Source of the DNA: Candidatus Moraniibacteriota bacterium
GTDB lineage: Bacteria > Patescibacteriota > Minisyncoccia > Moranbacterales > UBA1568
DNA length: 64,000 nt
NCBI GenBank assembly: GCA_023261695.1
Contig: JAHFON010000002.1
Coordinates: 11,467 to 75,466 of the forward strand
Direction of reading: 5' to 3'
Shown here: piece after piece, positions 1 to 64,000 of the stretch
Position numbering within the stretch: the first letter of the stretch is position 1
How the letters are laid out: every line of letters starts with the position of its first letter
The notes under the pieces: model-generated
What the model was told of the DNA's origin: nothing
The model's database searches: none
The model's input: the letters and a program-made list of their open reading frames with translations, nothing else
Program-made: the position numbers and the translations under genes

Positions 1-6
1 TATGCA

Positions 7-468
7 ATGAGAGAAAGATTAAGCATGAAGCACGGAGTGACTTATGAAAATATTGAAGCTGCTGAGATCGAGTATTCTGATTATTTCACTACTGAGTTAC
101 GAGATGAACTTTTTTTGGCTAGTCGTTTATTAGGATTTAAGGCTGATCAGGAAAATGTTAATAGATTGATTGATATTTTAAGTAGAAAGAATGGATTTAA
201 CTCATCTGAATTAAGAACAGAACTTGGACAATATCTAGGGGAAAAGACCAGCAAATTAGGTAGAAAGAAAATCGAGGCATTCATTGAAGAGTTGTGGTGG
301 TACGGCATTTTAGGATTTAAAGAAGACAAAAAACAATTGATAAATTTCCGCTATGTCGCTGGACGTACGCCATTCGTGGTTTCTAAGATTAAAAGTTATT
401 TTCTTTTTCTTCATAGAGGTCTTTGGTGGTTTTCTCAAAAAAGAAAGATAGATAGTGACAAAACATAA
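7..468 (+). CDS. hypothetical protein; no stop codon in-frame between the window edge and the first Met, so it may be N-terminally truncated
   Basis: ORF track. No recognisable motifs. The ORF in the same frame could extend upstream of position 7. Confidence 0.3.
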   Translation: MRERLSMKHGVTYENIEAAEIEYSDYFTTELRDELFLASRLLGFKADQENVNRLIDILSRKNGFNSSELRTELGQYLGEKTSKLGRKKIEAFIEELWWYGILGFKEDKKQLINFRYVAGRTPFVVSKIKSYFLFLHRGLWWFSQKRKIDSDKT

Positions 469-472
469 ATTT

Positions 473-670
473 ATGCCATTACACAAAGATTTTCCAAAAG
501 ACCCATACGTGATACTTGACCCTATATTGAGGTGGTTTCCTGCTGCGCGAAAAAGGAGTAATACAGAAACTTCTCCCAAAGTTGCTACAAAAGGCAAGCA
601 CAAAATCGCCATAAAGGTCGTGGATATTTTCGGGAACGATACGACGAGAGTAATTGAAGTAAAAATATAA
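473..670 (+). pseudogene. remnant/duplicate of the 5' end of the Type III res gene (first ~25 codons) fused to unrelated C-terminal sequence
   Basis: Codons MPLHKDFPKDPYVILDPILRWFPA are almost identical to the N-terminus of the 897-aa Res at 2286 (MALHKDFPKDPYEILDPNIRWFPA). The nucleotide stretch around 470-545 matches 2283-2360. The ORF is only about 66 aa. Confidence 0.45.
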
Positions 671-672
671 CT

Positions 673-2112
673 ATGGAACAAGAAGATTTTGAAAAATTGA
701 TCAAGGATTTAACTGCTCTTCCTGCCGAGACAGAAACTGTTGAATTTAAGGAAAATCATTTTACCGAAGGAGAGATAGGGAAAAGGATGTCGGCACTTTC
801 TAATTCAGCAAACCTACACGATCAAAAATACGGATATCTGGTCTTTGGTATTCAAGATTCAACTCATAATATCATTGGCACCCACTTTTCTATCGATAAT
901 GAAAAGATAGGAAATGAGGCATTGGAATTCTGGTTGTCTAAGAATCTAACTCCCAAAATTGATTTTAGGGTATGTAGTAAAAGGTTTGAGGGTAAGCAGA
1001 TTGTGCTTATTATTGTTCCGCCAGCAATAAATCAACCTACTAAATTTCAGGATGTTGCTTATATAAGGGTCGGTTCAACCACTCCAAAGCTCTTGGATTA
1101 TCCTGAAAAAGAAAGAAAAATTTGGACAAACATTAATCGTAAAAGCTTCGAAAAAGGAATAGCCAAAGAAAATCTTACAGTTTCTCAAGTACTCGAATTA
1201 TTGGACTATGGAAAATACTTCTCTCTTACGAAACAGGAACTACCAACAGAAACCCAACAATTTGTGGAGAAAATGGTTCAGCATGGTTTAGTAAAAAAGA
1301 TATTTGATAATAATTATGACGTCACAAATCTAGGAGCTATCTTATTCGCAAAAGAGCTTAAGAATTTTCCTACGGTCAAAAGGAAATCCGTAAGAGTGAT
1401 TATTTACAAAGGGAATAATAGGGCCGAACGACTGAAGGAACAGGAGGGCTCTTTCGGATATGCTATCTCTTTTGAAAATCTACTCGATTATATAAATGAT
1501 AAGCTGCCACAGAACGAAGAGATTTCTAAATCTTTAAGAAAAGAAGTAAAAATGTATCCTGAAGTCGCGATTCGTGAGTTTGTTGCAAACGCGCTCATTC
1601 ACCAAGATTTGTCTATATCTGGCGCTGGTCCCATGATTGAAATATTTAAAGATCGCATTGAAATTACAAATACTGGGGAACCATTGATTGACACGGAAAG
1701 ATTTATTGATCATCCTCCAAGATCTCGCAATGAAGACATGGCCTCTTTTATGAGGCAAATTGGTGTATGCGAGGAGAGTGGAACTGGTATTGATAGAGCG
1801 CTAATAAATATGGCTTTGTATCAATTACCCGCTCCAAATTTTGAGAAGTTTGATAATTTTACGAAAATAACCCTGTATGCACACAAAGAATTAAAAGATA
1901 TGACTGCAGACGACAAAGTTCGGGCGTGTTTCCAACATTGTGTTTTGAAATATGTTGAAAATTCTAGGATGACTAACTCGACGTTAAGAGAGCGACTTGG
2001 CATAGGTGAGAAAAATTATCCAGCTGCTTCAGTGATTATCAGGGATACTATATTGAGGAGATTGATTAAGGAATCGGAGAAACCTAAGGAATATGTTCCA
2101 ATTTGGGCCTAA
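673..2112 (+). CDS. AlbA_2 (Schlafen-like, 'divergent AAA') domain protein with C-terminal HATPase_c_4 (RecG-C-terminal-like) domain; putative nucleic-acid-binding regulator/defence-associated
   Basis: The N-terminal region resembles AlbA_2. The C-terminal EFVANALIHQDLSISGAGPMIEIFKDRIEITNTGEP resembles the HATPase_c_4 family. About 480 aa is typical for this architecture. Confidence 0.6.
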   Translation: MEQEDFEKLIKDLTALPAETETVEFKENHFTEGEIGKRMSALSNSANLHDQKYGYLVFGIQDSTHNIIGTHFSIDNEKIGNEALEFWLSKNLTPKIDFRVCSKRFEGKQIVLIIVPPAINQPTKFQDVAYIRVGSTTPKLLDYPEKERKIWTNINRKSFEKGIAKENLTVSQVLELLDYGKYFSLTKQELPTETQQFVEKMVQHGLVKKIFDNNYDVTNLGAILFAKELKNFPTVKRKSVRVIIYKGNNRAERLKEQEGSFGYAISFENLLDYINDKLPQNEEISKSLRKEVKMYPEVAIREFVANALIHQDLSISGAGPMIEIFKDRIEITNTGEPLIDTERFIDHPPRSRNEDMASFMRQIGVCEESGTGIDRALINMALYQLPAPNFEKFDNFTKITLYAHKELKDMTADDKVRACFQHCVLKYVENSRMTNSTLRERLGIGEKNYPAASVIIRDTILRRLIKESEKPKEYVPIWA

Positions 2113-2285
2113 ATCATGTAGTAATTAAATGACGTATTTCTCTAAAACAGCAAAAAATCCTTTATTTAAGCGGTTAATTAATGTAGCGGGTATGTAGTAA
2201 AATTATGATACTTTATTTACTAATGACGAAAGTAAATAACCATGCCAGCCGCTCGCTATAAGCATTTTTAGACACTTTATTTACT

Positions 2286-4979
2286 ATGGCATTACACAAA
2301 GATTTTCCCAAGGACCCATACGAAATACTTGACCCGAACATTCGGTGGTTTCCTGCTGACGAAGATTTGCGGGAAAAAGGGGCTATACAAAAACTCCTCC
2401 CTCCTCTTGTGGCTGGTTTGCGGGAAAAAGTGAAAGAATGGCGAGACAAAAACTACGAGGGAGCAAGCGATACTTCTAAATCACTTCTAAATTGGTGGTT
2501 TAAAGAGGAACATATTTTGTATGACCAGCACGGAACATCTTCTCATTTCAGATATTATTTTGCGCAAAGAGAAGCTCTGGAAACAGTCGTTTGGCTCTAT
2601 GAAGTTGCAAAAGTAAAGGACAAATATGATCTCATTCGTTACAACACGACTGGCGTGCTAAGCCCGCAAATGTTTACCGAGGAATGGCTTCGCTTTGTAA
2701 TAAAGATGGCGACAGGCGCAGGCAAGACTAAGGTGATGAGCTTAATAATCGCATGGGCGTATTTTCATAAAAAATATGAGGAAGATTCTAATTTGGCAAA
2801 GAATTTTCTTTTGATAACTCCGAATGTCATTGTTTTTGAAAGAATCAAAAATGACTTTGAGGGGTTAAAAATCTTTTTTAGCGATCCTGTTTTGCCGGAC
2901 AATGGGTATCGCGGACAAAACTGGCAGGATGATTTTCAAATGACTTTGCATTTGCAGGATGATTTGCGCAATGTCTCCGACACAGGAAATATATTTTTGA
3001 CCAATATCCACAGAGTTTTTGAGGGTGATGTACGAGACGCGAGCGCGGAAGATGAGGACACTTCGCGATATTTCTTGGGCGATAAGCCAGTTACGAAAAC
3101 AAGCGATTCTACTGTTGATCTCGGTATGATTGTGAGAGACATTGATGAATTGATTGTTATCAACGATGAAGCTCATCACTTGCACGATGACAAATCGGCT
3201 TGGGTTAAATCTATCACAGACATAGACAATAGATTGAAACAGAAAGGAACTGGACTATCTTTGCAAATTGATCTAACCGCTACTCCAAAAAAGAATGACG
3301 GCTCTATTTTTGTGCAGACAATTTCTGATTATCCGCTTGTTGAAGCAATACATCAGAGAGTTGTAAAAAATCCAGTTGTGCCAGACGCGGCGAGCCGGGG
3401 GAAACTGAAAGAAAATCAGAGCACTCTATTTAGCGAAAAATACAGGGATTATATAAATCTTGGCATTGAGGAATGGCAGAAAACATACGATGTACTGAAG
3501 CCGATGGGTAAAAAATCCATTCTTTTCATAATGACGGACGATACAAAAAACTGCGATGAAGTAGCGGAATATATTGAAACAAGTTTTAAAAATCTGAAAG
3601 GCGCGGTTTTGACCATTCACACGAATAAAAGCGGAGAAATTTCTGAAAACGTGTCTGGTAAAAGCAAAGAAGAATTGGATTTGCTTAGAAAACAAGCAAA
3701 CGAAATTGATAGTTGGGAAAGCCCGTTTAAGGTGATCATTTCTGTGATGATGCTCAAGGAGGGTTGGGATGTAAAAAATGTAACAACGATTGTGGGATTG
3801 CGTCCTTATGCCGCCGATTCAAAAATTCTTCCCGAACAAACTCTTGGACGAGGGCTCCGCAGAATGTTTTTTGGTAGAGATGATGTTGAAGAATATGTGA
3901 GTGTCGTTGGAACTTCCGCTTTTATGGACTTTGTTGAGTCAATCAAGGGAGAGGGCGTTATTCTTGAGAAAAAAGCGATGGGAACAGGGGCTAAACCGAT
4001 TGCTCCGATGGTTATTGAAGTTGATAAGGATAATCCGAAAAAGGACATTGAGAAACTTGATATTGAGATTCCGGTGATGTCCCCAAGGATTCAAAGAGAA
4101 TATAAAAATCTTGCAGAATTGGATGTTTCTAAATTTGGAAATAAAAAAGTTAAGGTAAAAACTTTCTCCGAGGAGGAAAAGAGAGAAATTGTTTTTAAGG
4201 ATGTCGTTGATGAAAAAACTCACCACACAACAATACTTTCGGGCGATATTGAGCCCGATTATCAAAGTGTTGTCGGCTTTTTTGCGCAAGCAATAATGCG
4301 GGAACTGCGACTGTTCGGTTGCTATGACATTTTGTTCGGCAAAGTAAGAGAATTTGTGCAGAGTAATATGTTTGATAGCAGAGTGGACTTGTCAGACCTC
4401 AATATTTTAAGAAACTTGTCGGAAGTTGAGTATATTCGGCTTATAAAAGATTCTTTCAAGAAAGCCATTAATGATCTTACGGTCGAAGATAAAGGAGATA
4501 CAGAGATAAAAAATTATATAAAAATAAGCGAAGCGCGTCCTTTTGTCGTCAATGATAAGTCGTACTTGATACCTAAAAAATCTGTTTTCAATAAGATTGT
4601 AGGAGATAGTGATTTTGAGTTGGTATTTTCTGACTTTCTTGAGAATTGTGAGGATGTAATTTCTTTTGCAAAAAACTTTCAAAATAAGGAAGCGGGTGCG
4701 CTTAGAATTGAATATAAAAATTCAGAGGGATTTATAGCTACCTATCACCCAGACTTTTTTGTTAAGAAAGATGAAAAAACCGTTTACATTATCGAGACAA
4801 AGGGGCGCGAAGAAGATGACGATAAATTAAAATTTGAAAGACTGCAAAAGTGGTGTGAGGACGTGAACGATCGACAAAGCAGAGTCATCTACAAAGCCCT
4901 ATATATAAAACAGGAAGAATGGGAGAAGGACAAGCTCAAAAACTTTGATGAAGTTATCAGAGTATTTAGCAAAAAATAA
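2286..4979 (+). CDS. res: Type III restriction endonuclease Res subunit (SF2 DEAH helicase + C-terminal PD-(D/E)xK nuclease)
   Basis: Walker A-like AGKT and the DEAH box VINDEAHHL are present. A C-terminal PD...E.K motif (HPDFFV...YIIETKG) is present. The N-terminal LDPNIRWFP-type leader is typical of ResIII proteins. Length 897 aa. Confidence 0.7.
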   Translation: MALHKDFPKDPYEILDPNIRWFPADEDLREKGAIQKLLPPLVAGLREKVKEWRDKNYEGASDTSKSLLNWWFKEEHILYDQHGTSSHFRYYFAQREALETVVWLYEVAKVKDKYDLIRYNTTGVLSPQMFTEEWLRFVIKMATGAGKTKVMSLIIAWAYFHKKYEEDSNLAKNFLLITPNVIVFERIKNDFEGLKIFFSDPVLPDNGYRGQNWQDDFQMTLHLQDDLRNVSDTGNIFLTNIHRVFEGDVRDASAEDEDTSRYFLGDKPVTKTSDSTVDLGMIVRDIDELIVINDEAHHLHDDKSAWVKSITDIDNRLKQKGTGLSLQIDLTATPKKNDGSIFVQTISDYPLVEAIHQRVVKNPVVPDAASRGKLKENQSTLFSEKYRDYINLGIEEWQKTYDVLKPMGKKSILFIMTDDTKNCDEVAEYIETSFKNLKGAVLTIHTNKSGEISENVSGKSKEELDLLRKQANEIDSWESPFKVIISVMMLKEGWDVKNVTTIVGLRPYAADSKILPEQTLGRGLRRMFFGRDDVEEYVSVVGTSAFMDFVESIKGEGVILEKKAMGTGAKPIAPMVIEVDKDNPKKDIEKLDIEIPVMSPRIQREYKNLAELDVSKFGNKKVKVKTFSEEEKREIVFKDVVDEKTHHTTILSGDIEPDYQSVVGFFAQAIMRELRLFGCYDILFGKVREFVQSNMFDSRVDLSDLNILRNLSEVEYIRLIKDSFKKAINDLTVEDKGDTEIKNYIKISEARPFVVNDKSYLIPKKSVFNKIVGDSDFELVFSDFLENCEDVISFAKNFQNKEAGALRIEYKNSEGFIATYHPDFFVKKDEKTVYIIETKGREEDDDKLKFERLQKWCEDVNDRQSRVIYKALYIKQEEWEKDKLKNFDEVIRVFSKK

Positions 4980-5267
4980 CTCATGCAAATGAAGTCAAAA
5001 TAACCCCACAGCAAACACGCCGTGTTGCAACGGGGCAGACAAACTCTTGAATGGAGAAAAGAAACTGCCATACAACACATTTTCAAAAAGTGCTAAAATA
5101 TAGACAGTAGCATTTCTATATTATTAGTTATATTAATTTATTTACATGAAATTCATATTCGTATCGCGGCCGTTTTCAAAAGAAAGTAAAAGGGAAGCGA
5201 TCAGGGAGCTTCTGGAAAATACCGTTCCCGATCGTGGCAAATAAAAAAAAGCATTTAACTAAAAGCT

Positions 5268-5579
5268 ATGCAACAAAATATTATCACTTTGAAAGACGCC
5301 GTGGAATATCAAAAAGGCGCGGTGGTCAGCAAAGAAATCCTAAAAACGTCCAATGGCACGGTCACTATTTTTGCTTTTGATGAGGGGCAGGGATTAAGCG
5401 AACACACGGCGCCGTTTAGCGTGCTGGTTCAGATTTTGGACGGCCAAGCGCAAATCAATATTGAAAAAACGCCGCATATTGTGGCAGATGGTCAGATGAT
5501 TGAATTGCCTGCCAATAAAACGCATTCCCTTCAGGCGTTGGAGAGGTTTAAGATGCTTTTGATAATGTTAAAGAAGTAA
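5268..5579 (+). CDS. cupin domain protein
   Basis: A 103-aa small beta-barrel-like sequence with His residues in the cupin_2 pattern (GLSEHTAP...HSLQA). Confidence 0.5.
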   Translation: MQQNIITLKDAVEYQKGAVVSKEILKTSNGTVTIFAFDEGQGLSEHTAPFSVLVQILDGQAQINIEKTPHIVADGQMIELPANKTHSLQALERFKMLLIMLKK

Positions 5580-5594
5580 AGCGGTAAAAAATAT

Positions 5595-6776
5595 ATGATT
5601 TCAGAAGTTATTATTTCTGTCATCGCGGTGGTTTTGGCGTTAGGCGTAACAATTTTTTTGTTAAAAGGCGTTGTTTCGCGGTATTTGCAAGTATTTTTGC
5701 AAAAGATGCTGGAGGAAAACTTCAGTATTGCCGAACAAAGGAACAAAGAGCTTTTTCGGGAGGAGCGGGAGAGACTGTCCGAGCAATACCGCTCGGAAAA
5801 AGAGTTGCTTCAGGAAAAATTGAAAGCAGGCGAACAATATATTGAACACAAAAAAGACAGCATCAAAGAACTGGTGGAAAAAATTCATAATGAACTGTCG
5901 GAAAGCCAAAAGAAACTGGAGCATACGGAGAAAGAGAGAATCGGGGAATTCAGCACGCTGAAAGCGGTTTTGAACGAATACAAAATTATCACCGGCGGTT
6001 TGAAAGAATCCACCGACCACCTCAAAAACATCTTGTCCAATAATCAATTGCGCGGAAAGTATGGCGAAGAAGTGGCGGAAAATTTGCTCAAATCAGTAGG
6101 TTTTGTGAAAGGGCAAAATTATGTGGCGAACGAAAGCCAAGATTCTGTCGCTTCCCGTCCGGACTTCACCATTTTTCTGCCGGACGGCACCAAGGTGAAC
6201 GTGGACGCGAAATTTCCTTTGCAGGCCTTGATCAAATATCAGGAGAGCGAAGACAAACAGGAAAAGGAGAGATATTTGCGGGAGTTTACTGCCGATGTCA
6301 AACAAAAAATCAAACAAGTGACTACGCGGGACTACATAAATCCGGAAGAGAAGACCGTGGACTTTGTGATCTTGTTCGTGCCGAACGAAATGATTTTCAG
6401 TTTTATTTATGATCGCTTGAACGAAGTGTGGGATGAAGCGATGAAAAAGAAAGTGATTATGGCGGGGCCGTTTAGTTTTACGGCGATGCTCCGAATGATA
6501 TTTCAGTCGTATAAAAACTTTAAGTATCAGGAAAATCTGTATGATATTATCAAGTTGATTAAAATTTTTGAGCAGGAGTACGAAAAGTTTAACGCGGCGC
6601 TGGATATTCTCGGGACGAGAATGCAGTCGGCGGCCAACCAGTATCAGGTGGTTTCCGTTACCAGAACCAAAAAGTTGTCAGGCGTAGTGGAAAAAATCAA
6701 AGGGGAAAATGTTTTGTTTGAAAATCCGGAGGCCGGTCCCGCGATTGAAGCTCCGGAATTAGCTGAAGAAAAGTAA
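5595..6776 (+). CDS. rmuC: DNA recombination protein RmuC
   Basis: N-terminal TM segment, long coiled-coil, then the conserved RmuC core (GKYGEEVAENLL...RPDFTIFLPDGTKVNVDAKFPLQA). Confidence 0.8.
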   Translation: MISEVIISVIAVVLALGVTIFLLKGVVSRYLQVFLQKMLEENFSIAEQRNKELFREERERLSEQYRSEKELLQEKLKAGEQYIEHKKDSIKELVEKIHNELSESQKKLEHTEKERIGEFSTLKAVLNEYKIITGGLKESTDHLKNILSNNQLRGKYGEEVAENLLKSVGFVKGQNYVANESQDSVASRPDFTIFLPDGTKVNVDAKFPLQALIKYQESEDKQEKERYLREFTADVKQKIKQVTTRDYINPEEKTVDFVILFVPNEMIFSFIYDRLNEVWDEAMKKKVIMAGPFSFTAMLRMIFQSYKNFKYQENLYDIIKLIKIFEQEYEKFNAALDILGTRMQSAANQYQVVSVTRTKKLSGVVEKIKGENVLFENPEAGPAIEAPELAEEK

Positions 6777-6788
6777 GCGCGCAAAATT

Positions 6789-7019
6789 ATGAAAAAAGAA
6801 GGACAAACATCGGAGCAATTGAGTCTCGGTATCAATGGGGCTAATGGGCAAACTGAAATAGACTCGTCTTTGGCGGAAGGCGAAGCACTAATGAGTTCTG
6901 ATGAAAAGGAATCCGGTGTTCCCAGAATAATTACAAAGAAGAAACTAGAAGAGGAGCGTGAGAGGGCGCGCGCTGTTAGAGACGATTCTCTTAGGCGGGT
7001 TAAAGAAATACTTAAGTGA
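6789..7019 (+). CDS. hypothetical small acidic protein
   Basis: ORF followed immediately by a bidirectional terminator. The RBS is weak. Confidence 0.25.
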   Translation: MKKEGQTSEQLSLGINGANGQTEIDSSLAEGEALMSSDEKESGVPRIITKKKLEEERERARAVRDDSLRRVKEILK

Positions 7020-7026
7020 AAAAGCG

Positions 7027-7064
7027 AAAGCCCCTCTTGAACCGATGTTCGCGAGGGGCTTTGA
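7027..7064. terminator. bidirectional rho-independent terminator hairpin (agcccctc...gaggggct)
   Basis: An 8-bp GC-rich inverted repeat between convergent ORFs, flanked by T/A runs. Confidence 0.5.
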
Positions 7065-7073
7065 ATGTGTAAC

Positions 7074-7328
7074 TTAATATTGCAAGAGTTGGCGGAACTC
7101 AGCTTCTAGTTCCGCCCACTCCTCACTTGTGAGGAGTGTGGCCTCATCGATGTCGGGCGGCGTACTTTCAGACTTCACGCTCCTAAAGCTTAACTGGTGA
7201 AGTTTTTTCCAAAAAGTTCTGTGAGCAGGGGATCTTTCCGTGAATTGCCAGTGGTCCATTTCTGGCAATCCGGTCTCCTTGAATATCAAATTTCTAAAGT
7301 CTCGTACCGTCCCTATCAATTTTCTCAC
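7074..7328 (-). CDS. hypothetical protein
   Basis: ORF track only. Confidence 0.3.
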   Translation of the reverse strand: MRKLIGTVRDFRNLIFKETGLPEMDHWQFTERSPAHRTFWKKLHQLSFRSVKSESTPPDIDEATLLTSEEWAELEAEFRQLLQY

Positions 7329-7458
7329 CTCCTTTCCCTTGTCTATTTTGACAAGAAGACCTGATAGTTTAAATTTAAATGTACAAAACCCATCACATAT
7401 TTATGTGATGTTTCAGTATAGCGTGTTGCCATAAAAAATCAAGTGCTGATGAGAAAAG

Positions 7459-7541
7459 TGCTGCGGGAGAGACTCGAACTCTCACGCCCTTACGGACACT
7501 TGGTCCTAAACCAAGCGCGTATACCATTCCGCCACCGCAGC
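7459..7541 (-). tRNA. tRNA-Leu (anticodon TAG), long variable arm
   Basis: Hand-folded. Acceptor GCTGCGG/CCGCAGC, anticodon stem CTTGG/CCAAG with loop TTTAGGA, long variable arm, T-arm GAGAGTTCGAGTCTCTC. No encoded CCA. Confidence 0.8.
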
Positions 7542-7544
7542 AGT

Positions 7545-7856
7545 CTAAATTATCTTTGCTTTTTCTCCAAAAATACCGATAAGCCGTGAAACTTCTTCTT
7601 TTAACGGGCCTCCGTTTTCGTATTCTCCGTGGTGTCGCGTCGTTTCGCCGTAAGTGTGTTTTTTTTGATCCAGATGCAAATTGAGAGTGAGCGTAAGTTT
7701 ATCCAGTTTGGCGTAGCAGTGGAAGCGGGGATAGCCGGCGCTCGCCAGCGCGCGGATAAAACTCATCTCCGCATTTTCTTCGCGCTGAAAAACATATCCC
7801 GCTTTACGAAGCAGGGATACGGGATTTTCAGTGATGGGGTTGATAATAATTTTCAT
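7545..7856 (-). CDS. hypothetical protein (103 aa) sandwiched between two tRNA genes
   Basis: ORF track. No motif recognised. Confidence 0.35.
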   Translation of the reverse strand: MKIIINPITENPVSLLRKAGYVFQREENAEMSFIRALASAGYPRFHCYAKLDKLTLTLNLHLDQKKHTYGETTRHHGEYENGGPLKEEVSRLIGIFGEKAKII

Positions 7857-7857
7857 G

Positions 7858-7928
7858 TCGGAGTGCCGGGAATTGAACCCGGATTACACGAACCCGAATC
7901 GTGCGTAATGCCGTTATACCACACTCCG
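7858..7928 (-). tRNA. tRNA-Pro (anticodon CGG)
   Basis: Hand-folded. Acceptor CGGAGTG/CACTCCG, anticodon stem CACGA/TCGTG with loop TTCGGGT (G37), T-arm CCGGGTTCAATTCCCGG. Confidence 0.7.
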
Positions 7929-7966
7929 AAAATAACTCTAAATTCTTACCACTTTGAATTTCACAT

Positions 7967-9490
7967 TTACTCCACCCAATGTCTTTTTTTAATTTTATCA
8001 TTTTCCGCCACTTTTTTTTCTTGGATTTTTTCTCTGGCTAGCTCGCGCAAAGTTTGCAAGTCGCTTTCCTGAAGAATTTGAGCGCGTTTTAATAATATCT
8101 CTTTCGTGTTTAATTCAGGATTCTCAATAACTTCCGCGAGCAATACTTCCACGATCGCGCCGATCTTGGGTCCGGCCGGAATGCGAAGCTCATTCATCAG
8201 ATCGTGCCCATTGACGGCGAGCATTTTGGCGGAAATCGGATCGTGAGAAACCTTCTCAATCATATATTCCAAATGACGCAGTTTGTAGGGTTTGGCTTTG
8301 GGCACGCCGGAACCCAGTCTATCACCAATGCGCACCGCCATCAAATCCTGCATATTTTCCAGTCCGACGCGTTTGATGAGACGGCGCACGGAAGCCTCGG
8401 TCACTTCGCCGACATTGTAATAAAAAAGATGGTTGTCCACGAGAAGCGCGGATTTTCTGATGATTTCTTTGGGAAAGCGCAAACGCGTGAGCATCTGCTC
8501 CGTAAGGCGCGCGCCGATATGATCGTGGCTGTAAAAAGTGGAATAATATCCTTCGCCGCGTTTGGCGCGGGGCTTGCCGACATCGTGAAGCAAAGCGGCC
8601 AATCTTGTTTCCAGTTTGGGCGACGGGCAAGTGGCGAGCGCGCGCAAATTATGTTCCCAGACCGTATAGATATGATGCAAATTTTGGGTTACGCCGATAC
8701 CTTCTCTCAATTCTGGAAGTACAAAGCGAAGCAAGCCGGTTTTCTCCAGCATAGCAATGCCTTCGCTCGGGCTGTCGGAGAGAATAATTTTAGAAAGTTC
8801 GTCGCGGATGCGTTCGGGAGAGACTGCCTTTAGATGTTCGGAAAGTTTGCTTATGGCCACTTCGGTGTTTTCTTCGATGCGCCACTGGTGCGCCAGTTTG
8901 GTTTTTTTTGTCTCGCTTGTAACTGTAGGCGGGGTGCGATCGCGCAACTTAGCGAAGAGGCGCACGGCGCGCATCAGACGCAGAGCGTCCTCGTTGAAAC
9001 GTTCCTCCGGCTCACCCACCGTGCGAATAATTTTTTTTTGCAAATCCTTCGCTCCGTCGTAAGGATCAATCACTTCCCATTTCTCGTCTGCGGTTGGACC
9101 ATACGCTATGGCGTTGATGGTAAAATCGCGGCGCGCCAGATCCTCCTTTAGAGAAAGCGTGAAATTGACTTCGCTGGGACGGCGTTTGTCTTTATATTGC
9201 CCTTCCGTGCGGTAAGTGGTAACTTCCACGATGTCATATTCATAGTCAGGCATCGTTTCCAGAAAGCGCGGCACTTTGACGCCGACGGTGCCGAACGTAT
9301 TTTCATAGAAACTTTCCGGAAAAATTTTCAGAACCTGATCCGGCGTGGCGTTGGTGGTGATGTCCCAATCTTTGGGCGCGTGTTCCAAAAGGAGATCGCG
9401 TACGCACCCGCCCACCACAAACGCCTCAAAACCGGCCTTTCGCAAGGCCTGAATAACATTCAAAATTGGTTCTGGAATTTTTCTTATCAT
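7967..9490 (-). CDS. cca: CCA-adding tRNA nucleotidyltransferase with HD domain
   Basis: GGCVRD head motif of the poly(A) polymerase/CCA family. HD motif (LHDVGK). 507 aa. Confidence 0.85.
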   Translation of the reverse strand: MIRKIPEPILNVIQALRKAGFEAFVVGGCVRDLLLEHAPKDWDITTNATPDQVLKIFPESFYENTFGTVGVKVPRFLETMPDYEYDIVEVTTYRTEGQYKDKRRPSEVNFTLSLKEDLARRDFTINAIAYGPTADEKWEVIDPYDGAKDLQKKIIRTVGEPEERFNEDALRLMRAVRLFAKLRDRTPPTVTSETKKTKLAHQWRIEENTEVAISKLSEHLKAVSPERIRDELSKIILSDSPSEGIAMLEKTGLLRFVLPELREGIGVTQNLHHIYTVWEHNLRALATCPSPKLETRLAALLHDVGKPRAKRGEGYYSTFYSHDHIGARLTEQMLTRLRFPKEIIRKSALLVDNHLFYYNVGEVTEASVRRLIKRVGLENMQDLMAVRIGDRLGSGVPKAKPYKLRHLEYMIEKVSHDPISAKMLAVNGHDLMNELRIPAGPKIGAIVEVLLAEVIENPELNTKEILLKRAQILQESDLQTLRELAREKIQEKKVAENDKIKKRHWVE

Positions 9491-9654
9491 AAAACTATCG
9501 TAGCAAAAGAAAGCTGACTTGACGAGACTGGGTAAATAAAGAAATTGTAGTAATACGACGCGATTTGTTTTCGAGGCAAAGGGCGGCTATTTGAACACAC
9601 GGCACGAATTGGCGGTTGTTATTTGAAGCCGTATTGATTTTGTGAAAATTAAGA

Positions 9655-10737
9655 ATGACGCGACGTATTTTTTTTGCTATGATGAACGTAAAAAATAGTA
9701 TGTATGAAAGTGGTCCTGATAATATACATCGCCAGCAGAATGCGAAAAAGGAAGTAGAGCAGAAGCGTTATTCTCGAGAGTCTGTGGATGAGGCGTGGCG
9801 GAAATTGCATTTTGAGGTGAACGGTAGGCAAGTTGAGTTGTATGGCGTTTTACACGTGCCTGAAACGCTTGAAGTTGACGAATATCGCGAAACACTGAAA
9901 CAAGCGATCGCGCGCGCTTCGCTTGTTGTGATTGAGTCTATGCCAACCGCCTCCGGAATGCATTCGGAGAGATTTATAAAATTTATACTGGAAATGGCGG
10001 AAAAATCTAGCGAGAAAATATCACGGGAGCCAATTGTGAATTTTTTTGAGACAGAAAAGTCTGGCCGATTTTTTCGCCAAATTGAAAATTTTGCTGCGAA
10101 TCTGCACAAAAAAGCGGCTATGGTAGATCCGTGGATTCAGAACATTGAACATCCAGTCGTCGTGTATGATTTGTTGCGCAGAGACTCCGATGTTCTTACC
10201 ACGAAAACAGTACTTGGAATGTTGGGGACAATAGCTTTTGCTTTTTATAATCTCACCGGCAATAAAGCGAATATAAAAAATGAACAAACGGATAACAGCC
10301 CCGGTTTGTCGGGGAAAAGCGGTTTGACGCGGAGACAATTTTTAAAAGGTTTGTCCGGGGCCGTTATGGGCGGCGGTTGGTTGTCTTCTATGGCCTCTGT
10401 GATAGACAGCAGTTCTGGGATTAGTGTGCGGGGTGGTCGCGCGGACAATCCGCTGGGTCCTTTTTTATACAATCTTCTAGATTATAGAGATGTGACTGTT
10501 GCAAAGGGACTGGATATACTAACGAAAAAAGAGTTAGGTGAAGGTCCGATCGTGATGATTTACGGCGCTGGTCACGCGTCGGCGATACGCCATTACGCTG
10601 AAGCTTCTTTGGAACGCGAGGCAAAATATACCACCTACGCGCCTTATCGCTCGGTGGATCCGCCGCAGCTACACACTTATGAGTTTGACGCGTCCAAAAA
10701 AGAATGGGTTACGGTTGAAATGGCGGATATCTTATAG
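9655..10737 (+). CDS. TraB/GumN family protein
   Basis: N-terminal VELYGVLHV...LVVIESMP and C-terminal IVMIYGAGHASAIRHY match the TraB-family GxxH signatures. The true start may be an internal Met. There is an internal RRQFLKG twin-arginine-like segment. Confidence 0.45.
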   Translation: MTRRIFFAMMNVKNSMYESGPDNIHRQQNAKKEVEQKRYSRESVDEAWRKLHFEVNGRQVELYGVLHVPETLEVDEYRETLKQAIARASLVVIESMPTASGMHSERFIKFILEMAEKSSEKISREPIVNFFETEKSGRFFRQIENFAANLHKKAAMVDPWIQNIEHPVVVYDLLRRDSDVLTTKTVLGMLGTIAFAFYNLTGNKANIKNEQTDNSPGLSGKSGLTRRQFLKGLSGAVMGGGWLSSMASVIDSSSGISVRGGRADNPLGPFLYNLLDYRDVTVAKGLDILTKKELGEGPIVMIYGAGHASAIRHYAEASLEREAKYTTYAPYRSVDPPQLHTYEFDASKKEWVTVEMADIL

Positions 10738-10774
10738 TGGGTTATAAGAAAACGCATCAAAAATTTTTAGAAAG

Positions 10775-11611
10775 CTAGAACTTAGTTGGCTTATCATATT
10801 TTCCTTCCAAGCCTTTCCACGTAATTTCAAATACTTCACGCAAAGCCTTGGCTAATTTGGGGGATTCAATGATGAGTGATTGAACGCTCTCAATGAGCGC
10901 GATGCGTACGAACTGGTCGTCGCATGATTCAATAGATACTTTAGCGCTATACATATTTTCAGGGAGAAATTTACCCGTAATTTCTGTTGTTTCTGGCAAG
11001 AGCCACTTCGCGTATGGCTTTAGTGTCGGCGTGTCCACCGTCAATCCCATCACATGGGTATGATGGCGTTCTTTGTATTCGTTCCATTCATAAAAAACTT
11101 CGTTTACTTCGGATGAAGCATCTTCAGGGTTGGCAAAAAATCCAACTATATTTTTTTCATGCAATTCCTTTTTTTTATAATCATACGCCTGTCGCAAGCC
11201 TTCAATACCTTCAAAGTACAGAACACTTGCCTTTTCAGAGGTTTCTTTTTGGAGAGACTTCAATTCCGGTAAAACACTTTTTGTTTTAAGCAGTTTCGCT
11301 TCTTGCGCTTCCAAAACAGCTTCCGGTGAACGGGCGATGTAGCGTTTTGGCTCTTCGCCGGGAACGTGTACGATTAGGCCCTTTACCACCAATTCTTCGG
11401 CAATCACATAGGCCGTCGGGCGTTTCAATCCCGCTTTTTGCGCGATCCGGTACGGGGTGGCCGGTCCAAGCTGAAGTAAAGCCAAATATATCTTTGCCTC
11501 TTTTTCACTTAATCCGAGATTTTTCAATGGTTCAATGAGATGTTGCATAGGGATGATTATGTCCAGTATACACCTATTTGTAATATTAGTCAATAATTTT
11601 GACAAATACAA
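10775..11611 (-). CDS. TrmB family transcriptional regulator
   Basis: N-terminal winged-HTH (LGLSEKEAKIYLALLQLGPATPYRIAQKAGLKRPTAYVIAEELVVKGLI) followed by a TrmB C-terminal-like region. The start may be the internal Met at 11548. Confidence 0.6.
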   Translation of the reverse strand: MYLSKLLTNITNRCILDIIIPMQHLIEPLKNLGLSEKEAKIYLALLQLGPATPYRIAQKAGLKRPTAYVIAEELVVKGLIVHVPGEEPKRYIARSPEAVLEAQEAKLLKTKSVLPELKSLQKETSEKASVLYFEGIEGLRQAYDYKKKELHEKNIVGFFANPEDASSEVNEVFYEWNEYKERHHTHVMGLTVDTPTLKPYAKWLLPETTEITGKFLPENMYSAKVSIESCDDQFVRIALIESVQSLIIESPKLAKALREVFEITWKGLEGKYDKPTKF

Positions 11612-11929
11612 CTGTCATATTGTCGAGCACTCTTTATATTAAGCCACAAAGTAGCTATATTTAGGGATATTTTTACCATAAAAATAGACTATATTATTGA
11701 CCTTTTGACGATTATTTGCTATACTGCTCTTTCAATGATGAGGACAGCAACACTCGCTTTGAAAAGTTCTTTAATTTCCATATTAAAGTTTGCGCGTTCG
11801 CTAAATCCGTATCGGCGAAATGAGAGAAGGCCTATGAGTTCGGGCGCTCTCGGCTATGCCGTGTTCCGAGACATCTCGGAATGTTTCCGAAATAACCAAA
11901 AAGTTGTTTCGGATAGTCAGAGAACTTAA

Positions 11930-12900
11930 TCTTGGACAGGGGACGTAAAATACCACAACCCCAGCGTATTGGTAACGGTCATACCAATTTCCAAGAGACG
12001 CACAAAAAATAAGTAACGAGGTGTGGTTTGTAAATAAAATGGAAAGTTACTTGCAACCATAATCGTAACCGAGCAGGAAAACCGTTTTGATGCGGCATAG
12101 GAGGGCGCAACAAAAACGGCGAGTACGTAAGCTCTCGGTGAATAACCGAAAGGAGGCCGATACTGAAAAGTGTCGCCTTTGTCACCTACAACGCAGTAGG
12201 TGAAGACCTTTCGAGCGGTTGGCACGGCTCAGACGACCGAATGGCCCTCGTGTTGCAAAACACGAAGGGCGATGGGGGTCTCAATAGAGGCCACATCGGG
12301 ACCGAGCGACGTCGTGAAGAGATCGGCATTCTCTGGGAGAAACTCCAAGAGTCACTACCCTATCTCGATCACGTCGTGGTCTACGTCGGAGCGTCAGGGT
12401 CGGAGCGAGTCATTGCACTGGCAGCACAGTTGCCTGCGTCAAAGGTCACGTTCGTCGGCTGTGATTGCGGGCTTCCTAACAAGGAGGCTCTCATCCAAGC
12501 GGCTGACTTGGACGATGCGCGGCGGATACTCTGCGAGTGCGGTGGTCGCCGAACCATGAAGTTGCTTTTTCAGAACTTCATGGAAACCGGTGAGCTCCTT
12601 CTGGCTGTGCCAGCCTAGCTCTCGCTCACCAAGAATGGTGCTCTCTGCGGAAGAGGGTTCTGGCAGTAGGCAGTAATCGGTCCTGCCAGAAGCGCTGTCA
12701 AAGGGGAAGCATTCCGCAAGTGCCCGTGCAAACCCAAGCAGGGTTCGCCCTGAGATGTCGCCACCGAAAAGCGCGGCATCGCGAAAGACTAATGCACGGC
12801 TCTACCGTCACTCTAGAACACGAGTCAAAACTGTTTGGTTGCGAGGTAAGCTGGTGGGAATAACTCGCAACCTCTTCCGCAAGGAAGACGGCAAGGTCAA
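11930..12900. other. anomalous GC-rich (~55-58%) hairpin-rich block without convincing coding frame; candidate large structured RNA/leader or horizontally acquired fragment
   Basis: Composition differs sharply from the ~40% GC flanks. Several perfect 8-10 bp hairpins: ggccctcgtg..cacgaagggc, tctggcag..ctgccaga, gttgcgag..ctcgcaac. Only short mutually overlapping ORFs in several frames, none with a Shine-Dalgarno. Confidence 0.3.
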
Positions 12901-13038
12901 CGCCGATAATGACTACCACTTTGGAGAAAAAGAATGAATCTATTTTTTTTCTCCTCTCAATTGAGATTTCAATTATGAAATTGAAGTTTCATAGAGAAAA
13001 AGTTCTTTTCAAACCTTTTCAAACAAGGAGGAATACAA

Positions 13039-13190
13039 TGAGGGAATTGAGCGGTGCAGAAATGATCGCGCGAGGACTCGGTATGCTGTTAGCGGAAAGT
13101 GTAGGAAATCAAGAGGCAATAGAGATCTGCAATGAAATGATGATAATGTTGTTCAAACTGGAAAAAACTGCAAAAAACCATCAAGGATAG
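13039..13190 (+). CDS. small protein (~50 aa), first gene of a three-gene small-protein operon
   Basis: Strong RBS aaggaggaatacaATG. Preceded by an AT-rich region with the palindrome atgaaattgaagtttcat. Confidence 0.45.
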
Positions 13191-13201
13191 GAGGAAAAAT
13201 C

Positions 13202-13510
13202 ATGGCAAAGTTGAATTTCTATCAGCTAACAGATCGTCAATCCGATGAAAGTAAGACTGTTCTTCGTGAAGGCGACAAGATGATTTTTTACCGTGAAAGC
13301 GGACTTGTTCGCTTTTCCCGAGATGGTAGGCCGCTTTACGGGTGTATGGGTGATGATAAATGTATCATTGGAAATAATAAAAGCTTTATGATTAGCGTAC
13401 TTCATCATTTTGGGATAGGCGTGGATCTGGTTGCTGAGAAAAATGATTTGATAATATATAAGCTCCGACAGTTGAGTAGTTTTTCAACGAGGTCTGCGCG
13501 AAAAGCGTGA
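13202..13510 (+). CDS. hypothetical small protein (102 aa)
   Basis: RBS aggaggaaaaatcATG. 11-nt spacing from the upstream gene. Confidence 0.5.
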   Translation: MAKLNFYQLTDRQSDESKTVLREGDKMIFYRESGLVRFSRDGRPLYGCMGDDKCIIGNNKSFMISVLHHFGIGVDLVAEKNDLIIYKLRQLSSFSTRSARKA

Positions 13511-13525
13511 GGGAGGAAGGTAAAA

Positions 13526-13828
13526 ATGGTACAGTTCTTGAGATTTGTGACTGATCTTGTAGAGGTTTGGTTGGAAGTGATGATGACAATAGTCACGACC
13601 TATCCGTGGCTTGCGTGGACTCTCGTTGTATTGGTGGTTCTTGGGATTGTTTTGGAGCTGTATTGGCAGATATTCGCCAGTCCTGAGGAGCGCCGCCGCG
13701 ATGAAGAATGCCGGCGCTATGTCAAAGAACATCGCCGTAAAGAGATGTCCGAGAGTTTGCGGCGTGAAGTGGATAGGCGGAGAGTAGTTTACTCTTCGTT
13801 ATTAAAGCCGTCGAGTAGGTGGCGATAA
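13526..13828 (+). CDS. hypothetical small membrane-anchored protein (100 aa) with highly charged C-terminal tail
   Basis: RBS gggaggaaggtaaaaATG. One hydrophobic helix (LAWTLVVLVVLGIVLELYW), then an Arg/Glu-rich tail. Confidence 0.5.
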   Translation: MVQFLRFVTDLVEVWLEVMMTIVTTYPWLAWTLVVLVVLGIVLELYWQIFASPEERRRDEECRRYVKEHRRKEMSESLRREVDRRRVVYSSLLKPSSRWR

Positions 13829-13844
13829 AGAAGGGGAAAGTTTC

Positions 13845-13889
13845 TGGGGACGAGAGAAGTAATAGCTTCACTCTCGTCCCCATTTTTAT
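13845..13889 (+). terminator. rho-independent terminator (tggggacgagag...ctctcgtcccca + TTTTT)
   Basis: A 12-bp perfect stem followed by a T-run, directly after the small-protein operon. Confidence 0.65.
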
Positions 13890-14030
13890 GATCTAATTTT
13901 AGTAACGAGTAACTTCCTAATCAAGTTTTCTATAAGTAATTCTCTGGATTGTTTTTATATCATCTTGTGGAGCCTAGATTCCCGCCTTCGCGGGAATGAC
14001 AAAGAAACAAATTTAATGTCATGTTTATAA

Positions 14031-15809
14031 TTACAGCGCGCGTTTCTTTTCCTCCTCTTTGTAACAAATGAGAGTATCGCCGACCTGGATTTTGACATTG
14101 CCTTCAAAGACGATGCCGCATTCGTTGCCTTGATTGACTTCATCTGCGTTTTGTTTGTTCTGCTGAAGATTCATCATTTTACCTTGTCCGATAATTTCTC
14201 CATCGCGTTTGATTTCAATCAGCGAGCCGCGCAACATTTTGCCGGAACTCACGCGTCCGCCGACGATCATATCGCGTTTGCCGGTTTTGAAAATGGCCAG
14301 CACGGAAAGTTCTCCGTAGTCCGTCCGTATGATTTCCGGAGGCAGGAGCGCCGCCAGTTTTTCTTTGACCGCTTCCACTAATTTGTAAATGATGTTATAG
14401 GTTTCTATTTGTATCTTGCTGGCTTCAGCCAGGCGTTTAGCAACGGAAGTCGGCTCACTATTGAAGCCCAAAATAAGAGCGCCGGCGCTTTCCGCGATTC
14501 TGACATCGGATTCTGTAATACTGCCCACGCCCGATGAAATGATGTTCAGCGCCACTTCTGGAGATTCAATGCTGGAAAGAATTTGTTCAACGGCTTCCAA
14601 CGATCCTTGCATATCGGCTTTAAGGATGAGCGTCAGTTTTTTCTTTTGGTCATCTTCTTCTTGAATTTTGCTTAATTTTTTAACGCTGGCTTCTTGGGAT
14701 TTCTCGCGCGCTAAAGTCTTGCCGCTGACGACTTGCACGACGTCATTGACTTGCGGCGCGGTATTGAATCCATAGATGATGGTCGGAACGGATGGACCGG
14801 CTTGCTCCAAATTCTTGCCGCTCCAGTCTTCAATGCGGCGGATGCGGCCGAAAGAACCTCCGCTGATAATGTCTTGGCCGACTTTGAGTGTGCCGGTACG
14901 CACCAGTGCGGTGGCCACAGGCCCCTTTTGAGGATCCAAGTGGGACTCCAGCACGATGGCCAGTCCGTCGCGTTTGGAATCGGCGCGAAAATCTTCCACT
15001 TCGGCGAGCAGAGCGATATTTTCCAGCAGTTTGTCTATACCGATATTGTTTTTGGCGCTAATTTCCGCGCACATAGTGTCGCCGCCCCATTCTTCAAAAA
15101 GAATGCCGTGCTCGGCTAATTCCTGTTTCACCCGCTCAGGTTTGGCATCCGGTTTGTCTATTTTGTTGATGGCCACTATGACCGGCAATTTGCGTTCCTT
15201 GATGTACGCGATGACTTCTTTGGTTTGCGGACGCACGCCGTCATCCGCCGCGACCACGAGAATGGCGATGTCGGCGATGGACAATCCGCGCTTACGCATC
15301 GCGGCGAAGGCCTCGTGTCCCGGAGTATCAATGAAGGTGATGATTTGTTTGCGTTTTTTCGTTTGATAGGCGCTGATGTGTTGGGTGATGCCGCCCGCTT
15401 CGCCGGCCGCGACGTTAGCTTTGCGTATCGTGTCCAGTAATGTCGTCTTGCCATGATCCACATGGCCTAAAATTGTCACGATCGGTGCGCGCGGGAGAAG
15501 ATTTTTTCCGGAACTTTTTTCTTGAGCAATGAGTTTGTCCAGCTCTTCCAGAGTAAGGCGGCCGCCCTCGGTTTTCTCTTCGGCTGGTTCTGTTTCAAAT
15601 TCCAAATCTCCCGCGATAATACTGGCGGTATCATAATCAATCTCCTCGTTGATAGTTGCCAGAATGCCGTTTTTCATCAATTCTGTAATGATAGTCGCTA
15701 CCGGCAATTGCAAAATCTCGCTCAATTTTTTGACGCTGACGGAAGAAGGGATTGTCACTTTTTTCTTAGGCTGGCTAGCGGTATCGCTAGAATTTTCCTG
15801 TGGAGACAT
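14031..15809 (-). CDS. infB: translation initiation factor IF-2 (short form)
   Basis: GHVDHGKTTLLD G1 motif, DTPGHEAF and NKIDK motifs. 592 aa. Confidence 0.9.
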   Translation of the reverse strand: MSPQENSSDTASQPKKKVTIPSSVSVKKLSEILQLPVATIITELMKNGILATINEEIDYDTASIIAGDLEFETEPAEEKTEGGRLTLEELDKLIAQEKSSGKNLLPRAPIVTILGHVDHGKTTLLDTIRKANVAAGEAGGITQHISAYQTKKRKQIITFIDTPGHEAFAAMRKRGLSIADIAILVVAADDGVRPQTKEVIAYIKERKLPVIVAINKIDKPDAKPERVKQELAEHGILFEEWGGDTMCAEISAKNNIGIDKLLENIALLAEVEDFRADSKRDGLAIVLESHLDPQKGPVATALVRTGTLKVGQDIISGGSFGRIRRIEDWSGKNLEQAGPSVPTIIYGFNTAPQVNDVVQVVSGKTLAREKSQEASVKKLSKIQEEDDQKKKLTLILKADMQGSLEAVEQILSSIESPEVALNIISSGVGSITESDVRIAESAGALILGFNSEPTSVAKRLAEASKIQIETYNIIYKLVEAVKEKLAALLPPEIIRTDYGELSVLAIFKTGKRDMIVGGRVSSGKMLRGSLIEIKRDGEIIGQGKMMNLQQNKQNADEVNQGNECGIVFEGNVKIQVGDTLICYKEEEKKRAL

Positions 15810-15872
15810 AAAATATACAGTTTAGTTACGCGTTGATGATAAATATAAGTAAATAAGTTTGAAATTTTTGCG

Positions 15873-16391
15873 TTAAACGGCGACAGGTTTGCCTTGCATG
15901 GCTTGAGTGATGGCTGACTTTTCTTCTTCGGTGAAAGGGAAACTGCCGGCCTGTCCGGCGACGACTGGTTTGGCGTAAACGCGCGTGCTTTCGCGAGTAT
16001 GGAGCGATGAGATAACGAGTCCGGAATTCTTGCCGTCTAGGAGTACCACGCAAAAGCTTTGATTGCCGCCGACTTCTTTGAAGGGATTGAAACGGAGCAC
16101 GCTCGTTTTGTGAAGACTTTTCATTCCGAGCTCGCGCAAGCGATTGGAAATTTCAAAAAGTTCCTGAATTTCCCCATCCAATTCCCTGATTTCTTTTAGT
16201 TGATCCAGCAACACCTTTTCCAAATCCTGGGCATTTTTACCGGAAAAGAAAGCGGACAATTTTTGGTTTAGCCGGCGGTTCTGCATCCACAAAAAAATCA
16301 AAATCACAAAAAGAATCGCCTCTCCCAATATCAGAACCCCAAAACTGAGGTTTATGACAGCGGGCGAAAATTCTTGGGTGAAAACCAACAT
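15873..16391 (-). CDS. DUF4446-like membrane-anchored protein
   Basis: N-terminal TM followed by a coiled-coil and conserved C-terminal region. Recalled family resemblance only. Confidence 0.4.
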   Translation of the reverse strand: MLVFTQEFSPAVINLSFGVLILGEAILFVILIFLWMQNRRLNQKLSAFFSGKNAQDLEKVLLDQLKEIRELDGEIQELFEISNRLRELGMKSLHKTSVLRFNPFKEVGGNQSFCVVLLDGKNSGLVISSLHTRESTRVYAKPVVAGQAGSFPFTEEEKSAITQAMQGKPVAV

Positions 16392-16521
16392 AGGCGGCGT
16401 TTATGGGACTTCTCGTTCACGTTATCACCATTTTGGCTTAATGTAAACTCTGGCTGTCGCAAAGCGTATCAATGGACGAGCGGGTTAAACTCAAGTATAA
16501 TCCACATAAAGAGCGAAAAAT

Positions 16522-17352
16522 ATGATACATTTTTTCAATGGTAAATTGGTTTCCGAGAGCGAGCTTGTGATATCGCCTCGTGACTTGGGATTTTCCCGCG
16601 GCTACGGGGTGTTTGATTTCTTGAAAACCTATCCGCATCATCGCCCGTTCAAATTACGCGAACACATTGACCGGCTTTTTAACTCGGCTAATCTGATCGG
16701 CCTTCAAATCCCTTGGGATAAAGAACAGATGCAGAAATGGGTGATGACCACGCTGGAAGCTAACCAAACCGCTGAAGAAAAATTCATCAAAATTATTATT
16801 TCCGGCGGAGCGTCTGACACGATGTTGCCTGCGGGGGATCCGACTATTGTGGTATTGGTGAACGAGGCGGTGGCATATCCGAAGGAGCATTACGAAAAAG
16901 GCATCGGCGTGATCGCAGTCAAACATACGCGCTATACTCCGGAGGCGAAATCCAATAATTATATTGAAGGCGTCAAGCAAACACAGAAAGCTCACAAGCT
17001 GGGAGCGGTGGAACCGATTTACTATTCCGACACCCAAGTTTTTGAGGGTTCCAACAGTAATATTTTCGCTATACTCAATGGCAAGCTGACAACTTCCGCC
17101 AATAATATTTTAGAGGGCGTAACTCGGAGCGTGTTGCTGGAAATTTTGAAGTTGGATGTGCCGGTTGAAGTGAGAGATTTTAGTTTTGACGAATTGCTGA
17201 GCGCGACAGAAGTGTTTTTAACCGGTAGCGGCAAAGAGGTTACGCCGGTTACTTTGATTGACGGCCAGCCGGTAGGGAGTGGCGCGGTGGGACCGGTGAC
17301 CCAAGAAGTGATGCGTCAATATCAAGCGTATGTTTATTCCGATTTGTGGTAA
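16522..17352 (+). CDS. class IV aminotransferase (branched-chain amino acid / D-amino acid aminotransferase family)
   Basis: Fold-type IV PLP enzyme pattern, including EGSNSNIF. 276 aa. Confidence 0.7.
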   Translation: MIHFFNGKLVSESELVISPRDLGFSRGYGVFDFLKTYPHHRPFKLREHIDRLFNSANLIGLQIPWDKEQMQKWVMTTLEANQTAEEKFIKIIISGGASDTMLPAGDPTIVVLVNEAVAYPKEHYEKGIGVIAVKHTRYTPEAKSNNYIEGVKQTQKAHKLGAVEPIYYSDTQVFEGSNSNIFAILNGKLTTSANNILEGVTRSVLLEILKLDVPVEVRDFSFDELLSATEVFLTGSGKEVTPVTLIDGQPVGSGAVGPVTQEVMRQYQAYVYSDLW

Positions 17353-17364
17353 TTTATCTATTTT

Positions 17365-18069
17365 ATGAGACTGCTAATAAAATTATCTGGTGAGAGTTTG
17401 AGCGATGGCACGGACGCTGTACACAATCAGTACAATGAACGGACGCTGGAAACTATAGTCGCTGGAATAAAAGCGCTTCAGGAAAAAAAACATGCCATCG
17501 CGTTGGTAGTGGGCGGCGGCAATCTGTTTCGCGGCCGTGAACTGACGGGGAAACTCGCCATTGAACGTCCGACGGCGGATTATATCGGAATGTTGGCTAC
17601 GGCCCAAAACGCATTGGTGCTTCGTGATTACTTCAAGTCAAAAGGGGTGGAAACGCGCGTGTCCTCAGCGATTTCTATGCCGCAAATTTGCGAGGGTTAT
17701 ATTCCCAAAAGAGCGGAAAGACATCTGGCGAAAGGCAGAGTGGTGATATTCGCCGCGGGGTTGGGCGCTCCGTACTTTACAACTGATTCTACTTCTGTTC
17801 AGCGCGCGCTGGAAATGAATATGGATCTCTTGGTTATGGCCAAAAACGGAGTAGACGGATTGTATACCGCCGCTCCGGAAAACGACGCGTCAGCCACTCT
17901 TATCAAAGAGATCAGCGCGAGCGAAGTGTTGGAAAAGAACCTCAAGATAGCCGATCAATCCGCTATCGCGCTGGCCAAAGAGCATAACCTGACAATCAAG
18001 GTCATCGGCGTGGCGGATATTGCCCGCGCGCTTAACGCGGAAGTCGGCTCTATCATCCAGCCAAAATAG
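17365..18069 (+). CDS. pyrH: UMP kinase
   Basis: KLSGESL, VVGGGNLFRG, and the GMLATAQNAL signatures. Confidence 0.85.
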   Translation: MRLLIKLSGESLSDGTDAVHNQYNERTLETIVAGIKALQEKKHAIALVVGGGNLFRGRELTGKLAIERPTADYIGMLATAQNALVLRDYFKSKGVETRVSSAISMPQICEGYIPKRAERHLAKGRVVIFAAGLGAPYFTTDSTSVQRALEMNMDLLVMAKNGVDGLYTAAPENDASATLIKEISASEVLEKNLKIADQSAIALAKEHNLTIKVIGVADIARALNAEVGSIIQPK

Positions 18070-18129
18070 CGTATGCAGAATACTATTTCCCGATGTATCT
18101 TAAAGAAAGAGCGCTTAAGATAATCACCT

Positions 18130-19947
18130 ATGAAAATAGTCAACCTGCTACTTTTGCTCGTGAGTGCCCTGCTCGCTTTGGTTATTATCAATGGCGGAAT
18201 TATTTACTACTTTAACAATCAAATGACGAGTGACAGCCGGGTAGTCAACTATGCCGGTATTATACGAGGGGCAACTCAGCGGGTCATCAAATTGGAATTG
18301 GCCGGAGATTACTCGCAGGCCGATGAACTGATCGCCGAATTAGATCAGATCATCAGCGGATTAAAAAACGGTGACAAGAATCTAAATTTACCTCAAGCGA
18401 GCGGTGACAAGTTTATAGCGGTTATAAATGAAGTAAGCGATACTTGGATTACTCTCAAGCAGACGCTCTATCAGACCAGACAGGATTCCGATTCAAGAAG
18501 CCGGCTTGTAGAAGAAAGTGAGGATTATTTTTATTTAACCAATCAAGCGGTAGGCGTTGCCGAAGAATTTTCTCGGAATAAAGTTACGAACTTGAAGACA
18601 GTCATTATTGTTTCCTCGATAATTTCTCTCGGTATAATTTCAGCAATGTGGGTGGTGATCAGAAGAAAAATCTTCAAGCCCCTAATCAATTTAGCCGAAA
18701 TATTGCCTAAAATAGCGGGCGGCGACTTGTCTCAAAGACTCAAGGTAGAATCAAATGACGAGTTTGGAATTCTGGCTTCTCTGTTTAATATTACGGCCAC
18801 TAAATTGCAGCAGTCGTATGAAAAAATAAAAGAGAAAACCGGCGAACTTTCCGTAAAAGTGGGGGAGCTCCAAAAATTTCAATTGGCCGTTGAGAATGCC
18901 AACGAGCACGTGATTATTACTGATGCCGACGGAAATATTTTGTACGTCAATCCCGCCGCTGAACGTATTACTGGTTATTCACGAAGAGAAAGCATCGGCG
19001 CCAGACCGTCGCTCTGGGGTAATCTGATGACAAAAGAATTTTACGCGAACCTGTGGAGGATTATAAGAGATGAAAAAAAAGTTTTCACCGGAGAAATTAC
19101 CAACCGCAGGAAATCCGGCGAGTTGTATCAGGCGATAGTGAACATCAGCCCTATTCTCGGCGCTGGCGGGGAAGTAAAATTTTTCGTCGGTCTGGAGCGC
19201 GATGTTACGCTCGAGCGCAATATTGACAAAGCCAAGACTGAGTTTGTTTCGCTCGCTTCGCATCAGTTGCGCACGCCGCTTTCCGCGATTAACTGGTATA
19301 CCGAAATGCTCTTGGCTGGAGACGCGGGCAAGATCAACGCGGTTCAGAAGAGATATTTGGAAGAAGTGTATCAGGGAGGCCAGCGGATGGTCGGGCTGGT
19401 CAATGTGTTTTTGAATGTTTCCAGAATTGAGCTGGGAACGTTTGTGATAGAACCGGAGCCGGTGAATTTGCAAGAAGCGGCTCAGATCGCGTTAAAAGAA
19501 TTGAGGCTGATTATCAGGGAGAAAAAAATAAAAGTCACCGCAACATACGACGCAAAACTGCCCAGTATACTGCTTGATCCAAAGCTCATTAATATTATTT
19601 TTCAAAACCTGCTTTCCAACGCGGTAAAATATACTCCAGCCGAAGGCGCCGTGTCACTTGAGGTGTCCCAAGATGAAAAGAATGCTATAATTAGAGTGTC
19701 GGATACGGGCTGTGGCATCCCTCGGAATCAGCAGGCCAAGATTTTTTCCAAACTCTTTCGAGCCGACAATGCGGCTTCCCAAGAAACCGAAGGGACCGGT
19801 TTGGGACTGTATATTGTGAAAGCCATTATTGACCGTTTGGGAGGAAGCATCCGATTTGAATCAGAGCAAGATAAAGGAACGACGTTTTTCGTAACCTTGC
19901 CGCTTGCGGGGATGGCCAAAAAAGAAGGAATTAAAACATTGGAATAA
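18130..19947 (+). CDS. sensor histidine kinase (TM - HAMP - PAS - HisKA - HATPase_c)
   Basis: Two TM segments, a HAMP-like linker, a PAS region, an H-box (SLASHQLRTPLSAI), and N/G boxes (SNAVKYT, GTGLGL). Confidence 0.8.
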   Translation: MKIVNLLLLLVSALLALVIINGGIIYYFNNQMTSDSRVVNYAGIIRGATQRVIKLELAGDYSQADELIAELDQIISGLKNGDKNLNLPQASGDKFIAVINEVSDTWITLKQTLYQTRQDSDSRSRLVEESEDYFYLTNQAVGVAEEFSRNKVTNLKTVIIVSSIISLGIISAMWVVIRRKIFKPLINLAEILPKIAGGDLSQRLKVESNDEFGILASLFNITATKLQQSYEKIKEKTGELSVKVGELQKFQLAVENANEHVIITDADGNILYVNPAAERITGYSRRESIGARPSLWGNLMTKEFYANLWRIIRDEKKVFTGEITNRRKSGELYQAIVNISPILGAGGEVKFFVGLERDVTLERNIDKAKTEFVSLASHQLRTPLSAINWYTEMLLAGDAGKINAVQKRYLEEVYQGGQRMVGLVNVFLNVSRIELGTFVIEPEPVNLQEAAQIALKELRLIIREKKIKVTATYDAKLPSILLDPKLINIIFQNLLSNAVKYTPAEGAVSLEVSQDEKNAIIRVSDTGCGIPRNQQAKIFSKLFRADNAASQETEGTGLGLYIVKAIIDRLGGSIRFESEQDKGTTFFVTLPLAGMAKKEGIKTLE

Positions 19948-19986
19948 TCACTAGCCACTTATGTTTTAGCAATTGAAAATTTATCT

Positions 19987-20376
19987 ATGACCAAAAAAAG
20001 CCAAACAATTTTAATCGTGGAAGACGAAAAGCCTCTCATCCGCGCCCTGTGTGATAAATTTCGCCACGAAGGTTTTAACGTGCTGGAGGCAAGAAACGGA
20101 GCAGAAGGGTTGGAAGTCGCTCTGCGCGAACATCCGGATTTGATCCTGTTGGATATTATAATGCCGGTGATGGATGGTGTTTCTATGTTCAAAAAATTAC
20201 GCGAGGACGAATGGGGTAAAAGTGTTCCGGTGATTATGTTAACGAACTTGATTTATAACGAGAAAATCGCCGAGGCTATTATGCAGGGCAGTCATGAATA
20301 TCTGGTAAAATCTGATTTTAAGCTAGAGGATGTGGTGGCAAAAGTCAGAGAGCGGCTAGCAATGCCTCATAATTGA
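19987..20376 (+). CDS. response regulator, receiver domain only (CheY-like)
   Basis: ILIVEDE...D(54)-type motif LLDIIMPVMDG and the conserved K. 129 aa. Confidence 0.8.
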   Translation: MTKKSQTILIVEDEKPLIRALCDKFRHEGFNVLEARNGAEGLEVALREHPDLILLDIIMPVMDGVSMFKKLREDEWGKSVPVIMLTNLIYNEKIAEAIMQGSHEYLVKSDFKLEDVVAKVRERLAMPHN

Positions 20377-20539
20377 GACCCGGACGGTTTCGAACAAATT
20401 GCTCTCTCATTATTTTTTGTGGTAAGCGAAGTTTTTTCCAGCGCTAAAACAACCCAATCAAAAATCCGAACTGATTTTGCGACCGATTGACTCGGCGGGC
20501 GGAATACAAATGCGAGCATACGGAGCACGCATAAAAGTT

Positions 20540-20588
20540 CTTTATAAAAAGAATGAGCCCATCAGCGGTCCGAAGACATGATGGGCTC
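20540..20588 (-). terminator. rho-independent terminator for the 144-aa zinc-ribbon gene
   Basis: A 9-bp stem gagcccatc/gatgggctc followed, on the minus strand, by a T-run. Confidence 0.5.
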
Positions 20589-20611
20589 GTTGGTGACGTT
20601 CGGTGTCTCGC

Positions 20612-21046
20612 TTAGGCGTAAACCGGAGCGCCGTGGAAATCCGGCTCCTTCTCGCAGTTCGGACAGTATAGAGCCGTCTCGTACCGGCACTCGCCGAGTC
20701 TGGCGTCAGGCATCTCGCGCAGGTGAACAGGATGCCCCACCAATCTGCCGAGAATTGCCCCACCGCAGCCCTTGCATTTGTAAGCTTCGCCGTCCTTGAC
20801 GTAGTTGTCCATATTTCCGGGCGCGCGCTTCTCGCTGTCTGGCTTCTCTTTCGCCGACGGCTTGCCGTCGACGATCTGTCCGTCGAAAACGAGAAACCGC
20901 TCGTTATTGTCGTCCGGCCAGAGGCGGGCGATAGCTTCTCTGACTGCCTTGTCGTCCCCATATGGACCGTAGATGGAGCTGATAAGCGAGTAGTCGCCAT
21001 CACGGCCTTTGTTGTAGCGAAAACCAAGCGGGATGAAGAACTTCAT
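20612..21046 (-). CDS. hypothetical protein with C-terminal CxxC...CxxC zinc-ribbon; GC-rich (~58%) gene in a 40% GC background
   Basis: Strong RBS aaggaggaaaagcaaATG. Cys pairs CKGC...CPNC. Competing ORFs in other frames lack an RBS. Confidence 0.5.
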   Translation of the reverse strand: MKFFIPLGFRYNKGRDGDYSLISSIYGPYGDDKAVREAIARLWPDDNNERFLVFDGQIVDGKPSAKEKPDSEKRAPGNMDNYVKDGEAYKCKGCGGAILGRLVGHPVHLREMPDARLGECRYETALYCPNCEKEPDFHGAPVYA

Positions 21047-21301
21047 TTGCTTTTCCTCCTTCTTAATGAACTGGTTGACTGCATCAAACCACCGCGGCTT
21101 GATTTCGCACCATCATAACATTACTAACCTAATACATCAAGAAGCCGCAGTAATCCCTCGCGCCCCCCTTGAACGTGATGGAATAACGCCGTCATTGAGA
21201 GGCCTCCACGAGCTCGCAGAGGTACGGAGCAAGCCGTAACCGCATACGCGGTGTTATATGATGTTTGGGTTCGAACAAAGGAACTATCTAACAGCATCCA
21301 T

Positions 21302-21943
21302 TTATGCCTCGAAGCGTTTTTCAATAAGGGAGATCAATTCATCGTAAAAGGATAATAAAAAAGTATTCCATTCCATTTTGTCTCGGTCTTTCTTGACCGC
21401 TTTGATGATGTCAAAGCCAAAGTAGGCGTGACGTTTTTGTGCTAATTCCTTTTCTACGATCAGCTCATATAAATTTGGTGAAATTTTGTCGACCGAATGG
21501 GCAAACTTTGCTTCGTTGGAATTGTTGTTGTTAAATTCCTTGTAAAGAGGGTGATAGTTTTTATTGAGCTGATGCAGCGCCGCCTCGTCTTCATTTTTTA
21601 TTTCTTTGGTCGTTTTGTTCCGTTTCACGGTTAATACGTCGCCAACTTTAGTTTCTCCAATATCGTGGACTGCGAGCATAGTAAGTACCTTTCCAATATC
21701 TATATTTTCATTGAGATAAGGATAAAGAAAGGTGGCTATAACTGGAAGCGCTCCAATATGATCAATAAGTGACTCACGTAAAATTTTACTGCCCGGCGGT
21801 GCCGTCGTTTGAGTTACTCTCGATGGAGCATAGGGGCCCCGATAAACGTTGGAATACCGAATAAGAAGATCTAATAGATTGGATAGTTCCGTTGATATTT
21901 TATTTGTTTTCATACCTTCTGAATAAAAGAGTGTTCGAACCAA
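21302..21943 (-). CDS. HD domain phosphohydrolase (YfbR-like 5'-deoxynucleotidase family)
   Basis: H...HD motif (LAVHDIGE) and an N-terminal region resembling YfbR. The start may be the internal Met at about 21913. Confidence 0.6.
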   Translation of the reverse strand: MVRTLFYSEGMKTNKISTELSNLLDLLIRYSNVYRGPYAPSRVTQTTAPPGSKILRESLIDHIGALPVIATFLYPYLNENIDIGKVLTMLAVHDIGETKVGDVLTVKRNKTTKEIKNEDEAALHQLNKNYHPLYKEFNNNNSNEAKFAHSVDKISPNLYELIVEKELAQKRHAYFGFDIIKAVKKDRDKMEWNTFLLSFYDELISLIEKRFEA

Positions 21944-22072
21944 AATTTCGCATAACGTTTATGTATCATCCGAAGTTTTTGTTTCTCCTCCTTGATATAT
22001 AAAAAGAAAAGGGAAACAAAAATTTTAGAAAGGGGCTGTCCGTTGGTTGGACAGCCATGAAGGGGTTGCTTG

Positions 22073-22306
22073 TTAAGCGGCGAGTTTCAGAGGAATCTCC
22101 TCGAAACATGTTTCTTCAATCTCATCATCGGGATCGGGCGGATAATCGCAACTTGGCTCAATATGAGTTTTGAAAACGATCAGTTGGTGGTTATCGTACA
22201 GATGAACTGACCCCTCATAATATTCGCCAGGCTCGATATATCTGCAACATCGATCGCACCAATGTTGCGTTTGTGCAACGTGTCTATACGTGCGCAGTAT
22301 ACGCAT
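22073..22306 (-). CDS. hypothetical Cys-rich small protein (77 aa)
   Basis: Strong RBS aacaggaggtgaaacATG. Downstream terminator hairpin ggctgtcc..ggacagcc. Motifs CDRCC, CDY. Confidence 0.45.
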   Translation of the reverse strand: MRILRTYRHVAQTQHWCDRCCRYIEPGEYYEGSVHLYDNHQLIVFKTHIEPSCDYPPDPDDEIEETCFEEIPLKLAA

Positions 22307-22536
22307 GTTTCACCTCCTGTTTTTTTGTAGGCCCCTTTCTAAAATTTTTATTTAAAAGAGCAATATTTCCGATAATGTATCCGAGTATACGAAGTTCGCT
22401 TTTCTGATTTATTGATTGTTATTTGAATTATCTAATTACTATTTTAGCTGATTTTAGCTTAAATTACCACTAAACAGAGAAAAACGAATTTACCTGCCGG
22501 CAGGTAGCGGGCGAGCCAATGAACCCATTTCCTAAC

Positions 22537-22626
22537 TGGCGGAAGCGGGAGGATTCGAACCTCCGATACCCTTGCGAGCATACCGCATTTCGAGTGCGGC
22601 CCATTCAACCTCTCTGGCACGCTTCC
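22537..22626 (-). tRNA. tRNA-Ser (anticodon CGA) with encoded CCA
   Basis: Hand-folded. Acceptor GGAAGCG/CGCTTCC + G + CCA. Anticodon stem CCGCA/TGCGG with loop CTCGAAA. Long variable arm. Followed by a perfect 16-nt palindrome tacctgccggcaggta that serves as a terminator. Confidence 0.8.
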
Positions 22627-22676
22627 AAATTTTCTGTATATTATTTTTTCAAATGACCAAATTGTTCTTTAATCTA

Positions 22677-22694
22677 TCTCTCTGGCACGCTTCC
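22677..22694. repeat. 18-nt direct duplicate of the 5' end of tRNA-Ser (ctctctggcacgcttcca) about 50 nt upstream of the tRNA
   Basis: Exact match to 22610-22627. Confidence 0.5.
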
Positions 22695-22807
22695 ATTCTT
22701 TTGTTGTACAGGAAAATGGTTAGGGAATCAATCTTGTGTAAGGCTAAACTGTTTTGACGCGGGGACATCCGGTGGTATACTGAAAATATAATTTTTATTT
22801 AAGCTAT

Positions 22808-23446
22808 ATGAAAAAAAACCTGCTGATTGTGCTGGTGCTGATTATTCTGGCGCTGGTTATCGGGTGGTATCTGGTCAAAAGTCGGAACACGGCGCCTGTC
22901 TCGGTCATGGAAACCGGCAAAGATATCGTGAATACCAATGAAGCGCCGCCGTCTGCCGGAGGGGCGAGTGGCGTGATTGGTTCTATCAAGGATGCCATGG
23001 GACTTGGGAAAAAGATGAAGTGCGCTTATTCTGGGAAAGACGGAGGAACCACTTCCACGGTATTTGTGGATGGCCAAAAATTCAAATTCGTTTCAGAAAT
23101 GAACGGAGAGAAATTGTACGGTCTTTTTGACGGGGAAACACAATATACCTGGACGGCCGGCGCGCAGAAGCAGGGCTGGAAAATGACTAAATCTTGTATG
23201 GATGAACTGGGGACGCTCTCCGCGCGGGAAACACAAAGCGCCGGTAATGATACCGCGCCGCAGGACTACCAGAAATCTTTTGATGCCGCGCAAAACGTGC
23301 GGTGCGAAGCCGCAGCGGGAGAAGACTTCTCCGTGCCGGCGGATATTGTTTTTGCCGATCAATGCGCAATGCTCAAAAACAGCATGAAGAGTTTGCAAAA
23401 CATTAAGGGACAGCTTCCGTCCGGCGTGAATATCCCGGGATATTAG
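22808..23446 (+). CDS. hypothetical secreted/membrane-anchored protein
   Basis: N-terminal signal/TM (LLIVLVLIILALVIGWYLV). Confidence 0.45.
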   Translation: MKKNLLIVLVLIILALVIGWYLVKSRNTAPVSVMETGKDIVNTNEAPPSAGGASGVIGSIKDAMGLGKKMKCAYSGKDGGTTSTVFVDGQKFKFVSEMNGEKLYGLFDGETQYTWTAGAQKQGWKMTKSCMDELGTLSARETQSAGNDTAPQDYQKSFDAAQNVRCEAAAGEDFSVPADIVFADQCAMLKNSMKSLQNIKGQLPSGVNIPGY

Positions 23447-23510
23447 ATATCTTGCGAATTTTTGTTGTATAATATATATGTTTGCGCATAAAATTTTTTA
23501 AATATATTTT

Positions 23511-24056
23511 ATGGACACGCCATCGGCTCTGACGTTTGCCGACCCATCCGCTATCGTAGATCAGTTGGATATAGAATTGAAAAGCCAGGTCGCCGACTTT
23601 GGTTGCGGTTCGGGATTTTTTTCTTTTGAATTCGCGAAACGCGTGGGAGCGGAAGGGGTGGTGCACGCTTTTGATATTCTGCCATCGGCGCTGGAAGCGG
23701 TAGCCAGCCGCGCAAAAATTCTTAATCTGTCCAATATTGTCACCAAACGAGTGAATCTGGAAAAGGAGGGCGGGTCGGGACTCGCTTTGCAAAGTATGGA
23801 TTGGGTTGTGATCAAAGACGTTTTGTTTCAAAACAAAAACAAAAAACTGATTCTGGAAGAAGCGGCGCGTATTTTGAAGTCTGGAGGGCATGCTATCCTA
23901 ATGGAATGGGATCCTCGGAAATCTCTTGTTGGTCCGGACGCAGGATTGCGGGTGACTCCGGAACAATTGCGTACGCTGGTGGAAGCCGCCAATTTGGCCG
24001 TGGAGAAAGAGTTAAATGTAGGGGGGTTTCATTATGCTTTTCTGGTAAAAAAATAA
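23511..24056 (+). CDS. class I SAM-dependent methyltransferase
   Basis: Motif I VADFGCGSGFFS. 181 aa. Confidence 0.7.
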   Translation: MDTPSALTFADPSAIVDQLDIELKSQVADFGCGSGFFSFEFAKRVGAEGVVHAFDILPSALEAVASRAKILNLSNIVTKRVNLEKEGGSGLALQSMDWVVIKDVLFQNKNKKLILEEAARILKSGGHAILMEWDPRKSLVGPDAGLRVTPEQLRTLVEAANLAVEKELNVGGFHYAFLVKK

Positions 24057-24094
24057 TTATTACTGCGCTCAAGCGTGTAAGCCCAGAATCTTTT

Positions 24095-25513
24095 ATGTCT
24101 ATCAAATTTTTTTTTCGTAAGAGATTCTTTTTTTTGATAGGGGTTGTTTTCGCGACCATGTCGCTTTCCGGTTGTATTTTCAAGCAAACCGCTCCAGAAC
24201 AATACAAAGTTAATTTGGAAGTGTGGGGGGTTTTTGATGACAGTGATGCTTACGCGGATGTTTTTAACCAGTACCGAAAAATCAATCCGTATATTGGAGA
24301 GATTAATTACCGCAAGCTTCCGCTGGAAACCTATAAAGACGACATTTTGAACGCTCTGGCGGCCGGCAAAGGGCCGGATATTTTTATGATTCGCAACGCG
24401 TGGCGCGGTTCTTTTGAAGACAAAATCGCGCCGGCGCCGGAATATCTGCTGACGGAAAAGCAGTATCGGGATGTGTTTGTGGACGTGGTGGCGGAAGATT
24501 TTATCGGCAATGGCAAGATATACGGCGCGCCGCTGTCCGCTGATTCTCTGGCGCTCTATTACAATAAAGATCTGTTCAACGCGGCGGGCATCGTGAATCC
24601 GCCGACCACTTGGGATGAGCTTCTTGGTGATATTTCAAAACTGAATAGGGTTGACCAGTTTGGTAATGTCGTTCAATCGGCTGTGGCGCTCGGTACGGCG
24701 TATAATATCAATCGTTCTATGGATCTTCTCACCGTATTGATGTTTCAAATGGGGTCATCTATTTTGCCGCCCGGGCAGAAACGCGTTGAACTGACCGATG
24801 AAAACAGCCGCAAAGCTCTGGAATTTTACACTCAATTTTCACGTATCAACTCCAATACCTATACATGGAATCCGAGCCTGCATTATTCTATCGATAGTTT
24901 TTATGAAGGGACGCTGGGTATGATGATAGATTATTCTTGGCATTTTGCCACTGTCAAACAAAAAAACTCCAAGCTGAATTTTGCCGTGGCGCCTCTGCCG
25001 CAATTTTCTGACGGTAAACCTGTGAACTTTGCCAATTATTGGGGATTCGCGGTAGCTAAAAATAAAGTTGCAGAAGATAAGCCGGGGCAGGCGGCGCCAC
25101 AGGGAGCGGTGAAACCAGATTTAGAAAAACAAAATTATTTGCGTATTCACGAGGCTTGGCAATTTTTGAATTATCTGACCTTGCCGCATCCCGACAACAA
25201 AATAACTTTACAAAACGGCATTGCCGGTACTACCAAGGAATTTACTTTGAGTTTTGATCCGGCGAAAAAATACCTGGAAAAAACTGACAAACCGGCGGCG
25301 CGCCGCGATTTGATAGAAGAACAGAAAAATGACGTCAGGCTGGCGCCTTTCGCGACGGGAAACCTGATCGCGAAAAATTGGTATCAGGGAAATATGGAAT
25401 TGGTGGAGGCAATTTTCGCGGAAATGATTGACAGCGTGAATAAAGGCGAGAAAAGTGTTTACGACGCTCTTACGATCACTACCAATCGCGTCAATGTGTT
25501 GACAAAGCAGTAA
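24095..25513 (+). CDS. ABC transporter substrate-binding lipoprotein (extracellular solute-binding family 1, sugar-type)
   Basis: Lipobox LSGC after a signal peptide. SBP_bac_1-like length and composition. The track ORF starts at 23801, but it overlaps the upstream MTase, and the Met at 24095 followed by a signal peptide is the likely start. Confidence 0.65.
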   Translation: MSIKFFFRKRFFFLIGVVFATMSLSGCIFKQTAPEQYKVNLEVWGVFDDSDAYADVFNQYRKINPYIGEINYRKLPLETYKDDILNALAAGKGPDIFMIRNAWRGSFEDKIAPAPEYLLTEKQYRDVFVDVVAEDFIGNGKIYGAPLSADSLALYYNKDLFNAAGIVNPPTTWDELLGDISKLNRVDQFGNVVQSAVALGTAYNINRSMDLLTVLMFQMGSSILPPGQKRVELTDENSRKALEFYTQFSRINSNTYTWNPSLHYSIDSFYEGTLGMMIDYSWHFATVKQKNSKLNFAVAPLPQFSDGKPVNFANYWGFAVAKNKVAEDKPGQAAPQGAVKPDLEKQNYLRIHEAWQFLNYLTLPHPDNKITLQNGIAGTTKEFTLSFDPAKKYLEKTDKPAARRDLIEEQKNDVRLAPFATGNLIAKNWYQGNMELVEAIFAEMIDSVNKGEKSVYDALTITTNRVNVLTKQ

Positions 25514-25582
25514 CAACCAGATACACTGCGGAAGTGTTTTAAGGCGTGGCCACGCCTTTTTTTCAATGAACTTTTTATTTTT

Positions 25583-27370
25583 ATGGAGATTAGAAATATC
25601 GCCATCATTGCGCACGTGGATCACGGCAAAACTACTTTGACCGATGCTTTGATGCGCCAGACGGGAATGGTGACGGCCGCCGGTGTTTCTATGGATTCCA
25701 ACGCTCTGGAGCAGGAGCGCGGTATCACGATTTATGCCAAGAACGCCGCCTTGTTGTGGAAAGATACGAAAATCAATATCGTGGACACACCTGGGCACTC
25801 CGATTTCGGTTCGGAAGTGGAGCGCGTTTTGCGTTCCATTGACAGTGTGATATTGGTGGTGGACGCTCAGGAAGGGCCGATGCCGCAGACGCGTTTCGTT
25901 TTGAAAAAATCTTTGGAATTGGGTTTGAAGCCGATCGTGGTTTTGAACAAAATTGACAAGCCGGCCGCGCGTCCGAAGGAAGTGCAGGAAATGGTGTATG
26001 AATTATTTCTTGATTTAGGCGCGAGCGATGAGCAACTGGACTTCGCGCTCGTCTATGCTATCGCCCGCGAGGGCATAGCCAAACTTTCTTTAGAAGATGA
26101 TAGTAGCGATTTGGCGCCTCTTTTGGATACTATCTTGAAAAAAGTGCCGGCCGCGCTGTCGGATACAACCAAGCCTTTACGCGCCCAGCCGTTCAATTTG
26201 GGTTACGACAATTTTGTCGGCCGGTTGGCGGTCGCGCGCGTTTATGAAGGCGCGCTCAAGATCAACGATGCCGTGCTGATGAGAAACATTCATGGTAAAA
26301 ATGAAACTGGTCGTGTCGTGAAATTATTTACCTTTCGCGGTTTGGAACGTGTGGCGGTGGACGAAGTTACGGCGGGCGATATCGTGATGATTGCCGGTCT
26401 GGCCAAAATTGAAATCGGCGACACAATTTGCGCGAGTGCCGATCAGGAATTATTGCCGGCCATCGCCATTGATGAACCGACCATCTCTTTGAATTTTCTG
26501 GTCAACGATTCGCCATTCGCCGGACGCGAGGGCAAGTTTGTCACCAATAAACAATTGCGCGAGCGGTTGGAAAAAGAGCTGGAAATCAACGTGGGTTTGA
26601 AGATAGAGTTTTCGGACGATCATTATAAAGTCTACGGCCGCGGAGAATTGCACGTGGCGATTCTTTTGGAAAATATGCGCCGCGAAGGTTACGAAGTGCA
26701 AGTTTCCCAGCCGCAGGTTATCATTAAAGATGTGGACGGCGTGAAGTCGGAGCCGTTTGAAGAAGTGACGGTGGAATGCCCGATGGCGGTTTCCGGTACA
26801 GTGATTGAAAAAATGGGCAAACGCAAGGGGATTATGACGGAAATGAAAGAGGGGTCGGGAGGTTTTACACGGCTGATTTTTGAAGCGCCGACGCGCGGAT
26901 TGTTGGGGTATCGCGGAGAATTTACGGTGGATACGCGCGGTGAAGGTGTTCTCTACACTCGGGTGATCGGTTTCAGACCTCATGTCGGTGTCATCAAGAA
27001 GCGCGACGAAGGTTCAATGGTATCCATGGCCACCGGTAAGGCGCTGGCTTTTTCTCTCAACAATTTGCAATCGCGCGGTACGCTGTACATTGCTCCGTCC
27101 ACGGAAGTCTATGAAGGTATGGTGGTGGGTAACGTGACCAAGGGCACTGATATGGCCGTCAACCCGATCAAGGGGAAAGCTATGAGCAATATGCGTTCTT
27201 CCGGCGCGGATGAGGCTATCAAACTCACGCCGCCCATTGAAGTATCCATTGAACGCGGGTTGGAAATTATTTTGGCTGATGAATATTTGGAGGTGACACC
27301 CAAAAGCGTGCGTTTGCGCAAGCAGTATTTGACTGAAACCGAGCGCGTGCGGTACGCGAGAAAAAAATAA
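25583..27370 (+). CDS. typA: translational GTPase TypA/BipA
   Basis: IAIIAHVDHGKTTLTD and DTPGHSDF. 595 aa with an EF-G-like domain arrangement. Confidence 0.9.
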   Translation: MEIRNIAIIAHVDHGKTTLTDALMRQTGMVTAAGVSMDSNALEQERGITIYAKNAALLWKDTKINIVDTPGHSDFGSEVERVLRSIDSVILVVDAQEGPMPQTRFVLKKSLELGLKPIVVLNKIDKPAARPKEVQEMVYELFLDLGASDEQLDFALVYAIAREGIAKLSLEDDSSDLAPLLDTILKKVPAALSDTTKPLRAQPFNLGYDNFVGRLAVARVYEGALKINDAVLMRNIHGKNETGRVVKLFTFRGLERVAVDEVTAGDIVMIAGLAKIEIGDTICASADQELLPAIAIDEPTISLNFLVNDSPFAGREGKFVTNKQLRERLEKELEINVGLKIEFSDDHYKVYGRGELHVAILLENMRREGYEVQVSQPQVIIKDVDGVKSEPFEEVTVECPMAVSGTVIEKMGKRKGIMTEMKEGSGGFTRLIFEAPTRGLLGYRGEFTVDTRGEGVLYTRVIGFRPHVGVIKKRDEGSMVSMATGKALAFSLNNLQSRGTLYIAPSTEVYEGMVVGNVTKGTDMAVNPIKGKAMSNMRSSGADEAIKLTPPIEVSIERGLEIILADEYLEVTPKSVRLRKQYLTETERVRYARKK

Positions 27371-27409
27371 ACTTCAGAAAAAAGCTAAAGCGTCTCACGG
27401 GAGGCGTTT

Positions 27410-29236
27410 TTATTTTTCCACCTTGATAACTTTAATAAAATTGCCAGGATGGTTGCCGATGAAAAGTTGCCAGTCCGGATTTGAAACATTGTAGTATTTG
27501 TAGGCGGTGAGACCGGATTTCATTTCCCAGTTATCGTATTTGGACATATAGCGGATGCCGCCGCGGCGGGTAAGGACGTAGTAATCCGGCTTGATTTTTT
27601 CCTTGTCGAAAGTGTAGGCGGTTAAGCATCGGCCGACAAAAAATTCGCAGACACCATAATAATCCGACCAGATTGCGGAATTTTTGGCGTTTGGTAATGT
27701 ATTGAGATATTGAGCCGCCTCGTAGCCGCCATAGCCCCAGGCGTCATTGATGATTATCTTTTGCGGCAAAAGAAGGTTAGTGTAATTAAAATAAAATGGT
27801 CTGATGAAAATAATACTGACAACGGAGGCTATGAAAATAAGAGCAGTAATGAGAAGTTTACTTAAGGGATATTTTGCGAAACGTTTTGCAATATGCCAGA
27901 AGCCGAGAGCGGCGAGCACGGAGAAAATGGGGTAGAGCAGGATGGTATAGCGTACGGTGGCGAGGATATTGGAATGTAAAAGAATGCTGATATAAATGAG
28001 AATGAGAAGCGGCAAAAGAGAAGAGAGAAATAGATACTGATTGTTTTTAGAACGCAGGGTGTGTATCCAGAGGTTGCCTAATCCGAAGAGCGTGATGGGA
28101 GTAAGCGAAAAGACGAGCGGCGACCATTCAAGCAGAAAAGATTGAAAAGTATTGAGCGGTATTCCGTAATAGCGTGAGTTGGTGATGTTTTTAATGTCAA
28201 AAGGAATTTGAGTGAAAATGTTCCAGTCAGGAAACAGGTGGCGTGTGAGGATGACAAACGTGAAAAGAAACAGAAAGAAAGCTGGAATGACAAAAGCAAA
28301 GTGCAAATGTTTCCGGCAGAAGGCGCGTAGTTTGATCAGGAATCTACTGTGAAAAAAACAGGTGTCAATGAGGAAGAGTATAAGAGGAACACTGGCGGCG
28401 ATAAGCGGAGGTGTTTTATCGGGAATGGTAGCGAAAAAAAGTCCGAGAGTTTTGGGGTTGAGCAGAATAGCCGGGAGGAAAAAACAGAGGATGCCAAGCG
28501 CTACGATTGCGATGATGCTGAAAGAGAAAAGTTGGCGGAGAAGCGTTGCGCGCGGTGTCGGCAGTTCCTCATCAGGAGCAATGAGGAAATAGGCAGTGAT
28601 AAGGAGAAGGTAAAACGGCAGAAGAATGATGGCGGTATATTTGGAGAGAAGAGCTAGCCCGGTAAAGAGAGCGGCTAGTGCGATATATTTTTTTTCCGGA
28701 TATTTGAGGACGACGAGGAAAGAAAAAATCCCGATACTGCCGAAAGACCAGAGCAGCGCATCCGGGTTTACGATTTGTGAAATACCGAGCAAGATAGGCG
28801 AGAGAGCGATGAGCATAGTGCTCCAGAGAGCGATCCAAGAATTGGTGAGCTTGGAGATGAGGAAGAAGCAAAGAATCAAAAGTACCCCGTTGATAAGCAG
28901 AATAGGAAGACGAAAGGCAAAATAGAGAGTTTCTGTTTCGTCTGTTTTGCAGGTATAAAATTTATCATCATTTTGTTCACAATGTTTTGTAGAATCTGGG
29001 TGCAAGAAATATCCGATTCCCGATACCAGTGCCAGACTGACGCCGGGTTTGTCGTTGATGAAAGTTTTTTTCCACTTGTGTTCCGCAATGGCCTTCCAGT
29101 ATTGCGGGATGCGTTCATAGACCCAATAATGTTCGTCGGCCGTGATGAACTGCGTGACGTGATACAAGCCAAAAGCAAAATAACTCACAAGTATGAGTCC
29201 GAGAAACAGGTGTCTGATGTTGAAGAATGAGTGCAT
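27410..29236 (-). CDS. polytopic membrane glycosyltransferase, GT39/ArnT-PMT-like
   Basis: 608 aa with more than 10 TM helices and a C-terminal soluble domain, typical of GT-C family 39 enzymes. Family assignment is from architecture only. Confidence 0.45.
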   Translation of the reverse strand: MHSFFNIRHLFLGLILVSYFAFGLYHVTQFITADEHYWVYERIPQYWKAIAEHKWKKTFINDKPGVSLALVSGIGYFLHPDSTKHCEQNDDKFYTCKTDETETLYFAFRLPILLINGVLLILCFFLISKLTNSWIALWSTMLIALSPILLGISQIVNPDALLWSFGSIGIFSFLVVLKYPEKKYIALAALFTGLALLSKYTAIILLPFYLLLITAYFLIAPDEELPTPRATLLRQLFSFSIIAIVALGILCFFLPAILLNPKTLGLFFATIPDKTPPLIAASVPLILFLIDTCFFHSRFLIKLRAFCRKHLHFAFVIPAFFLFLFTFVILTRHLFPDWNIFTQIPFDIKNITNSRYYGIPLNTFQSFLLEWSPLVFSLTPITLFGLGNLWIHTLRSKNNQYLFLSSLLPLLILIYISILLHSNILATVRYTILLYPIFSVLAALGFWHIAKRFAKYPLSKLLITALIFIASVVSIIFIRPFYFNYTNLLLPQKIIINDAWGYGGYEAAQYLNTLPNAKNSAIWSDYYGVCEFFVGRCLTAYTFDKEKIKPDYYVLTRRGGIRYMSKYDNWEMKSGLTAYKYYNVSNPDWQLFIGNHPGNFIKVIKVEK

Positions 29237-29308
29237 AATCTTCCGTTAGCATAGCAGTTGTGATAGTATAAGAGCAAACGCTTCATCCCATTCCAATTTT
29301 TTACATTT

Positions 29309-29776
29309 ATGATCTTACCATACAAGTCAGCACGTTATTTTTTCTTGAGCCTTTTTATATTTTCTTTCACGCTGATGGCTTTACCATTACCGGCGGGCGC
29401 TGCGATAGTTCCTTGTGGACGATCAAGTAACGACGCTCCTGCTGAAGAAAAAAAACCTTGCACTATTTGTCACTTGGTGGTCGGCGGTAATAGAATTATT
29501 AAGTGGGGTTTGACAGTAATGACTTTTATAGCGATAGCCGTGATCGTGGCGATGGCGATTTTTTATATCGTGTCTACCGGCAACGAGGGAATGATGCAGA
29601 CCGCGAAAGGCGGCATTACGGCGGCGCTGGTCGGTTTCGCCATAATGCTGGCGGCGTGGCTGATCGTGAATACGACATTGAGAATTTTCACGGCCACAAT
29701 TCCTGGTCTTACGGTCTCAAGTACAGGGTTTAGCTTTACCTGCGATACCACTTCTTCAGCTGGCTCGGCTCAATAA
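29309..29776 (+). CDS. TrbC/VirB2-like (T4SS-pilin-like, PF18895-type) small membrane protein, paralog 1
   Basis: Signal peptide plus two C-terminal hydrophobic helices with a conserved loop (YIVSTGNEGMMQTAKGGI). Shared with four downstream paralogs. Confidence 0.55.
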   Translation: MILPYKSARYFFLSLFIFSFTLMALPLPAGAAIVPCGRSSNDAPAEEKKPCTICHLVVGGNRIIKWGLTVMTFIAIAVIVAMAIFYIVSTGNEGMMQTAKGGITAALVGFAIMLAAWLIVNTTLRIFTATIPGLTVSSTGFSFTCDTTSSAGSAQ

Positions 29777-29859
29777 AATGATATGCGCAGATATTAAATA
29801 TGAGAAAAATTGAGATTTCTCTACATAAGGAGCGATATTTGAAGTAGCACTACGCGGGT

Positions 29860-30153
29860 ATGTTTGATTTTTTCCTCATAGATACGGCATTCGCCGCCGG
29901 TTCCATTACCAACGCGCCGCAAGTAGCGGATATACTTTTGAACATATTGTATTTTTTATTGTCAATCGTGGGAATTGTTGCTATAATCGGGTTGGTAGTG
30001 GCGGGGGGGTTTTATTTGACGGCCGGCGGCAATGAGCAGCGTATAACTCTTGCAAAACGCGCGTCGCTCGCGTCCGTCATCGGAGTCATTGTGGCGTTGG
30101 GAGCGCTGGTGATAGTCAGCCAGTTGACGAAGTTTTTCTTGATGCCACTTTGA
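29860..30153 (+). CDS. TrbC/VirB2-like pilin-family protein, paralog 2
   Basis: LNILYFLLSIVGIVAIIGLVVAGGFYLTAGGNEQRI...VIGVIVALGALVIV matches the paralog consensus. Confidence 0.55.
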   Translation: MFDFFLIDTAFAAGSITNAPQVADILLNILYFLLSIVGIVAIIGLVVAGGFYLTAGGNEQRITLAKRASLASVIGVIVALGALVIVSQLTKFFLMPL

Positions 30154-30229
30154 TTTCGCGCGATGTTTCTCGTCTGGTTCGCTTACGAATTATAAAATCA
30201 AAAATAAAACAGAAAGGAGGTGAGACGTT

Positions 30230-30598
30230 ATGAAACAAATTAGACAAGTATTATATGCGGCTTTCGCGGTTGCTCTTACGACAGCCCCGGTTGTGGCGAG
30301 CGCTGACTGGAATTCGGGGTTTCAGAATGCTCAAGGTTCACAATTGCCGAGAGGTAGCATTTATAACATTATTCAGTCAACGATGAATTGGCTTTTGGCC
30401 ATTCTCGGTTTTATCGGCATTATCGGGTTTGTGATTGCAGGTATCCTCTATCTCACCGCCGCCGGCAGTGAAGAGCAAATAGAAAAGGCTAAGAGCGCTA
30501 TGTTGTATTCCATCATTGGTATCGTAGTTGCACTTCTCGGTTTCGTCATTATCAAAGCAGTAGACACCTGGTTGCAAGGCAGTGCGTCGGCATTCTAA
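30230..30598 (+). CDS. TrbC/VirB2-like pilin-family protein, paralog 3
   Basis: RBS aaaggaggtgagacgttATG. NWLLAILGFIGIIGFVIAGILYLTAAGSEEQIEKAK... Confidence 0.6.
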   Translation: MKQIRQVLYAAFAVALTTAPVVASADWNSGFQNAQGSQLPRGSIYNIIQSTMNWLLAILGFIGIIGFVIAGILYLTAAGSEEQIEKAKSAMLYSIIGIVVALLGFVIIKAVDTWLQGSASAF

Positions 30599-30725
30599 AT
30601 TATCGCCGAGCATTTATTTTTTGGACAGGTGCGAATAAAATACCTTGCAGTAAACTAGCGAGGTATTTTATTTTTTCTCAAAATAGAGTAATATGGAAGC
30701 ACGCTGAAGTTGTAAAAACAAAAAT

Positions 30726-31124
30726 ATGTTGCGTTTGTCTTTTTTGAGTTTATTGTTTTTGGCGGGCGTGGTTTTTTTGTCTTTTAATATTCCTGTGGTT
30801 GAGGGTTCCGTCGTCTGTACTGGAGCTCAAGATATAGGACCAGGTGGCATCTGCATTCCCAATAATACGGGGCTCGCCGATAAGCCGGCGGCGGATATTC
30901 TCAAGGGGCTGATGAATTGGCTTTTAATCATTTTGGGATTTATCGGGATTATAGCGTTTGTGATTTCCGGCATGCAGTATCTTTTGGCGGCAGGCAGTGA
31001 GGATATGGTAGAAACAGCCAAGCGCAATATGTTGTATTCTATCGTGGGTATTGTCGTGGCGCTCTCTGGTTTGGTGATTATTATGGCGATTAATCAGGCA
31101 CTCCGCGGTAGCAGTGCGTTTTAA
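30726..31124 (+). CDS. TrbC/VirB2-like pilin-family protein, paralog 4
   Basis: NWLLIILGFIGIIAFVISGMQYLLAAGSEDMVETAK... is nearly identical in pattern to paralog 3. Confidence 0.6.
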   Translation: MLRLSFLSLLFLAGVVFLSFNIPVVEGSVVCTGAQDIGPGGICIPNNTGLADKPAADILKGLMNWLLIILGFIGIIAFVISGMQYLLAAGSEDMVETAKRNMLYSIVGIVVALSGLVIIMAINQALRGSSAF

Positions 31125-31143
31125 GAGTCTAAAGTTTTAACTT

Positions 31144-31905
31144 ATGTTTGCTGAAAAGTTTTTCGTTTGGGATAAATACTTATTGCTGGCGCTTGCTGTT
31201 TTTTTAGGCGTTCTTTTTTTCGCACCGCGCGTTTTGGCTGGGACCTGTGCGAGTGCTGGTGGACAATGTGTGGCGAGCGGAACTCCTTGTCCTTCTGGTA
31301 CGAATCCGTCAGGCGCGTGTACTATTGCTGATGATAATTTTACTGGTACTTGTTGTAAGAATCCAGCTCCCCCTAGCGGAGGCGGTAGTATAGAGTTTAA
31401 AAATCCTCTCGCGTACGATACAGTAGAAGGGGTGCTGAACAGCATCCTTGGCACATTGAGGAGCATAATCGTAACTCTGTCTCTGGTCTTCATTGTGGTG
31501 GGCGCGGTGATGTATATCGTATCGTCGGGCAATGACAAGATGATGACACTGGCCAAAGGCGCCATCACGGCCGCTATGATCGGGCTGGCTATTGGCTTGG
31601 CCGCCCCGTCCTTCCTCCTGGAAATCGGAAAAGTGCTCGGTTGGGGAGCTGTGAATAGCGGTCCTGTAGCCGACGCGCTCACTTTGTCTCAAATTGCTCT
31701 CAATGTGCTGGACTTCTTGCTTTCCATCGTGGGTATTTTGGCGATTATTATGCTGGTAGTGGGCGGTATAATGTATCTGACGTCCGCCGGTGATGAGGAT
31801 CGTATGGAGACCGGCAAGAAAATTGTGATTTATTCAATTGTCGGTATATTTGTGGCTTTGGCTGCTTTAGTGATTGTGAAACAGATTACCAATTTTTTCG
31901 TATAA
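31144..31905 (+). CDS. TrbC/VirB2-like pilin-family protein with Cys-rich N-terminal region and two tandem pilin domains, paralog 5
   Basis: Two copies of the ...VGAVMYIVSSGNDKMMTLAKGAI... / ...VGGIMYLTSAGDEDRMETGKKIV... module within one 253-aa ORF. Confidence 0.55.
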   Translation: MFAEKFFVWDKYLLLALAVFLGVLFFAPRVLAGTCASAGGQCVASGTPCPSGTNPSGACTIADDNFTGTCCKNPAPPSGGGSIEFKNPLAYDTVEGVLNSILGTLRSIIVTLSLVFIVVGAVMYIVSSGNDKMMTLAKGAITAAMIGLAIGLAAPSFLLEIGKVLGWGAVNSGPVADALTLSQIALNVLDFLLSIVGILAIIMLVVGGIMYLTSAGDEDRMETGKKIVIYSIVGIFVALAALVIVKQITNFFV

Positions 31906-31978
31906 TTTTTTTTGAGAAAAAGAAAACGACGGGACAATGAGTATTATCATCGCCCGCCGTTTGTCGTCGTCTTACCTC

Positions 31979-32923
31979 TTACCTGAAATTTGCCCGCAAG
32001 GTTTGCGGGTCAATTGTTTTCTCCAACACCTCCTTGGGCAAGGCGTAAGAGACTTCCACTTTACCCGTGCTCTCAACTTCAAGGCTTTCGTTCGGTGGCG
32101 TTCCATTCATCCGAACGTAGCTGGTTATATCTTGATCTTCTCCATTGATCCGGATGTATTGTTTTTCCGGAATGGAGAATTTTCTTCGCCCTGGTTTTAT
32201 GCCGCCCAACTTTTGCGGCTGGAGCGATTTCACCTCGAACTCCACTGTTTTGGAATAGGTGAGGTCGCTGACGATATTATTCAGTGGTCGCGGTTTTTCT
32301 TCCGCGAACACTTGGTGGAATGACGCCAGCGCTCCGATCACAAGTACCGCGATTGTAATGCGCCGGTACCATTTAGTTGCGCCACCCAAAGCAAATGACC
32401 ACATTCCAATACCAGCTAGAGCGGGAAAGAAAACCAGCGCTGCGGTCGGATGGTTGACTTGCCATAACTCCAACACCGTCCCGGTCGCGATGGCTACTAT
32501 TAGGAAATGCGCCGGTAGTTTAAGCGCCGACACACAAGCTTGCCATCCTTGCTTCGCAATTTCACTGATCTGGATGTCTGGGAATACCACCGCTTCATCC
32601 AGGAATATATTTCTCCACGACCAGTTGTAACCAACCAGTTTCCACCCAGCGCCAGCTCCAAACATTGTCAAGAATGTTGCTGGTGTTGACATATAGAATC
32701 CCAGCACAAGCATAATCGCCATGTTGACGATAGCGATTATCAGCGGAGCCCCCGCATAACTCATCATCACATCAATGACAATGACGAGTATCAGGGATGG
32801 CACACCAATCCAGTACAGCGTCTTGTGCAACCTGACTGCTTCTTGATAGATTTCCTCTGGGGTATTAGTTGCCCCAGTGAAAAATCTTCTCGCCCGTTCT
32901 CTAGCAGTAGCAGTAGTAGGCAT
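31979..32923 (-). CDS. hypothetical polytopic membrane protein
   Basis: Multiple TM helices. No motif recognised. Confidence 0.4.
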   Translation of the reverse strand: MPTTATARERARRFFTGATNTPEEIYQEAVRLHKTLYWIGVPSLILVIVIDVMMSYAGAPLIIAIVNMAIMLVLGFYMSTPATFLTMFGAGAGWKLVGYNWSWRNIFLDEAVVFPDIQISEIAKQGWQACVSALKLPAHFLIVAIATGTVLELWQVNHPTAALVFFPALAGIGMWSFALGGATKWYRRITIAVLVIGALASFHQVFAEEKPRPLNNIVSDLTYSKTVEFEVKSLQPQKLGGIKPGRRKFSIPEKQYIRINGEDQDITSYVRMNGTPPNESLEVESTGKVEVSYALPKEVLEKTIDPQTLRANFR

Positions 32924-32958
32924 AGCCTCCTCCCATTAGTTATAATTTTGTCGTTTCG

Positions 32959-33915
32959 TTAATGGAACAAAATGCCAGAAAGGATCGTTAAGAATGCCAC
33001 CCCCACTATAATCGTTATAATTCTTCTGCTTCTGGGTGTTATTCTTTTTCGATCGCCTGTTCGGATTCGTCTTGCGCGGCGTTCCTCACGTGCTTGCAAA
33101 TGCTGGAGACGTAATTTTTGCAGTTGTTTTTCCGAGCTTCGTGTATGTCGCTTCCCAATTCGCTCGTATGTTTTTCCGAGCCGGAAGCGCAGCACTTCTT
33201 CGAGGCCAGCCTCCAATGTTTTTTCGGCCTCTTCTTTGATTTGTTGGCGCATCTTGCCCGTTGTTAGGAACCCGTCAGCCTCCAGCGAATCAATCACCGA
33301 AGCGATAGCTTGAGCTTCGGTTACATTTACATTTATCTGGGCTGACACCAACCCGGCAAGACGTTTGAGATATAAAATCCTCAAATCCTTGTCGGTGAAG
33401 CGCGGATCGTTTTTACGGATCACAGTTTCCTGAGGTCCATCCGACTTTCCCGGTTTCTTTTCGTCACGTTGAGCTTTGGAGGCGCCGCTAGCCCCTTTAT
33501 CTTGATCTGGCGGGACCTGTGCTTTTTTTGTGACGACTTCCTCTGTCACCCGATTGGGCATAATGAGGACGCCGACACGAAACGAGTCTACACGCCTACC
33601 CCGATCTTCATCATCGCGACGTTTCATTTCCGCGACGAGTTTCTGTATGACGCTGAAAGTACCAGCGTCCACAAGGGTCATCATGGCCTGCCAATAGCTG
33701 TCGTCCACTTTTGTGAACTTTTCCGTAAGCAGACCTTTTGGAAGAGTGTCGTCGCTTTTGATTTCAGACGACGCTTTAACACCCTGCCCTCTTCCTCTGC
33801 TAAATAGTCCATCCAGCCCTTTGATGCCGAGTATATTCATCCAACCTCCGACATCTCCGGCAACGTCTAGGGTCCCACTTACAAACTCCAGTATTTTTTT
33901 TACGAAGCCAAACAT
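32959..33915 (-). CDS. hypothetical protein
   Basis: ORF track. Charged, low-complexity C-terminal half. Confidence 0.35.
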   Translation of the reverse strand: MFGFVKKILEFVSGTLDVAGDVGGWMNILGIKGLDGLFSRGRGQGVKASSEIKSDDTLPKGLLTEKFTKVDDSYWQAMMTLVDAGTFSVIQKLVAEMKRRDDEDRGRRVDSFRVGVLIMPNRVTEEVVTKKAQVPPDQDKGASGASKAQRDEKKPGKSDGPQETVIRKNDPRFTDKDLRILYLKRLAGLVSAQINVNVTEAQAIASVIDSLEADGFLTTGKMRQQIKEEAEKTLEAGLEEVLRFRLGKTYERIGKRHTRSSEKQLQKLRLQHLQAREERRARRIRTGDRKRITPRSRRIITIIVGVAFLTILSGILFH

Positions 33916-34228
33916 AGCTCCCCCCTTCCACTTAACTTATCATCAGTTGTCAATGAGCCAGAGACGGGGAACCCGCCTCGTTACAATCAGACTTTTTGTC
34001 CAACTTTGTAACCTTGTATTTTACACTAAAAAACGAAAAACGTCAATACGACAAAAATGGCTTTAGAATGGGATAAAATTGACGTTTGACAAAAGTCAGC
34101 GCGTCAGCTATTATAGTTGCATAAGTATGAGATTCTGTGTATGAAAGTTCGCTATAAGCGAGCTTTTTTCATTCAGAGCCAGCCGACATAATCATTGAGA
34201 GGAAAATTAATTTTATAAAAGTGAAAGT

Positions 34229-35554
34229 ATGCCAAAGAGAAAAGTTATAAAAGTGGAAGACGAGGCCGCTGAAGAGAGCAGTCTTTCCGGCCGTTTGGGA
34301 GAATTTGGAAGCGCGGTGATGCAGATCGCCGAAGAAAAAGGTATTTCCAAAGAACGGGTGTTGGAAGTGGTGGAGGCGGCGCTGGCGGCGGCCTACAAGA
34401 GAGACTACGGTAAAAAAGGCCAAGTGATTCGCGCACAGTTTGATGAGGTAAGCAAGGAAACGAAATTTTTTCTGGTGAAAGAAGTTGTGGATGAAACCAC
34501 GCGCGAGTTTGCGGAGGAACCCGACCAAACGGCTTTGCAGACCGGAACGAGCAAAGATGAAATTATTGATTCCGTTGAATCTGACGCGGACCGTTTGCCG
34601 CGTTTCAATCTGGAGCGCGATATACTAATGGCGGAAGCTAAAAAGCTGAAGAAAGGCATCAAGCTGGGTGAAACTATAGACCTGCCGCTGGAAACGCACA
34701 ATGAATTTGGTCGCGTGGCCGCCCAGACCGCCAAGCAAGTAATTATTCAGCGTATTCGCGAAGCCGAACGCGAGAATATGTTTGAAGAGTACAAGGAGAA
34801 AGAAGGTCAAGTCGTGAGCGGCATAGTCCAGCGCGTGGAAGGACGCAATGTGTTTGTGGATTTAGGCAAATCCATCGGTATTTTGTTTCCTTCGGAACAA
34901 ATTGAAGGAGAAAATTATCGTATCGGCAAACACCTGAAAGTTTATCTGGTGCGTGTGGAGTCGGACACCAAGGGGCCGGGACTGCTTCTGTCGCGCGCGC
35001 ATCCGGAAATGGTGAGGCATCTCTTTACGCTGGAAGTGCCGGAAATTTTTACCGGTACTGTGAAGATCAAGGCCATTGCCCGCGAAGCCGGATCGCGCAC
35101 CAAGATCGCGGTATTTTCGGCGGAAGAGGGAGTGGATCCGATCGGTTCCTGCGTGGGACAAAAAGGCACACGCGTGCAGGCGATTATTGACGAACTCGGA
35201 GGCGAGAAAATCGACATCATTGAGTGGAAAGAAGACACGGGAAAATTTATCAGCGCCGCATTGTCGCCGGCCAAGGTGCTGAATGTCAAATTATTTGAAA
35301 AAGAAAAACGCGCTTTAGTGACGGTGCCGCAAGATCAGCTGTCTTTGGCTATCGGCCGGCGCGGTCAGAACGTGCGTTTGGCGGCCAAACTGACAGATTG
35401 CAAAATTGATGTTACGGCCGATACCGTTTCGGAGGAAACTGTAGCCGAAAGTGAAGCTGTGCCGGAAGCCACCGAAGAAGCTGCGCCAGCGGTTATTGAA
35501 GAAGTCGTTGAAAAAGCGGATCCAGTTTCCGAATCTGAAGCAACGAAAGAGTAA
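34229..35554 (+). CDS. nusA: transcription termination/antitermination factor NusA
   Basis: NusA N-domain, an S1-like region (VSGIVQRVEGRNVFVDLG), tandem KH domains, and an acidic C-terminal tail. Confidence 0.85.
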   Translation: MPKRKVIKVEDEAAEESSLSGRLGEFGSAVMQIAEEKGISKERVLEVVEAALAAAYKRDYGKKGQVIRAQFDEVSKETKFFLVKEVVDETTREFAEEPDQTALQTGTSKDEIIDSVESDADRLPRFNLERDILMAEAKKLKKGIKLGETIDLPLETHNEFGRVAAQTAKQVIIQRIREAERENMFEEYKEKEGQVVSGIVQRVEGRNVFVDLGKSIGILFPSEQIEGENYRIGKHLKVYLVRVESDTKGPGLLLSRAHPEMVRHLFTLEVPEIFTGTVKIKAIAREAGSRTKIAVFSAEEGVDPIGSCVGQKGTRVQAIIDELGGEKIDIIEWKEDTGKFISAALSPAKVLNVKLFEKEKRALVTVPQDQLSLAIGRRGQNVRLAAKLTDCKIDVTADTVSEETVAESEAVPEATEEAAPAVIEEVVEKADPVSESEATKE

Positions 35555-35597
35555 AATATTCTAAAATAAAAAATCTTAAATCTTAAATCAAAATAAT

Positions 35598-36128
35598 ATG
35601 AACTTGTGGCATGAAATTTCAGCCGGTAAAGAGTCCCCGAATCTCATCAATGTGATTATTGAGATTCCCAAGGGCTCAAAGAACAAATACGAGATTGACA
35701 AAGAGAACGGTCTGATCAAATTGGATCGCGCGATGAAATCTTCACAAGATTATCCGTTTGATTACGGTTTTGTGCCGCAATCTTATTGGGAAGATGATGA
35801 TCCGCTGGATGTGGTTCTCTTGACCACTTATCCTTTATCCCCGGGAATTTTAGTGGAGGCGCGGCCGGTGGCTGTGATGTGGATGAAAGATGGCGGCGAT
35901 GGCGATGACAAGATTATTGCCGTGCCGAAAAACGATCCTCGTTGGGATGAGGTAAAAGATCTCGCGGATGTCAACAAGCACACCATCAAAGAAATTCAGC
36001 ATTTTTTTGAGACTTACAAGTCCATTGAAGGCAAGGAGGTCAAAGTGAGCGGCGTTGATGGACGAGAACGGGCGTTGGAGATTATCAAGAAGGGGCTTGA
36101 GATGTATCGTGAAAAATTCAGCAAGTGA
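35598..36128 (+). CDS. ppa: inorganic pyrophosphatase
   Basis: Family I PPase signature (KYEIDKENG...DPLDVVLL). Confidence 0.9.
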   Translation: MNLWHEISAGKESPNLINVIIEIPKGSKNKYEIDKENGLIKLDRAMKSSQDYPFDYGFVPQSYWEDDDPLDVVLLTTYPLSPGILVEARPVAVMWMKDGGDGDDKIIAVPKNDPRWDEVKDLADVNKHTIKEIQHFFETYKSIEGKEVKVSGVDGRERALEIIKKGLEMYREKFSK

Positions 36129-36131
36129 TTT

Positions 36132-37421
36132 ATGGACACAGTTGTAAAAAAACTTCCCAAATCAAAAGTGGAATTGCGAATTTCTCTCCCGTGGGAAGAA
36201 TGGAAGGGGGAAATTGAACACGCGGCGGAACATCTGGCGCGAGAAATAAAAGTGCCCGGTTTTCGTCCCGGCAAAGCGCCGCGCGCCGTGATGGAAAAGC
36301 GTTTGGGTAGGGAAGCTATTTTGAATGAAGCGGCAGAACATATTGTCTCGCATTCTTATTCAAAAGCGCTGGCGCAAGAAAAGGTACAGGCGATCGGTGC
36401 TCCGGAAGTGAAGTTAGGAAAATTGACGGAGGGCGAAACTCTGGAATATGTCGTTACCGTCGCAGCTTTGCCTGAAGTGGTACTTAGTCCGTGGCGGGAC
36501 GCAGTGAAAAACGTGAACGCGGAGTTTGCCAAACATCAAGAAATTGTGGAAGAGAAAGAAATTGACACGGAGCTAGAGAAGCTGGCCGCGATGCGCGCGA
36601 AATTGGTGACCGTGAATCGCGAAGCCAGACTGGGCGACAGCGTCTTGGTGGACTTTTCCGTTTTGCAAGACGGAGTATTGATAGAAAACGGCAAGGGCGA
36701 AAAGCACCCGCTGGTTTTAGGTAGCGGCGTCTTTATTCCCGGATTTGAAGAAAAACTTTTGGGTATGCGGGCGAACGAAGAAAAGTCTTTTGATCTGACG
36801 TTTCCCAAAGAGTATTACGCCAAGCGTTTGGCGGGTAAGAAGGCGACATTTCAGGTGAAAATAAATGTGGTGCAGGAACGCGACTTGCCGACGGTGGATG
36901 ACGCGTTTGCTAAAGGTCTAGGAAATTTTGAATCTCTGGAAAAATTAAAGGAAAATATGCGCGAGGGGATGCCGGAGGAAAAGAAGATAAAAAGAGAGGA
37001 AGATCATCGCGCTAAAATTCTTGACGCGCTTGCGGAAAAATCAGAAATTGAACACCCGGACATTCTCGTAGAGGAAGAACTGAAGCGTATGGCGCGCGTT
37101 CTTCAAGCGCAAGCAGAGTCAATGGGACTCAATTTTTCCGAATATCTGGTTCAAATGCAAAAAACAGAAGCTGATCTGAAAAAAGAATGGGAACCGCAGG
37201 CGAAAAAGATGTTGGCTGTGAATTTGATTTTGGATGTTTTGGCCAAAGAAGAGGAAATAGACGTGGATAGTCCGGAGGTGGAAGCGGAAATGAATAAGAC
37301 GCTCGCGCAGTATCAAAATATCAAGGACATCAAGAAAAAAATTGATATGGAGCGTCTCTACATCTCCGCGCGTAACCAATTATTGCAAGAGAAAACTCTC
37401 TCTTGGCTGAAATCTTTGTAG
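36132..37421 (+). CDS. tig: trigger factor
   Basis: N-terminal ribosome-binding GFRPGKAPRAVME motif, an FKBP-type PPIase middle domain, and a C-terminal arm. Confidence 0.85.
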   Translation: MDTVVKKLPKSKVELRISLPWEEWKGEIEHAAEHLAREIKVPGFRPGKAPRAVMEKRLGREAILNEAAEHIVSHSYSKALAQEKVQAIGAPEVKLGKLTEGETLEYVVTVAALPEVVLSPWRDAVKNVNAEFAKHQEIVEEKEIDTELEKLAAMRAKLVTVNREARLGDSVLVDFSVLQDGVLIENGKGEKHPLVLGSGVFIPGFEEKLLGMRANEEKSFDLTFPKEYYAKRLAGKKATFQVKINVVQERDLPTVDDAFAKGLGNFESLEKLKENMREGMPEEKKIKREEDHRAKILDALAEKSEIEHPDILVEEELKRMARVLQAQAESMGLNFSEYLVQMQKTEADLKKEWEPQAKKMLAVNLILDVLAKEEEIDVDSPEVEAEMNKTLAQYQNIKDIKKKIDMERLYISARNQLLQEKTLSWLKSL

Positions 37422-37475
37422 AATAATGAGTCGGTGAGAACCATAAGTTGTCTATAATAATTTATTCCAATCAAT

Positions 37476-38060
37476 ATGCAAAATCAATATCTCATTCCGA
37501 TGGTGGTGGAGAAGACGAGTTTCGGCGAACGGGCTTATGATATTTACTCGCGCTTGCTCAAAGACCGCATTATTTTTATCGGCGCGCCGATTGATGACGG
37601 GGTGGCGAATACGGTGATCGCGCAGTTGCTTTTTTTGGAATCGCAAAATTCCAAAGAGGACATCAAGATGTACATCAATTCTCCCGGAGGGGTTGTGACG
37701 GCGGCGTTGGCGATTTATGACACGATGCAGTATGTGAAGCCGGAAGTGCAGACAATCTGTATCGGTATGGCGGCTTCGGCGGCGGCTTTACTTTTGGCCT
37801 CCGGTCAAAAGGGCAAGCGGATGATCTTGCCGAACGGCGAGGTGCTGATCCATCAGGTGCTGGGCGGCGCGCAAGGACAAGCCACGGACGTGGATATTCA
37901 CGCCCGCCATATTCTGAAGACGCGCGACCGTTTGAATCAGATATTAGTCAAGCACACCGGCCAAAAATTATCCAAAATTGAAAAAGATACCGAACGCGAC
38001 TATTTTATGTCAGCCGCGGAAGCCAAACAATACGGCATCGTTGATAAAGTGATACAGTAA
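37476..38060 (+). CDS. clpP: ATP-dependent Clp protease proteolytic subunit
   Basis: Ser-His-Asp triad context ([16 protein letters not shown]). 194 aa. Confidence 0.9.
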
Positions 38061-38061
38061 T

Positions 38062-39633
38062 TTATTTCAAAACGGCGAGAAGGCTGGTGCCGTTCATTTC
38101 AGCCGGTTTTTGTTTTTGAAGCCCCATAACCTCCAGCACGGTGACGGCGATGTCTGAAAGCAAACCGTTCACTTCGTTTTGTTCGCGCACCATTTGTTCT
38201 GCGTTTTTTTCATGGTGATTGTCGGGAGTGATATACCAGAGCGGGACCGGATTGGTAGAATGTTCCGTGTCTATTTCGCCGCTCGTTACTTTTTTCACCT
38301 CTTCCACGTTGCCGTGATCGGCCGTAACGATCAGCGCCCCGCCTATTTTGAGTACGGCCGGCACTAAAATGGAGAGGCTTTTGTCCGTGGCTTCCACGGC
38401 CTTGATGGAAGCTTCTTCGTTGCCGGTGTGTCCCACCATATCGGGGGCGGCGTAGTTGACCAGTATAAAATCATACTCGTTTTTTTTGAGAAGATTGATC
38501 AGTGTTTCGGTAATCTGCGGCGAGCTCATCTCCGGCACTTCATCAAAATGTGAAACACTGGGGGAAGGCACCAGAATGCGATCTTCCCCGGAGAAGGCTT
38601 TTTCTTTGCCGCCGTTGAAAAAATAGGTGACGTGGGCGTATTTTTCCGTTTCGGAAATACGCAGTTGTTTTTTACCAGCCAGACTCAAAGTTTCGCCCAA
38701 GCTATGTTGGATGTCTTCCGGCGGAAACGCCACTAACACCGGCAAATCGCGTTCATATTCCGTCAGCGTGACGAATTGGATATTGAGCAGTTTGCGTTTG
38801 AAACCGTCAAAATCAGGACTGACAAACGCGCAAGTGAGTTCGCGGGCGCGATCCTCGCGGAAGTTAAAAAAAATGACGCTGTCTTTATCCTCTATAAGCG
38901 TTGGAGGTTTGTTCCCTTCGGTAATGAGGGTGGGCTCAATGTATTCATCCGTGATATTTTTTAGGTAAGACTGTTCAAGGGCTATCAGGGGATCGGTGGC
39001 GCTATCGCCCTGACCTTCCGTCAGCATCCGGTAAGTTTTCTCAATCCGATCCCAATTATTATTGCGGTCCATAGAAAAATTGCGACCGGAGATGCTGGCT
39101 ATTTTTCCGATGCCGATCAAACGCATTTCTCTCGCCAATTCTTTAATTTGTTGGATGCCGGCGGTGGGCGCTGAATCGCGTCCGTCCATAAACGCGTGCA
39201 GATAAACTTCGTCCACTCCCTCATTCTTGGCGAGACGCAAAAGCGCAATGACATGATCTTTGTGCGAGTGCACTGAACCGGAACTGATGAGCCCCATAAA
39301 ATGCAGTTTGCTTTTATTCGTCTTGGCGGCGTTTATCACTTTCAGTAAATTTTCATTTTTGAAAAAACTGCCGTCTTGGATAGCGAGTGAGATGCGCGGC
39401 ATATTTTGATAAATAATGCGTCCGGCGCCCATGGTCATATGGCCGACTTCGCTGTTACCGGCGGTGTTCCAGGGCAAGCCGACGGAAATGCCCGAAGCCT
39501 GAATGGTCGTCATCGGATAAAAACGATTCAGTTTTTCAAAGGTCGGTAAAACAGCTTCTTTAATAGGATTTCCCTGCACGCTGTTGCTGACACCCCAGCC
39601 GTCTAAGACGACCAATACGACAGGCTTGTACAT
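38062..39633 (-). CDS. gpmI: 2,3-bisphosphoglycerate-independent phosphoglycerate mutase
   Basis: N-terminal VLVVLDGWG and the iPGM domain order. 523 aa. Confidence 0.9.
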   Translation of the reverse strand: MYKPVVLVVLDGWGVSNSVQGNPIKEAVLPTFEKLNRFYPMTTIQASGISVGLPWNTAGNSEVGHMTMGAGRIIYQNMPRISLAIQDGSFFKNENLLKVINAAKTNKSKLHFMGLISSGSVHSHKDHVIALLRLAKNEGVDEVYLHAFMDGRDSAPTAGIQQIKELAREMRLIGIGKIASISGRNFSMDRNNNWDRIEKTYRMLTEGQGDSATDPLIALEQSYLKNITDEYIEPTLITEGNKPPTLIEDKDSVIFFNFREDRARELTCAFVSPDFDGFKRKLLNIQFVTLTEYERDLPVLVAFPPEDIQHSLGETLSLAGKKQLRISETEKYAHVTYFFNGGKEKAFSGEDRILVPSPSVSHFDEVPEMSSPQITETLINLLKKNEYDFILVNYAAPDMVGHTGNEEASIKAVEATDKSLSILVPAVLKIGGALIVTADHGNVEEVKKVTSGEIDTEHSTNPVPLWYITPDNHHEKNAEQMVREQNEVNGLLSDIAVTVLEVMGLQKQKPAEMNGTSLLAVLK

Positions 39634-39897
39634 TGTAAGTTTCTCTAAAATTTGATTAAAATATCTTCAGCATCCGCCACAACAATTCATTCGTGTTTTT
39701 ATAATAACATCATTTTCACCGCTAAACAAAATTGAGAGCTTGCTCTTTGGCGCGATACACGCTATGATGCGTTTATAACATTAATTGTTGAATTATTGCC
39801 TCAATTGAACCTATGTTGCAGAATCACTTGTTTTTTTTCGTGAAAGGCGAAGCTTTTGCGTCATTTCCAAGTTATCAATTGCGGGCAGTGCACTCGT

Positions 39898-41430
39898 ATG
39901 ATGCTGAATCTTGTTTACGTTTTTCTTTCGGCTGGATTTTTGGCCGGAGGAGCTATTTTGGGGTATCTGGTTAGACAAAGTGTTGCCAAAAGGCAACTTT
40001 CTACCGCCGAAGGTCAGGCGGCGAAAATGCTAGAAGAGGCCGGAATCAAGGCTAAAGAGATCACGCTGGACGCTAAAAATAAAGCCGTCGAGATTCTTGA
40101 GGAAGTGAAAAAAAATGAAAAAGCGCGCGATGAGAAACTCTTGTTTCAAGAACAGCGCGTTGAGAAACGCGAAGATCAAATCGAAAAGGAAGCGCAAGAA
40201 ATAGATTCTGAAAAACGGCGCTTGTTGCAAAAAGCTGAAGAAATAAAGGCTATCCGCGCGGAAGCGGAAAAATTGCGTCAAGAGGAGTTAGGTTATCTGG
40301 AAAAAATTTCCAAACTTTCCAGGGAAGAGGCGCAGGCAAAAATATTCACCTTGGTGGAAGAAGAGAGTAAGGAGGCTCTGGTGAAGAGAATGTCCAAACT
40401 GGAAAATGAGGGATATGAAGAGCTGGAGAAGAGCGCGCTCAATGTTATGGCGACGGTTATTCAGAAATACGCCCGTTCTCACGTTTCTGAATTTACGACG
40501 ACGACGGTCGCCATTCCTTCTGATGAAGTGAAGGGGAAAATTATCGGTAAAGAAGGCCGGAATATTCGGTCGCTGGAAAAGGAAACCGGCGTGGAATTTA
40601 TCATTGATGATACGCCGGAGACGGTGATTATTTCCGGATTTGATCCGGTGCGCCGTGAAATCGCCCGCATTGCTTTGGAAAAACTGATTGCCGACGGCCG
40701 TATTCATCCGGCGCGCATAGAAGAAATCGCGGAAGCCAGCAAGAAGGAAGTGGATTTGAAAATTAAAGAAGCCGGCGAGGCCGCCGCTTACGATGCCGGT
40801 ATTGCCGGACTGCATCCGAAATTGCTCTATATTCTCGGGCGTTTGCGTTTTCGCTATAGTTATAAACAAAACGTCCTTTTACATTCGCTGGAGGTAGCCT
40901 ATTTGGCCGGAGCTTTGGCATCCGAGCTGGGAGCGGATGTGGCTTGCGCCAAGAAGGCCGGCCTGCTTCATGATATCGGCAAGGCTGTGGATCACGAAAT
41001 TGAAGGGACGCACGTCAAGATTGGTATGCGCATCCTGGAGAAATTCGGCATCGGTCAAAATGTGATTGACGCTATGAAGGCTCATCACGACGAATATCCA
41101 AACCAAACTATAGAGTCGTTTATCGTCACGGCGGCTGATGCTATTTCGGCGGCGCGTCCCGGTGCGCGCAAAGAGACGGCGGAGAAATACATCAAACGTC
41201 TGGAAGAATTGGAAGCGCTGGTTAATTCATATCCGGAAGTGGAGAAGTCTTACGCGATTCAGGCGGGGCGCGAAGTGCGTATTTTCGTCAATCCGGAAAA
41301 AACCGATGACTTGGGCGCTATGAAATTGGCGCGCGACATCGCCAAGCGAATTGAAGAGGAGTTAAAATATCCCGGTGAAATCAAAGTCAACGTGTTTCGC
41401 GAAACGAGGGCGATTGAGTATGCCAGATAA
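39898..41430 (+). CDS. rny: ribonuclease Y
   Basis: N-terminal TM, coiled-coil, KH domain (GKIIGKEGRNIRSLE), HD domain (LLHDIGK). The track ORF begins at 39856, and the Met at 39898 is the likely start. Confidence 0.85.
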   Translation: MMLNLVYVFLSAGFLAGGAILGYLVRQSVAKRQLSTAEGQAAKMLEEAGIKAKEITLDAKNKAVEILEEVKKNEKARDEKLLFQEQRVEKREDQIEKEAQEIDSEKRRLLQKAEEIKAIRAEAEKLRQEELGYLEKISKLSREEAQAKIFTLVEEESKEALVKRMSKLENEGYEELEKSALNVMATVIQKYARSHVSEFTTTTVAIPSDEVKGKIIGKEGRNIRSLEKETGVEFIIDDTPETVIISGFDPVRREIARIALEKLIADGRIHPARIEEIAEASKKEVDLKIKEAGEAAAYDAGIAGLHPKLLYILGRLRFRYSYKQNVLLHSLEVAYLAGALASELGADVACAKKAGLLHDIGKAVDHEIEGTHVKIGMRILEKFGIGQNVIDAMKAHHDEYPNQTIESFIVTAADAISAARPGARKETAEKYIKRLEELEALVNSYPEVEKSYAIQAGREVRIFVNPEKTDDLGAMKLARDIAKRIEEELKYPGEIKVNVFRETRAIEYAR

Positions 41431-41565
41431 TGAAAGTTGCGTGCTTTGGAAAAAAGGCTTAAAATAAAGAGCAGGAAGTCGTAACTAGCACTTTTTCCCA
41501 TATAATGCTTTTTGAAGTAATATAGAGTGGAATCAAGTTCTAAACTAGAAAGGCAGGTGAAAAGT

Positions 41566-41847
41566 ATGAATAATGTCAATAAGGACACGCTGGTTCACAT
41601 GATTATGGAGAAGACCGAGCTTTCCAAGAAAGACGTGGAAGCTGTTTTGGAGTGCTTCGTGGATCAAGTAACCTCGGAACTTAAGAAAGGTAACAAGGTG
41701 ACCCTTACCGGTTTTGGCACGTTTAAGGTTTCCAACCGCGCCGCTCGTGAAGGTATCAACCCGCAGACCAAAGCCAAGATCACGATTCCGGCTATGACCG
41801 TGCCGAAGTTTACAGCCGGCAAGACTTTGAAAGAGGCTGTAAAATAA
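41566..41847 (+). CDS. hup: HU family DNA-binding protein
   Basis: MNNVNKDTLVHMIMEKTELSKKDVEAVLE...GFGTFKVSNRAAREGINPQTKAKITIPAMTVPKF is a classic HU/IHF fold sequence. RBS aggcaggtgaaaagtATG. Confidence 0.8.
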   Translation: MNNVNKDTLVHMIMEKTELSKKDVEAVLECFVDQVTSELKKGNKVTLTGFGTFKVSNRAAREGINPQTKAKITIPAMTVPKFTAGKTLKEAVK

Positions 41848-42007
41848 TTTAAATTCCGTCCAGAGGCGTTTGTTTCGAGGCGGAAAAAAGAAAAAGATAG
41901 AATGACAATCCCGCTTTGGCGGGATTGTCGCTTTGTATCAACAGCAGTGTTTAATGTAAAGTATTTTGGGATTTATTGTATACTATAATATAAAGAGAGG
42001 ATCGTAT

Positions 42008-42078
42008 CGGGGTGTCGTATACCGGCAGTACGCATGCTTTGGGAGCATGTTGACTGGGTTCGATTCCCAGCACCCCGA
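42008..42078 (+). tRNA. tRNA-Pro (anticodon TGG)
   Basis: Hand-folded. Acceptor CGGGGTG/CACCCCG, anticodon stem CATGC/GCATG with loop TTTGGGA, T-arm CTGGGTTCGATTCCCAG. Confidence 0.7.
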
Positions 42079-42199
42079 CTAACAAAGACATTTTGAAAAA
42101 TTTATACCAATCCAAGCAACAGAAACATACTTAGTTTTTAAGTTGATATATGCTTTACGACGAATTCAATTTATATAAAAACTTTGCTAAAACAGCAAT

Positions 42200-43051
42200 A
42201 TGAAAAAAAATAAACCAAAAAATTTAGCGATTTTTGAAGGCAAAAGAGTGCGGCGGATTTGGGATGAGAAAAAGGAAATGTGGTATTTCTCTGTAGTGGA
42301 TATTGTGCAAGTTTTAACCGATCAGCCGAATTATCAATTAGCGAGAAATTATTGGAAAGTGCTAAAAAATCGCTTAAATAAAGAAGGGAGTGAAACGGTT
42401 ACAAAATGTAACCGGTTGAAAATGGAAGCAGAGGACGGAAAATTAAGAGAAACAGATACGGCTGATGTTGAAACATTATTACGCCTAATTCAATCTGTTC
42501 CCAGCCCAAAAGCCGAGCCGATTAAGTTATGGCTTGCCAAAGTCGGTTATGAAAGGATACAGGAAATAAATGATCCGGAAAAAGCACTCAATCGTAGCCG
42601 CGAATACTGGCAAAAAATGGGGCGAAGCGAGAAGTGGATTCAGCAAAGGATGATGGGGCAGGAGATACGGAATAAATTGACGGATTATTGGAAAAATAAT
42701 GAAGTTAAAGAGCAAAGTAAATACGCGATTTTGACGAATATAATCCATCAGGAATGGAGCGATATTTCAGTGAAAGAACATAAAAATTTGAAAAGCTTGA
42801 AAACGGAAAATCTGCGCGATCATATGACGGACGCGGAGCTGGTTTTTACGGCATTGGCGGAATTGTCCACGCGCCAAATCGCCGAAACAATGAAGGCAAA
42901 AGGTTTTGAAGAAAACAAGATTCCTGCCAAAAAAGGCGGAGCGGTTGCCAAGAATGCCAGACTGGAATTGGAGCAAAAGACCGGCAAAAAAATCGTGAGC
43001 GGCGGTAATTTCAAATCATTGCGAGAGCATAAGAAATTAAAAGGCAAATAG
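42200..43051 (+). CDS. DinD-like / Bro-N domain protein (DNA-damage-inducible protein D family)
   Basis: The N-terminal Bro-N-like region (KRVRRIWDEKKEMWYFSVVDIVQVL) and the C-terminal KNLKSL...TELVFTALAELSTRQIAE...KGG pattern resemble E. coli DinD. Confidence 0.5.
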   Translation: MKKNKPKNLAIFEGKRVRRIWDEKKEMWYFSVVDIVQVLTDQPNYQLARNYWKVLKNRLNKEGSETVTKCNRLKMEAEDGKLRETDTADVETLLRLIQSVPSPKAEPIKLWLAKVGYERIQEINDPEKALNRSREYWQKMGRSEKWIQQRMMGQEIRNKLTDYWKNNEVKEQSKYAILTNIIHQEWSDISVKEHKNLKSLKTENLRDHMTDAELVFTALAELSTRQIAETMKAKGFEENKIPAKKGGAVAKNARLELEQKTGKKIVSGGNFKSLREHKKLKGK

Positions 43052-43073
43052 CTCTTTATGCTTTACGAAGATT

Positions 43074-43856
43074 TTGATGCGAAAACTCGAAAGGTGTTCG
43101 GGCGGGTTGTTGGTTGCCGTTTGCCTTGCTATAATGGGCTATATGAATACATATTCCGTCCGTTTGAAAAATAAATATGAGATAGCCGAGCGGACGCTCG
43201 CTTTTGTTTTTGAAAAACCTAAGGGGTTTCAATTTCAAGCCGGGCAATACACGGCTATGACTTTGCCTAAACTGGATTTCGCGGACGCGAAAGGGGCAAC
43301 GCGCGTTCTTTCCATCGCTTCCGCTCCGAGCGACGATGAACTGGTGTTTGGCGCGCGCATTACCGAAAGCGCGTTTAAAAAAACCTTGGCGCAAATGCCC
43401 GTGGGCGGAGAAGTGACGATTCACGAGGCGACGGGGCATTTTGTTTTACCGGAAGATCAAACGCGTGAGATTGTTTTTTTAGCTGGCGGTATCGGCATTA
43501 CTCCGGTGCGGAGTATTTTGCGGCAAGCCTTCGCAGAGAAACGAAACAATCCATTCGTTTTATTTTATTCCAATCGTCGTCCGGGAGACGCGTCATTTTG
43601 CCAAGAGATGCAAAATTTTTCCGGATTGAATTACCGGTGTATTGATACATTGACGCAGAATGAGGGTGTGTGCGACTGGCAGGAGGAATCCGGGTATATC
43701 TGCGCCGCTATGCTGAAAAAATATTTGAAGGAAATTCCGCACGCGCTTTATTATATTGTCGGCGCGACCGGTTTTATTCAAGCGATGGGAAAAATACTTG
43801 AAGAGCTTGGCGTGCCGGATACAAATATCAAGAAAGATCCGTTTACCGGATTATAG
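43074..43856 (+). CDS. FAD/NAD(P)-binding oxidoreductase (ferredoxin-NADP reductase-like fold)
   Basis: FAD_binding_6-like region (FQAGQYTAMTL...RVLSIASAP) and NAD-binding region (LAGGIGITPV). The start may be the internal Met around 43134. Confidence 0.55.
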   Translation: MMRKLERCSGGLLVAVCLAIMGYMNTYSVRLKNKYEIAERTLAFVFEKPKGFQFQAGQYTAMTLPKLDFADAKGATRVLSIASAPSDDELVFGARITESAFKKTLAQMPVGGEVTIHEATGHFVLPEDQTREIVFLAGGIGITPVRSILRQAFAEKRNNPFVLFYSNRRPGDASFCQEMQNFSGLNYRCIDTLTQNEGVCDWQEESGYICAAMLKKYLKEIPHALYYIVGATGFIQAMGKILEELGVPDTNIKKDPFTGL

Positions 43857-43859
43857 ATT

Positions 43860-43933
43860 GCGGGAGTAGCACAATGGTAGTGCACCTGCCTTCCAAGCAG
43901 GGTACGCGGGTTCGATTCCCGTCTCTCGCTCCA
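43860..43933 (+). tRNA. tRNA-Gly (anticodon TCC) with encoded CCA
   Basis: Hand-folded. Acceptor GCGGGAG/CTCTCGC (one G-T pair), anticodon stem CCTGC/GCAGG with loop CTTCCAA, T-arm CGGGTTCGATTCCCG, 3' TCCA. Confidence 0.8.
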
Positions 43934-43936
43934 TAA

Positions 43937-43973
43937 AAACACAGGAGTCCCGCTAAGGACTCCTGTGTTTTAT
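43937..43973 (+). terminator. rho-independent terminator after tRNA-Gly (aacacaggagtcc...ggactcctgtgtt + TTATT)
   Basis: A 13-bp perfect stem. Confidence 0.6.
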
Positions 43974-44245
43974 TGAGCTCAATTCTAAATTTTGCACGAA
44001 CCTACTACGAACGGGAAACTGACCTCGAAAGCGGAAGTTGTTTCGCTGCCGCTCGTCACCCAAAAGAAAAGTTTTGTTCGCTTTTTCTGATGGGCGCGCG
44101 CCCGAGTTTTCTTTCAAAAAGGAAAAGTCAGTTTTTCTGGACTGTTCTGCTCTTTGGAGCAGAGTGGCGTGGCCGTCTGCTTATTCCAGTATACCAGAAT
44201 ATCTAAAGTTTAGATATTTACTTTCCGTATATATGCTGATAGTAT

Positions 44246-44467
44246 ATGGACAAGACAATACAGACAAAAGAATACGCACGATTTATCGAGAAATTGCACA
44301 AAGCAAGGCTTGAGGCTAGTTTGAAACAGATCGAGGTTGCCAAGAAGCTCAAGCGTCCGCAATCCTATATTTCTCGCGTGGAATCCGGGGAGTATCGTCT
44401 TGATATTCTTGAGGTGAAGCGATTTGCAAAGATTTATGGAAAGAGCGTTGATTATTTTGTGAAGTAG
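44246..44467 (+). CDS. XRE-family helix-turn-helix transcriptional regulator
   Basis: HTH_3 pattern LKQIEVAKKLKRPQSYISRVESGE. 73 aa. Confidence 0.75.
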   Translation: MDKTIQTKEYARFIEKLHKARLEASLKQIEVAKKLKRPQSYISRVESGEYRLDILEVKRFAKIYGKSVDYFVK

Positions 44468-44468
44468 C

Positions 44469-45110
44469 ATGATTACAAAAGTCATCACAGATAAGGATGG
44501 TGAAAGATACATAGGTATCTGTAATCACTGCGGTAATAATACTTCTCAAAAAGTATTGTTTACACATATTGGGTCTGAAATCGCATATATACCAAATGGG
44601 GATGAAGTCAGTTTTGAAGTTGAATATCGACTCACAGAATGTGGGACTTGCGAAAATATATCGCTTTATGGAAAACCGGAATTTGATGATCATCTCTTCG
44701 GTCACGTGCTCTATCCACGACAAAGTAATTTATCAAGTTCTATCCCTGCAGAGATACGCAAAGTCTATGATGAAGCAAAATTAATATCAAAATTAGCCCC
44801 GAATGCCTTTGCAGTCCAGATTCGCCGCGCGCTGGAATTTCTTTGTAAGGATAAAAAAATAAGTGGGAAGAATTTAAGTGGACAACTAAAGGAGATGGCT
44901 AAACAGGGATTGATTCCACCTATCTTGGCAACGATGACTGATGGCATTCGTATCTTAGGTAATATTGGAGCACATGCCTCTAACATGGGGGTTAAATCAG
45001 AGGATATCTCTCTTATAGATGATTTTTTCAAAGCGATTTTAGAGTATGTTTATGTAGCCCCAAACAAGATAGAGGTTTTTAAGAAGCGTTTGGGCGAAAT
45101 AAAGAAGTAG
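44469..45110 (+). CDS. DUF4145-domain protein with N-terminal Cys4 zinc-ribbon-like region
   Basis: C-terminal IRRALEFLCKD...ILGNIGAHAS resembles DUF4145. N-terminal C..C(x~35)C..C. The start is 2 nt after the XRE stop codon. Confidence 0.5.
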   Translation: MITKVITDKDGERYIGICNHCGNNTSQKVLFTHIGSEIAYIPNGDEVSFEVEYRLTECGTCENISLYGKPEFDDHLFGHVLYPRQSNLSSSIPAEIRKVYDEAKLISKLAPNAFAVQIRRALEFLCKDKKISGKNLSGQLKEMAKQGLIPPILATMTDGIRILGNIGAHASNMGVKSEDISLIDDFFKAILEYVYVAPNKIEVFKKRLGEIKK

Positions 45111-45151
45111 TAGCAATTTTTTTATATCTCGTTTATTTTCCGAAAATAGCT

Positions 45152-45352
45152 ATGAGCGAACCATATACTTTCAAAAGTTTTCTCGGTCGGAATTGGTGGT
45201 TTCTTGTTATTGGGCTTTTTAGTGCCCTACGACAATCACAAAGAGAAAGTGTTTCAGGATCTATTGTGTTAGATGCGCTTTTTGGTGAGGGAATTATTTT
45301 GGTGATGATGTTTGCTTATTGGTTTGTTAGGTATGGCAGAAAATTAGAATAA
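45152..45352 (+). CDS. hypothetical small two-TM protein
   Basis: ORF with two hydrophobic helices. Confidence 0.3.
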   Translation: MSEPYTFKSFLGRNWWFLVIGLFSALRQSQRESVSGSIVLDALFGEGIILVMMFAYWFVRYGRKLE

Positions 45353-45356
45353 TTAT

Positions 45357-46019
45357 ATGGGGCTATTCAACTTTAACAGCTACAATCAGATTGAACAGGG
45401 ATTGTTAGACATATATTCTTTAATGTTGACAGCAAGTGGTATTGATAAAGAAGAGGCGAAAAAAATGATTGAGGATATGCTTAACACAGCTATCGAGCAA
45501 TCCAAAAAAGGGGGAAACTATTTTCTTCCTCAAAATTTAGGGAGCATTATTGTGGGGGAAGCCGAAACGGACGATCAGGGTATACAGAAATATACGCAAG
45601 CTCTTAGAGAAAGGATGCCCCAGAATGAGGGAATAAGCTTAGATGATATACGGATGTGGTGGAATTTGAATGATGTGGAGCGTCGTATGATACAAATGCA
45701 GGACATGGCTACGAAATCAACAGCGATGTTCGGATTTTTGAAATCAGGAATGGCTTCTAGCCCAGAGCAAGCAATTGCTATGGTTTGTAAAATTCATCCA
45801 GTCTACGGAAACCCGAATGACAATAGTCAGAGCAGTGGGGATGATCGGCCACTACCTTACGAGCTGAAAGATAGAATAAATATTTACATTCAAAAAAGGT
45901 CGGTCAAGGTTCGGAAGAGTACAAAAAAGAAATGGAGCAGTCATCCTCTTTCAATGCCTTGGTTCGAAAAGAAATTAGAAATGATAATTTATGATTGGTG
46001 GAAAAATAAACATTATTGA
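45357..46019 (+). CDS. hypothetical protein
   Basis: ORF track. 5-nt gap from the previous ORF. Confidence 0.4.
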   Translation: MGLFNFNSYNQIEQGLLDIYSLMLTASGIDKEEAKKMIEDMLNTAIEQSKKGGNYFLPQNLGSIIVGEAETDDQGIQKYTQALRERMPQNEGISLDDIRMWWNLNDVERRMIQMQDMATKSTAMFGFLKSGMASSPEQAIAMVCKIHPVYGNPNDNSQSSGDDRPLPYELKDRINIYIQKRSVKVRKSTKKKWSSHPLSMPWFEKKLEMIIYDWWKNKHY

Positions 46020-46135
46020 AGTACCTATTTGGATTATCGGCTGTGTTATTGCTTACAAAACAGACCTTTTTAAATTGGATGGGGCTTTTGGTATAGGAAA
46101 TAAAAAGGTATAACAACTCAAAATTTCAAAAATAT

Positions 46136-46858
46136 ATGAAAAAATGTCCATTTTGTGCAGAAGAAATTCAAGATAATGCTAAAAAATGCAGGTATTGTGG
46201 AGAATGGATTACAGCTCAATTGGGTAATAGTGATGATAAAGAAAAAACCAGTGACAGAGAAGTTAGGAAGTTAAATAAAGAATTCGTTTTTTGGAAAACT
46301 TTTGTGTGGTCAACGCTGGTTGTAGCGGTTATTTTTGTGATTCTGTTTGGATTTATTGGTGAACTTAAGAATGATACTACAGATGCATTACTTGGAATTT
46401 TAATTATTTCTGGGCTTATAGGGGTGTTAATTACTTTTATCATCAAGGGTCTTAGGGGTGGGAAAAAAGAGGATGGTCTCGAATTAACTACTGAAGAAAT
46501 TTCTAAATATAACGGACTTGCAGGCTGGCTTTTTTTGGTTGCACTTGGATTAGTTATAAGTTTTTTTAGAATTTCTTCAAATGTTTCTATGCTGAATGGT
46601 AGTATCGATAAGGTATTTAATGGGATTTTCGCAATATTTATTGCTTATGTTTTGTATCTATTCTTTGCTAAGAAAAAGAAGTTTAAGCCATTTTTTATTG
46701 CGTTTATTGTTATTAATTTATTATTTGCGACACTAGCTGTTATTACAGATAATAGTGGTGAAATAATGAAGGATTTTTTTGCATCAATAGTTTCTTTGAT
46801 GATCTGGATTCCATATATAATTAAATCAAAGCGAGTCAGGGCAACTTTTATAGAATAA
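46136..46858 (+). CDS. membrane protein with N-terminal zinc-ribbon (CPFC...CRYC) and four TM helices
   Basis: MKKCPFCAEEIQDNAKKCRYCGEW followed by hydrophobic helices. Confidence 0.5.
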   Translation: MKKCPFCAEEIQDNAKKCRYCGEWITAQLGNSDDKEKTSDREVRKLNKEFVFWKTFVWSTLVVAVIFVILFGFIGELKNDTTDALLGILIISGLIGVLITFIIKGLRGGKKEDGLELTTEEISKYNGLAGWLFLVALGLVISFFRISSNVSMLNGSIDKVFNGIFAIFIAYVLYLFFAKKKKFKPFFIAFIVINLLFATLAVITDNSGEIMKDFFASIVSLMIWIPYIIKSKRVRATFIE

Positions 46859-46888
46859 CTCGTTAGATTTTGAGGTAAAGTATTTATT

Positions 46889-47689
46889 ATGACAAATATA
46901 GCGCTAACGGCAGTAAAAAGGGTATTTAGAAATGCAGATGATGTGCAGAGCTTCTTCGATAATATGCTTAAAGCTACATTGACATATAAATTCAAAGAAC
47001 TAACCAAGGATAATCCCAAAGTATTGATAAATAGTAAAGATTTGACGGAGGCTATTTTTACGCTAACAGCCAAGGATAAAATTGAAATTTATAATCAGAC
47101 AATCAGCGGGTTAAGAATAAAGGAGCTTTTTATTGCAACAATTTATTTGAAGTATCTTGTATCCACTTTGAAAAAAGAGATTATTTTGGTAGCCTTTCCT
47201 TTTCAAGAAGAATACTACGATATTGCTTTCTTTGTTATAGAAGAAGCGACTTATGCTGTTTTGGGTAGTAAATTTCATATACCCGAAAATTCAACGGCTT
47301 ACTATATTCAAATCAAGGAGGATTTTGACTATGAAGAATACAAAAAATTCAATGAGTCAAATGAGCCTAAAAAATTTGATTCCCAAAAAATTAAAGATAC
47401 CGCTTCAAAATATACTGACGTCCTCGCTCTCTTTTTCAGCAGAAACTATGCCTTATTTGAATCAGGAAACATAACATCTTTTTTAGATAAGAACAGAAAT
47501 GTAGGAATTATTTTAATGCCGTCTTTGGCTAACCCAGAAATTGAATTAACAGGAGGAAAAGATAAGGGCAAAAAAATCCCACTGGATAAGGACAAATATA
47601 ACTTTCTATTGGAAACAGGGGGTAAAACTGTTCATATAAAATTCAGCGTTCCAAAATTTATGGAAAAAACTGATCCTCCTCAAAATTGA
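46889..47689 (+). CDS. hypothetical protein
   Basis: ORF track. Confidence 0.4.
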   Translation: MTNIALTAVKRVFRNADDVQSFFDNMLKATLTYKFKELTKDNPKVLINSKDLTEAIFTLTAKDKIEIYNQTISGLRIKELFIATIYLKYLVSTLKKEIILVAFPFQEEYYDIAFFVIEEATYAVLGSKFHIPENSTAYYIQIKEDFDYEEYKKFNESNEPKKFDSQKIKDTASKYTDVLALFFSRNYALFESGNITSFLDKNRNVGIILMPSLANPEIELTGGKDKGKKIPLDKDKYNFLLETGGKTVHIKFSVPKFMEKTDPPQN

Positions 47690-47822
47690 AAGCTCCGATT
47701 TTAACTATTGCCATATTTATGTTAAAATATGCATAAAGAAATAACCACTTGTTTGTGGCTGTATTTATTGACAAATCCATTGGATTTACATAAAATAAAA
47801 AACCAAACTTAATACAACTACT

Positions 47823-48308
47823 ATGTCTATTAAAAAAACAACCCATTCCGCGTTAGAAGTCGGCTTGTATTTTTTGTATTTAGCCAATCAGTCAGGAAAG
47901 AAAATTACCAATAAAAAAATGCAAAAGCTTGTTTATTATGCACAAGCTTGGTCTTTGGTTGTAAATAATAAGAAGCTTTTTGGGGATAAAATTGAAGCTT
48001 GGGTTCACGGTCCAGCTGTAAGAAGTTTATATGTCAAATATAAAGAATTTGGTTTCAATCCAATAATTAAGGAGATTGATCAACAAACAGCAGAAGTATT
48101 TTCAACAAAAGACAAAAAGCTTATAGATCAGGTATGGAGCTTGTATGGATCGCTGGACGCCGGATATCTTGAAATGCTTACTCACTCCGAAAGACCGTGG
48201 CAGGAAGCAAGAGAGGGACTTCAAAGTTCTGAAAGTTCAAGCAGCGAAATATCTACGAAGATAATGAAGGAGTTTTATTCCGAAAAGCTTCAAGAGGCTA
48301 AAAAGTAA
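47823..48308 (+). CDS. Panacea-domain (DUF4065, SocA/GepA-like) antitoxin-type protein
   Basis: MQKLVYYAQAWSLVVNNKKLFGDKIEAWVHGPAVRSLYVKYKEFG matches the DUF4065 consensus. Confidence 0.65.
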   Translation: MSIKKTTHSALEVGLYFLYLANQSGKKITNKKMQKLVYYAQAWSLVVNNKKLFGDKIEAWVHGPAVRSLYVKYKEFGFNPIIKEIDQQTAEVFSTKDKKLIDQVWSLYGSLDAGYLEMLTHSERPWQEAREGLQSSESSSSEISTKIMKEFYSEKLQEAKK

Positions 48309-48314
48309 AATTAT

Positions 48315-48755
48315 ATGGTAGATATACCTAATGAGGTAACTCAAATGCAAAATGACGGTGATATACCAAAGACTGTCGCAGAGTTACCACAAGATTCTGA
48401 TGTATCAGAAGTTGAACCCTATAAAATATCCTTTTCCAAATATAATAATAAGCTTTGCGAAATTTCTGAATTAGGAAAAAACAAGGGCAATAAGGCACTT
48501 ACCATTCTCAAAGAAATTGGAACAAAGGTATTTTCCAGGGCAGATTTCCAAAAACACAACATTCAAACAAAAGGAATTTCTTATGACGGAGCTTACAAGC
48601 CTCTTTATAGTAAGATTGCTGATGGCATAGAAATCAAGGAGCTTTTTTTACAAGGGACTGGTCGTATTTTTTATTTTGACATTGAACCGGAAAGAATGCT
48701 TTATATTGTTGCTATCAAGGAGAATCATTTTGAAACTGAAAAAGTAAGGCGATGA
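48315..48755 (+). CDS. putative RelE/HigB (Gp49-like) family toxin
   Basis: C-terminal QGTGRIFYFDIEPERMLYIVAIKENHFE resembles the HigB/Gp49 beta-strand core. Lies 6 nt downstream of the Panacea gene. Confidence 0.4.
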   Translation: MVDIPNEVTQMQNDGDIPKTVAELPQDSDVSEVEPYKISFSKYNNKLCEISELGKNKGNKALTILKEIGTKVFSRADFQKHNIQTKGISYDGAYKPLYSKIADGIEIKELFLQGTGRIFYFDIEPERMLYIVAIKENHFETEKVRR

Positions 48756-48923
48756 AAGTATTATGCTTGTGTACTTAAATTAAGGACATAAATGTATTCT
48801 CGCGTATTCATAAAGAAAGTTCTAACTTCCTCCACAGTCCGGCTCCATAAATAAAAAAATGGCTCCGCGGGACAGATGTCACACGCGGAGCCGGAACGGG
48901 GTTGACTGAGGACTTAACTTCGA

Positions 48924-49424
48924 TCAGAGAAAACGGCCGCGATAACGCGGTCTTTCGTCTTTGACGACAAGCCAGAGGCCGTTTTCGGCGGCCACTGACC
49001 AGCTCAATCCAGGTTTCCAAGTGCCGTCTTTATTACATAGGCAGGCTATACGGCGCACGCCGTTGTGGGACATCTCCCATTCTGATGTCCCAAAAAAGAC
49101 GAATTTCGCTTCCGGCCGGTTGTTATCCGGCACGGGAAATCTTTTTTGGAAGCTTTCCCAGGCTTGTCCTTCCAAAAGTCGCCCGCCCAATTTTTTGGCT
49201 TCCACTTGCGCTTGAGCGAGATTTGTGACGCCGAAATATTGCAACGTCACGTTTGTATATATAGACCGCCCCTCAAAGTAGGGGCCGATAAAAGCGCACT
49301 CGCCCTTGTTAATGCCCGCGAGTTCCGCCAGAACAGCTGGTTCTCTATAGATCACATCCAGCTGAAATTCCTCGCCGATCTTTGGCAGAAATGCGTGCCT
49401 GTGAGATTCAAGCAATTGTGTCAT
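48924..49424 (-). CDS. hypothetical protein in GC-rich patch
   Basis: ORF. Followed by a strong hairpin ggctccgcg...cgcggagcc at 48862-48897. Confidence 0.4.
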   Translation of the reverse strand: MTQLLESHRHAFLPKIGEEFQLDVIYREPAVLAELAGINKGECAFIGPYFEGRSIYTNVTLQYFGVTNLAQAQVEAKKLGGRLLEGQAWESFQKRFPVPDNNRPEAKFVFFGTSEWEMSHNGVRRIACLCNKDGTWKPGLSWSVAAENGLWLVVKDERPRYRGRFL

Positions 49425-49619
49425 CAGTCGCCCCTTTCATTGGTTGCGGCTTTCCCTATCTCGCTTTGGAGAATGGGGAATGAGCCAGGTTTTAGAGCCT
49501 CAAAGATAAGATGTCAAAGGACAGCAAAGTAATGTAATATCAAAATTGGCAATTTGTCAATCTCAAGTCCCAGTTTTTTGTTTATTTAACGGGTGATATA
49601 ATACGCTCATCTTTCTGAA

Positions 49620-50876
49620 ATGACTATGTGGCAATTTTATTTTCTTAAACTGCGACAGATATTTTCCAAGAAGATTTTTTGGAGCGTAATTTTGGGAATT
49701 AGCGTTTTCGCGGCCGGCGCTTATTTTTTTCAACGGAGTTATTTCGCCGATGTTTTGAAAAAAAAGAACGTTTTGGAAAAAGAAAGCGCGCTTTCCGATT
49801 GGGTGGATGAATCGCCTGTGTTTGACGCGCAAGATGTTTCGCCCAATGGCGGGGAAGAAATTTTTCCCGCGCCCCCGCCTCCTCCTCCGTCAATGGAACG
49901 CATGAAAAAACAAGGCTGTGTGGCGGACGGCTTTCTCTCCGGTTACGGAGGCGATATCAATAGCTCCATCGCTTTGATCAATCGCTCGCAGTGTTATTAT
50001 TTGCATCGGGCGCTGGAGACGTGGTTGCGGCCGCCGGATTTCAAATTGGCGCGCAAAATTATGAGCAAGGTGACGAAACCCAACACGGTATACGGGATGT
50101 TTATAGCGGAGGCTATAGACACCAAAGCCAATTATTTTTATCCGGCGGGGAAACGCGACTTCAATTTTGACGAGATGTGCGCTGTAGGCAGTAAAAATTA
50201 TTGGGGAGAACACACGTGCAAACCTTCGTTTACGCGCAAAGAATATCGAAAATACGTTCAATACATTGCTGAACAGGCGATGGATTTGGGCATCCAGAGT
50301 TTTATTTTTGGGCAGGTGTTTTATCAGGATGGAGGGGATACGGCGCCGGAGATTATGGCTGAAGTAATCCGTGATATGCGCGAGTACGCTGATTTTCGCG
50401 GTATGAAAATTGTAATTGGCGCGCAGACCAACGACATCACGGATGAAAAATATTTGCGTCTGTTTGATTATATTGAAGGCGGTGTGGGGCTGCAGAGCGA
50501 CGGCAGTATTGAAGACGGACCTTGCTTTTCGCGCTGGTGGCAGAAGCCGGGTGATTGGTGCTGGGCGCTTCTCTGGCATCCGGATTTTTTGAACAAAGCC
50601 AACAATGTTTTCACGCATTTTGATTGGAGCGGAAAAATGGGGGATGATATGAGTGTTTTCACGCGTATGGATCAGGATCAACGCGAGACAACCTTGCGCC
50701 GCCTCCATAATTATTTCACTGATCGCAACGTGGGATTTCTGATGCCCCTTCTAGCCACACTGCATCGGGACAACGGCGGTTGCAGCGGACCGAAAAAACG
50801 CTTTTATTCGGCGAGCAAAAAGTATTCCTGCGCGGACGAAGATGCGATTAACCAGATTATTTCCGGCAAAAAATAA
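49620..50876 (+). CDS. hypothetical membrane-anchored/secreted protein (possible TIM-barrel hydrolase-like)
   Basis: N-terminal TM and a poly-Pro linker (PAPPPPPPS). Confidence 0.4.
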   Translation: MTMWQFYFLKLRQIFSKKIFWSVILGISVFAAGAYFFQRSYFADVLKKKNVLEKESALSDWVDESPVFDAQDVSPNGGEEIFPAPPPPPPSMERMKKQGCVADGFLSGYGGDINSSIALINRSQCYYLHRALETWLRPPDFKLARKIMSKVTKPNTVYGMFIAEAIDTKANYFYPAGKRDFNFDEMCAVGSKNYWGEHTCKPSFTRKEYRKYVQYIAEQAMDLGIQSFIFGQVFYQDGGDTAPEIMAEVIRDMREYADFRGMKIVIGAQTNDITDEKYLRLFDYIEGGVGLQSDGSIEDGPCFSRWWQKPGDWCWALLWHPDFLNKANNVFTHFDWSGKMGDDMSVFTRMDQDQRETTLRRLHNYFTDRNVGFLMPLLATLHRDNGGCSGPKKRFYSASKKYSCADEDAINQIISGKK

Positions 50877-50917
50877 ATCTCGTCAATTGGCCGCTAAGTT
50901 TTGCATTATGTGGTACA

Positions 50918-51253
50918 ATGCGTTTAAGTTTTGCGATGTCACAATTTCAGAATAAAATATTTCAGCGGCGCAAGGAGGATTTCATCTGCGAACAATGCGG
51001 CGAGTTTGTCGGCGGCGACGGCTACACGAATCATTGCCCGAAATGTCTGTATAGCAAGCACGTAGACATTTTTCCGGGAGACCGCCAGGCGCCGTGCGGA
51101 GGACTGATGCGGCCGGTGGTATTTGAACAGAGTCGGGGCGGATATTCTCTTACGCATCGTTGTATTTCTTGCGGATACATGAAAAAAAACAAAACCGCCA
51201 AAGACGATGATTTTGAAACACTGGTTGCGCTTTCATGCAGTCTTATTGGCTAG
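50918..51253 (+). CDS. RNHCP domain protein
   Basis: YTNHCPKCLYSKHVD...CISCGY matches the RNHCP zinc-binding motif. The start may be the Met at 50936. Confidence 0.5.
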   Translation: MRLSFAMSQFQNKIFQRRKEDFICEQCGEFVGGDGYTNHCPKCLYSKHVDIFPGDRQAPCGGLMRPVVFEQSRGGYSLTHRCISCGYMKKNKTAKDDDFETLVALSCSLIG

Positions 51254-51277
51254 CGGTTCAAATAAATACAAAATGTT

Positions 51278-53845
51278 ATGGTGTGGAAAAAGTTTTCTTC
51301 AGAAGACTTAGCTCAAGTTTTCGCTGAACTGCAAAGCTCTGCGGCGGGATTGTCTACCTCTGCGGCGGCGGAACGTTTGCGGATCACGGGAGAAAACAGA
51401 TTAGAAGAAGAGTCTTTTTCTCTTATCAAGCTGATCAAGCGGCGCGCGCATTCTTCTTTTTTGTATCTGCTGTTGGCGGCGGCGTTACTTTCCTATTTTC
51501 TGGGAGAACATTTGGAAGCCTTGCTAATTTTGATTTTTATCACGATCAATGTCTCGCTTGAGACATATCAGGAATATCATTCCGAGAAAGTAACACGACT
51601 TCTCAAGCGCTATCTCGTGGCCTATGCGCGCGTGCGCCGCGATGGCAAAATAGTAGCCGTGGAAAGTAAAGAGATTGTTCCAGGGGACATTCTGCTGGTG
51701 GAAGCCGGTGACCGCTTGTCCGCGGATGTGCGTTTTATTGTTACTCGGGGATTGGAAATAGATGAAAGTTTACTGACCGGAGAATCGGCGGCTATCAGTA
51801 AGTCGACGGCCGCCTTGAATGTGCTGCCGACCGAAATGTATGAAGCGCAGAATATCGGTTTTGCCGGTACGGCCGTGACAGCCGGCCGAGGAGAAGCGGT
51901 GGTTTTGGCGACAGCCGGAGAAACAGCCTTAGGAGAAGTCTCTTCTTTGACAGCCGGGAACGGACACAAGACGGAATTTGAAAAATGGATTGAGGAATTC
52001 AGCCGCTTTATACTCAAGTTTGTTATTTTGACGCTGGCGTTTGTTTTTATTGCTAATATTCTGATTAAAGGAAACGGTATTGATATACCAGCCCTCCTCA
52101 TTTTTTCTTTGGCGCTGGCTGTGTCGGCGGTTCCCGAAGCTTTGCCGATTATTGTTACGGTGGCTTTTGCTCGCGGATCATTGAGACTGGCTCAAAAAAA
52201 AGTGATCGTGAAACGGCCGTCAGCCATAGAAGATTTGGGCAGTATTGAAGTCTTGTGTGTGGATAAAACGGGAACGCTTACGGAAAATATCTTGTCTGTC
52301 AGTCAGGTGAAGGCAAAAAATGAGGAAGAATGTCTGAAGCTGGCTTTTCTGTCTGCTTTGGAAACGCCCGATCATCACGGCAACCTTCATGATGCTTTTG
52401 ACTTGGCATTGTGGCGGAAACTTTCTCCTCAAGCGCGCTTGGTCGCTCAGAAGTCGCGGCGCCTAGATAGCATACCGTTTGATCCGGAGCGTCGCCGCAA
52501 TAGCGTTCTGCTCCAAATGGCGGATGGGAAAAAAGAAATTGTGGTGAGGGGAGCGCCGGAAGAAATTATCCGACTTTCTAGTAATTTGGATGCGTACACG
52601 GCAAAAAATTTGATGCACTGGATGGGAGAGGCGGGACATAAAGGCGAGCGTGTTTTAGCAGTAGCTCGCAAGCCGCTTTTACGCGAACAGCAACTGACTC
52701 TTTATCAGGAACAGCATTTGGAATTTATCGGTCTTATTTCTTTCGCCGACACATTGAAGAAAACAGCCAAAGAAACTATCGCGCAAGCTCAAGAATTCAA
52801 TATACAGGTGAAAATTTTGACAGGAGATAGCCTGGAAGTGGCGGGCGCTGTGGGTTGTGCCGTCGGTTTACTCAATCGTCCAGAAGCGGTTGTGACAGGC
52901 AAGAAGCTTACTTCAATGGCGTATGAAGAACGCCGCCGGGCTATTTTTTCGGGATCTGTTTTTGCGAGAATTTCTCCAAGTGAGAAGCACGAGATTGTCA
53001 AAATTATTCAAGAAAAATATATAGTGGGATTTTTGGGCGAGGGCATCAATGATGCTCCCGCGCTCAAAGCGGCCAATGTCGGACTGGTCGTGCAGGGAGC
53101 TTCCGATATAGCGCGGGAAGCGGCGGATGTCGTGTTGTTGCAGAAAAGTTTGGAAACCGTGATTGACGGCGTGAAAGAAGGACGCGTGATTTTTGCGAAC
53201 ATTTTCAAATATATAAAAATCACCCTCACATCTAATTTTGGCAACTTTTATTCCGTGGCTTTGGCCTCGCTGTTTATGCCGTTTATTCCGCTTCTGCCTA
53301 TCCAAATTCTTTTGCTGAATCTTTTGTCAGATTTTCCGATGCTTGCCATAGCCACTGATACGGTAGATGCGGAGAAGAAAGAAAGCTCAAAAAATTACCA
53401 AGCGCACTCCATTATATTGGCCGCTATTTTGCTGGGCGGAGTGAGTTCATTGTTTGATTTTATGTTGTTTGGAATTTTCGCGCGAGTTTCTCCTCAGGTC
53501 TTGCAGACAGCCTGGTTTATTTTGAGCGTGATAACGGAAGTGTTTCTGATTTTCTCTTTGCGCACGCGGTTAGTTTTTTTCCGCGCGCGCCGGCCGTCTT
53601 TTATGTTGATATTTTTTTCGCTAGTTATTTTGGCGGTTACCGTCTTAATTCCATTTGTTCCTTGGGGAGCCGGTACTTTTCATTTTATCCAGCCGAACAT
53701 TTCTTTTATGCTGATTATAATGAGTCTGGCCGTCGGTTATTTCATAGCCACGGAGTTAGTGAAACACTTGTATTACAATCATCTTAATGGGCGGCGTGTT
53801 TCGCACGGAAAAATCAGCGGGCAAAAAATATTAGTCAGCGCGTAA
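51278..53845 (+). CDS. cation-transporting P-type ATPase (P2/P3 type, Ca2+/Mg2+-like)
   Basis: CVDKTGTLT phosphorylation motif, TGES-like region, GEGINDAPALKAANVG hinge, 10 TM pattern. 855 aa. Confidence 0.85.
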   Translation: MVWKKFSSEDLAQVFAELQSSAAGLSTSAAAERLRITGENRLEEESFSLIKLIKRRAHSSFLYLLLAAALLSYFLGEHLEALLILIFITINVSLETYQEYHSEKVTRLLKRYLVAYARVRRDGKIVAVESKEIVPGDILLVEAGDRLSADVRFIVTRGLEIDESLLTGESAAISKSTAALNVLPTEMYEAQNIGFAGTAVTAGRGEAVVLATAGETALGEVSSLTAGNGHKTEFEKWIEEFSRFILKFVILTLAFVFIANILIKGNGIDIPALLIFSLALAVSAVPEALPIIVTVAFARGSLRLAQKKVIVKRPSAIEDLGSIEVLCVDKTGTLTENILSVSQVKAKNEEECLKLAFLSALETPDHHGNLHDAFDLALWRKLSPQARLVAQKSRRLDSIPFDPERRRNSVLLQMADGKKEIVVRGAPEEIIRLSSNLDAYTAKNLMHWMGEAGHKGERVLAVARKPLLREQQLTLYQEQHLEFIGLISFADTLKKTAKETIAQAQEFNIQVKILTGDSLEVAGAVGCAVGLLNRPEAVVTGKKLTSMAYEERRRAIFSGSVFARISPSEKHEIVKIIQEKYIVGFLGEGINDAPALKAANVGLVVQGASDIAREAADVVLLQKSLETVIDGVKEGRVIFANIFKYIKITLTSNFGNFYSVALASLFMPFIPLLPIQILLLNLLSDFPMLAIATDTVDAEKKESSKNYQAHSIILAAILLGGVSSLFDFMLFGIFARVSPQVLQTAWFILSVITEVFLIFSLRTRLVFFRARRPSFMLIFFSLVILAVTVLIPFVPWGAGTFHFIQPNISFMLIIMSLAVGYFIATELVKHLYYNHLNGRRVSHGKISGQKILVSA

Positions 53846-54018
53846 AATTCTCTTCTTTATTTTTTGCGGCCATAAAAGTGGAAGAACCCGGAATCGTGGC
53901 TCGCGACTCCGGGTTCTTTGCGCGTGGGCGTTACCACGCTGGGCGGTCAGCACGCAGGGGACGTGCCTTTTATTACTATCAATGTAGCACGGGGAAGATA
54001 TTTTTGTAAAGTCTCGTT

Positions 54019-55248
54019 TTAACTTTTATCAGCAATGGCTTTTTGGATAATTTCGAGAGATTTTGAAAGTGTTTGTGTTCCAAGCGATCCGGTGTCGCGA
54101 TGTTCCATACTTACGCTTTGTGTTTCCACTTCTTTGTCTCCTATGACGAGCAAGTAGGGAATTTTTTGCGTCTTGCCGGAGCGCACACGTTTGCCAAGCG
54201 GTTCGTTGTCTGCGTTGAGTTCCGCGCGAATATTGTTTTCTTGGAACAGGTATGCGACTTTTTCCGCGAAGTTTCTGTGTTTTTCTCCGATCGGCAGTAC
54301 GATTACTTGGACAGGCGCAAGCCACACCGGAAAGCTACCTCCATAATGCTCAATGAGCACGCTCAAGAAGCGTTCTATGGAACCCATAATGGCGGCGTGG
54401 ATCATCACGATGCGTTCTTTTTCTCCTTTTTCGTTCACGCAAGTGAGATCAAAGCGCTCCGGCATATTCATATCCAGTTGGATAGTGGCCACTTGCCATT
54501 CCCGTCCGAGATTGTCTTTGGCCATAAAATCCAGTTTGGGTCCGTAAAAAGCCGCTTCACCGATTCCGTCAACGGTTTCTGCGCCCTTATCCCGCGTAAT
54601 CTCACGTAAGATATTTTCCGCGCTTTGCCAGCGCGCTTGATCGCCTAAAAATTTTTCCGGCTGTTTCGGATCGCGGAAAGACAAACGGATTTTCAAATGA
54701 AACCCGAATGTTTTATAAAAAGTTTCCACAATTTCCCAGATTTTCAGAAATTCTTCCTTCACTTCCGTTTCCCGACAAAAAACGTGAGCGTCGTCTTGGG
54801 TGAAAGCGCGCGTACGGGCCAGGCCATTTAATTCCCCGGTTTGTTCATCACGATAACACATCGTGGAATTGGCGTAGCGCTGGGGCAGTTCGCGATAACT
54901 CCATAATTTGCGCGCGTAAATCTGGGTATGATGGGGGCAATTCATCGGTTTTAGAGCAAATAGGTCTCCTTCACGCGTGGTAATTTTGAAAAGATCGTCT
55001 TGGAATTTATCCCAATGCCCGCTGGTTTCGTAAAGATCGCGCTTGGTGATGTGCGGAATTTCCACTTTTTGATAACCGTATTGTTTGCGCAATTGCCAAA
55101 CAAAATCGTCTAAAGTATCGCGCAAAAGGGTGCCTTTCGGAGTCCAGAGCGGCAAGCCGCTTCCCACCAGATCGGAAAATACGAAAAGGTCCAGTTCTCG
55201 TCCGAGTCGTTTGTGATCATTTATTTTTTCTTCCGCGGTGGTTGGCAT
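54019..55248 (-). CDS. thrS: threonyl-tRNA synthetase, catalytic + anticodon-binding core only (409 aa)
   Basis: Class II motif 2 (FRDEQTGELNGLARTRAFTQDDAHVFC) characteristic of ThrRS. Lacks the N-terminal TGS/editing region. Confidence 0.8.
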   Translation of the reverse strand: MPTTAEEKINDHKRLGRELDLFVFSDLVGSGLPLWTPKGTLLRDTLDDFVWQLRKQYGYQKVEIPHITKRDLYETSGHWDKFQDDLFKITTREGDLFALKPMNCPHHTQIYARKLWSYRELPQRYANSTMCYRDEQTGELNGLARTRAFTQDDAHVFCRETEVKEEFLKIWEIVETFYKTFGFHLKIRLSFRDPKQPEKFLGDQARWQSAENILREITRDKGAETVDGIGEAAFYGPKLDFMAKDNLGREWQVATIQLDMNMPERFDLTCVNEKGEKERIVMIHAAIMGSIERFLSVLIEHYGGSFPVWLAPVQVIVLPIGEKHRNFAEKVAYLFQENNIRAELNADNEPLGKRVRSGKTQKIPYLLVIGDKEVETQSVSMEHRDTGSLGTQTLSKSLEIIQKAIADKS

Positions 55249-55258
55249 AAGTAGAGAG

Positions 55259-56770
55259 TTACTTATTTTCTTCTATGGTTTGGATGGAAAAATTGAGGTC
55301 TTTGGTTAGCTCGGCGTTTTCTGTATATTCTTGATCTTTGGTTTTCAGGTGAACAGTTACTGGCAGACTGCCTACGCCGGATTGTTTTTGGATGAGCAGG
55401 CGATAATTCTCCGGCGTAATAGTGTCGGGAAGTTCATATTGGATGGAAGTTTCCAGCGTTTGTCCGATGACCGCGTCCACCTTGTAGCCGAAGACGGTTT
55501 TTTTCAACTCAGGAGAATCTTGGGTCAGAATGCCGCCGGTGTTTTTGCGGGTCTGCTCTATGTATTTTGCTCCTTGGGGAGCAAGAATACGGGTATAAGT
55601 GTGGTAATCACTGGTACGCCAATCGCCGTGCGTAGCCGTATGATTGTAAGTGTATGTGACGGTGGCTCTTGGTTTTTCGCCTGTGAAATCCACCAGATAA
55701 TCAAGCGAGCGCTTGATGTAATAATCAGTTTTCAGCGCTCCCAGATTAGCATCCACGAGCATCAGGTAGTCGCTTGGCCAGTCTTTGGCGACACCACCAT
55801 CCCAATGGACGCTTTCCGCAAGCGATTGGAGATTTTCATCCGGGAAGTAGAGCATTACGTTTTTATTGCGGAGCTCTTGCTGAACGAACTCGGCGATTTT
55901 CGGAATACTTTCTATATGATTGAGACGCTGGATGATTTCCGCCGCGATTTGTTTCATTAAGTTTTTGCGGTTCTGTTTGAGTTCGGCCGGCACATCTTTA
56001 TCATCAATAAATTTTTTTTCCACGGCTTCTTCCAGAAGCAGAGTGCCGTTTTCTCCGCTGAAAGTTCTGGTGTCAATTTTTTTTACATAAGCCCCGTCCA
56101 GGGTCTTCGTGAAGCTTTCCACGGAAACCGTGATCGGACCGGCGAGCTCCAGTATGTGATTGAAAACATCGGAATTGACCGCGATCACCCCGTCAAATTT
56201 TTCACGGCCTCCGCCGAGCCGGTAGAAATACTCGGCCTTTTCCGCGTTAAACGGAAAATCCGGGGAAAAATTGGAATCATGAAGCAACCAGCGTTTCGTT
56301 TGAGCGTAGCGGATGAGCGGCCAGGGCGGCGTAATTTTGATATTGGCGTTTTTGATGCGCTGATCCAGCAGGTTGGCGTCTTCCACGAAGGATGAAATCA
56401 CCGCCCCATTTTTGATTTTGATGATGGCATATTGACCCAAGAAACCGCCACCGGGACGAAGCTCGTGATCGTTTTGGAGAAGTATCATAAAGGAGCGAAT
56501 TTTGTCGTCCTGTTTTGTGAATTCTTGGACCAGCGTGTTGGTTATCTCAATTTCCTTTTTGGTATCCGGAGCCAGCGGGAGCAGTTTGGAAACTTTTTGA
56601 AAAAGATTTAAAGAGTTTACGGCAAACTCTGTTTTGTGATTTTTGGCATAGAAGAAAAGATAGACTCCGCCTGCGATGATTATCGCGATAACAGAAAAAG
56701 CAATAAGCCGGTTTTTAGCAGGCAATTGATACATAAAGAAAGTGAAACAGATGAAAAAATTGTAAGCCAC
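55259..56770 (-). CDS. DUF4012-like membrane-anchored protein
   Basis: N-terminal TM and the conserved RPGGGFLGQY segment recalled from DUF4012. Confidence 0.45.
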   Translation of the reverse strand: MAYNFFICFTFFMYQLPAKNRLIAFSVIAIIIAGGVYLFFYAKNHKTEFAVNSLNLFQKVSKLLPLAPDTKKEIEITNTLVQEFTKQDDKIRSFMILLQNDHELRPGGGFLGQYAIIKIKNGAVISSFVEDANLLDQRIKNANIKITPPWPLIRYAQTKRWLLHDSNFSPDFPFNAEKAEYFYRLGGGREKFDGVIAVNSDVFNHILELAGPITVSVESFTKTLDGAYVKKIDTRTFSGENGTLLLEEAVEKKFIDDKDVPAELKQNRKNLMKQIAAEIIQRLNHIESIPKIAEFVQQELRNKNVMLYFPDENLQSLAESVHWDGGVAKDWPSDYLMLVDANLGALKTDYYIKRSLDYLVDFTGEKPRATVTYTYNHTATHGDWRTSDYHTYTRILAPQGAKYIEQTRKNTGGILTQDSPELKKTVFGYKVDAVIGQTLETSIQYELPDTITPENYRLLIQKQSGVGSLPVTVHLKTKDQEYTENAELTKDLNFSIQTIEENK

Positions 56771-56894
56771 TCCAGTGTATCAGGATCGGAGAGGTTTGAA
56801 AAGTAAAGCAGTCCGCGTTACAATAACTCTATCGGGTTCTTTATCTGTGGAATACGCGTGACAAATGAGCTTTTTGTCACGTTAAAAATATTAT

Positions 56895-56965
56895 GCGAGT
56901 GTAGTACAATGGTAGTACACGACCTTCCCAAGGTTGAGACAGGGGTCCGATTCCCCTTACTCGCT
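56895..56965 (+). tRNA. tRNA-Gly (anticodon CCC)
   Basis: Hand-folded. Acceptor GCGAGTG/TACTCGC (G-T), D-arm GTAC..GTAC, anticodon stem CGACC/GGTTG with loop TTCCCAA, T-arm AGGGGTCCGATTCCCCT. Confidence 0.65.
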
Positions 56966-57038
56966 CAAAGATTTAGGGTGCGACCTAGATGAAAAAAGAT
57001 TTTGAAAATTAAATAATAAGCTGTTAAAATCAGGTTTT

Positions 57039-57491
57039 ATGAAAAAAATTATCTTAATTATTTTAGTTTTAGCTATTGTCGGCATTGCCTATCGGCTTGC
57101 TTCGCCGCTTTTTATAAATAAAAAGGTGATAGAAAAAATTGAAGATATTGCGCCGCAGGGAAACGTGAATCAAGTAGAAACGACCGCCGCCGGAACATTT
57201 GTCGGACTTGAAGGACATACGGCGCAAGGTACGGCAAAACTTATCAAAAATGGCAGTGATTATTTTGTAAGGTTGGAGGACGACTTCCGCGTGACCAACG
57301 GGCCTGATTTATTCGTATACCTTGGCAAAAATGGGGCGTACGATCCTAAGGCTCGTCTCGGCGAACTCAAAGGCAATATCGGATCGCAGAATTATGCAAT
57401 TCCCAGCTCTCTGAATGTATCCGACTACGATGAGGTGTGGGTATGGTGTTGGAGTTTTTCAGTAGCCTTTGGTAAAGCGGTTCTTAAATAA
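57039..57491 (+). CDS. DM13 domain protein (secreted/membrane-anchored)
   Basis: Signal/TM, then GTFVGLEGHTAQGTAKL...FRVTNGPDLFVYL resembling the DM13 pattern. Confidence 0.5.
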   Translation: MKKIILIILVLAIVGIAYRLASPLFINKKVIEKIEDIAPQGNVNQVETTAAGTFVGLEGHTAQGTAKLIKNGSDYFVRLEDDFRVTNGPDLFVYLGKNGAYDPKARLGELKGNIGSQNYAIPSSLNVSDYDEVWVWCWSFSVAFGKAVLK

Positions 57492-57537
57492 GCAGAACGT
57501 CTTCTTAAAAAACTGAATTACACAAATAGTAAAATAG

Positions 57538-58893
57538 ATGAAAGGTGTTCAGTCAAAAAATTACAACGTGGTGATCGTTGGCGGCGGGATTACCGGCGCC
57601 TCCCTGCTTTACGTATTGAGCCGGTACACGAATATTCCGCGTTTAGTTCTTATCGAGAAATATAATGAAATTGCTCACGTAAATTCACACTTCAATAACA
57701 ATAGCCAAACTCTCCATTTCGGCGACATTGAAACGAATTATTCTTTGGAAAAAGCCAGGCGAGTTAAAGAGGCGGCCGAGATGTTAAAGCGCTATCTTGA
57801 ACAATATGCCAGAGGAGCCTTCCGCAAAGGATATAAAATGGTGCTGGCGGTAGGTGAAAGCGAAGTTGCCGAACTGGAGCGTCGTTATGAGGAATTTCTG
57901 CCGTTATTTCCTAAACTTAAAAAAATAAATAGAGAAGAAATAGCTCGCCTAGAGCCTCGGGTTGTGAAAGGGCGAAATCAGAACGAAAAAATACTCGCTC
58001 TTTTTACTGAAGATGGTTACGCGGTTAATTTCAAAAAACTGGCTGAATCTTTTATTCGAGAATCGCGAAGCGTGGAAAAAGAAGGAAAACAGATTGATAT
58101 AGTACTTGACACTGAAGTAGCAGACATTGTTAAGAGTGATGACGGGTATCGCCTAGAAACAAGCCGTGAAGTTTTCACAACTGATGCGGTAGTGGTAGCG
58201 GCTGGTCCGCATAGCCTGATCTTCGCGCACTCTTTGGGATACGGCAAGGAATTCGGTATTTTACCGGTGGCTGGCAGTTTTTACTTGGCAAATAACGTCT
58301 TAAACGGCAAAGTTTATACAATGCAGATTAAAAAATTGCCATTTGCCGCTATTCACGGTGATCCGGATGTAGACAATCCGCAAGAAACTCGCTTTGGTCC
58401 GACGGCCAAAGTGCTTCCTCTGCTTGAACGCCACAAATATCGTACGGCGCTGGATTTTTTGCAAACTTCCGTTTGGAATGTTCGCGGGGTAAGGAGTTTG
58501 ATGAAAATTATTTCTGACAAAACAATATTTTTCTACGTGTTAAAAAATATTCTTTATGATTTACCGATTATCGGAAAACGGATTTTTCTGAAAGAGGCAA
58601 AAAAAATCGTCCCGCTGTTAGAAATTAGCGAGTTGCGATATGGCAGAGGCATTGGCGGAATTCGTCCGCAAGTTGTCAATACAATAACTAAAAAACTCGA
58701 GATGGGAGAAGCGAAAATCACAGGAAACCGGATTATTTTCAACATAACTCCCTCGCCCGGCGCTTCGGTGAGTTTGAAAAACGCGGAACAGGATGCGTTG
58801 CAAGTAGTATCAATGCTGGGCGCGCCGTTTCAATTTTATGAAAAGAGGTGGTGTGAAGATATCGGGTCCTCTATGGTAGAATGCAGAGAGTAA
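57538..58893 (+). CDS. FAD-dependent oxidoreductase, malate:quinone oxidoreductase (Mqo)-like
   Basis: VVIVGGGITGASL dinucleotide-binding motif. NSQTLHFGDIETNY resembles the Mqo NAGTGHSAL.ELNY segment. Confidence 0.5.
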   Translation: MKGVQSKNYNVVIVGGGITGASLLYVLSRYTNIPRLVLIEKYNEIAHVNSHFNNNSQTLHFGDIETNYSLEKARRVKEAAEMLKRYLEQYARGAFRKGYKMVLAVGESEVAELERRYEEFLPLFPKLKKINREEIARLEPRVVKGRNQNEKILALFTEDGYAVNFKKLAESFIRESRSVEKEGKQIDIVLDTEVADIVKSDDGYRLETSREVFTTDAVVVAAGPHSLIFAHSLGYGKEFGILPVAGSFYLANNVLNGKVYTMQIKKLPFAAIHGDPDVDNPQETRFGPTAKVLPLLERHKYRTALDFLQTSVWNVRGVRSLMKIISDKTIFFYVLKNILYDLPIIGKRIFLKEAKKIVPLLEISELRYGRGIGGIRPQVVNTITKKLEMGEAKITGNRIIFNITPSPGASVSLKNAEQDALQVVSMLGAPFQFYEKRWCEDIGSSMVECRE

Positions 58894-58939
58894 TAGGTCG
58901 AATTACTTTTTGGAGTTAATCAAGATTAATTTATAAACT

Positions 58940-59320
58940 ATGTTGGAACAACTAACGCAATACAATGATATCGGGCTTTTTATTTTACGTTTGGCGATCG
59001 CGGCAATATTTATTTACCACGCTATGCCGAAACTGCAGAACGCCAAAGGTATGGCACAAATGATTGGTGTGCCGACGGGAATGATATTGGCATTGGGTAG
59101 TATGGAATTTCTGTCATCAGTAGGATTGGTGTTGGGCATTTATATCCAACTGGCCGCGTTGCTTTTGGTAATCGTTATGATCGGCGCGATCGGTATGAAA
59201 GTGATGAAGTGGGGCGTACCTTTCGCCGCAATGGATAAAACGGGCTGGGAATTTGATTTGATTTTGTTGGCCGGAAGTCTCGCGCTTCTTTTGGGCGGCG
59301 GCGGCGCCATTGGGATTTAA
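58940..59320 (+). CDS. DoxX family membrane protein
   Basis: FILRLAIAAIFIYHAMPKL and a four-TM pattern. Confidence 0.65.
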   Translation: MLEQLTQYNDIGLFILRLAIAAIFIYHAMPKLQNAKGMAQMIGVPTGMILALGSMEFLSSVGLVLGIYIQLAALLLVIVMIGAIGMKVMKWGVPFAAMDKTGWEFDLILLAGSLALLLGGGGAIGI

Positions 59321-59321
59321 T

Positions 59322-59645
59322 TTACAAAGTAGCTTGGGTGATAGCCTGTTCTGTACTTGTGACGAGGCTATCCACTCTTTGGAAAGACTGCCTTATCCGG
59401 CCTTCAACGAATTCGCGACGCAAAACATAGACTTTATCTTTAGGTAACTTTGCGTTTTCGCAGACACTATTGAGCTCTGCCGTAGTGTCGTTTTTCGCAG
59501 TGGCCGCCTCACTGCCCACTTCCTCTTTTATTTCCTCCCCGTATTGCATCAGCGCTTCAGGGCTGTTAATATCAGCGCTCTCTGGCGTGTGCTGAGGATC
59601 TTCTGGTTTTTCGGCAATGTGTAATTCTCCTCTGTTGTAGCTCAT
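59322..59645 (-). CDS. hypothetical acidic protein
   Basis: ORF. Its start overlaps the upstream small ORF stop (ATGA). Confidence 0.3.
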   Translation of the reverse strand: MSYNRGELHIAEKPEDPQHTPESADINSPEALMQYGEEIKEEVGSEAATAKNDTTAELNSVCENAKLPKDKVYVLRREFVEGRIRQSFQRVDSLVTSTEQAITQATL

Positions 59646-59824
59646 ATAATACCGAGAGATTTTTTAACTTCTTTGAGTCTTTCACCGCGGAGCACTTCTT
59701 CAAAATCAGCGATGATTTTGTCTTGTTCTTTTTTCAGTTCCAAAAGCCGATCCAGATACGTGGCATAAATTTTTTCTATTTCTTTGACTCTTTCTTGGAT
59801 TTCTTCTTGGGTCATAGGATTCAA
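59642..59824 (-). CDS. hypothetical small coiled-coil protein
   Basis: ORF track. Confidence 0.3.
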   Translation of the reverse strand: MNPMTQEEIQERVKEIEKIYATYLDRLLELKKEQDKIIADFEEVLRGERLKEVKKSLGII

Positions 59825-59879
59825 AATAATTACAATTACTTAACGTGAGTATAGCCGAAACGCTCTTTTTATGAAAGAC

Positions 59880-61877
59880 TCACTCGTTGGATGGGGCATT
59901 TCGTATATTATTGAGATAGGCGTTGAATTTAAAAAACGTTTCTTGTATCAGGGATAATGCTTGTCGCGCTAAGCCTGGATTGCTATCATGATAAGTAAAT
60001 CCTATATCCTCCGGAGGAGCTGTGTCTGTTCCGAGACTGATCAATCGCAACCACTGTCTGTCGCGCACGTCTTGATTTGTCGGCGGCTCTGTAATAGACG
60101 CGCCCAAGACTTCTTTTTCCGCACTTGGATCATCTGGCGACTCGGGAATGGCGGAAGTGTCGTTTGTAGGGGCGGAATCTTCATTAGAAGGCGGCTCGGT
60201 GGGGGAAACGGAAAACGCATTTTTTTCCGAATCAACATCTTCAGTTTCTGTTATTTCAAAACTCCACCGTGTTCCTTTGGTCTTCTTATAGACGATATTG
60301 TCAGCGAGGGATTTTTCCGGTTTATATTTTATTTTCTGCAAGACTTTACCGTCTGGCGCACGCAGTTCAACTTTGCCCTTCTGATTGGTAAGCGTGAAGA
60401 GAGAATTTGCCCGCGTCAGTTTGAGTTCTTGTTTGGGCTTGATGATAAAATTTTCGCGGACGGGATGATTAACGAGATTTTTCCAGCCGGTGGCGATACC
60501 AAAGCCTTTGAGATTGACGGCTTTCTTGTCTTGGTTTTCCAGCATCACCCATTCATTGTCCGTATCCTTTCCCGCAGGATTGGGCATCAATGCTGTGATG
60601 CGAAGTTTCGGATAAGTCAAAGAACGTATTTCAATAGTGAAAGTTTCCAGCAGGTCTTCTTGTCCGTCGGTAGTTTTGAGTGTGACCGTATATGTCCCGT
60701 TTTGTTGGTAAATATGAGAAGTTTTTCCCTTATAACTTTTGTGGCCATCGCCGAAATCCCAAACATATTTGAGCGTGTCGCCATCCGCGTCTTCTCCTTT
60801 GGCTCTGAATTCTACGGATGTACCGCGGTAACCTTTTTTGGGAACTTTTTCTTTGACTTCAGGCAGATTGTTAATTTGATTGAGCGTTCCCGGCGTGGGC
60901 GTGCCGCCGCGCCAGCCGGAGGGGGTGTAGTTGAGCGAGATATCTTCTCTGGTTTTTTCATAGCGCATAGAATCAACTAAGATATTTGAAACATCAAACA
61001 GCGAGATAGTTTCACTGGTATTGTTGAGAGAAATCTTGAATGTCTGATCGGTTATGAGGAAATATGTTTGCGCCTTGATGTTTGACTCTGGCGGGAAAAC
61101 GTATTTGCCGGTCTTAGTGGCATCTCGAATGATCCAGCCAGAAACATCTTCATCGGTGTTGCCAAAATTATAGAGCTCAATGAATTCGCCCGCATCACCC
61201 TTGGCCGATGGGTTAGGAAGGAGTTCATTGAGGCGGATGGAATATGTTTTGGGCGGGGCGGAAGGAGGAGGGCTTGGTGGTGGATCTGGCAATGGTGGTT
61301 CGTAGGTCTTGCCTTGGCTATTAGTCGGGGTTGGAAGTGCGTTTTCTTCCCAAAGCAATGTTGCGGGATTGCGTGTATGAGATTTGTTTTTAGTGGGATT
61401 GGACAAAAGAGGCGATGGTGAAAAAGGCAAGGTATGTCCGGTTCCCCAAGTCACGGAATCTATGAGAACATCTTTGTCATCAAACAGCGCCAGTGAATTA
61501 TTGTCCGTCAAGGAATCTGTGGTTTTGATGTCTGCGATATCAATATATTTTTTTCCGCCACCGTTTACCCAAAGCAAAAATGTTTTTGGCGCAATGTTAT
61601 CGGCCGATGAGAAAGCTTTTATTGAATTGCTGCTTGATTTGCAATCAGCAATGTTACTTTTTGTGCGCCGACACAAATGCCACCCTTTTAACGAGATAAT
61701 CGCATCTCCGGGATTATAAAGCTCGATGAAGTCATCATTCGCAGTGTTGTCGCCAGCAATTTGAATTTCGCTTATGATGACTGGCGGCAAAGTTTCAGCC
61801 TGAACTTTGGGTATTGGGACGTATGCCTGTATAAGTAAAAGAACAGCAATGCCAATAAGAGCAGTTTTCATTCGCAT
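59880..61877 (-). CDS. secreted protein with lamin-tail (LTD) and PKD domains
   Basis: Signal peptide. Two LTD-like segments (EIQIAGDNTANDDFIELYNPGD..; LNELLPNPSAKGDAGEFIELYNFGN). PKD-like YVWDFGDGH...GTYTVTLKTTDG. Confidence 0.55.
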   Translation of the reverse strand: MRMKTALIGIAVLLLIQAYVPIPKVQAETLPPVIISEIQIAGDNTANDDFIELYNPGDAIISLKGWHLCRRTKSNIADCKSSSNSIKAFSSADNIAPKTFLLWVNGGGKKYIDIADIKTTDSLTDNNSLALFDDKDVLIDSVTWGTGHTLPFSPSPLLSNPTKNKSHTRNPATLLWEENALPTPTNSQGKTYEPPLPDPPPSPPPSAPPKTYSIRLNELLPNPSAKGDAGEFIELYNFGNTDEDVSGWIIRDATKTGKYVFPPESNIKAQTYFLITDQTFKISLNNTSETISLFDVSNILVDSMRYEKTREDISLNYTPSGWRGGTPTPGTLNQINNLPEVKEKVPKKGYRGTSVEFRAKGEDADGDTLKYVWDFGDGHKSYKGKTSHIYQQNGTYTVTLKTTDGQEDLLETFTIEIRSLTYPKLRITALMPNPAGKDTDNEWVMLENQDKKAVNLKGFGIATGWKNLVNHPVRENFIIKPKQELKLTRANSLFTLTNQKGKVELRAPDGKVLQKIKYKPEKSLADNIVYKKTKGTRWSFEITETEDVDSEKNAFSVSPTEPPSNEDSAPTNDTSAIPESPDDPSAEKEVLGASITEPPTNQDVRDRQWLRLISLGTDTAPPEDIGFTYHDSNPGLARQALSLIQETFFKFNAYLNNIRNAPSNE

Positions 61878-62048
61878 AATCTTTATAAAATAAGTGTTTC
61901 TGGTATTTATCCCGCCTAGTCACATTTTTATCGTATCTCGTTTTAGAATTTAGAGAGCGAGGCATTTTATGTTCATAGCACAGGAAAACGCGTTTGGCAA
62001 CTGGAAATAGCGCGGCAGATATGCTATACTGGAAAAGTTGAAAAAAAT

Positions 62049-62366
62049 ATGGAAGAGAAAATGAAAACACCAAAAAACGAAAATAGCGGCTGGATGGGAT
62101 TCCTACTGGAGAATATTTTTGGTATTATCCGATCTTTTGCGGAAAGTCTGTTTGAGAATGCGGAGGAAGCGACGTTTGCGTTTACTAGAAAATTAGCCAG
62201 GCGGGTTTTTCTGACTTTTTTCGCCTGCGCGGGAGTGGTTTTTATTTTGGCGGGTGTAGCGCGCTTCTTGAGTCTGTGGTATCGGTTGCCCGGTGCCGGC
62301 GAAGTATTGGTGGGAGCGTTCGTGCTTTTAATATCATTTATGCTATACTTTTTTACTAGTGATTGA
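62049..62366 (+). CDS. hypothetical small membrane protein
   Basis: ORF with two TM helices. Confidence 0.3.
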   Translation: MEEKMKTPKNENSGWMGFLLENIFGIIRSFAESLFENAEEATFAFTRKLARRVFLTFFACAGVVFILAGVARFLSLWYRLPGAGEVLVGAFVLLISFMLYFFTSD

Positions 62367-62426
62367 TATTGATCGGTGTTATGTAAGTAACTAATTATAA
62401 AAAAGTAATCAATTAAAATAAATGTT

Positions 62427-62687
62427 ATGGTGAGTCAGAAAAATGTGGTTGAGGAGATGAAAGAAATGAAGACGCGTGTGATCGGTAAACTGGAAGAAAG
62501 TCGCAAGCAGGCCGAAAAAGAAATGGCCAAAGTCAGGCAGTATGTCGGATCCTCTATCAAGCAGATTGAAGGTTATGTCAAGAAAAATCCGGAAAAGGCG
62601 GCTATGATTTCAGCTGGTATTGGCGCGGCCTTTGGCGCGGCTCTGGCTTTGCTGACTGGTAATACAAAAAAAACCAAGAAAAAATAA
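62427..62687 (+). CDS. DUF883 (ElaB/YqjD-like) membrane-anchored protein
   Basis: Coiled-coil, then NPEKAAMISAGIGAAFGAALALL C-terminal anchor. Confidence 0.45.
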   Translation: MVSQKNVVEEMKEMKTRVIGKLEESRKQAEKEMAKVRQYVGSSIKQIEGYVKKNPEKAAMISAGIGAAFGAALALLTGNTKKTKKK

Positions 62688-63053
62688 ATGAAAAATATTG
62701 AGCCGCAGGTTTATCGCCAGCGATTGGTGATTGAGGCGCGTTATACCATTGAAGTAACCCGTGAAACTGTAAAAAAATACCTTCTGGATCTGGCTAAAGA
62801 ATTGGGGATGACTTTGCATCCGAGTTTAGCGGAACCGATTATCACTTCCGCTACCGGCAAAAGCAATCCCATTCATGACGGTTATGAAGGTATTGTTATC
62901 TGGCTGGAATCAGGCTCTTCTCTTTATATTTGGGAAAAATTTAAGTTTCTTACAGCCGATATTTATACCTGTAAACCTTTCCCGGCCCAAAAAGCCATTG
63001 ATTTTACCGCTCAATTTTTCCAGACGAGCGAAATGGAACATTTGGAGATATAA
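62688..63053 (+). CDS. S-adenosylmethionine decarboxylase proenzyme (SpeH-type, small form)
   Basis: IHDGYEGIVIWLESGSSLYIWEKFKFLTADIYTC resembles the AdoMetDC cleavage site/core (..ESH..IHTWPE...DIFTCG). Confidence 0.5.
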   Translation: MKNIEPQVYRQRLVIEARYTIEVTRETVKKYLLDLAKELGMTLHPSLAEPIITSATGKSNPIHDGYEGIVIWLESGSSLYIWEKFKFLTADIYTCKPFPAQKAIDFTAQFFQTSEMEHLEI

Positions 63054-63064
63054 GACCATAAACT

Positions 63065-63799
63065 ATGGGACTAGTCGGGCTGTTGATCGCGGTAATTTTT
63101 ATGGCGTTTGGCGCGTGGCATTTTTTTTCAAACGGTTCTAATTTAACCACAATCACCAATGATGCGTCTCCTATAGCGTTCACGGAAGGACTGGTGCGTT
63201 ATGAAGATGCCAAGGAACAAGCTTTGAACGTGAAGCATCTGGTGGAACAAAAATCCGCGGATACAAACATTGACGCGCCCGATAAATTGACAGAAAAAAA
63301 AGTTACGGAAAACCGGGAAGCAAAAGCTGATGAAGTGAAAATTATAAACCGTCTGATGACTTCCGGTTTTGCAGTCTCGGTGAAAGCGCGCGCGATAGAT
63401 ACGATTGTTTTGCACTCTTCTTATGATCTGACGGGGCAGGATCCGTATTCTGTCAGCGGCGTTATTCAGGAGTACGGGGATTACGGAGTTTCCGCACACT
63501 ATCTCATTGATCGCGCGGGCACTGTGTATCGTCTGGTGGAAGATAAAGACGTGGCTTATCACGCGGGAGCAAGCCAAATGCCGGACGGCCGAAAAAATGT
63601 CAATGATTTTTCTCTCGGTATCGAAATGCTTGGTACTTTAGACGGGCAATATACTGAAGCGCAATACAAATCAGTGAACGAGCTTATAGATTTTTTAAAG
63701 ATACAATATCCCATCAAATTTATAGTCGGACACAAAGATATCGCTCCCGGACGTAAAACTGATCCGTGGAACTTTGATTGGACACGTTTGAAATTTTGA
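63065..63799 (+). CDS. N-acetylmuramoyl-L-alanine amidase (Amidase_2/PGRP family) with N-terminal membrane anchor
   Basis: DTIVLHSS...SAHYLIDRAGTVYRLVEDKDVAYHAG...GHKDIAPGRKTDP. Confidence 0.7.
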   Translation: MGLVGLLIAVIFMAFGAWHFFSNGSNLTTITNDASPIAFTEGLVRYEDAKEQALNVKHLVEQKSADTNIDAPDKLTEKKVTENREAKADEVKIINRLMTSGFAVSVKARAIDTIVLHSSYDLTGQDPYSVSGVIQEYGDYGVSAHYLIDRAGTVYRLVEDKDVAYHAGASQMPDGRKNVNDFSLGIEMLGTLDGQYTEAQYKSVNELIDFLKIQYPIKFIVGHKDIAPGRKTDPWNFDWTRLKF

Positions 63800-63815
63800 T
63801 TTTTCAGCTTGCTTT

Positions 63816-64000
63816 ATGCCGTATACATTCAAACTGCTTGTGGGAAAAGAAAAAACCAAGCTGGCGCTTTTCAATGAAAGTAAAGAAACGGATAGCATAG
63901 AATGGACGGAAGGCCGTGATATGGGAAAGCGCTTGCTTCAAGCTATTGAGGAATTGTTGAAAAAAAACCATCTTCAGCCGGAAGATGTGAGTGATTTCGC
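63816..64000 (+). CDS. partial CDS running off the window; possibly TsaB/YeaZ-like (Kae1 family N-terminal region)
   Basis: ATG at 63816. KLLVGKEKTKLALF...RDMGKRLLQAIEELL weakly resembles TsaB. Confidence 0.25.
   Translation, partial: MPYTFKLLVGKEKTKLALFNESKETDSIEWTEGRDMGKRLLQAIEELLKKNHLQPEDVSDF

What the first reader, a model, noticed from the sequence alone, without database searches (positions are those of the whole stretch)
455..2360. The 5' end of the Type III res gene is duplicated 1.8 kb upstream, bracketing an inserted AlbA_2/HATPase_c_4 gene
About 75 nt around 470-545, including an ATG and codons for MPLHKDFPKDPYVILDPILRWFPA, are a near-copy of 2283-2360, the start of the intact 897-aa Res. 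The upstream copy runs on for about 45 unrelated codons and stops (a 66-71 aa remnant). The 479-aa AlbA_2/Schlafen-like gene lies exactly between the two copies. Just upstream of the intact res start (2195-2280) sits a 9-bp hairpin (tttatttact..agtaaataa) and a 13-nt direct repeat (actttatttacta, present twice). This looks like the footprint of a cassette insertion or recombination at the res 5' end, not of a classical transposon. It may define a hotspot where defence cargo is swapped.
Basis: seen in the sequence. Interest (0 to 1): 0.6.

Follow-up and report, generated by a model that had tools for sequence, protein, structure and literature searches.

The report
Recombination scar in a restriction operon
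The duplicated start of the restriction gene is real: it is the scar left when two related restriction-modification operons, each carrying a different extra defence gene between its two core genes, were joined, and related genomes show that this position is a busy slot for swapping defence genes.

Summary
The repeat is confirmed: window 472-545 matches 2285-2358 over 74 nt at 85% identity.

- After an 11-nt deletion, the res homology continues to about 577.
- The supposedly "unrelated" tail (570-670) is a copy of the last 100 nt of the mod gene.
- The intact mod lies just upstream of the window.

The locus reads: mod – Sll1717-type ATPase – [res 5' fused to mod 3'] – AlbA_2 gene – res. The two fragments are joined at an 8-nt microhomology. 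Their order, res before mod, is the reverse of the native mod-res junction.

Differences between each remnant and its intact copy are mostly synonymous (18 synonymous versus 9 non-synonymous codons). The mod fragment's peptide matches other lineages (32/33 residues) better than the resident Mod (29/33). So two diverged operons were fused; this is not a local duplication.

Both parent layouts exist elsewhere: mod–Sll1717–res and mod–AlbA_2–res.

Among 75 related loci:
- 30 have mod and res abutting.
- 45 carry inserts of 80-2284 nt (74 gap ORFs in 53 clusters, many defence-type).

Similar res-start scars occur in three other loci that hold more than one inserted gene. The hotspot idea is supported. 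No transposon or integron features were found.

The parts
1..468 (+). 3' part of cargo gene 1: a 503-aa Sll1717-family P-loop ATPase. It starts upstream of the window and its start overlaps the mod stop codon by 4 nt.
   Evidence: The source contig L001 shows mod (707 aa), then this gene, then the remnant. NCBIfam NF047389 scores 160.9 bits against a cutoff of 75. The same gene is the only cargo between mod and res in L083 and L085.
473..577 (+). res' remnant: res nt 1-113 with an 11-nt deletion after position 544. It is the start of the res gene that originally followed the Sll1717 gene.
   Evidence: nhmmer res-5' profile positions 1-113, E=5e-20. 85% identity over 72 nt and 79% over the next 33 nt to the intact copy. 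The upstream context ATAAATTTATG matches the Sll1717-to-res junction of L083.
569..576 (+). Junction microhomology ACTTCTCC. These bases could come from either the res or the mod parent sequence.
   Evidence: The res profile match ends at 577 and the mod profile match begins at 570. Also read directly.
570..670 (+). 'mod remnant: the last 100 nt of a type III mod gene, including its stop codon (668-670). It supplies the native upstream context for the AlbA_2 start.
   Evidence: nhmmer mod-3' profile positions 50-149, E=6.7e-23. The peptide TSPKVATKGKHKIAIKVVDIFGNDTTRVIEVKI is 32/33 identical to L003 Mod, 31/33 to L005 Mod and 29/33 to the resident Mod.
473..670 (+). Fused 65-codon ORF. It runs from the res ATG to the mod stop. 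The 11-nt deletion puts the mod part in frame. It lies 4 nt after the Sll1717 stop and 2 nt before the AlbA_2 ATG.
   Evidence: A gene caller called it as a 65-aa gene in L002. It has no Pfam hit and is absent from all related loci.
673..2112 (+). Cargo gene 2: a 479-aa AlbA_2 (Schlafen-like) + HATPase_c_4 protein.
   Evidence: Pfam PF04326 at 1.2e-19 and PF13749 at 2.5e-19. An 83%-identical orthologue is the sole cargo between mod and res in L005. The same family is cargo in the window locus and in L005, L016, L020, L059, L061 and L078; L010 has a truncated HATPase_c_4-like ORF upstream of res.
2113..2205 (+). Spacer homologous to the AlbA_2-to-res spacer of L005. In L005 this spacer runs straight into the res ATG.
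   Evidence: Alignment.
2206..2285 (+). ~80-nt conserved element directly upstream of res. It has an inverted repeat (2213-2222 / 2232-2240), a TATAAGCA box (2255-2262) and a third TTTATTTAC half-site just before the ATG. The direct repeat is at 2207-2222 and 2271-2286.
   Evidence: nhmmer hits in the same position in L020, L059 and L010 (E=1e-12 to 1e-20) and weakly in L081; alignment. The spacer as a whole is not unusually stable as RNA (z=-0.41).
2286..4979 (+). Intact res gene (897 aa): type III restriction subunit. Walker A ATGAGKT, DEAH box and a C-terminal PD...ETK motif are all present.
   Evidence: Pfam ResIII 3.7e-17. PADLOC REase_III 3.7e-23. 68-96% aa identity to 80 loci. Motifs were read from the translation.

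Best explanation
**What the feature is**
The feature is an evolutionary scar. It is not a working element in its own right. Two related type III restriction-modification operons were joined into one:
- one laid out as mod–Sll1717 ATPase–res;
- the other as mod–AlbA_2–res.

The join runs from about nt 110 of the first res to 100 nt before the end of the second mod, across an 8-nt microhomology (ACTTCTCC). Most of res-1 and mod-2 are missing. The result is mod1 – Sll1717 – res'::'mod – AlbA_2 – res2: one intact Mod, one intact Res and two stacked cargo genes.

**How the join could have formed (inferred, not resolved)**
1. Incoming DNA anchored by homologous recombination in one flanking gene. 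Its other end was joined illegitimately at the microhomology. This is homology-facilitated illegitimate recombination.
2. Two complete systems first lay in tandem. A microhomology-mediated deletion of about 4.6 kb then removed the middle.

**Later change**
An 11-nt deletion in the remnant put the mod-derived part back in frame. The small ORF now ends at the native mod stop, 2 nt before the AlbA_2 ATG. This may preserve translational coupling into AlbA_2. That is an inference; a random indel would restore the frame one time in three.

**The wider picture**
The 1-nt mod/res junction of this Patescibacteria-wide type III family is a slot. Diverse accessory defence genes are embedded there, in the same orientation and tightly packed. 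They turn over quickly relative to Res divergence.
For: **Shown by tool results**
- Anatomy and boundaries of the scar.
- The intact mod and the Sll1717 gene lie upstream on the source contig.
- The fragment order is res 5' then mod 3'. This is the reverse of the native mod-stop/res-ATG junction, so it cannot be a copy of that junction.
- Copy-versus-remnant differences are 18 synonymous against 9 non-synonymous codons. Random-mutation simulations give a mean synonymous fraction of 0.18, and 0 of 20000 runs reach the observed 0.67. This includes the res piece that is now out of frame.
- The mod remnant's peptide carries the ATKGKH variant typical of the L003/L005/L083 clade. It is 32/33 identical to L003 Mod but 29/33 to the resident Mod.
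- Both parental layouts exist: L005 is mod–AlbA_2–res with 83% aa identity; L083 and L085 are mod–Sll1717–res.
- The Sll1717-to-res' junction matches that of L083.
- Slot statistics: 30 of 75 loci are empty and 45 of 75 are filled. The filled gaps, window locus included, hold 75 ORFs of at least 50 aa (74 without the scar ORF) in 54 clusters. Of these ORFs, 68 are on the + strand. In 16 of 41 loci the spacers on both sides are 10 nt or less.
- Seven loci with Res at least 93% identical to the window's (window locus included) show five different cargo states.
- Defence-type cargo.
- Independent res-start scars, all beginning at the ATG:
  - L017: nt 1-76 directly after the mod stop, and nt 1-36 further in.
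  - L016: nt 1-75, degenerate.
  - L086: nt 1-43.
  - Sources.
- A 263-nt patch that is 10% diverged in res, between two otherwise identical contigs, points to ongoing allele recombination.
- Mod is a mosaic with a hypervariable target-recognition domain (TRD).
Against: - No sampled locus is a close parent. The best nucleotide identities to the remnants are 86-88%, so the two donors are inferred from layout and clade-typical variants, not identified.
- The remnant res 5' is about as similar to the resident intact res (85%) as to the best other loci (86%). Its provenance alone does not discriminate between models.
- Three of its four amino-acid changes (P2, I18, L19) look like drift after inactivation.
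- Which block was resident and which was incoming is undetermined. So is the choice between one-step illegitimate integration and tandem-plus-deletion.
- Translational coupling and co-transcription are inferred from spacing only.
- Only the best 80 of 482 confirmed genome matches were examined.
Confidence: 0.85

Rival explanations
1. Local tandem duplication of the mod/res junction region during insertion of AlbA_2, followed by neutral decay of the upstream copy. On this view the repeat is a long target duplication.
For: The remnant res 5' is about as close to the resident res (85% and 77% over its two pieces) as to any other sampled locus. Three of its amino-acid changes look like drift.
Against: - The fragment order (res 5' then mod 3') is the reverse of the native junction.
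- The differences are two-thirds synonymous, even in the piece that is now out of frame.
- The mod remnant's peptide matches other lineages (32/33) better than the resident Mod (29/33).
- Both single-cargo parent layouts exist.
Confidence: 0.05
2. Insertion by a mobile element (IS, transposon or integron-type cassette) that targets the res 5' end and generates the repeat.
For: Res-start scars recur in four loci, and all breakpoints lie within the first ~113 nt of res. This could hint at a preferred target.
Against: - The source contig shows no transposase, integrase or recombinase around the locus.
- No terminal inverted repeats bracket the cargo.
- The breakpoints differ (nt 36, 43, 75, 76 and ~110).
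- The repeats are long and diverged.
- More than 40 cargo-bearing loci have no scar at all.
- An attC-specific search was not run.
Confidence: 0.04
3. The two direct repeats are a working switch. Recombination between them pops AlbA_2 out, or back in, to vary the defence repertoire within a population.
For: The repeats are direct and in frame, so a crossover would rebuild an intact res and delete AlbA_2 (read). A recombination patch in res shows that alleles do recombine.
Against: - The longest exact shared stretch is 19 nt and overall identity is 85%, which is poor substrate for RecA.
- Both independent assemblies carry the full arrangement.
- No deletion-variant contig was found among the metagenome hits.
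- Reads could not be examined.
Confidence: 0.05
4. Assembly artefact: two strains with different cargo were merged at the repeat.
For: The contigs come from short-read MEGAHIT assemblies. L001 ends inside res, close to a polymorphic patch.
Against: - The identical arrangement appears in assemblies of two different samples.
- The repeats share no exact stretch near the k-mer size of 141.
- The res'::'mod junction is a novel sequence that a strain merger would not create.
Confidence: 0.01

Closest known systems
PrrC anticodon nuclease embedded in the EcoprrI type Ic restriction-modification locus; also BrxU/GmrSD embedded in BREX
   Same: An accessory defence gene sits inside the operon of a restriction system and travels with it (review PMC12707154; bioRxiv 10.1101/2023.04.06.535777).
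   Different: - Here the host is a type III system and the position is the 1-nt mod/res junction.
- The slot holds more than 50 unrelated gene families across relatives, not one dedicated partner.
- No functional link between the cargo and the RM complex has been shown.
Defence-gene hotspots flanked by conserved genes (defence islands; P2/P4 satellite hotspots)
   Same: Conserved flanks, highly variable defence cargo, and fast turnover relative to the divergence of the flanks. The comparison with published hotspots rests on my own knowledge; the turnover data are.
   Different: - The flanks are the two subunit genes of a single enzyme.
- The cargo is co-oriented and often seamlessly packed (spacers of 10 nt or less on both sides in 16 of 41 loci).
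- No integrase or mobile-element backbone is present.
Homology-facilitated illegitimate recombination in naturally transformable bacteria (de Vries and Wackernagel 2002; cited from memory)
   Same: One side of the new segment lies in strongly homologous sequence. The other is a junction at a short microhomology (8 nt here), close to the edge of the homology.
   Different: - The process was not observed, only its possible product.
- A tandem arrangement followed by deletion gives the same product.
- Transformation in these organisms is assumed, not shown.
Allelic shuffling of the mod target-recognition domain in Haemophilus and Neisseria type III systems (PMC1557822)
   Same: Mod is conserved outside a hypervariable central region, res is conserved, and alleles are mosaic.
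   Different: That work concerns exchange within mod. The variable module described here is a gene slot between mod and res.

Membership tests
Type III restriction-modification system | Mod subunit: beta-class N6-adenine/N4-cytosine methyltransferase, with motif IV (DPPY/F) ahead of motif I (FxGxG) | tested here: met
   Pfam N6_N4_Mtase on the source contig. PADLOC MTase_III at E=3.9e-113. DPPF and FFCGSGTT were read in that order from the translation.
Type III restriction-modification system | Res subunit: SF2 helicase/ATPase motifs plus a C-terminal PD-(D/E)xK nuclease | tested here: met
   Pfam ResIII 3.7e-17. RE_endonuc is only weak (0.0013, below its cutoff). PADLOC REase_III 3.7e-23. ATGAGKT, DEAH and PD...ETK were read.
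Type III restriction-modification system | mod upstream of res in one operon | tested here: met
   The order is mod then res on the same strand in 77 loci. They abut (0-6 nt apart) in 30 of the 75 related loci. In this locus they are separated by 3325 nt of cargo.
Type III restriction-modification system | ATP-dependent cleavage that needs Mod for site recognition, with hemimethylation protecting the host | not testable with these tools
   Biochemical property.
AlbA_2 (Schlafen-like) / HATPase_c_4 proteins | N-terminal AlbA_2 domain and a central HATPase_c_4 domain, both above the Pfam gathering scores | tested here: met
   71.5 bits (cutoff 25.3) and 69.5 bits (cutoff 26).
Sll1717-family P-loop ATPase | Full-length match above the NCBIfam cutoff | tested here: met
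   NF047389: 160.9 bits against a cutoff of 75, covering residues 9-490. The Walker A motif GRKGSGKT was read.
Transposon or IS insertion | Transposase gene, terminal inverted repeats and a short identical target-site duplication | tested here: not met
   The source contig has no transposase. No inverted repeats bracket the cargo. The repeats are 74-113 nt long and 15% diverged.
Integron-type gene cassette | attC site at the cassette boundary and a nearby integrase | tested here: inconclusive
   No integrase lies within 10 kb upstream or in the gene list, and the breakpoints vary. No attC-specific model was run.
Homology-facilitated illegitimate recombination product | One homologous flank plus one junction at a short microhomology | tested here: met
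   An 8-nt overlap between the res and mod profile matches (570-577). The flanking mod and res are homologous to other alleles. This is a necessary feature but not a sufficient one.
Homology-facilitated illegitimate recombination product | Arises from uptake of linear foreign DNA | not testable with these tools
   Historical process. Tandem-plus-deletion gives the same product.
RM-guardian (PrrC-like) abortive-infection module | Effector activity released when the partner RM complex is inhibited | not testable with these tools
   Only the embedding and the defence-type domains were shown.

The most novel reading that the evidence does not exclude
The mod/res junction of this Patescibacteria-wide type III family may be a dedicated capture-and-expression slot. 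On this reading the embedded genes are abortive-infection effectors functionally wired to the Mod-Res complex, acting as PrrC-like guardians that fire when a phage blocks restriction. Examples are the Schlafen-like AlbA_2 gene, OLD/AriA-like ATPases, SoFic, PIN, NYN and DUF3800. The res-start scars would then mark a mechanistically favoured capture route: an anchor in res and a microhomology join within the first ~110 nt. The slot would also be a guilt-by-embedding source of new defence genes, since roughly half of the cargo proteins scanned have no Pfam match.
Probability: 0.25. Interest if true: 0.75.

Novelty: new variant of a known kind. Interest (0 to 1): 0.55.

Why it matters
**Mechanism.** The scar records at base-pair resolution how two defence modules became stacked inside one restriction operon. 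That is rare direct evidence for how defence loci grow.

**A place to look for new defence genes.**
- A highly conserved type III system, spread across many Patescibacteria classes, carries a hypervariable gene slot between its two subunit genes.
- The slot is filled in about 60% of the loci examined, with more than 50 unrelated gene clusters.
- Many are recognisable defence proteins and many have no annotation.
- This group of bacteria cannot easily be cultured, so such a positional handle is useful.

**An open question it makes testable.** Type I systems have the PrrC precedent for embedded guardian genes. Whether type III systems also recruit such guardians can now be tested on this family.

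Tried and rejected
1. **Pfam on the 71-aa ORF.** No hit. Its nature only became clear once the source contig was found.
2. **Nearest-neighbour provenance of the remnants at nucleotide level.** The best identities are 86-88% and do not separate resident from foreign. One search also had an off-by-one error in the res coordinates, corrected.
3. **Stable RNA structure in the AlbA_2-res spacer.** The z-score is -0.41, which is not significant.
4. **Promoter and terminator consensus scan.**
   - 15 promoter-like sites found against 15 expected.
   - None of the 7 terminator-like sites (3.6 expected) lies in the AlbA_2-res spacer.
   - One minus-strand site falls inside the scar at 593-610.
5. **"Homology arm" test for extra synonymous-site conservation next to the slot.**
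   - Res codons 1-25 are slightly elevated: 0.55 against a mean of 0.465, rank 4 of 872.
   - The mod 3' end is not elevated (rank 519 of 688).
   - There are therefore no special arms.
6. **A shared breakpoint.** Codon 24-26 looked recurrent in the window, L016 and L017. The scars in L086 and the second in L017 break at nt 43 and 36, so there is no single site.
7. **Viral carriage.** Only 4 relatives were found among 2.9 million viral contigs. The family is mainly chromosomal.
8. **Literature.** Eight searches found embedded genes in type I and BREX systems. None described a mod-res cargo slot in type III systems. Absence from that library is not proof of novelty.


Full report
**1. Observation**

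Window 472-545 and 2285-2358 form a 74-nt direct repeat at 85% identity (alignment). The upstream copy starts with an ATG at 473. It encodes MPLHKDFPKDPYVILDPILRWFPA, against MALHKDFPKDPYEILDPNIRWFPA at the start of the intact 897-aa Res.

A nucleotide profile built from the res 5' ends of about 75 related loci hits window 473-577 at E=5e-20. It hits nothing else in the 64-kb window apart from the intact start at 2286. The repeat is real and far beyond chance.

**2.

- *The homology continues.* After an 11-nt deletion relative to the intact gene, the next ~33 nt are still res. In the original res frame they read REKGVIQKLLP, against REKGAIQKLLP.
- *The tail of the small ORF is a mod fragment.* I found the source contig by exact look-up of the AlbA_2 protein (L001 and L002, two ENA assemblies from different samples).
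  - Upstream of the window lie a RhuM-like gene and a 707-aa type III Mod.
  - Next comes a 503-aa gene whose start overlaps the mod stop by 4 nt. Its last 153 codons are window 7-468.
  - The intact Mod ends ...TSPKVAIKGNYKIAIKVVDIFGNDTTQVIEVKI*.
  - The small ORF ends ...TSPKVATKGKHKIAIKVVDIFGNDTTRVIEVKI*.
  - A mod-3' profile hits window 570-669 at E=6.7e-23.
- *The junction.* The res and mod profile matches overlap at 570-577. The bases ACTTCTCC (569-576) fit both parents, giving an 8-nt microhomology.

The locus therefore reads: mod – Sll1717-family P-loop ATPase (NCBIfam NF047389, 160.9 bits against a cutoff of 75) – res'::'mod scar – AlbA_2/HATPase_c_4 gene – res.

**3. Why this is a fusion of two operons and not a local duplication**

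- *Fragment order.* In the 30 related loci where mod and res abut, the mod stop is followed within 0-6 nt by the res ATG. The scar has res 5' followed by mod 3'. A copy of the native junction cannot produce that order. It is what remains when a res is joined to a following mod.
- *Substitution pattern.* Between the remnants and the intact copies, 18 differing codons are synonymous and 9 are not. This includes the res piece that is now out of frame. When the same number of random substitutions was simulated, the mean synonymous fraction was 0.18, and 0 of 20000 runs reached the observed 0.67. Most of the divergence therefore arose while both copies were parts of working genes.
- *Clade-typical variants.* The mod remnant's peptide carries the ATKGKH variant of the L003/L005/L083 clade. 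It is 32/33 identical to L003 Mod and 31/33 to L005 Mod, but 29/33 to the resident Mod. L003 and L005 are also among the closest relatives of the intact Res (96% and 93%).
- *Both parental layouts exist.* L005 is mod–AlbA_2–res, with AlbA_2 83% identical. L083 and L085 are mod–Sll1717–res. The sequence linking the Sll1717 stop to the remnant's ATG (ATAAATTTATG) matches the Sll1717-to-res junction of L083.

**4. Mechanism**

*Shown:* the junction sits at a microhomology, about 4.6 kb (most of one res and one mod) is missing, and the flanks are homologous.

*Inferred:* two routes give this product, and I cannot separate them.
- Incoming DNA was anchored by homologous recombination in one flanking gene and joined illegitimately at the other end.
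- Two complete systems lay in tandem and a microhomology-mediated deletion followed.

I also cannot tell which block was resident.

The later 11-nt deletion shifts the frame. The small ORF (65 codons, 473-670) now ends at the native mod stop, 2 nt before the AlbA_2 ATG. Without the deletion it would stop at 612-614. The chain is then:
- mod stop overlapping the Sll1717 start;
- Sll1717 stop, 4 nt, scar ORF;
- scar ORF stop, 2 nt, AlbA_2.

This spacing suggests translational coupling, but a random indel restores frame one time in three, so it remains conjecture. The retained 100 nt of mod is in any case the donor's native upstream context for AlbA_2, as in L005.

**5. The hotspot**

*Distribution of the family.* A scan of one genome per species confirmed 482 relatives of Res. 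The best 80 (68-96% aa identity) were fetched with flanks. They come from many Patescibacteria classes, plus a few MAGs with other labels.

*Filled and empty slots.* Of 75 loci other than the window's that hold both genes, 30 have mod and res abutting. The other 45 have 80-2284 nt between them. The window locus has the largest gap, 3325 nt.

*Nature of the inserts.*
- The gap ORFs of at least 50 aa, window locus included, number 75 in 54 clusters. One of these is the scar ORF.
- 68 of the 75 are on the + strand.
- In 28 of 41 loci the first cargo gene starts within 10 nt of the mod stop. In 17 of these it overlaps the stop.
- In 21 of 41 loci the last cargo gene ends within 10 nt of the res ATG. 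In 16 of 41 both hold.

*Recognisable cargo*:
- AlbA_2/HATPase_c_4, in 7 loci including the window's;
- OLD/AriA/GajA-like ATPases;
- SoFic (E=5e-104);
- PIN, NYN and ClpP/SDH proteases;
- DUF3800 (PADLOC PDC-M04A);
- DUF4145/HEPN-like and Bro-N.

About half of the cargo proteins scanned have no Pfam match.

*Turnover.* Seven loci whose Res is at least 93% identical to the window's, the window locus included, show five different cargo states. An insert is also present at 61% Res identity.

*Other signs of recombination.*
- Mod is 85-100% conserved outside a hypervariable target-recognition domain (TRD), as described for Haemophilus mod (PMC1557822).
- Two otherwise identical contigs differ by 26 substitutions clustered in 263 nt of res.

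**6. Other scars**

Profile searches of all the gaps found res-start remnants in three more loci.
- L017: nt 1-76 directly after the mod stop, then a small gene, then nt 1-36, then a DUF3800 gene, then res.
- L016: nt 1-75, degenerate and carrying a stop codon, between a 111-aa ORF and an AlbA_2-family gene.
- L086: nt 1-43, between an apparently NYN-like gene (judged from its sequence, not scanned) and a DUF3800-like gene, downstream of an Sll1717 gene.

Every scar begins at the ATG and breaks within the first ~113 nt. The breakpoints differ, so there is no single target site. More than 40 cargo-bearing loci have no scar. This fits clean exchange by homologous recombination in both flanks, or loss of old scars.

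No transposase, integrase or bracketing inverted repeats were seen.

**7. The hairpin and the 13-nt repeat**

Both are present. The AlbA_2-res spacer is itself a mosaic.
- Window 2113-2205 aligns with the L005 spacer, which in L005 runs straight into the res ATG.
- Window 2206-2285 is an ~80-nt element found in the same place in L020, L059 and L010, and weakly in L081.
  - It contains the inverted repeat TTATTTACY-N9-RGTAAATAA.
  - It contains a conserved TATAAGCA box.
  - It has a third TTTATTTAC half-site just before the ATG.
  - It shows one compensatory change in the stem.

The spacer is not unusually stable as RNA (z=-0.41). An internal promoter or operator for res is my best guess; I did not test it.

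**8. Comparison with known systems**

- Mod and Res meet the sequence-level criteria for a type III system. Their activity cannot be tested here.
- Genes embedded in restriction loci are known for type I (PrrC in EcoprrI) and for BREX (BrxU).
- Defence hotspots between conserved genes are also known.
- Eight literature searches found no description of a cargo slot at the mod/res junction of type III systems. That library is incomplete.

I therefore rate this as a new variant of a known kind. The scar itself is an ordinary, though unusually legible, product of recombination.

**9. Verdict**

Interest is moderate (0.55). The value lies in the base-level record of cargo stacking and in the family-wide slot. 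The slot could be mined for new defence genes and used to test whether type III systems recruit guardian effectors.

Noticed in passing
window 3592-3854 (inside res): Contig L001 is identical to the window over 3933 nt except for 26 substitutions clustered in this 263-nt stretch (~10% divergence). This looks like a gene-conversion tract from another res allele, or a strain-mixed assembly. L001 also ends inside res.
   Followed up: partly
window 2206-2285; L020 7917-8003; L059 7916-8003; L010 1032-1110; L081 7927-7999: An ~80-nt conserved element lies directly upstream of the res ATG. It has an inverted repeat TTATTTACY-N9-RGTAAATAA, a TATAAGCA box and a third half-site at -13 to -4. In four of the five loci it follows an AlbA_2/HATPase_c_4-type gene. 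It may be an internal promoter or operator for res.
   Followed up: partly
window 2116-2124, 2179-2185, 2191-2199 and 968-982: The motif ATGTAG(T/C) occurs three times in the AlbA_2-res spacer and is conserved in L005. An exact 15-mer, GGGTATGTAGTAAAA, is shared between the spacer (2188-2202) and the inside of the AlbA_2 gene (968-982).
   Followed up: no
L003-L082 (res and mod genes): Res is about 85% conserved at the amino-acid level across many Patescibacteria classes, yet third-codon-position identity is only 0.465. The divergence is therefore old and under strong purifying selection, not recent spread. Some carriers are MAGs labelled Gammaproteobacteria, Bdellovibrionales, Chitinophagaceae, Nitrospirae, Campylobacterales, Omnitrophica or Atribacterota. 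This could be horizontal transfer or binning contamination.
   Followed up: no
L001 4168-6155 (upstream of the window): A small defence islet precedes mod: a 90-aa GIY-YIG protein, a 300-aa Fic protein and a 152-aa RhuM-like protein (PADLOC PDC-S05/S23, E~1e-50). It sits next to dnaG and rpoD.
   Followed up: no
L008 5522-7374; L033 728-2343; L024 6009-6436; L052 7310-8001: Some mod-res gaps hold no convincing + strand ORF. They contain only short ORFs, some on the minus strand. These may be decayed cargo or non-coding inserts.
   Followed up: no
window 5268-6776 and 7967-9490: Downstream of res lie ordinary chromosomal genes: a small cupin-domain protein, RmuC (Pfam E=5e-62) and, by the look of its sequence (not scanned), a CCA-adding tRNA nucleotidyltransferase-like gene on the minus strand. 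The locus is therefore chromosomal.
   Followed up: no

What the first reader, a model, noticed from the sequence alone, without database searches (positions are those of the whole stretch)
673..4979. Orphan Type III Res with no adjacent Mod, paired with a Schlafen/AlbA_2-HATPase_c_4 protein
Type III R-M systems need Mod for both protection and Res activity, and mod normally sits immediately 5' of res. Here the 5' neighbour is an AlbA_2 + HATPase_c_4 protein, a family recurrently found in defence islands. The 153-aa ORF at 7-468 shows no methyltransferase motifs (no DPPY, no FxGxG). Either the mod gene lies further upstream, or Res is inactive, or this is a non-canonical pairing. The Res protein itself appears intact, with DEAH and the C-terminal PD..E.K motif.
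Basis: partly seen in the sequence, partly recalled or inferred. Interest (0 to 1): 0.55.

Follow-up and report, generated by a model that had tools for sequence, protein, structure and literature searches.

The report
Type III restriction operon carrying defence cargo
The restriction gene is not an orphan: its methylase partner lies just upstream of the window, and the gap between the two genes is a slot where related candidate-phyla bacteria (Patescibacteria) swap anti-phage genes, here holding two of them plus visible recombination scars.

Summary
The "orphan Res" reading is wrong. Two metagenome contigs that overlap the window (one identical over 3,547 nt) show the operon: Fic, RhuM, mod (707 aa), a 503-aa Sll1717-family P-loop ATPase (window ORF 7-468 is its C-terminus), a 71-aa scar ORF, the AlbA_2/HATPase_c_4 protein, then res.

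In 74 species-level relatives of this highly conserved Patescibacteria Type III system, mod and res abut in 29 (one more has an 80-nt gap). In 44 they are separated by same-strand cargo from 49 families. These include Schlafen-GHKL, OLD-like, DUF3800, NYN, PIN, ClpP-like and Fic proteins.

The 71-aa ORF is a copy of the res 5' end fused, at a ~10-nt microhomology, to a copy of the mod 3' end. It marks where a mod-Sll1717-res locus and a mod-Schlafen-res locus were joined; both single-cargo forms exist elsewhere.

The 479-aa protein is a stand-alone "Schlatpase" with a winged helix. It has an intact Ex4ExK nuclease motif and is a predicted ATP-dependent tRNase. Close homologues are also embedded in Type I R-M operons.

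Unexpectedly, the gene carries a conserved non-coding 3' element with three ATGTAGT repeats at fixed positions.

Verdict: a complete R-M system and a new variant of known defence-gene embedding.

The parts
1..468 (+). Cargo 1. The 3' part (codons 349-503 plus stop) of a 503-aa Sll1717-family P-loop ATPase. Its Walker A (GRKGSGKT) and LIFLDD motifs lie upstream of the window. Its start codon overlaps the mod stop codon (ATGA) in L001/L002.
   Evidence: contigs L001/L002; NF047389, E 5.5e-47, above cutoff; motifs. The same family sits alone between mod and res in L083 and L085.
455..670 (+). Recombination scar, readable as a 71-aa ORF (65 aa from ATG 474). Positions ~472-576 copy res nt 1-~110 (85% identity, with an 11-nt deletion). 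This is joined at the microhomology ACT(T/C)CTCC to positions ~565-670, a copy of the last ~100 nt of mod (86% to the locus's own mod, 88% to the L004/L005 mod), including its stop codon at 668-670.
   Evidence: repeat D1, 472-545 vs 2285-2358; three-way alignment A1; blastn of the two halves; residues 37-69 match the last 33 positions of the MTase_III profile; Mod C-terminus ...KIAIKVVDIFGNDTTQVIEVKI*.
673..2112 (+). Cargo 2. A 479-aa stand-alone Schlafen-GHKL ('Schlatpase') protein with a C-terminal winged helix. It has the nuclease motif E19-x4-E24-x-K26 and the GHKL N-box E302/N306. It is predicted to be an ATP-dependent tRNA endonuclease.
   Evidence: Pfam; motif residues invariant in 31 homologues; AF2 model: Slfn domain pLDDT ~90; Foldseek hits to DIP2311 1.7e-16, SLFN11 2e-4, SLFN13 4e-4; C-terminal H-H-H-beta-beta topology. 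Literature.
2116..2198 (+). Non-coding 3' element that travels with this Schlatpase subfamily. ATGTAGT sits at 2116-2122, ATGTAGC at 2181-2187 and ATGTAGT at 2192-2198, i.e. +4, +69 and +80 from the stop codon. The last two form a 7+4+7 tandem box.
   Evidence: The three copies are the invariant columns in 10 genomic contexts with different downstream genes (res, hsdS, hsdMS, AbiU2, PLD). Positions are fixed at +4..6, +69..71, +80..82. Background frequency is 0.14 per kb; the tandem box is unique in the 64-kb window; no conserved RNA fold.
2207..2287 (+). Relic of the 3' end of a different (type C) Schlatpase cassette. Positions 2210-2239 read TLFTNDESK*. It keeps that cassette's repeat architecture: M1 at 2207-2223, inverted M' at 2231-2239, M2 at 2271-2287 (64-nt spacing). 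M2 abuts and overlaps the res ATG.
   Evidence: The C-termini of the L020/L059/L101/L104 proteins read ..LFTNDKGK*..LFTSDKSK*..LFALDESK*. Window 2212-2284 matches L059 9924-9995 at 55/74. The same 0/+20 inverted/+63-64 direct geometry occurs in L078 with a different motif.
2286..4979 (+). res: an 897-aa Type III restriction subunit (SF2 helicase plus C-terminal PD-ExK nuclease), intact.
   Evidence: ResIII; RE_endonuc weak; REase_III, E 3.7e-23; BPTD_3080 family, E 5.5e-81, below cutoff; motifs; 87-96% identical homologues across Patescibacteria.

Best explanation
This is a complete, canonical Type III restriction-modification operon. Its mod-res junction is used as a cargo slot.

Shown:
- mod lies upstream, outside the window.
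- Two unrelated cargo genes lie between mod and res on the same strand: a Sll1717-family P-loop ATPase and a Schlafen-GHKL-winged-helix protein.
- They are separated by a res-5'/mod-3' fusion scar.
- In relatives, the same junction is either empty or filled with other defence-type genes.

Inferred:
- The locus arose when a mod-Sll1717-res locus and a mod-Schlatpase-res locus were joined.
- One crossover was homologous, inside the very conserved mod/res flanks. The other was illegitimate, at a ~10-nt microhomology. This is homology-facilitated illegitimate recombination. It stacked the two cassettes and left the scar.
- A still older type-C Schlatpase cassette left only its 3' end in front of res.

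Mechanism, inferred from the families:
- Mod methylates one strand of an asymmetric site. The Mod-Res complex cuts unmethylated DNA after ATP-dependent communication between sites.
- The co-transcribed cargo proteins act as second-line, abortive-infection-type effectors.
- The Schlatpase would tetramerise on ATP binding and cleave tRNAs through its Ex4ExK site.
- The trigger of the Schlatpase is unknown, and so is any coupling between it and the R-M enzyme.
For: Operon order and identity with the window.

Mod and Res identities and motifs: (Mod is homologous to EcoP15I Mod 4zcf_A, E 5.8e-15).

Slot census:
- 74 loci: 29 abutting, one with an 80-nt gap, 44 occupied by 49 cargo families. All cargo ORFs but one run in the same orientation as mod and res.
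- The five closest Res relatives (93-96% aa identity) between them show four different cargo sets and the empty state.

Cargo annotations.
- OLD/GajA/AriA-like in 5 loci.
- Schlatpase in 7 of the 74 censused loci, plus L010 and L101 (9 in all).
- DUF3800 in 5 loci.
- Also NYN, PIN_12, ClpP-like, Fic and DUF4145.

Scar anatomy.

Both predicted single-cargo parents exist:
- mod-Sll1717-res in L083/L085.
- mod-Schlatpase-res in L005 (83% aa identity).

Other stacked loci also carry res-5' remnants between cassettes: L017 and L086.

Schlatpase features.

Literature:
- Prokaryotic Schlafens are anti-phage tRNases with an Ex4(E/D)xK site (PMC13056530).
- The GHKL domain drives ATP-dependent tetramerisation that builds the nuclease (bioRxiv 10.64898/2026.05.29.728809).
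Against: - The window itself stops 1 kb short of mod. The link rests on contigs from other assemblies, although one is 100% identical over 3.5 kb.
- No expression, methylation or cleavage data exist. Promoter and terminator scans gave no more than chance.
- The Enterobacterales Schlafen-HisKinase fusions tested in E. coli were not among the two systems that gave protection against the phage panel. So defence by this architecture is unproven.
- The direction and order of the recombination events cannot be resolved. The scar halves are about equally diverged (85-89%) from all relatives.
Confidence: 0.8

Rival explanations
1. R-M guardian model (like PrrC or PARIS). The embedded Schlatpase, and perhaps the Sll1717 ATPase, is kept silent while the Mod-Res enzyme is functional. 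It fires tRNA cleavage when a phage anti-restriction factor disables the enzyme.
For: - A predicted tRNase lies inside an R-M operon, like prrC in EcoprrI.
- Five of 8 sampled close homologues (70-81% identity) abut or lie between Type I hsd genes (four embedded; in L098 the contig ends right after the gene). The same subfamily is also found in Type III slots.
- Three Schlatpase subfamilies only 20-27% identical to each other occupy the same Type III slot.
- OLD/AriA-like ATPases share the slot.
Against: - The same subfamily is embedded in non-homologous R-M types and also occurs away from any R-M (L089, L097, L099, L102, L104). This argues against a specific protein-protein lock.
- 30 of 74 loci have no cargo.
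- Embedded systems tested elsewhere can act independently of their host R-M: TgvAB protected E. coli when expressed on its own, though less strongly than the whole cluster.
Confidence: 0.15
2. Regulator model. The winged helix of the Schlatpase binds the ATGTAGT repeats that travel with its gene. In this way it controls, or reports on, expression of the next gene (res here; hsdS or hsdMS elsewhere). This would be a controller-protein-like delay of restriction. It could hold alongside a nuclease role.
For: - Three ATGTAGT copies sit at fixed positions after the stop codon in 10 contexts, and they are the only invariant non-coding columns.
- The 7+4+7 tandem layout and the 65-nt (about 6 helical turns) spacing fit same-face binding by winged-helix dimers or tetramers.
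- Other subfamilies carry different motifs with the same 63-65-nt geometry.
- The model shows a C-terminal winged helix.
- There is no conserved RNA fold.
Against: - There are no binding data.
- The sites lie downstream of the regulator's own gene.
- The L061 motif also occurs in L012 behind a protease cargo.
- The element persists where the next gene is unrelated to R-M (L089, L097).
- The promoter scan was uninformative.
Confidence: 0.2
3. Pure hitch-hiking. The mod-res junction is only a permissive recombination hotspot between two very conserved, horizontally mobile genes. The cargo gains co-transfer and expression but has no functional relation to restriction, and need not be defensive.
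For: - Cargo is uncorrelated with Res similarity.
- Many cargo ORFs have no Pfam or PADLOC hit.
- The scars show illegitimate recombination.
- A 263-nt recombination patch in res separates two otherwise identical contigs.
Against: - The annotated cargo is overwhelmingly of defence or abortive-infection type: OLD, Schlafen, PIN, NYN, HEPN-like, Fic, ClpP-like.
- No transposase or integrase was seen among the 69 cargo proteins.
Confidence: 0.3
4. Orphan or decaying Res (the title reading), or a chimeric metagenome assembly.
For: No mod is visible inside the window. Res-5' and mod-3' fragments are present.
Against: - Full-length mod and res have all motifs.
- The same structure appears in two independent ENA assemblies and in the window.
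- The scar copies are only 85-86% identical to the intact genes, and the junction is a ~10-nt microhomology. A k=141 de Bruijn assembler has no shared k-mer at which to mis-join.
Confidence: 0.03

Closest known systems
Type III restriction-modification systems (EcoP15I / EcoP1I type)
   Same: - Gene order is mod then res, on one strand.
- Mod is a beta-class N6_N4 methyltransferase (DPPF before FxGxG) and is homologous to EcoP15I Mod.
- Res combines SF2 helicase motifs with a C-terminal PD-ExK nuclease.
   Different: - 3.3 kb of foreign genes lie between mod and res.
- Res belongs to a distant family (BPTD_3080-like; no phmmer hit to any solved Res).
- The family is almost confined to Patescibacteria and is unusually conserved (87-96% among the best 120 protein hits; 68-96% over the 80 loci).
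Defence genes embedded inside multi-gene defence systems ('guilt by embedding': Hma, BREX, DISARM, Type I R-M; TgvAB in Vibrio cholerae; DarTG2 in EPEC)
   Same: - Co-oriented, highly variable cargo sits between the subunits of a host system.
- The cargo classes match (ABC-ATPase/TOPRIM, PIN, HEPN-like).
- The N-terminus of the Schlatpase hits PADLOC candidate PDC-S50, and the flanking RhuM and Fic hit PDC-S05/S23 and PDC-S04.
   Different: - The host is a Type III system, which the text I could read does not treat.
- There is a single precise slot (mod stop to res start).
- Recombination scars show how cassettes stack.
- Cassettes carry their own conserved 3' repeat elements.
PrrC in the EcoprrI Type Ic locus, and PARIS (R-M guardians)
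   Same: A (predicted) tRNA nuclease encoded inside an R-M operon. OLD/AriA-like ATPases occupy the same slot in relatives.
   Different: - The nuclease fold is unrelated (Schlafen vs PrrC or TOPRIM).
- There is no evidence of inhibition by, or sensing of, the R-M enzyme.
- The same gene also occurs outside R-M loci.
Prokaryotic Schlafens / 'Schlatpase' supradomain (RorSlfn5, EcoSlfn7, SLFN-pAgo RzAgo)
   Same: SLFN_AlbA_2 domain with Ex4ExK plus a PF13749 GHKL ATPase with the E...N box. This is the commonest prokaryotic Schlafen architecture.
   Different: - It is a stand-alone protein with only a winged helix as a possible sensor.
- No trigger is known.
- This architecture has no demonstrated defence phenotype.
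- It carries fixed ATGTAGT repeats 3' of the gene.
Integron gene cassettes
   Same: Promoterless ORFs with a conserved element at the 3' end only. They are stacked in one orientation at a fixed site, with rapid turnover.
   Different: - No integrase is nearby.
- The repeats are direct rather than a hairpin-forming attC (folding z-score +1.4).
- The junctions are remnants of mod and res, pointing to homologous plus illegitimate recombination.

Membership tests
Type III R-M system | mod and res genes in one co-oriented unit, mod first | tested here: met
   L001/L002 show mod, then cargo, then res on one strand. In 29 relatives mod and res abut (0-6 nt). Here they are 3,325 nt apart.
Type III R-M system | Mod is a beta-class amino-methyltransferase (motif IV DPPY/F before motif I FxGxG, with the target-recognition domain between) | tested here: met
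   DPPF at residue 123, FCGSGT at 350. PADLOC MTase_III, E 3.9e-113. Homologous to EcoP15I Mod.
Type III R-M system | Res has SF2 helicase motifs plus a C-terminal PD-(D/E)xK endonuclease | tested here: met
   GAGKT 144, DEAH 294, TATP 331, QTLGRG 518, PD..ExK 822-839. Pfam ResIII E 3.7e-17. RE_endonuc only E 0.0013, below cutoff.
Type III R-M system | Hemimethylation of an asymmetric site; ATP-dependent cleavage needing two inversely oriented unmethylated sites | not testable with these tools
   Needs a methylome and biochemistry.
Prokaryotic Schlafen nuclease / Schlatpase | SLFN_AlbA_2 domain with catalytic Ex4(E/D)xK | tested here: met
   Pfam E 1.2e-19. E19, E24 and K26 are invariant in 31 homologues, and the E..EFK motif is conserved in the three cargo subfamilies. 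Fold matches SLFN11 and SLFN13.
Prokaryotic Schlafen nuclease / Schlatpase | GHKL (PF13749) ATPase with the Mg/ATP-binding E...N box | tested here: met
   HATPase_c_4 E 2.5e-19. E302 and N306 are invariant. The structure model of this domain is poor (pLDDT 30-50).
Prokaryotic Schlafen nuclease / Schlatpase | Trigger-dependent tRNA cleavage and phage protection | not testable with these tools
   The HisKinase-type fusions tested in E. coli were not among the two protective systems (PMC13056530).
Embedded defence cassette (guilt by embedding) | Lies between genes of a multi-gene defence system, in the same orientation, with different cargo in homologous host systems | tested here: met
   44 of 74 loci are occupied by 49 families, and all cargo ORFs but one are co-oriented.
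R-M guardian (PrrC-like) | Nuclease held inactive by the R-M enzyme and released when it is inhibited | not testable with these tools
   Only the genomic embedding is shown. Occurrence outside R-M loci argues against an obligatory link.
Integron cassette | attC hairpin recombination site and an IntI integrase with attI | tested here: not met
   The repeats are direct and there is no conserved fold. No integrase was seen in the ORFs and called genes of the flanks of L001/L002 that I inspected or in the first 12 kb of the window.

The most novel reading that the evidence does not exclude
Stand-alone Schlafen-GHKL-winged-helix proteins are the most abundant and least understood prokaryotic Schlafen architecture. 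In this reading they are self-contained mobile cassettes that carry their own cognate DNA repeats. Here the repeats are ATGTAGT at +4, +69 and +80 after the stop codon. Other subfamilies carry different motifs with the same 63-65-nt geometry.

The protein would bind these sites through its winged helix. That would couple its tRNase activity, and/or expression of the downstream R-M subunit, to the state of the host R-M operon. It would be a Schlafen-based R-M guardian that plugs into Type I and Type III systems alike.
Probability: 0.15. Interest if true: 0.75.

Novelty: new variant of a known kind. Interest (0 to 1): 0.48.

Why it matters
- It removes a false 'orphan restriction enzyme' call.
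- It shows that Type III R-M operons, like Type I, BREX, DISARM and Hma systems, can host embedded defence genes. Here this happens at one precise junction, in a system spread across the Patescibacteria. That makes the junction a ready-made place to look for new defence genes in a phylum with few known ones; many cargo ORFs have no annotation.
- The res-5'/mod-3' scars give rare direct evidence of how such cassettes are stacked and exchanged.
- The fixed repeats that travel with the Schlafen gene give a concrete, testable handle on what the commonest bacterial Schlafen architecture recognises.

Tried and rejected
- RNA switch in the spacer 2207-2287, with GTAAATAA pairing alternately with two TTATTTAC copies. 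I first raised this idea. I then found that the segment is the 3' end of a type-C Schlatpase cassette, including its last 10 codons. The geometry is real, but a switch is unproven.
- Structured RNA or attC-like hairpin in the ATGTAGT element. RNAalifold gave essentially no structure (-0.45 kcal/mol, no covariation). The single-sequence z-score was +1.37.
- Promoter and terminator scans of the operon gave counts within chance.
- Solved-structure sequence searches found nothing for Res or for the Sll1717 ATPase. There is no literature on 'Sll1717'.
- The exact tandem box was not found in viral contigs.
- Rfam and tRNA scans of the window found only six tRNAs.
- Testing whether the scar halves derive from a particular lineage: identities of 85-89% to all relatives are too similar over ~100 nt to decide.
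- The supplementary tables of the Schlafen paper were not available.

Full report
**1.

The ORFs are real and correctly typed.
- Window 673-2112 encodes a 479-aa protein with SLFN_AlbA_2 and HATPase_c_4 domains (both E about 1e-19).
- Window 2286-4979 encodes an 897-aa ResIII protein. It has Walker A, DEAH and a C-terminal PD...ExK motif.
- No methyltransferase gene lies within the window.

**2. The missing mod**

A look-up of the 479-aa protein returned two metagenome contigs.
- L002 is identical to window 1-3547.
- L001 differs from the window only by 26 substitutions clustered in res.
- L001 and L002 are identical to each other across RhuM, mod and the next gene.

The gene order is GIY-YIG, Fic, RhuM, mod (707 aa), a 503-aa gene whose start overlaps the mod stop, a short ORF, the AlbA_2 gene, then res.

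Mod is a Type III methyltransferase:
- PADLOC MTase_III, E 3.9e-113.
- DPPF at residue 123 precedes FCGSGT at 350.
- It is homologous to EcoP15I Mod.

The 503-aa protein is a Sll1717-family P-loop ATPase (NCBIfam, E 5.5e-47). Window ORF 7-468 is its C-terminus. So Res is not an orphan: mod ends 1,041 nt before the window starts, and 3,325 nt separate it from res.

**3. The junction is a cargo slot**

Res is 87-96% identical among the best 120 protein hits, which come from many Patescibacteria. A genome-collection scan gave 80 loci, with Res 68-96% identical. Counting the window's own locus once, 74 loci have both the mod end and the res start.
- In 29, mod and res abut (0-6 nt). One has an 80-nt gap.
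- In 44 they are separated by 0.4-3.3 kb of cargo, with all ORFs but one in the same orientation. The window's 3,325 nt is the largest gap; the relatives reach 2.3 kb. The cargo falls into 49 sequence families.

Annotated cargo is of the defence or abortive-infection type:
- OLD/GajA/AriA-like ATPase-TOPRIM (5 loci)
- Schlafen-GHKL
- DUF3800 (5 loci)
- NYN
- PIN_12
- ClpP/SDH proteases
- DUF4145/HEPN-like
- Bro-N
- Fic
- a STAND-like ATPase

Slot content is uncorrelated with Res similarity. The five closest Res relatives (93-96% identity) show four different cargo sets and the empty state.

This is the known 'embedding' phenomenon, so far described for Hma, BREX, DISARM and Type I R-M. Here the host is a Type III system.

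**4. The scar**

The 71-aa ORF at 455-670 is not a gene family.
- Positions 472-576 copy the first ~110 nt of res (85% identity, with an 11-nt deletion).
- Positions 565-670 copy the last ~100 nt of mod, including its stop codon.
- The two meet at the shared sequence ACT(T/C)CTCC.
- The C-terminal half hits the last 33 positions of the MTase_III profile.
- The AlbA_2 start codon follows the copied mod stop by 2 nt, as at the mod-to-cargo junction in L005.

Both predicted single-cargo parents exist: mod-Sll1717-res (L083, L085) and mod-Schlatpase-res (L005, 83% identity).

Other multi-cargo loci carry res-5' remnants between cassettes: L017 (MALHKDFPKDPYAILDPNIRWFPA...) and L086 (MALHKNFPKDK).

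I infer homology-facilitated illegitimate recombination. One crossover lies in the conserved flank and the other at a microhomology.

An assembly artefact is unlikely. The copies are only ~85% identical to the intact genes, and the same structure appears in independent assemblies.

**5. The 479-aa protein**

It has the catalytic E19-x4-E24-x-K26 motif and the GHKL E302/N306 box. These residues are invariant in 31 homologues.
- The AlphaFold model is confident for the Schlafen domain (pLDDT ~90) and poor for the GHKL domain.
- It shows a C-terminal three-helix plus beta-hairpin winged helix.
- Foldseek finds DIP2311 (E 1.7e-16), SLFN11 and SLFN13.

Published work bears on mechanism.
- Prokaryotic Schlafens are anti-phage tRNases (PMC13056530).
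- The Schlafen-GHKL 'Schlatpase' unit assembles an active nuclease by ATP-driven tetramerisation.
- Fusions to a histidine-kinase-like domain, with or without an HTH, are the commonest Schlafen architectures. The ones tested were not among the protective systems.

Three Schlatpase subfamilies, only 20-27% identical to each other, occupy this Type III slot in 9 loci.

Of eight close homologues of the window protein, four are embedded in Type I operons (hsdR|X|hsdMS, hsdM|X|hsdS). A fifth abuts hsdR at a contig end. Three are outside any R-M operon.

So the gene is a promiscuous R-M-embedded cassette, not a Type III-specific partner.

**6. An unexpected feature**

Aligning the 3' flank of the gene from 10 contexts shows that the only invariant non-coding columns are three ATGTAGT copies. 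They lie at +4..6, +69..71 and +80..82 from the stop codon, whatever the next gene is.
- In the window these are 2116-2122, 2181-2187 and 2192-2198.
- The tandem box is unique in the 64-kb window.
- There is no conserved RNA fold.

The rest of the spacer (2207-2287) is the relic 3' end of a type-C Schlatpase cassette. It keeps that cassette's last ten codons (TLFTNDESK*) and its repeat set: M1, inverted M' at +20, and M2 at +64 abutting the res ATG.

The same geometry recurs elsewhere.
- It occurs with a different motif in L078.
- It occurs in L104, outside any R-M locus.
- 64-65-nt direct repeats occur in L061 and L012.
- Direct repeats of at least 10 nt spaced 62-66 nt were found before res in 6 of 81 loci, against 40 of 3,000 control windows.

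The function of these repeats is unknown. Operator sites for the protein's own winged helix are my leading guess.

**7. Verdict**

This is a complete Type III R-M operon with two stacked defence cassettes, and a new variant of a known phenomenon. Interest is moderate. It comes from:
- the Type III slot in Patescibacteria;
- the scars that expose the stacking mechanism;
- the cassette-borne repeats.

Noticed in passing
window 2116-2198; also L005 4846-4938, L089/L091/L093/L095/L097/L099/L100 just after the Schlatpase stop codon: A conserved non-coding element travels with the Schlatpase gene. It has three ATGTAGT copies at +4..6, +69..71 and +80..82 from the stop codon. The last two form a 7+4+7 tandem box. 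The element is independent of the downstream gene.
   Followed up: partly
window 2207-2287; L020, L059, L101, L104, L078, L061, L012 (the 130 nt before the next gene): Other Schlatpase subfamilies carry different motifs with the same geometry: two direct copies 63-65 nt apart, and in type C an inverted copy at +20. L078 keeps the geometry with an unrelated motif. L012 has the L061 motif behind a protease cargo. The function is unexplained.
   Followed up: partly
window 3592-3854 (inside res): All 26 differences between the window and contig L001 fall in this 263-nt patch (22 synonymous, 4 not). The other 3.6 kb are identical. This looks like a recent gene-conversion tract between co-existing res alleles, or a strain-mixture assembly effect.
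   Followed up: partly
L001 4721-6155 (upstream of the window); L095 3081-3338, L100 3092-4180, L099 3657-4715: Fic and RhuM genes sit directly upstream of mod. Fic or RhuM genes recur directly upstream of Type I operons carrying the same Schlatpase (L095, L100). In L099 a Fic gene lies in the same gene cluster as the Schlatpase. They hit PADLOC candidates PDC-S04/SoFic and PDC-S05/S23.
   Followed up: no
L003-L082 record titles: Res is 68-96% identical across many Patescibacteria classes. It also occurs in MAGs labelled Gammaproteobacteria, Bdellovibrionales, Chitinophagaceae, Nitrospirae and Omnitrophica. This means either wide horizontal transfer or mis-binned or mis-labelled contigs.
   Followed up: no
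window 1-5000 versus 5000-20000: The R-M/cargo region has 35-40% G+C, against 42-52% in the flanking housekeeping genes. This is consistent with a horizontally acquired island. A cupin gene (5268-5579) and RmuC (5595-6776) follow res, and tRNA-Leu and tRNA-Pro lie at 7458-7928.
   Followed up: no
L101 8213-9322: In a Nomurabacteria locus (mod | type-C Schlatpase | res), a PIN_12 gene follows res directly. PIN_12 is a cargo family inside the slot of L025, so cargo-type genes also attach downstream of res.
   Followed up: no
L001 8285-9796 (window 1-468 is its 3' end): The Sll1717-family ATPase has no PADLOC hit and no solved relative, and I found no literature on it. It gives only a weak match to the NCBIfam model 'DS41_1_antiphage' (E 1e-5, far below cutoff). 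In L083, L085, L086 and here it always sits immediately after mod with overlapping or abutting codons.
   Followed up: partly

What the first reader, a model, noticed from the sequence alone, without database searches (positions are those of the whole stretch)
11930..12900. 1-kb GC-rich, hairpin-dense, apparently non-coding block embedded in a 40% GC genome
The segment has a sharply higher GC content (roughly 55-58%) than anything around it. It contains multiple perfect 8-10 bp stems: ggccctcgtg/cacgaagggc, tctggcag/ctgccaga, gttgcgag/ctcgcaac, and the near-repeat cgtcggagcg/gtcggagcg. Its ORFs are short, overlap each other in different frames and lack ribosome-binding sites. It lies between a TrmB regulator and a three-gene small-protein operon. 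I looked for RNase P (AGGAAAGUCC), tmRNA (3' tRNA-like end), group II intron (GUGCG start, domain V) and CRISPR signatures and found none. Candidates are a large structured ncRNA (the GOLLD/HEARO/ROOL class of large RNAs is poorly charted in CPR), an ORF-less degenerate intron, or a fragment of foreign high-GC DNA.
Basis: seen in the sequence. Interest (0 to 1): 0.75.

Follow-up and report, generated by a model that had tools for sequence, protein, structure and literature searches.

The report
Hidden gene flanked by structured RNAs
The GC-rich "non-coding" block is really a conserved small protein gene that starts with an unusual CTG codon, bracketed by two conserved RNA structures absent from Rfam; the larger one (about 190 bases, with a pseudoknot) begins right at the stop codon and its function is unknown.

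Summary
The GC-rich, hairpin-rich block is real, but it is not one non-coding RNA.

- **Core, 12163-12618 (+).** It encodes a 151-aa protein with more than 130 homologues, mostly in Patescibacteria. Substitutions fall mainly on third codon positions. A strong Shine-Dalgarno (GAAAGGAGG) lies 6 nt upstream of a CTG that sits where relatives have ATG, TTG or GTG. That is why only a truncated ORF without a ribosome-binding site was visible.
- **5' leader motif, about 12066-12157.** It reaches the Shine-Dalgarno and is conserved in 10 distinct loci, with compensatory base changes.
- **3' RNA, 12617-12805.** This 165-190-nt domain has five helices and a pseudoknot. It starts within 3 nt of the stop codon in 10 distinct loci, including ones whose protein is only about 30% identical. 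27 of 35 pairs show compensatory changes.

Neither RNA matches any Rfam 15 family. A TrmB-family regulator is the conserved neighbour. Sister loci carry type III hammerhead ribozymes or other structured RNAs at the same 3' position. My best guess, by analogy only, is that the 3' domain processes or delimits this cistron. The protein is an acidic Rossmann/CheY-like alpha/beta domain with a CxC...CxCGG cysteine cluster and unknown function.

The parts
10775..11548 (-). TrmB-family transcription regulator, the conserved syntenic neighbour. The likely true start is the ATG near 11548; the listed TTG at 11611 would overlap its own promoter.
   Evidence: Pfam PF01978 scores 59.6 bits against a cut-off of 25.6. 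A TrmB homologue is adjacent to the family gene in at least 15 distinct loci. A promoter-like site lies on the - strand at 11593-11565.
11697..11725 (+). Sigma-70-like promoter, TTGACC-17-TATACT with a TG extension. It is divergent from the TrmB promoter and implies a leader of about 430 nt.
   Evidence: Consensus scan, 10 of 12 matches. L001 has TTGACA-17-TATACT in the equivalent position (read from the sequence). The transcription start is inferred, not shown.
11733..12050 (+). Distal leader, dense in hairpins (for example TTCCGAGA/TCTCGGAA, and a three-way junction at 11930-11996). It is not detectably conserved in the relatives available.
   Evidence: MFE -95 kcal/mol against -76.3 +/- 5.6 for shuffles, z = -3.3. 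nhmmer finds no similarity upstream of about 12040.
12066..12157 (+). Conserved 5' leader motif.
- P1: ACCGAG 12068-12073 pairs with CUCGGU 12134-12139.
- Internal loop: GGAAA (12077-81) opposite GAGUAC (12121-26), loop-E-like.
- P2: 12082-84 with 12117-19.
- P3 hairpin: 12091-12109, with a purine-rich loop.
- Then GUGAAUAACCGAAAGGAGG, which contains the Shine-Dalgarno (12148-12156).
   Evidence: Model R2 scores 92 bits here and finds 10 distinct loci, always ending at the start codon. RNAalifold gives 13 of 23 pairs compensatory. P1 is 100% and P2 90% paired, and 0 of 500 shuffles reach the covariation score. No Rfam match; only a weak chance-level Lysine hit, 17 bits, E = 0.096.
12163..12618 (+). 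Protein-coding gene of 151 codons with a CTG start. The product is an uncharacterised Cys-rich alpha/beta protein with conserved GWH, YxGxxGSE, FVGCxCG and CECGG motifs.
   Evidence: 131 homologues at E <= 0.01, 50-70% identical over 95-100% of the query. Relatives have ATG, TTG or GTG at the homologous codon. Codon-position differences against L001 are 28/24/65. The AF2 model has pLDDT 89.5. An identical sequence including the CTG occurs in a second assembly, L078.
12617..12805 (+). Conserved 3' RNA domain ('class A').
- H1: 12627-31 / 12636-40.
- H2: 12641-46 / 12652-57.
- Pseudoknot: H2 loop 12647-51 with 12713-17.
- H3: 12658-66 / 12683-91.
- Long-range helix: 12724-30 / 12793-99.
- Window-specific UUCG hairpin: 12739-52.
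- H5: 12756-61 / 12773-78, with loop CACCGAAAA.
   Evidence: nhmmer and model R1 (149.5 bits here) find it in 10 distinct loci, each starting -1 to +3 nt from the stop. On 9 sequences, 92.9% of cells are paired against 25-40% when partners are slid, 27 of 35 pairs are compensatory, and 0 of 500 shuffles reach the observed value on all five measures. G-U pairs (12) outnumber A-C (5), which favours the + strand. Indels are not multiples of three. No Rfam match.
12806..12960 (+). Variable 3' tail with hairpins: GGTTGCGAG/CTCGCAACC at 12837-12872, CTTCC/GGAAG, and an AU-rich 13-bp hairpin at 12923-12954. There is no canonical intrinsic terminator on the + strand.
   Evidence: MFE z = -4.4. Not conserved in relatives. 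The terminator scan finds none on the + strand.

Best explanation
**Anatomy (shown; about 0.9).** The block is one transcription unit on the + strand.
- A sigma-70-like promoter (11697-11725) lies divergent from the TrmB-family regulator gene.
- It drives a long structured leader. The last 95 nt or so of that leader (12066-12157) are a conserved three-helix motif that runs into the Shine-Dalgarno.
- Next comes a 151-codon gene (12163-12618) that starts at CTG and encodes a conserved, acidic, Cys-rich Rossmann/CheY-like protein.
- A conserved pseudoknotted RNA domain of about 190 nt (12617-12805) begins at the stop codon.
- The high GC comes from a GC-rich coding sequence (GC by codon position 0.66/0.42/0.63) plus GC-rich RNA helices.

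**Mechanism (inferred).**
- The 5' motif probably sets translation initiation at the weak CTG start. Its P1 3' strand and a CC-GAAA-GG mini-hairpin abut or overlap the Shine-Dalgarno. Its loop-E-like internal loop is a typical docking site for a protein or a tertiary contact.
- The 3' domain is dedicated to this cistron, not to the genes downstream, which differ between loci.
- Sister loci carry type III hammerhead ribozymes 41 to about 75 nt after the same gene's stop, and no + strand terminator follows here. I therefore commit to the 3' domain being an RNA processing or cistron-delimiting element. It would be either self-cleaving or directing cleavage and protecting the resulting end, and its folding would be coupled to ribosomes terminating on its first nucleotides. 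I put this functional reading at about 0.35.

The confidence figure below applies to the anatomy and the identification.
For: **Coding**
- Homologues and alignment.
- Start-codon register across relatives.
- Third-position excess of substitutions.
- Confident fold prediction, pLDDT 89.5.
- 315 representatives in 1.84e9 proteins, all single-domain.

**3' RNA**
- Found by nhmmer and by the covariance model.
- Covariation.
- Pseudoknot GYGGA/UCCRC co-varies (UA in 3 sequences, CG in 4).
- Downstream genes are not conserved.

**5' motif**
-. A second, minimal copy sits before another small ORF in L002.

**Synteny with TrmB**
-.

**Hammerheads in sister loci**
- RF00008 matches with E from 6e-7 to 9e-3, all with the full core.
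- 14 matches to the core pattern on the gene strand against 1 on the opposite strand.
- L053 has one 41 nt after the stop and L021 one 45 nt after.

**Promoter present, no + strand terminator**
-.
Against: - No transcript data, so the promoter, the transcript ends and any cleavage are all inferred.
- The window has no hammerhead core.
- The 3' RNA matches no known ribozyme family.
- Hammerheads in sister loci sit 41-75 nt from the stop, whereas this RNA abuts it. The two may therefore not be functional equivalents.
- The single-sequence MFE of the 3' core is not better than shuffles (z = -0.9).
- Alignment A10 was fitted to the model, which inflates the pairing percentage. The independent MAFFT alignment A7 still gives 88% paired and 22 of 35 compensatory pairs.
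- CTG starts are inefficient in model bacteria, so the gene could be weakly expressed or decaying, although every family-invariant residue is intact.
- Only about 10 of about 55 distinct loci carry this RNA.
Confidence: 0.8

Rival explanations
1. The 3' RNA is a partner of the encoded protein. It could be a co-transcribed RNP subunit, a substrate mimic or an autoregulatory binding site, possibly sharing a recognition element (ACCGAAA) with the 5' leader, rather than a processing element.
For: - The RNA shows strict linkage to this gene family across deep divergence (protein identity down to 29-31%) while downstream genes vary.
- ACCGAAA occurs both in the H5 loop and just 5' of the Shine-Dalgarno (read from the alignments).
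- Precedents from general knowledge: OLE RNA with OapA, Y RNA with Rsr.
Against: - The protein is acidic (pI 5.4, family median 6.05, net charge -2 to -4).
- It has a generic Rossmann/CheY-like enzyme-type fold with no known RNA-binding domain.
- Most family members lack this RNA.
Confidence: 0.2
2. The 3' RNA is a riboswitch or attenuator that controls read-through into the downstream small-protein genes (13038-13828).
For: - The fold is complex, with a pseudoknot and many invariant unpaired nucleotides.
- It lies upstream of the small-gene cluster, and no + strand terminator separates them.
Against: - Downstream genes are unrelated between loci that carry the RNA.
- No conserved expression platform (terminator or Shine-Dalgarno sequestration) follows the core; the tail is variable.
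- The fixed register with the upstream stop codon is not expected of a leader for downstream genes.
Confidence: 0.1
3. The block is a horizontally acquired high-GC cassette (gene plus its RNAs). Its GC content reflects a foreign origin rather than function.
For: - The gene is GC-richer than its locus in almost all genomes, for example 0.65 against 0.48 in L013 and 0.55 against 0.39 in L019.
- GC3 is 0.63 against 0.37-0.56 in neighbouring genes.
- Distribution is patchy, across Patescibacteria, Obscuribacterales and a Nanoarchaeota MAG.
- Closely related proteins are followed by different 3' RNAs.
Against: - The chromosomal context is ordinary: RmuC, CCA-adding enzyme, infB, a two-component system.
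- Synteny with TrmB is conserved.
- No relatives in viral contigs and no phage or defence family hits.
- No integrase, transposase or flanking repeats were seen. Acquisition would also not conflict with the element being functional.
Confidence: 0.15
4. One reading: the whole 11930-12900 block is one large non-coding RNA (GOLLD/HEARO/ROOL-like) or an ORF-less intron.
For: The whole region is dense in hairpins and rich in GC.
Against: - A conserved protein with a coding substitution pattern fills 12163-12618.
- No Rfam large-RNA or intron model matches at E <= 10.
- Conservation in relatives is confined to the CDS and the two adjacent motifs.
Confidence: 0.02
5. The element after the stop codon acts as DNA, for example an integron attC-like recombination site at the end of a gene cassette, not as RNA.
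For: It abuts the stop codon of a small gene within arrays of small same-strand ORFs, as attC sites do (general knowledge).
Against: - It has five helices plus a pseudoknot and long invariant single-stranded stretches, not a simple imperfect hairpin.
- G-U pairs outnumber A-C 12 to 5, which indicates selection on the + strand RNA.
- No integrase was seen in the neighbourhoods examined.
Confidence: 0.02

Closest known systems
Type III hammerhead ribozymes between cistrons (Rfam RF00008)
   Same: They occupy the same genomic slot in sister loci of the same gene family, on the gene strand shortly after the stop codon (L053 +41 nt, L021 +45 nt). They sit in operons of small genes without obvious terminators.
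   Different: The window has no CUGAUGA...GAAA core and no RF00008 hit at E <= 10. The window RNA is three times larger, has a different architecture and abuts the stop codon.
RAGATH-type motifs (RNAs associated with genes associated with twister and hammerhead ribozymes; Weinberg et al. 2015, known to me and listed as reference 9 in PMC6154101)
   Same: It is a conserved structured RNA of unknown function found in gene neighbourhoods enriched in self-cleaving ribozymes. It was found by the same kind of contextual reasoning.
   Different: No Rfam RAGATH family matches the 3' RNA. The only RAGATH hit in the region is a chance-level RAGATH-19 match on the opposite strand at 12911-13000 (E = 3.3, 19.5 against 85.6 bits). 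Here the RNA is locked to one specific protein family and to its stop codon.
Large ornate or gene-associated bacterial RNAs (OLE with oapA, HEARO/IscB omega RNA, GOLLD, ROOL)
   Same: It is a GC-rich structured RNA standing out in a lower-GC genome and genetically linked to a specific protein gene, as OLE and HEARO are.
   Different: It is much smaller (165-190 nt against 400-800 nt). It has no Rfam match. The associated protein is not a nuclease or membrane protein of those systems, and the 'large RNA' impression came from merging a CDS with its UTRs.
Structured 5' leaders with a loop E (bulged-G) motif, such as the lysine riboswitch P2 or ribosomal-protein autoregulatory leaders
   Same: The 5' motif has a conserved GGAAA / GAGUAC internal loop between two co-varying helices and ends at the Shine-Dalgarno. 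This loop probably explains the weak Lysine riboswitch hit. That link is my inference.
   Different: It scores 17 bits against a gathering score of 30, and that hit spans 12091-12218, running into the CDS. The motif has three helices, not the five-way junction of the lysine aptamer. No ligand or binding protein is known.
MptE-like domain (PF01973) and Rossmann/CheY-like alpha/beta folds (for the protein)
   Different: The Pfam score is 17 bits against a cut-off of 34.6. Foldseek finds no PDB match at E <= 1e-3, and there is no solved sequence relative. The CxC...CxCGG cluster is specific to this family.

Membership tests
Protein-coding gene (bacterial CDS) | Open frame with homologues conserved at the protein level over its full length | tested here: met
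   131 hits at E <= 0.01, the best at 2.5e-62. They are 50-70% identical over 95-100% of the 152-aa query. 315 cluster representatives were found by profile search.
Protein-coding gene (bacterial CDS) | Substitutions concentrated at third codon positions | tested here: met
   Differences by codon position 1/2/3 against 11 relatives are, for example, 28/24/65 (L001) and 34/26/68 (L002).
Protein-coding gene (bacterial CDS) | Ribosome-binding site and a start codon at the homologous position | tested here: met
   GAAAGGAGG lies 6 nt before the CTG at 12163. Relatives have ATG (6), TTG (3) or GTG (1) at the same codon. CTG is non-canonical, and its use here is inferred.
Conserved structured RNA (3' domain, class A) | Base pairs maintained by compensatory changes beyond controls | tested here: met
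   27 of 35 pairs are compensatory. 92.9% of cells are paired against 25-40% when partners are slid, and 0 of 500 shuffles reach the observed value on all five measures. The MAFFT-only alignment gives 88% paired and 22 of 35 compensatory pairs.
Conserved structured RNA (5' leader motif) | Base pairs maintained by compensatory changes beyond controls | tested here: met
   15 of 23 pairs are compensatory. 84% of cells are paired against 28-47% when slid. P1 is 100% and P2 90% paired. P3 is poorly aligned, at 61%.
Any Rfam 15 family (4227 models, including GOLLD, ROOL, HEARO, OLE, raiA, RAGATH, riboswitches and ribozymes) | Covariance-model score at or above the gathering threshold | tested here: not met
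   Only 6 tRNAs in the whole window. Nothing credible in 11600-13100 at E <= 10. Nothing on the homologous elements in relatives.
Hammerhead ribozyme | Catalytic core CUGAUGA ... GAAA with three stems around a cleavable NUH site | tested here: not met
   No match to the core pattern in the window and no RF00008 hit. The core is present in sister loci L002, L021 and L053, and the pattern also in L010, L030, L039 and L047.
Group I / group II intron | Intron catalytic core (P3-P8, or domain V) flanking an intron-encoded ORF (homing endonuclease or reverse transcriptase), inserted in a host gene | tested here: not met
   No Rfam intron hit. The ORF has no endonuclease or RT domain. No interrupted host gene was found; the flanks are a promoter and small ORFs.
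RNase P RNA / tmRNA | Rfam or ARAGORN detection | tested here: not met
   No hits in the region.
Riboswitch (generic) | Conserved aptamer 5' of functionally coherent genes, with an expression platform and a ligand | tested here: inconclusive
   - 5' motif: conserved, adjacent to the Shine-Dalgarno and always before this gene, but there is also a minimal copy before another ORF, and no ligand can be tested here.
- 3' RNA: downstream genes are not coherent and no platform follows it.
Self-cleaving ribozyme (new class) | Site-specific self-scission in vitro, giving 2',3'-cyclic phosphate and 5'-OH ends | not testable with these tools
   Only contextual support: hammerheads in the same slot in sister loci.
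MptE-like (PF01973), for the protein | Pfam gathering score of 34.6 bits | tested here: not met
   17-17.5 bits, E about 0.004, covering only profile positions 135-170.
TrmB transcription regulator (neighbouring gene) | Pfam PF01978 above its cut-off | tested here: met
   59.6 bits against 25.6. NCBIfam TrmB equivalogs score far below their cut-offs, so it belongs to the family but is not an orthologue of the archaeal sugar sensors.

The most novel reading that the evidence does not exclude
The 165-190-nt pseudoknotted RNA that starts at the stop codon is a new class of catalytic RNA, self-cleaving or otherwise processing. In this reading it has replaced the hammerhead ribozymes that sit in the same slot in sister loci. 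Together with the 'class B' and 'class C' 3' RNAs of other clades, this gene family would then mark a hotspot for undiscovered ribozyme classes in Patescibacteria.
Probability: 0.15. Interest if true: 0.85.

Novelty: new variant of a known kind. Interest (0 to 1): 0.55.

Why it matters
- **Annotation.** GC-rich 'intergenic' islands in low-GC genomes can be a mis-started CDS together with its structured UTRs.
- **New RNA motifs.** Two structured RNA motifs absent from Rfam 15 are supported by strong covariation in little-studied Patescibacteria. The 3' domain is unusual in that it is complex, pseudoknotted and locked to the stop codon of one protein family across deep divergence.
- **Where to look next.** The same gene family is followed in other clades by hammerhead ribozymes or by other unmatched structured RNAs. 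This neighbourhood is therefore a concrete, testable place to look for new ribozymes or RNA-processing signals.
- **The protein.** The family (a CxC...CxCGG cluster on an alpha/beta fold, always next to a TrmB-type regulator and sometimes next to thioredoxin or peroxiredoxin genes) is itself uncharacterised.

Tried and rejected
- **Rfam.** Gathering and permissive scans of the window and of 29 related loci found no family for either RNA. The Lysine riboswitch hit (17 bits) was rejected as chance or a shared loop-E effect.
- **tRNA/tmRNA.** Nothing in the block.
- **Long-range stem GCGGAAGAGG/CCTCTTCCGC (12648-57 / 12871-80).** I saw it by eye and rejected it. Relatives show the 5' arm forming hairpin H2 and a pseudoknot instead, and the 3' arm lies in the non-conserved tail.
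- **RNAalifold's CUCG/CGAG hairpin.** Replaced by the co-varying H1.
- **Protein function.** Pfam, NCBIfam, PADLOC, PHROGs and PDB sequence and fold searches gave only generic alpha/beta similarity. The afdb50 library was unavailable.
- **Phage origin.** No relatives in viral contigs.
- **Conserved downstream or upstream partner genes other than TrmB.** None found by tblastx.
- **R1 with filters off on 40 other loci.** No further members except a weak but correctly placed hit in L071.
- **R2 hit in L030 (2627-2695).** Rejected as a hammerhead, not a leader motif.
- **Literature.** Searches for structured RNAs or hammerheads in CPR/Patescibacteria returned nothing relevant.
Full report
**1. Observation**

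The window averages 44.3% GC. The 800-nt stretch from 12101 has 56.3% GC, the highest of all 800-nt windows (mean 0.444, sd 0.046). Other coding regions come close: infB at 14701 reaches 0.549 and 20501 reaches 0.536. The rise begins near 12100 rather than 11930.

- TTCTGGCAG/CTGCCAGAA is perfect.
- GGTTGCGAGGTA/TAACTCGCAACC matches 11 of 12.
- The ggccctcgtg stem is only 90% complementary. Like the GTCGGAGCG direct repeat, it lies inside what turns out to be coding sequence.

**2. The core is a gene**

Six-frame translation shows frame +1 open from 12142 to 12618.

- **Homologues.** Translating from about 12160 gives ...LKSVAFVTYNAVGEDLSSGWH.... A search with this 152-aa sequence returned 131 proteins at E <= 0.01, mostly 145-170 aa. 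They are 50-70% identical and cover 95-100% of the query, including the 27 residues upstream of the ATG. Named sources are Patescibacteria group bacteria, Candidatus Uhrbacteria and Candidatus Peregrinibacteria.
- **Start codon.** Homologues begin M-x-x-VAFVTYN. At the homologous codon, relatives have ATG (L001, L002, L003, L007, L009, L011), TTG (L005, L006, L018) or GTG (L019). The window has CTG at 12163, 6 nt after GAAAGGAGG.
- **Independent assembly.** A second assembly (L078, Logan SRR14366796) is 100% identical over 11170-12772, including the CTG. Its gene caller also produced the truncated 125-aa product.
- **Substitution pattern.** Differences from 11 relatives fall mainly on third positions, for example 28/24/65 for L001.

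The short overlapping ORFs are out-of-frame and antisense artefacts of a GC-rich CDS; tblastn hits to them mirror the true frame.

**3. The protein**

- AlphaFold2 on a 74-sequence alignment gives pLDDT 89.5 and pTM 0.86. The fold is a beta-alpha three-layer fold.
- Foldseek finds no PDB match at E <= 1e-3.
- Pfam gives a sub-threshold MptE-like match of 17 bits against a cut-off of 34.6, seen in 22 of 74 members.
- NCBIfam, PADLOC, PHROGs and PDB sequence searches give nothing.
- Invariant residues include GWH, YxGxxGSE, FVGCxCG...K and CECGG, so there are four clustered cysteines.
- The protein is acidic, with pI 5.4 and a family median of 6.05.
- The family is small: 315 representatives at E <= 1e-3 among 1.84e9 proteins, all single-domain. 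It is absent from viral contigs.

**4. Synteny**

A TrmB-family regulator (PF01978, 59.6 bits) is adjacent to the family gene in the window and in at least 15 distinct relatives. No other flanking gene is conserved.

Thioredoxin and thioredoxin reductase (L001) and a peroxiredoxin (L002) sit just beyond TrmB in two loci. This hints at thiol chemistry but is anecdotal.

The window's wider context is ordinary chromosome: RmuC, CCA-adding enzyme, infB, DUF4446, an aminotransferase, a histidine kinase and a response regulator.

**5. The 3' RNA**

blastn showed nucleotide similarity only over the CDS and about 40 nt upstream of it. nhmmer with the window's flanks then found the 190 nt after the stop conserved in L034, L005, L006 and L022. 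Iterated profiles found six distinct copies, each starting -1 to +3 nt from the stop codon.

Alignments show five helices and a pseudoknot, all with compensatory changes. Window coordinates are:

| Element | Window coordinates |
|---|---|
| H1 | 12627-31 / 12636-40 |
| H2 | 12641-46 / 12652-57 |
| Pseudoknot (H2 loop GYGGA with UCCRC) | 12647-51 / 12713-17 |
| H3 | 12658-66 / 12683-91 |
| Long-range helix | 12724-30 / 12793-99 |
| H5, loop CACCGAAAA | 12756-61 / 12773-78 |

Covariance model R1 added further copies.
- L076.
- L077, where the RNA follows the first of two tandem paralogues.
- The Saccharibacteria locus L019, whose protein is 29% identical. It has large insertions but keeps the core and has a co-varying long-range helix.
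- A weak but exactly placed reduced copy in L071.

The signature CTCGCT-N5-AGW lies 2-6 nt after the stop in all ten distinct loci.

Support for the structure:
- On nine sequences, 92.9% of cells pair, against 25-40% with slid partners.
- 27 of 35 pairs have changes on both sides.
- None of 500 shuffles reaches the observed value on any measure. This alignment is model-fitted.
- The MAFFT alignment A7 gives 88% paired and 22 of 35 compensatory pairs.
- G-U pairs (12) exceed A-C (5), which favours the + strand.
- Indels are not multiples of three, and the reading frame after the stop differs between loci, so the element is not coding.
- No Rfam family matches it here or in relatives.

The CAGGG-UUCG-CCCUG hairpin (12739-52) is an insertion specific to the window.

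**6. The 5' leader**

The 95 nt before the start are conserved in L002, L005, L006, L022, L034/48/75 and L042. More weakly, they are also conserved in L074, L076 and L077.

- **Structure.** P1 is ACCGAG/CUCGGU. An internal loop has GGAAA opposite GAGUAC(R)URAG, which I read as loop-E-like. P2 and a P3 hairpin with a purine-rich loop follow. Then comes GUGAAUAACCGAAAGGAG, which contains the Shine-Dalgarno.
- **Support.** P1 is 100% and P2 90% paired with two-sided changes, and 0 of 500 shuffles reach the covariation score.
- **Second copy.** A minimal copy (P1 only, then GGUGAAUAAC...GGAGG) precedes another small ORF in L002.
- **Further upstream.** A sigma-70-like promoter (TTGACC-17-TATACT, 11697-11725) faces away from the TrmB promoter. 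The 11733-12066 stretch folds better than shuffles (z = -3.3) but is not conserved in the available relatives.

**7. Context that bears on function**

The 3' flanks of other family members form separate conserved clusters.
- L003, L009 and L035 share a different structured RNA ('class B'). 11 of 34 pairs are compensatory with only three sequences.
- L001 and L074 share another ('class C').
- L021 and L053 share a type III hammerhead ribozyme.

RF00008 matches with complete cores are listed below. All are below the gathering score of 48.5 bits but have small E-values.

| Locus | Coordinates | Bits | Position |
|---|---|---|---|
| L053 | 3476-3530 | 43.5 | 41 nt after the family stop |
| L053 | 2450-2504 | 44.1 | upstream of the family gene |
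| L053 | 1630-1680 | 29.9 | further upstream |
| L021 | 639-689 | 29.4 | 45 nt after the stop |
| L002 | 3494-3565 | 38.4 | upstream of the family gene |

The core pattern CTGAYGAG-N4-34-CGAAA occurs 14 times on the gene strand and once on the other strand across the loci. It does not occur in the window.

The gene family thus lives in small-gene operons punctuated by self-cleaving ribozymes. The slot right after its stop codon is filled by different structured RNAs in different clades.

**8. Mechanism**

*Shown.* The anatomy is a promoter-like site, a structured leader with a conserved motif next to the Shine-Dalgarno, a CTG-start CDS, a conserved pseudoknotted 3' domain and a variable tail with no + strand terminator.

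*Inferred.*
- The leader modulates initiation at a weak start.
- The 3' domain belongs to this cistron, because downstream genes vary.
- By analogy with the hammerheads in sister loci, it most likely processes or delimits the cistron. Its first nucleotides would lie within the footprint of a terminating ribosome, which would couple folding to translation. I rate this at about 0.35.

*Alternatives.*
- An RNA partner or autoregulatory site for the protein (about 0.2). The acidic, enzyme-like protein weakens this.
- A riboswitch for the downstream genes (about 0.1). Variable downstream genes and the lack of an expression platform weaken this.

The single-sequence MFE of the core is unremarkable (z = -0.9), so the case for structure rests on covariation.

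**9. Novelty and score**

The 1-kb ncRNA is not real as described. What is there is a mis-started gene together with two structured RNA motifs absent from Rfam 15. One of them is a complex pseudoknotted domain locked to a stop codon, which is an unusual arrangement.

Function is unknown and sampling is modest: ten distinct loci. I did not find a paper describing these motifs, but the library is incomplete. I rate interest at 0.55 and novelty as a new variant of a known kind (gene-associated structured RNA motifs in ribozyme-rich neighbourhoods).

Noticed in passing
window 12163-12165: The conserved gene starts with CTG where relatives have ATG, TTG or GTG. The identical sequence occurs in an independent assembly (L078), where the gene caller produced a truncated 125-aa product starting at the internal ATG 12241.
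   Followed up: yes
L053 1630-1680, 2450-2504, 3476-3530; L021 639-689; L002 3494-3565; pattern hits also in L010/L046, L030, L039, L047: Type III hammerhead ribozyme matches with complete catalytic cores lie on the gene strand between small ORFs in loci of the same gene family. They are below the Rfam gathering score, with E from 6e-7 to 9e-3. There are 14 pattern hits on the gene strand against 1 on the opposite strand, and none in the window.
   Followed up: partly
L003 4476-4610; L009 1276-1415; L035 1385-1515: A second, different conserved structured RNA ('class B') follows the family gene in another clade. With three sequences, 11 of 34 predicted pairs are compensatory. A likely pseudoknot joins the loop UCCCAGUCUGAC and the downstream CUGGGGA. 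No Rfam match.
   Followed up: partly
L001 4454-4620 and L074 2777-2940: A third conserved 3' flank ('class C'), 87% identical over 165 nt, follows the family gene in the two loci whose proteins are among the closest to the window's. L001 also has about 650 nt of GC-rich, hairpin-rich sequence upstream of the gene.
   Followed up: no
L002 3151-3218: A minimal copy of the 5' leader motif (GUAGCCAAGC...GCUUGGUGAAUAAC...GGAGG) lies directly before a different small ORF, a predicted 80-aa membrane protein with a GTG start at 3213. This suggests the motif is a reusable translation-initiation module in these operons.
   Followed up: partly
L077 1491-1937 and 3001-3483: Two paralogues of the family (P0113 and P0054) lie in tandem on one contig. 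Only the first carries both the 5' leader and the 3' RNA.
   Followed up: partly
L001 3543-3728 and L002 2033-2230: A small ORF of about 61-65 aa follows the promoter downstream of TrmB in both loci and is conserved between them (LLRQ.GFT..GR....V...FE+R.I.TP.GG.P). The window has no counterpart.
   Followed up: no
L011 903-3651: An array of about 17 tRNA genes lies immediately upstream of the family gene in an Obscuribacterales MAG.
   Followed up: no
L034 1031-1103 (same as L075 from about 3839); L007 7346-7711: A tmRNA gene lies a few hundred nt (L034/L075) or about 3 kb (L007) downstream of the family gene. The 106-aa ORF called at L075 3944-4264 probably overlaps it and is spurious.
   Followed up: no
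window 11556-11725: Back-to-back promoter-like sites lie in the 614-nt TrmB-to-gene intergenic region: TTGACT-17-TATACT on the - strand (11593-11565) and TTGACC-17-TATACT on the + strand (11697-11725). A GTCAA-N6-TTGAC palindrome near 11580-11596 could be the regulator's operator. The TTG start listed for TrmB (11611) would overlap its own promoter, so the ATG near 11548 is more likely.
   Followed up: no
window 12923-12954: An AU-rich 13-bp hairpin (GGAGAAAAAGAAT / ATTTTTTTTCTCC) lies between the 3' RNA tail and the first well-supported small gene (ATG 13038, preceded by AAGGAGG). It is not a canonical terminator.
   Followed up: no
window 13526-13828: The third small downstream ORF (100 aa, with a predicted transmembrane segment) has weak similarity to a PHROG holin family (E = 0.0015) and to TraQ and DUF2568 (sub-threshold).
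   Followed up: no
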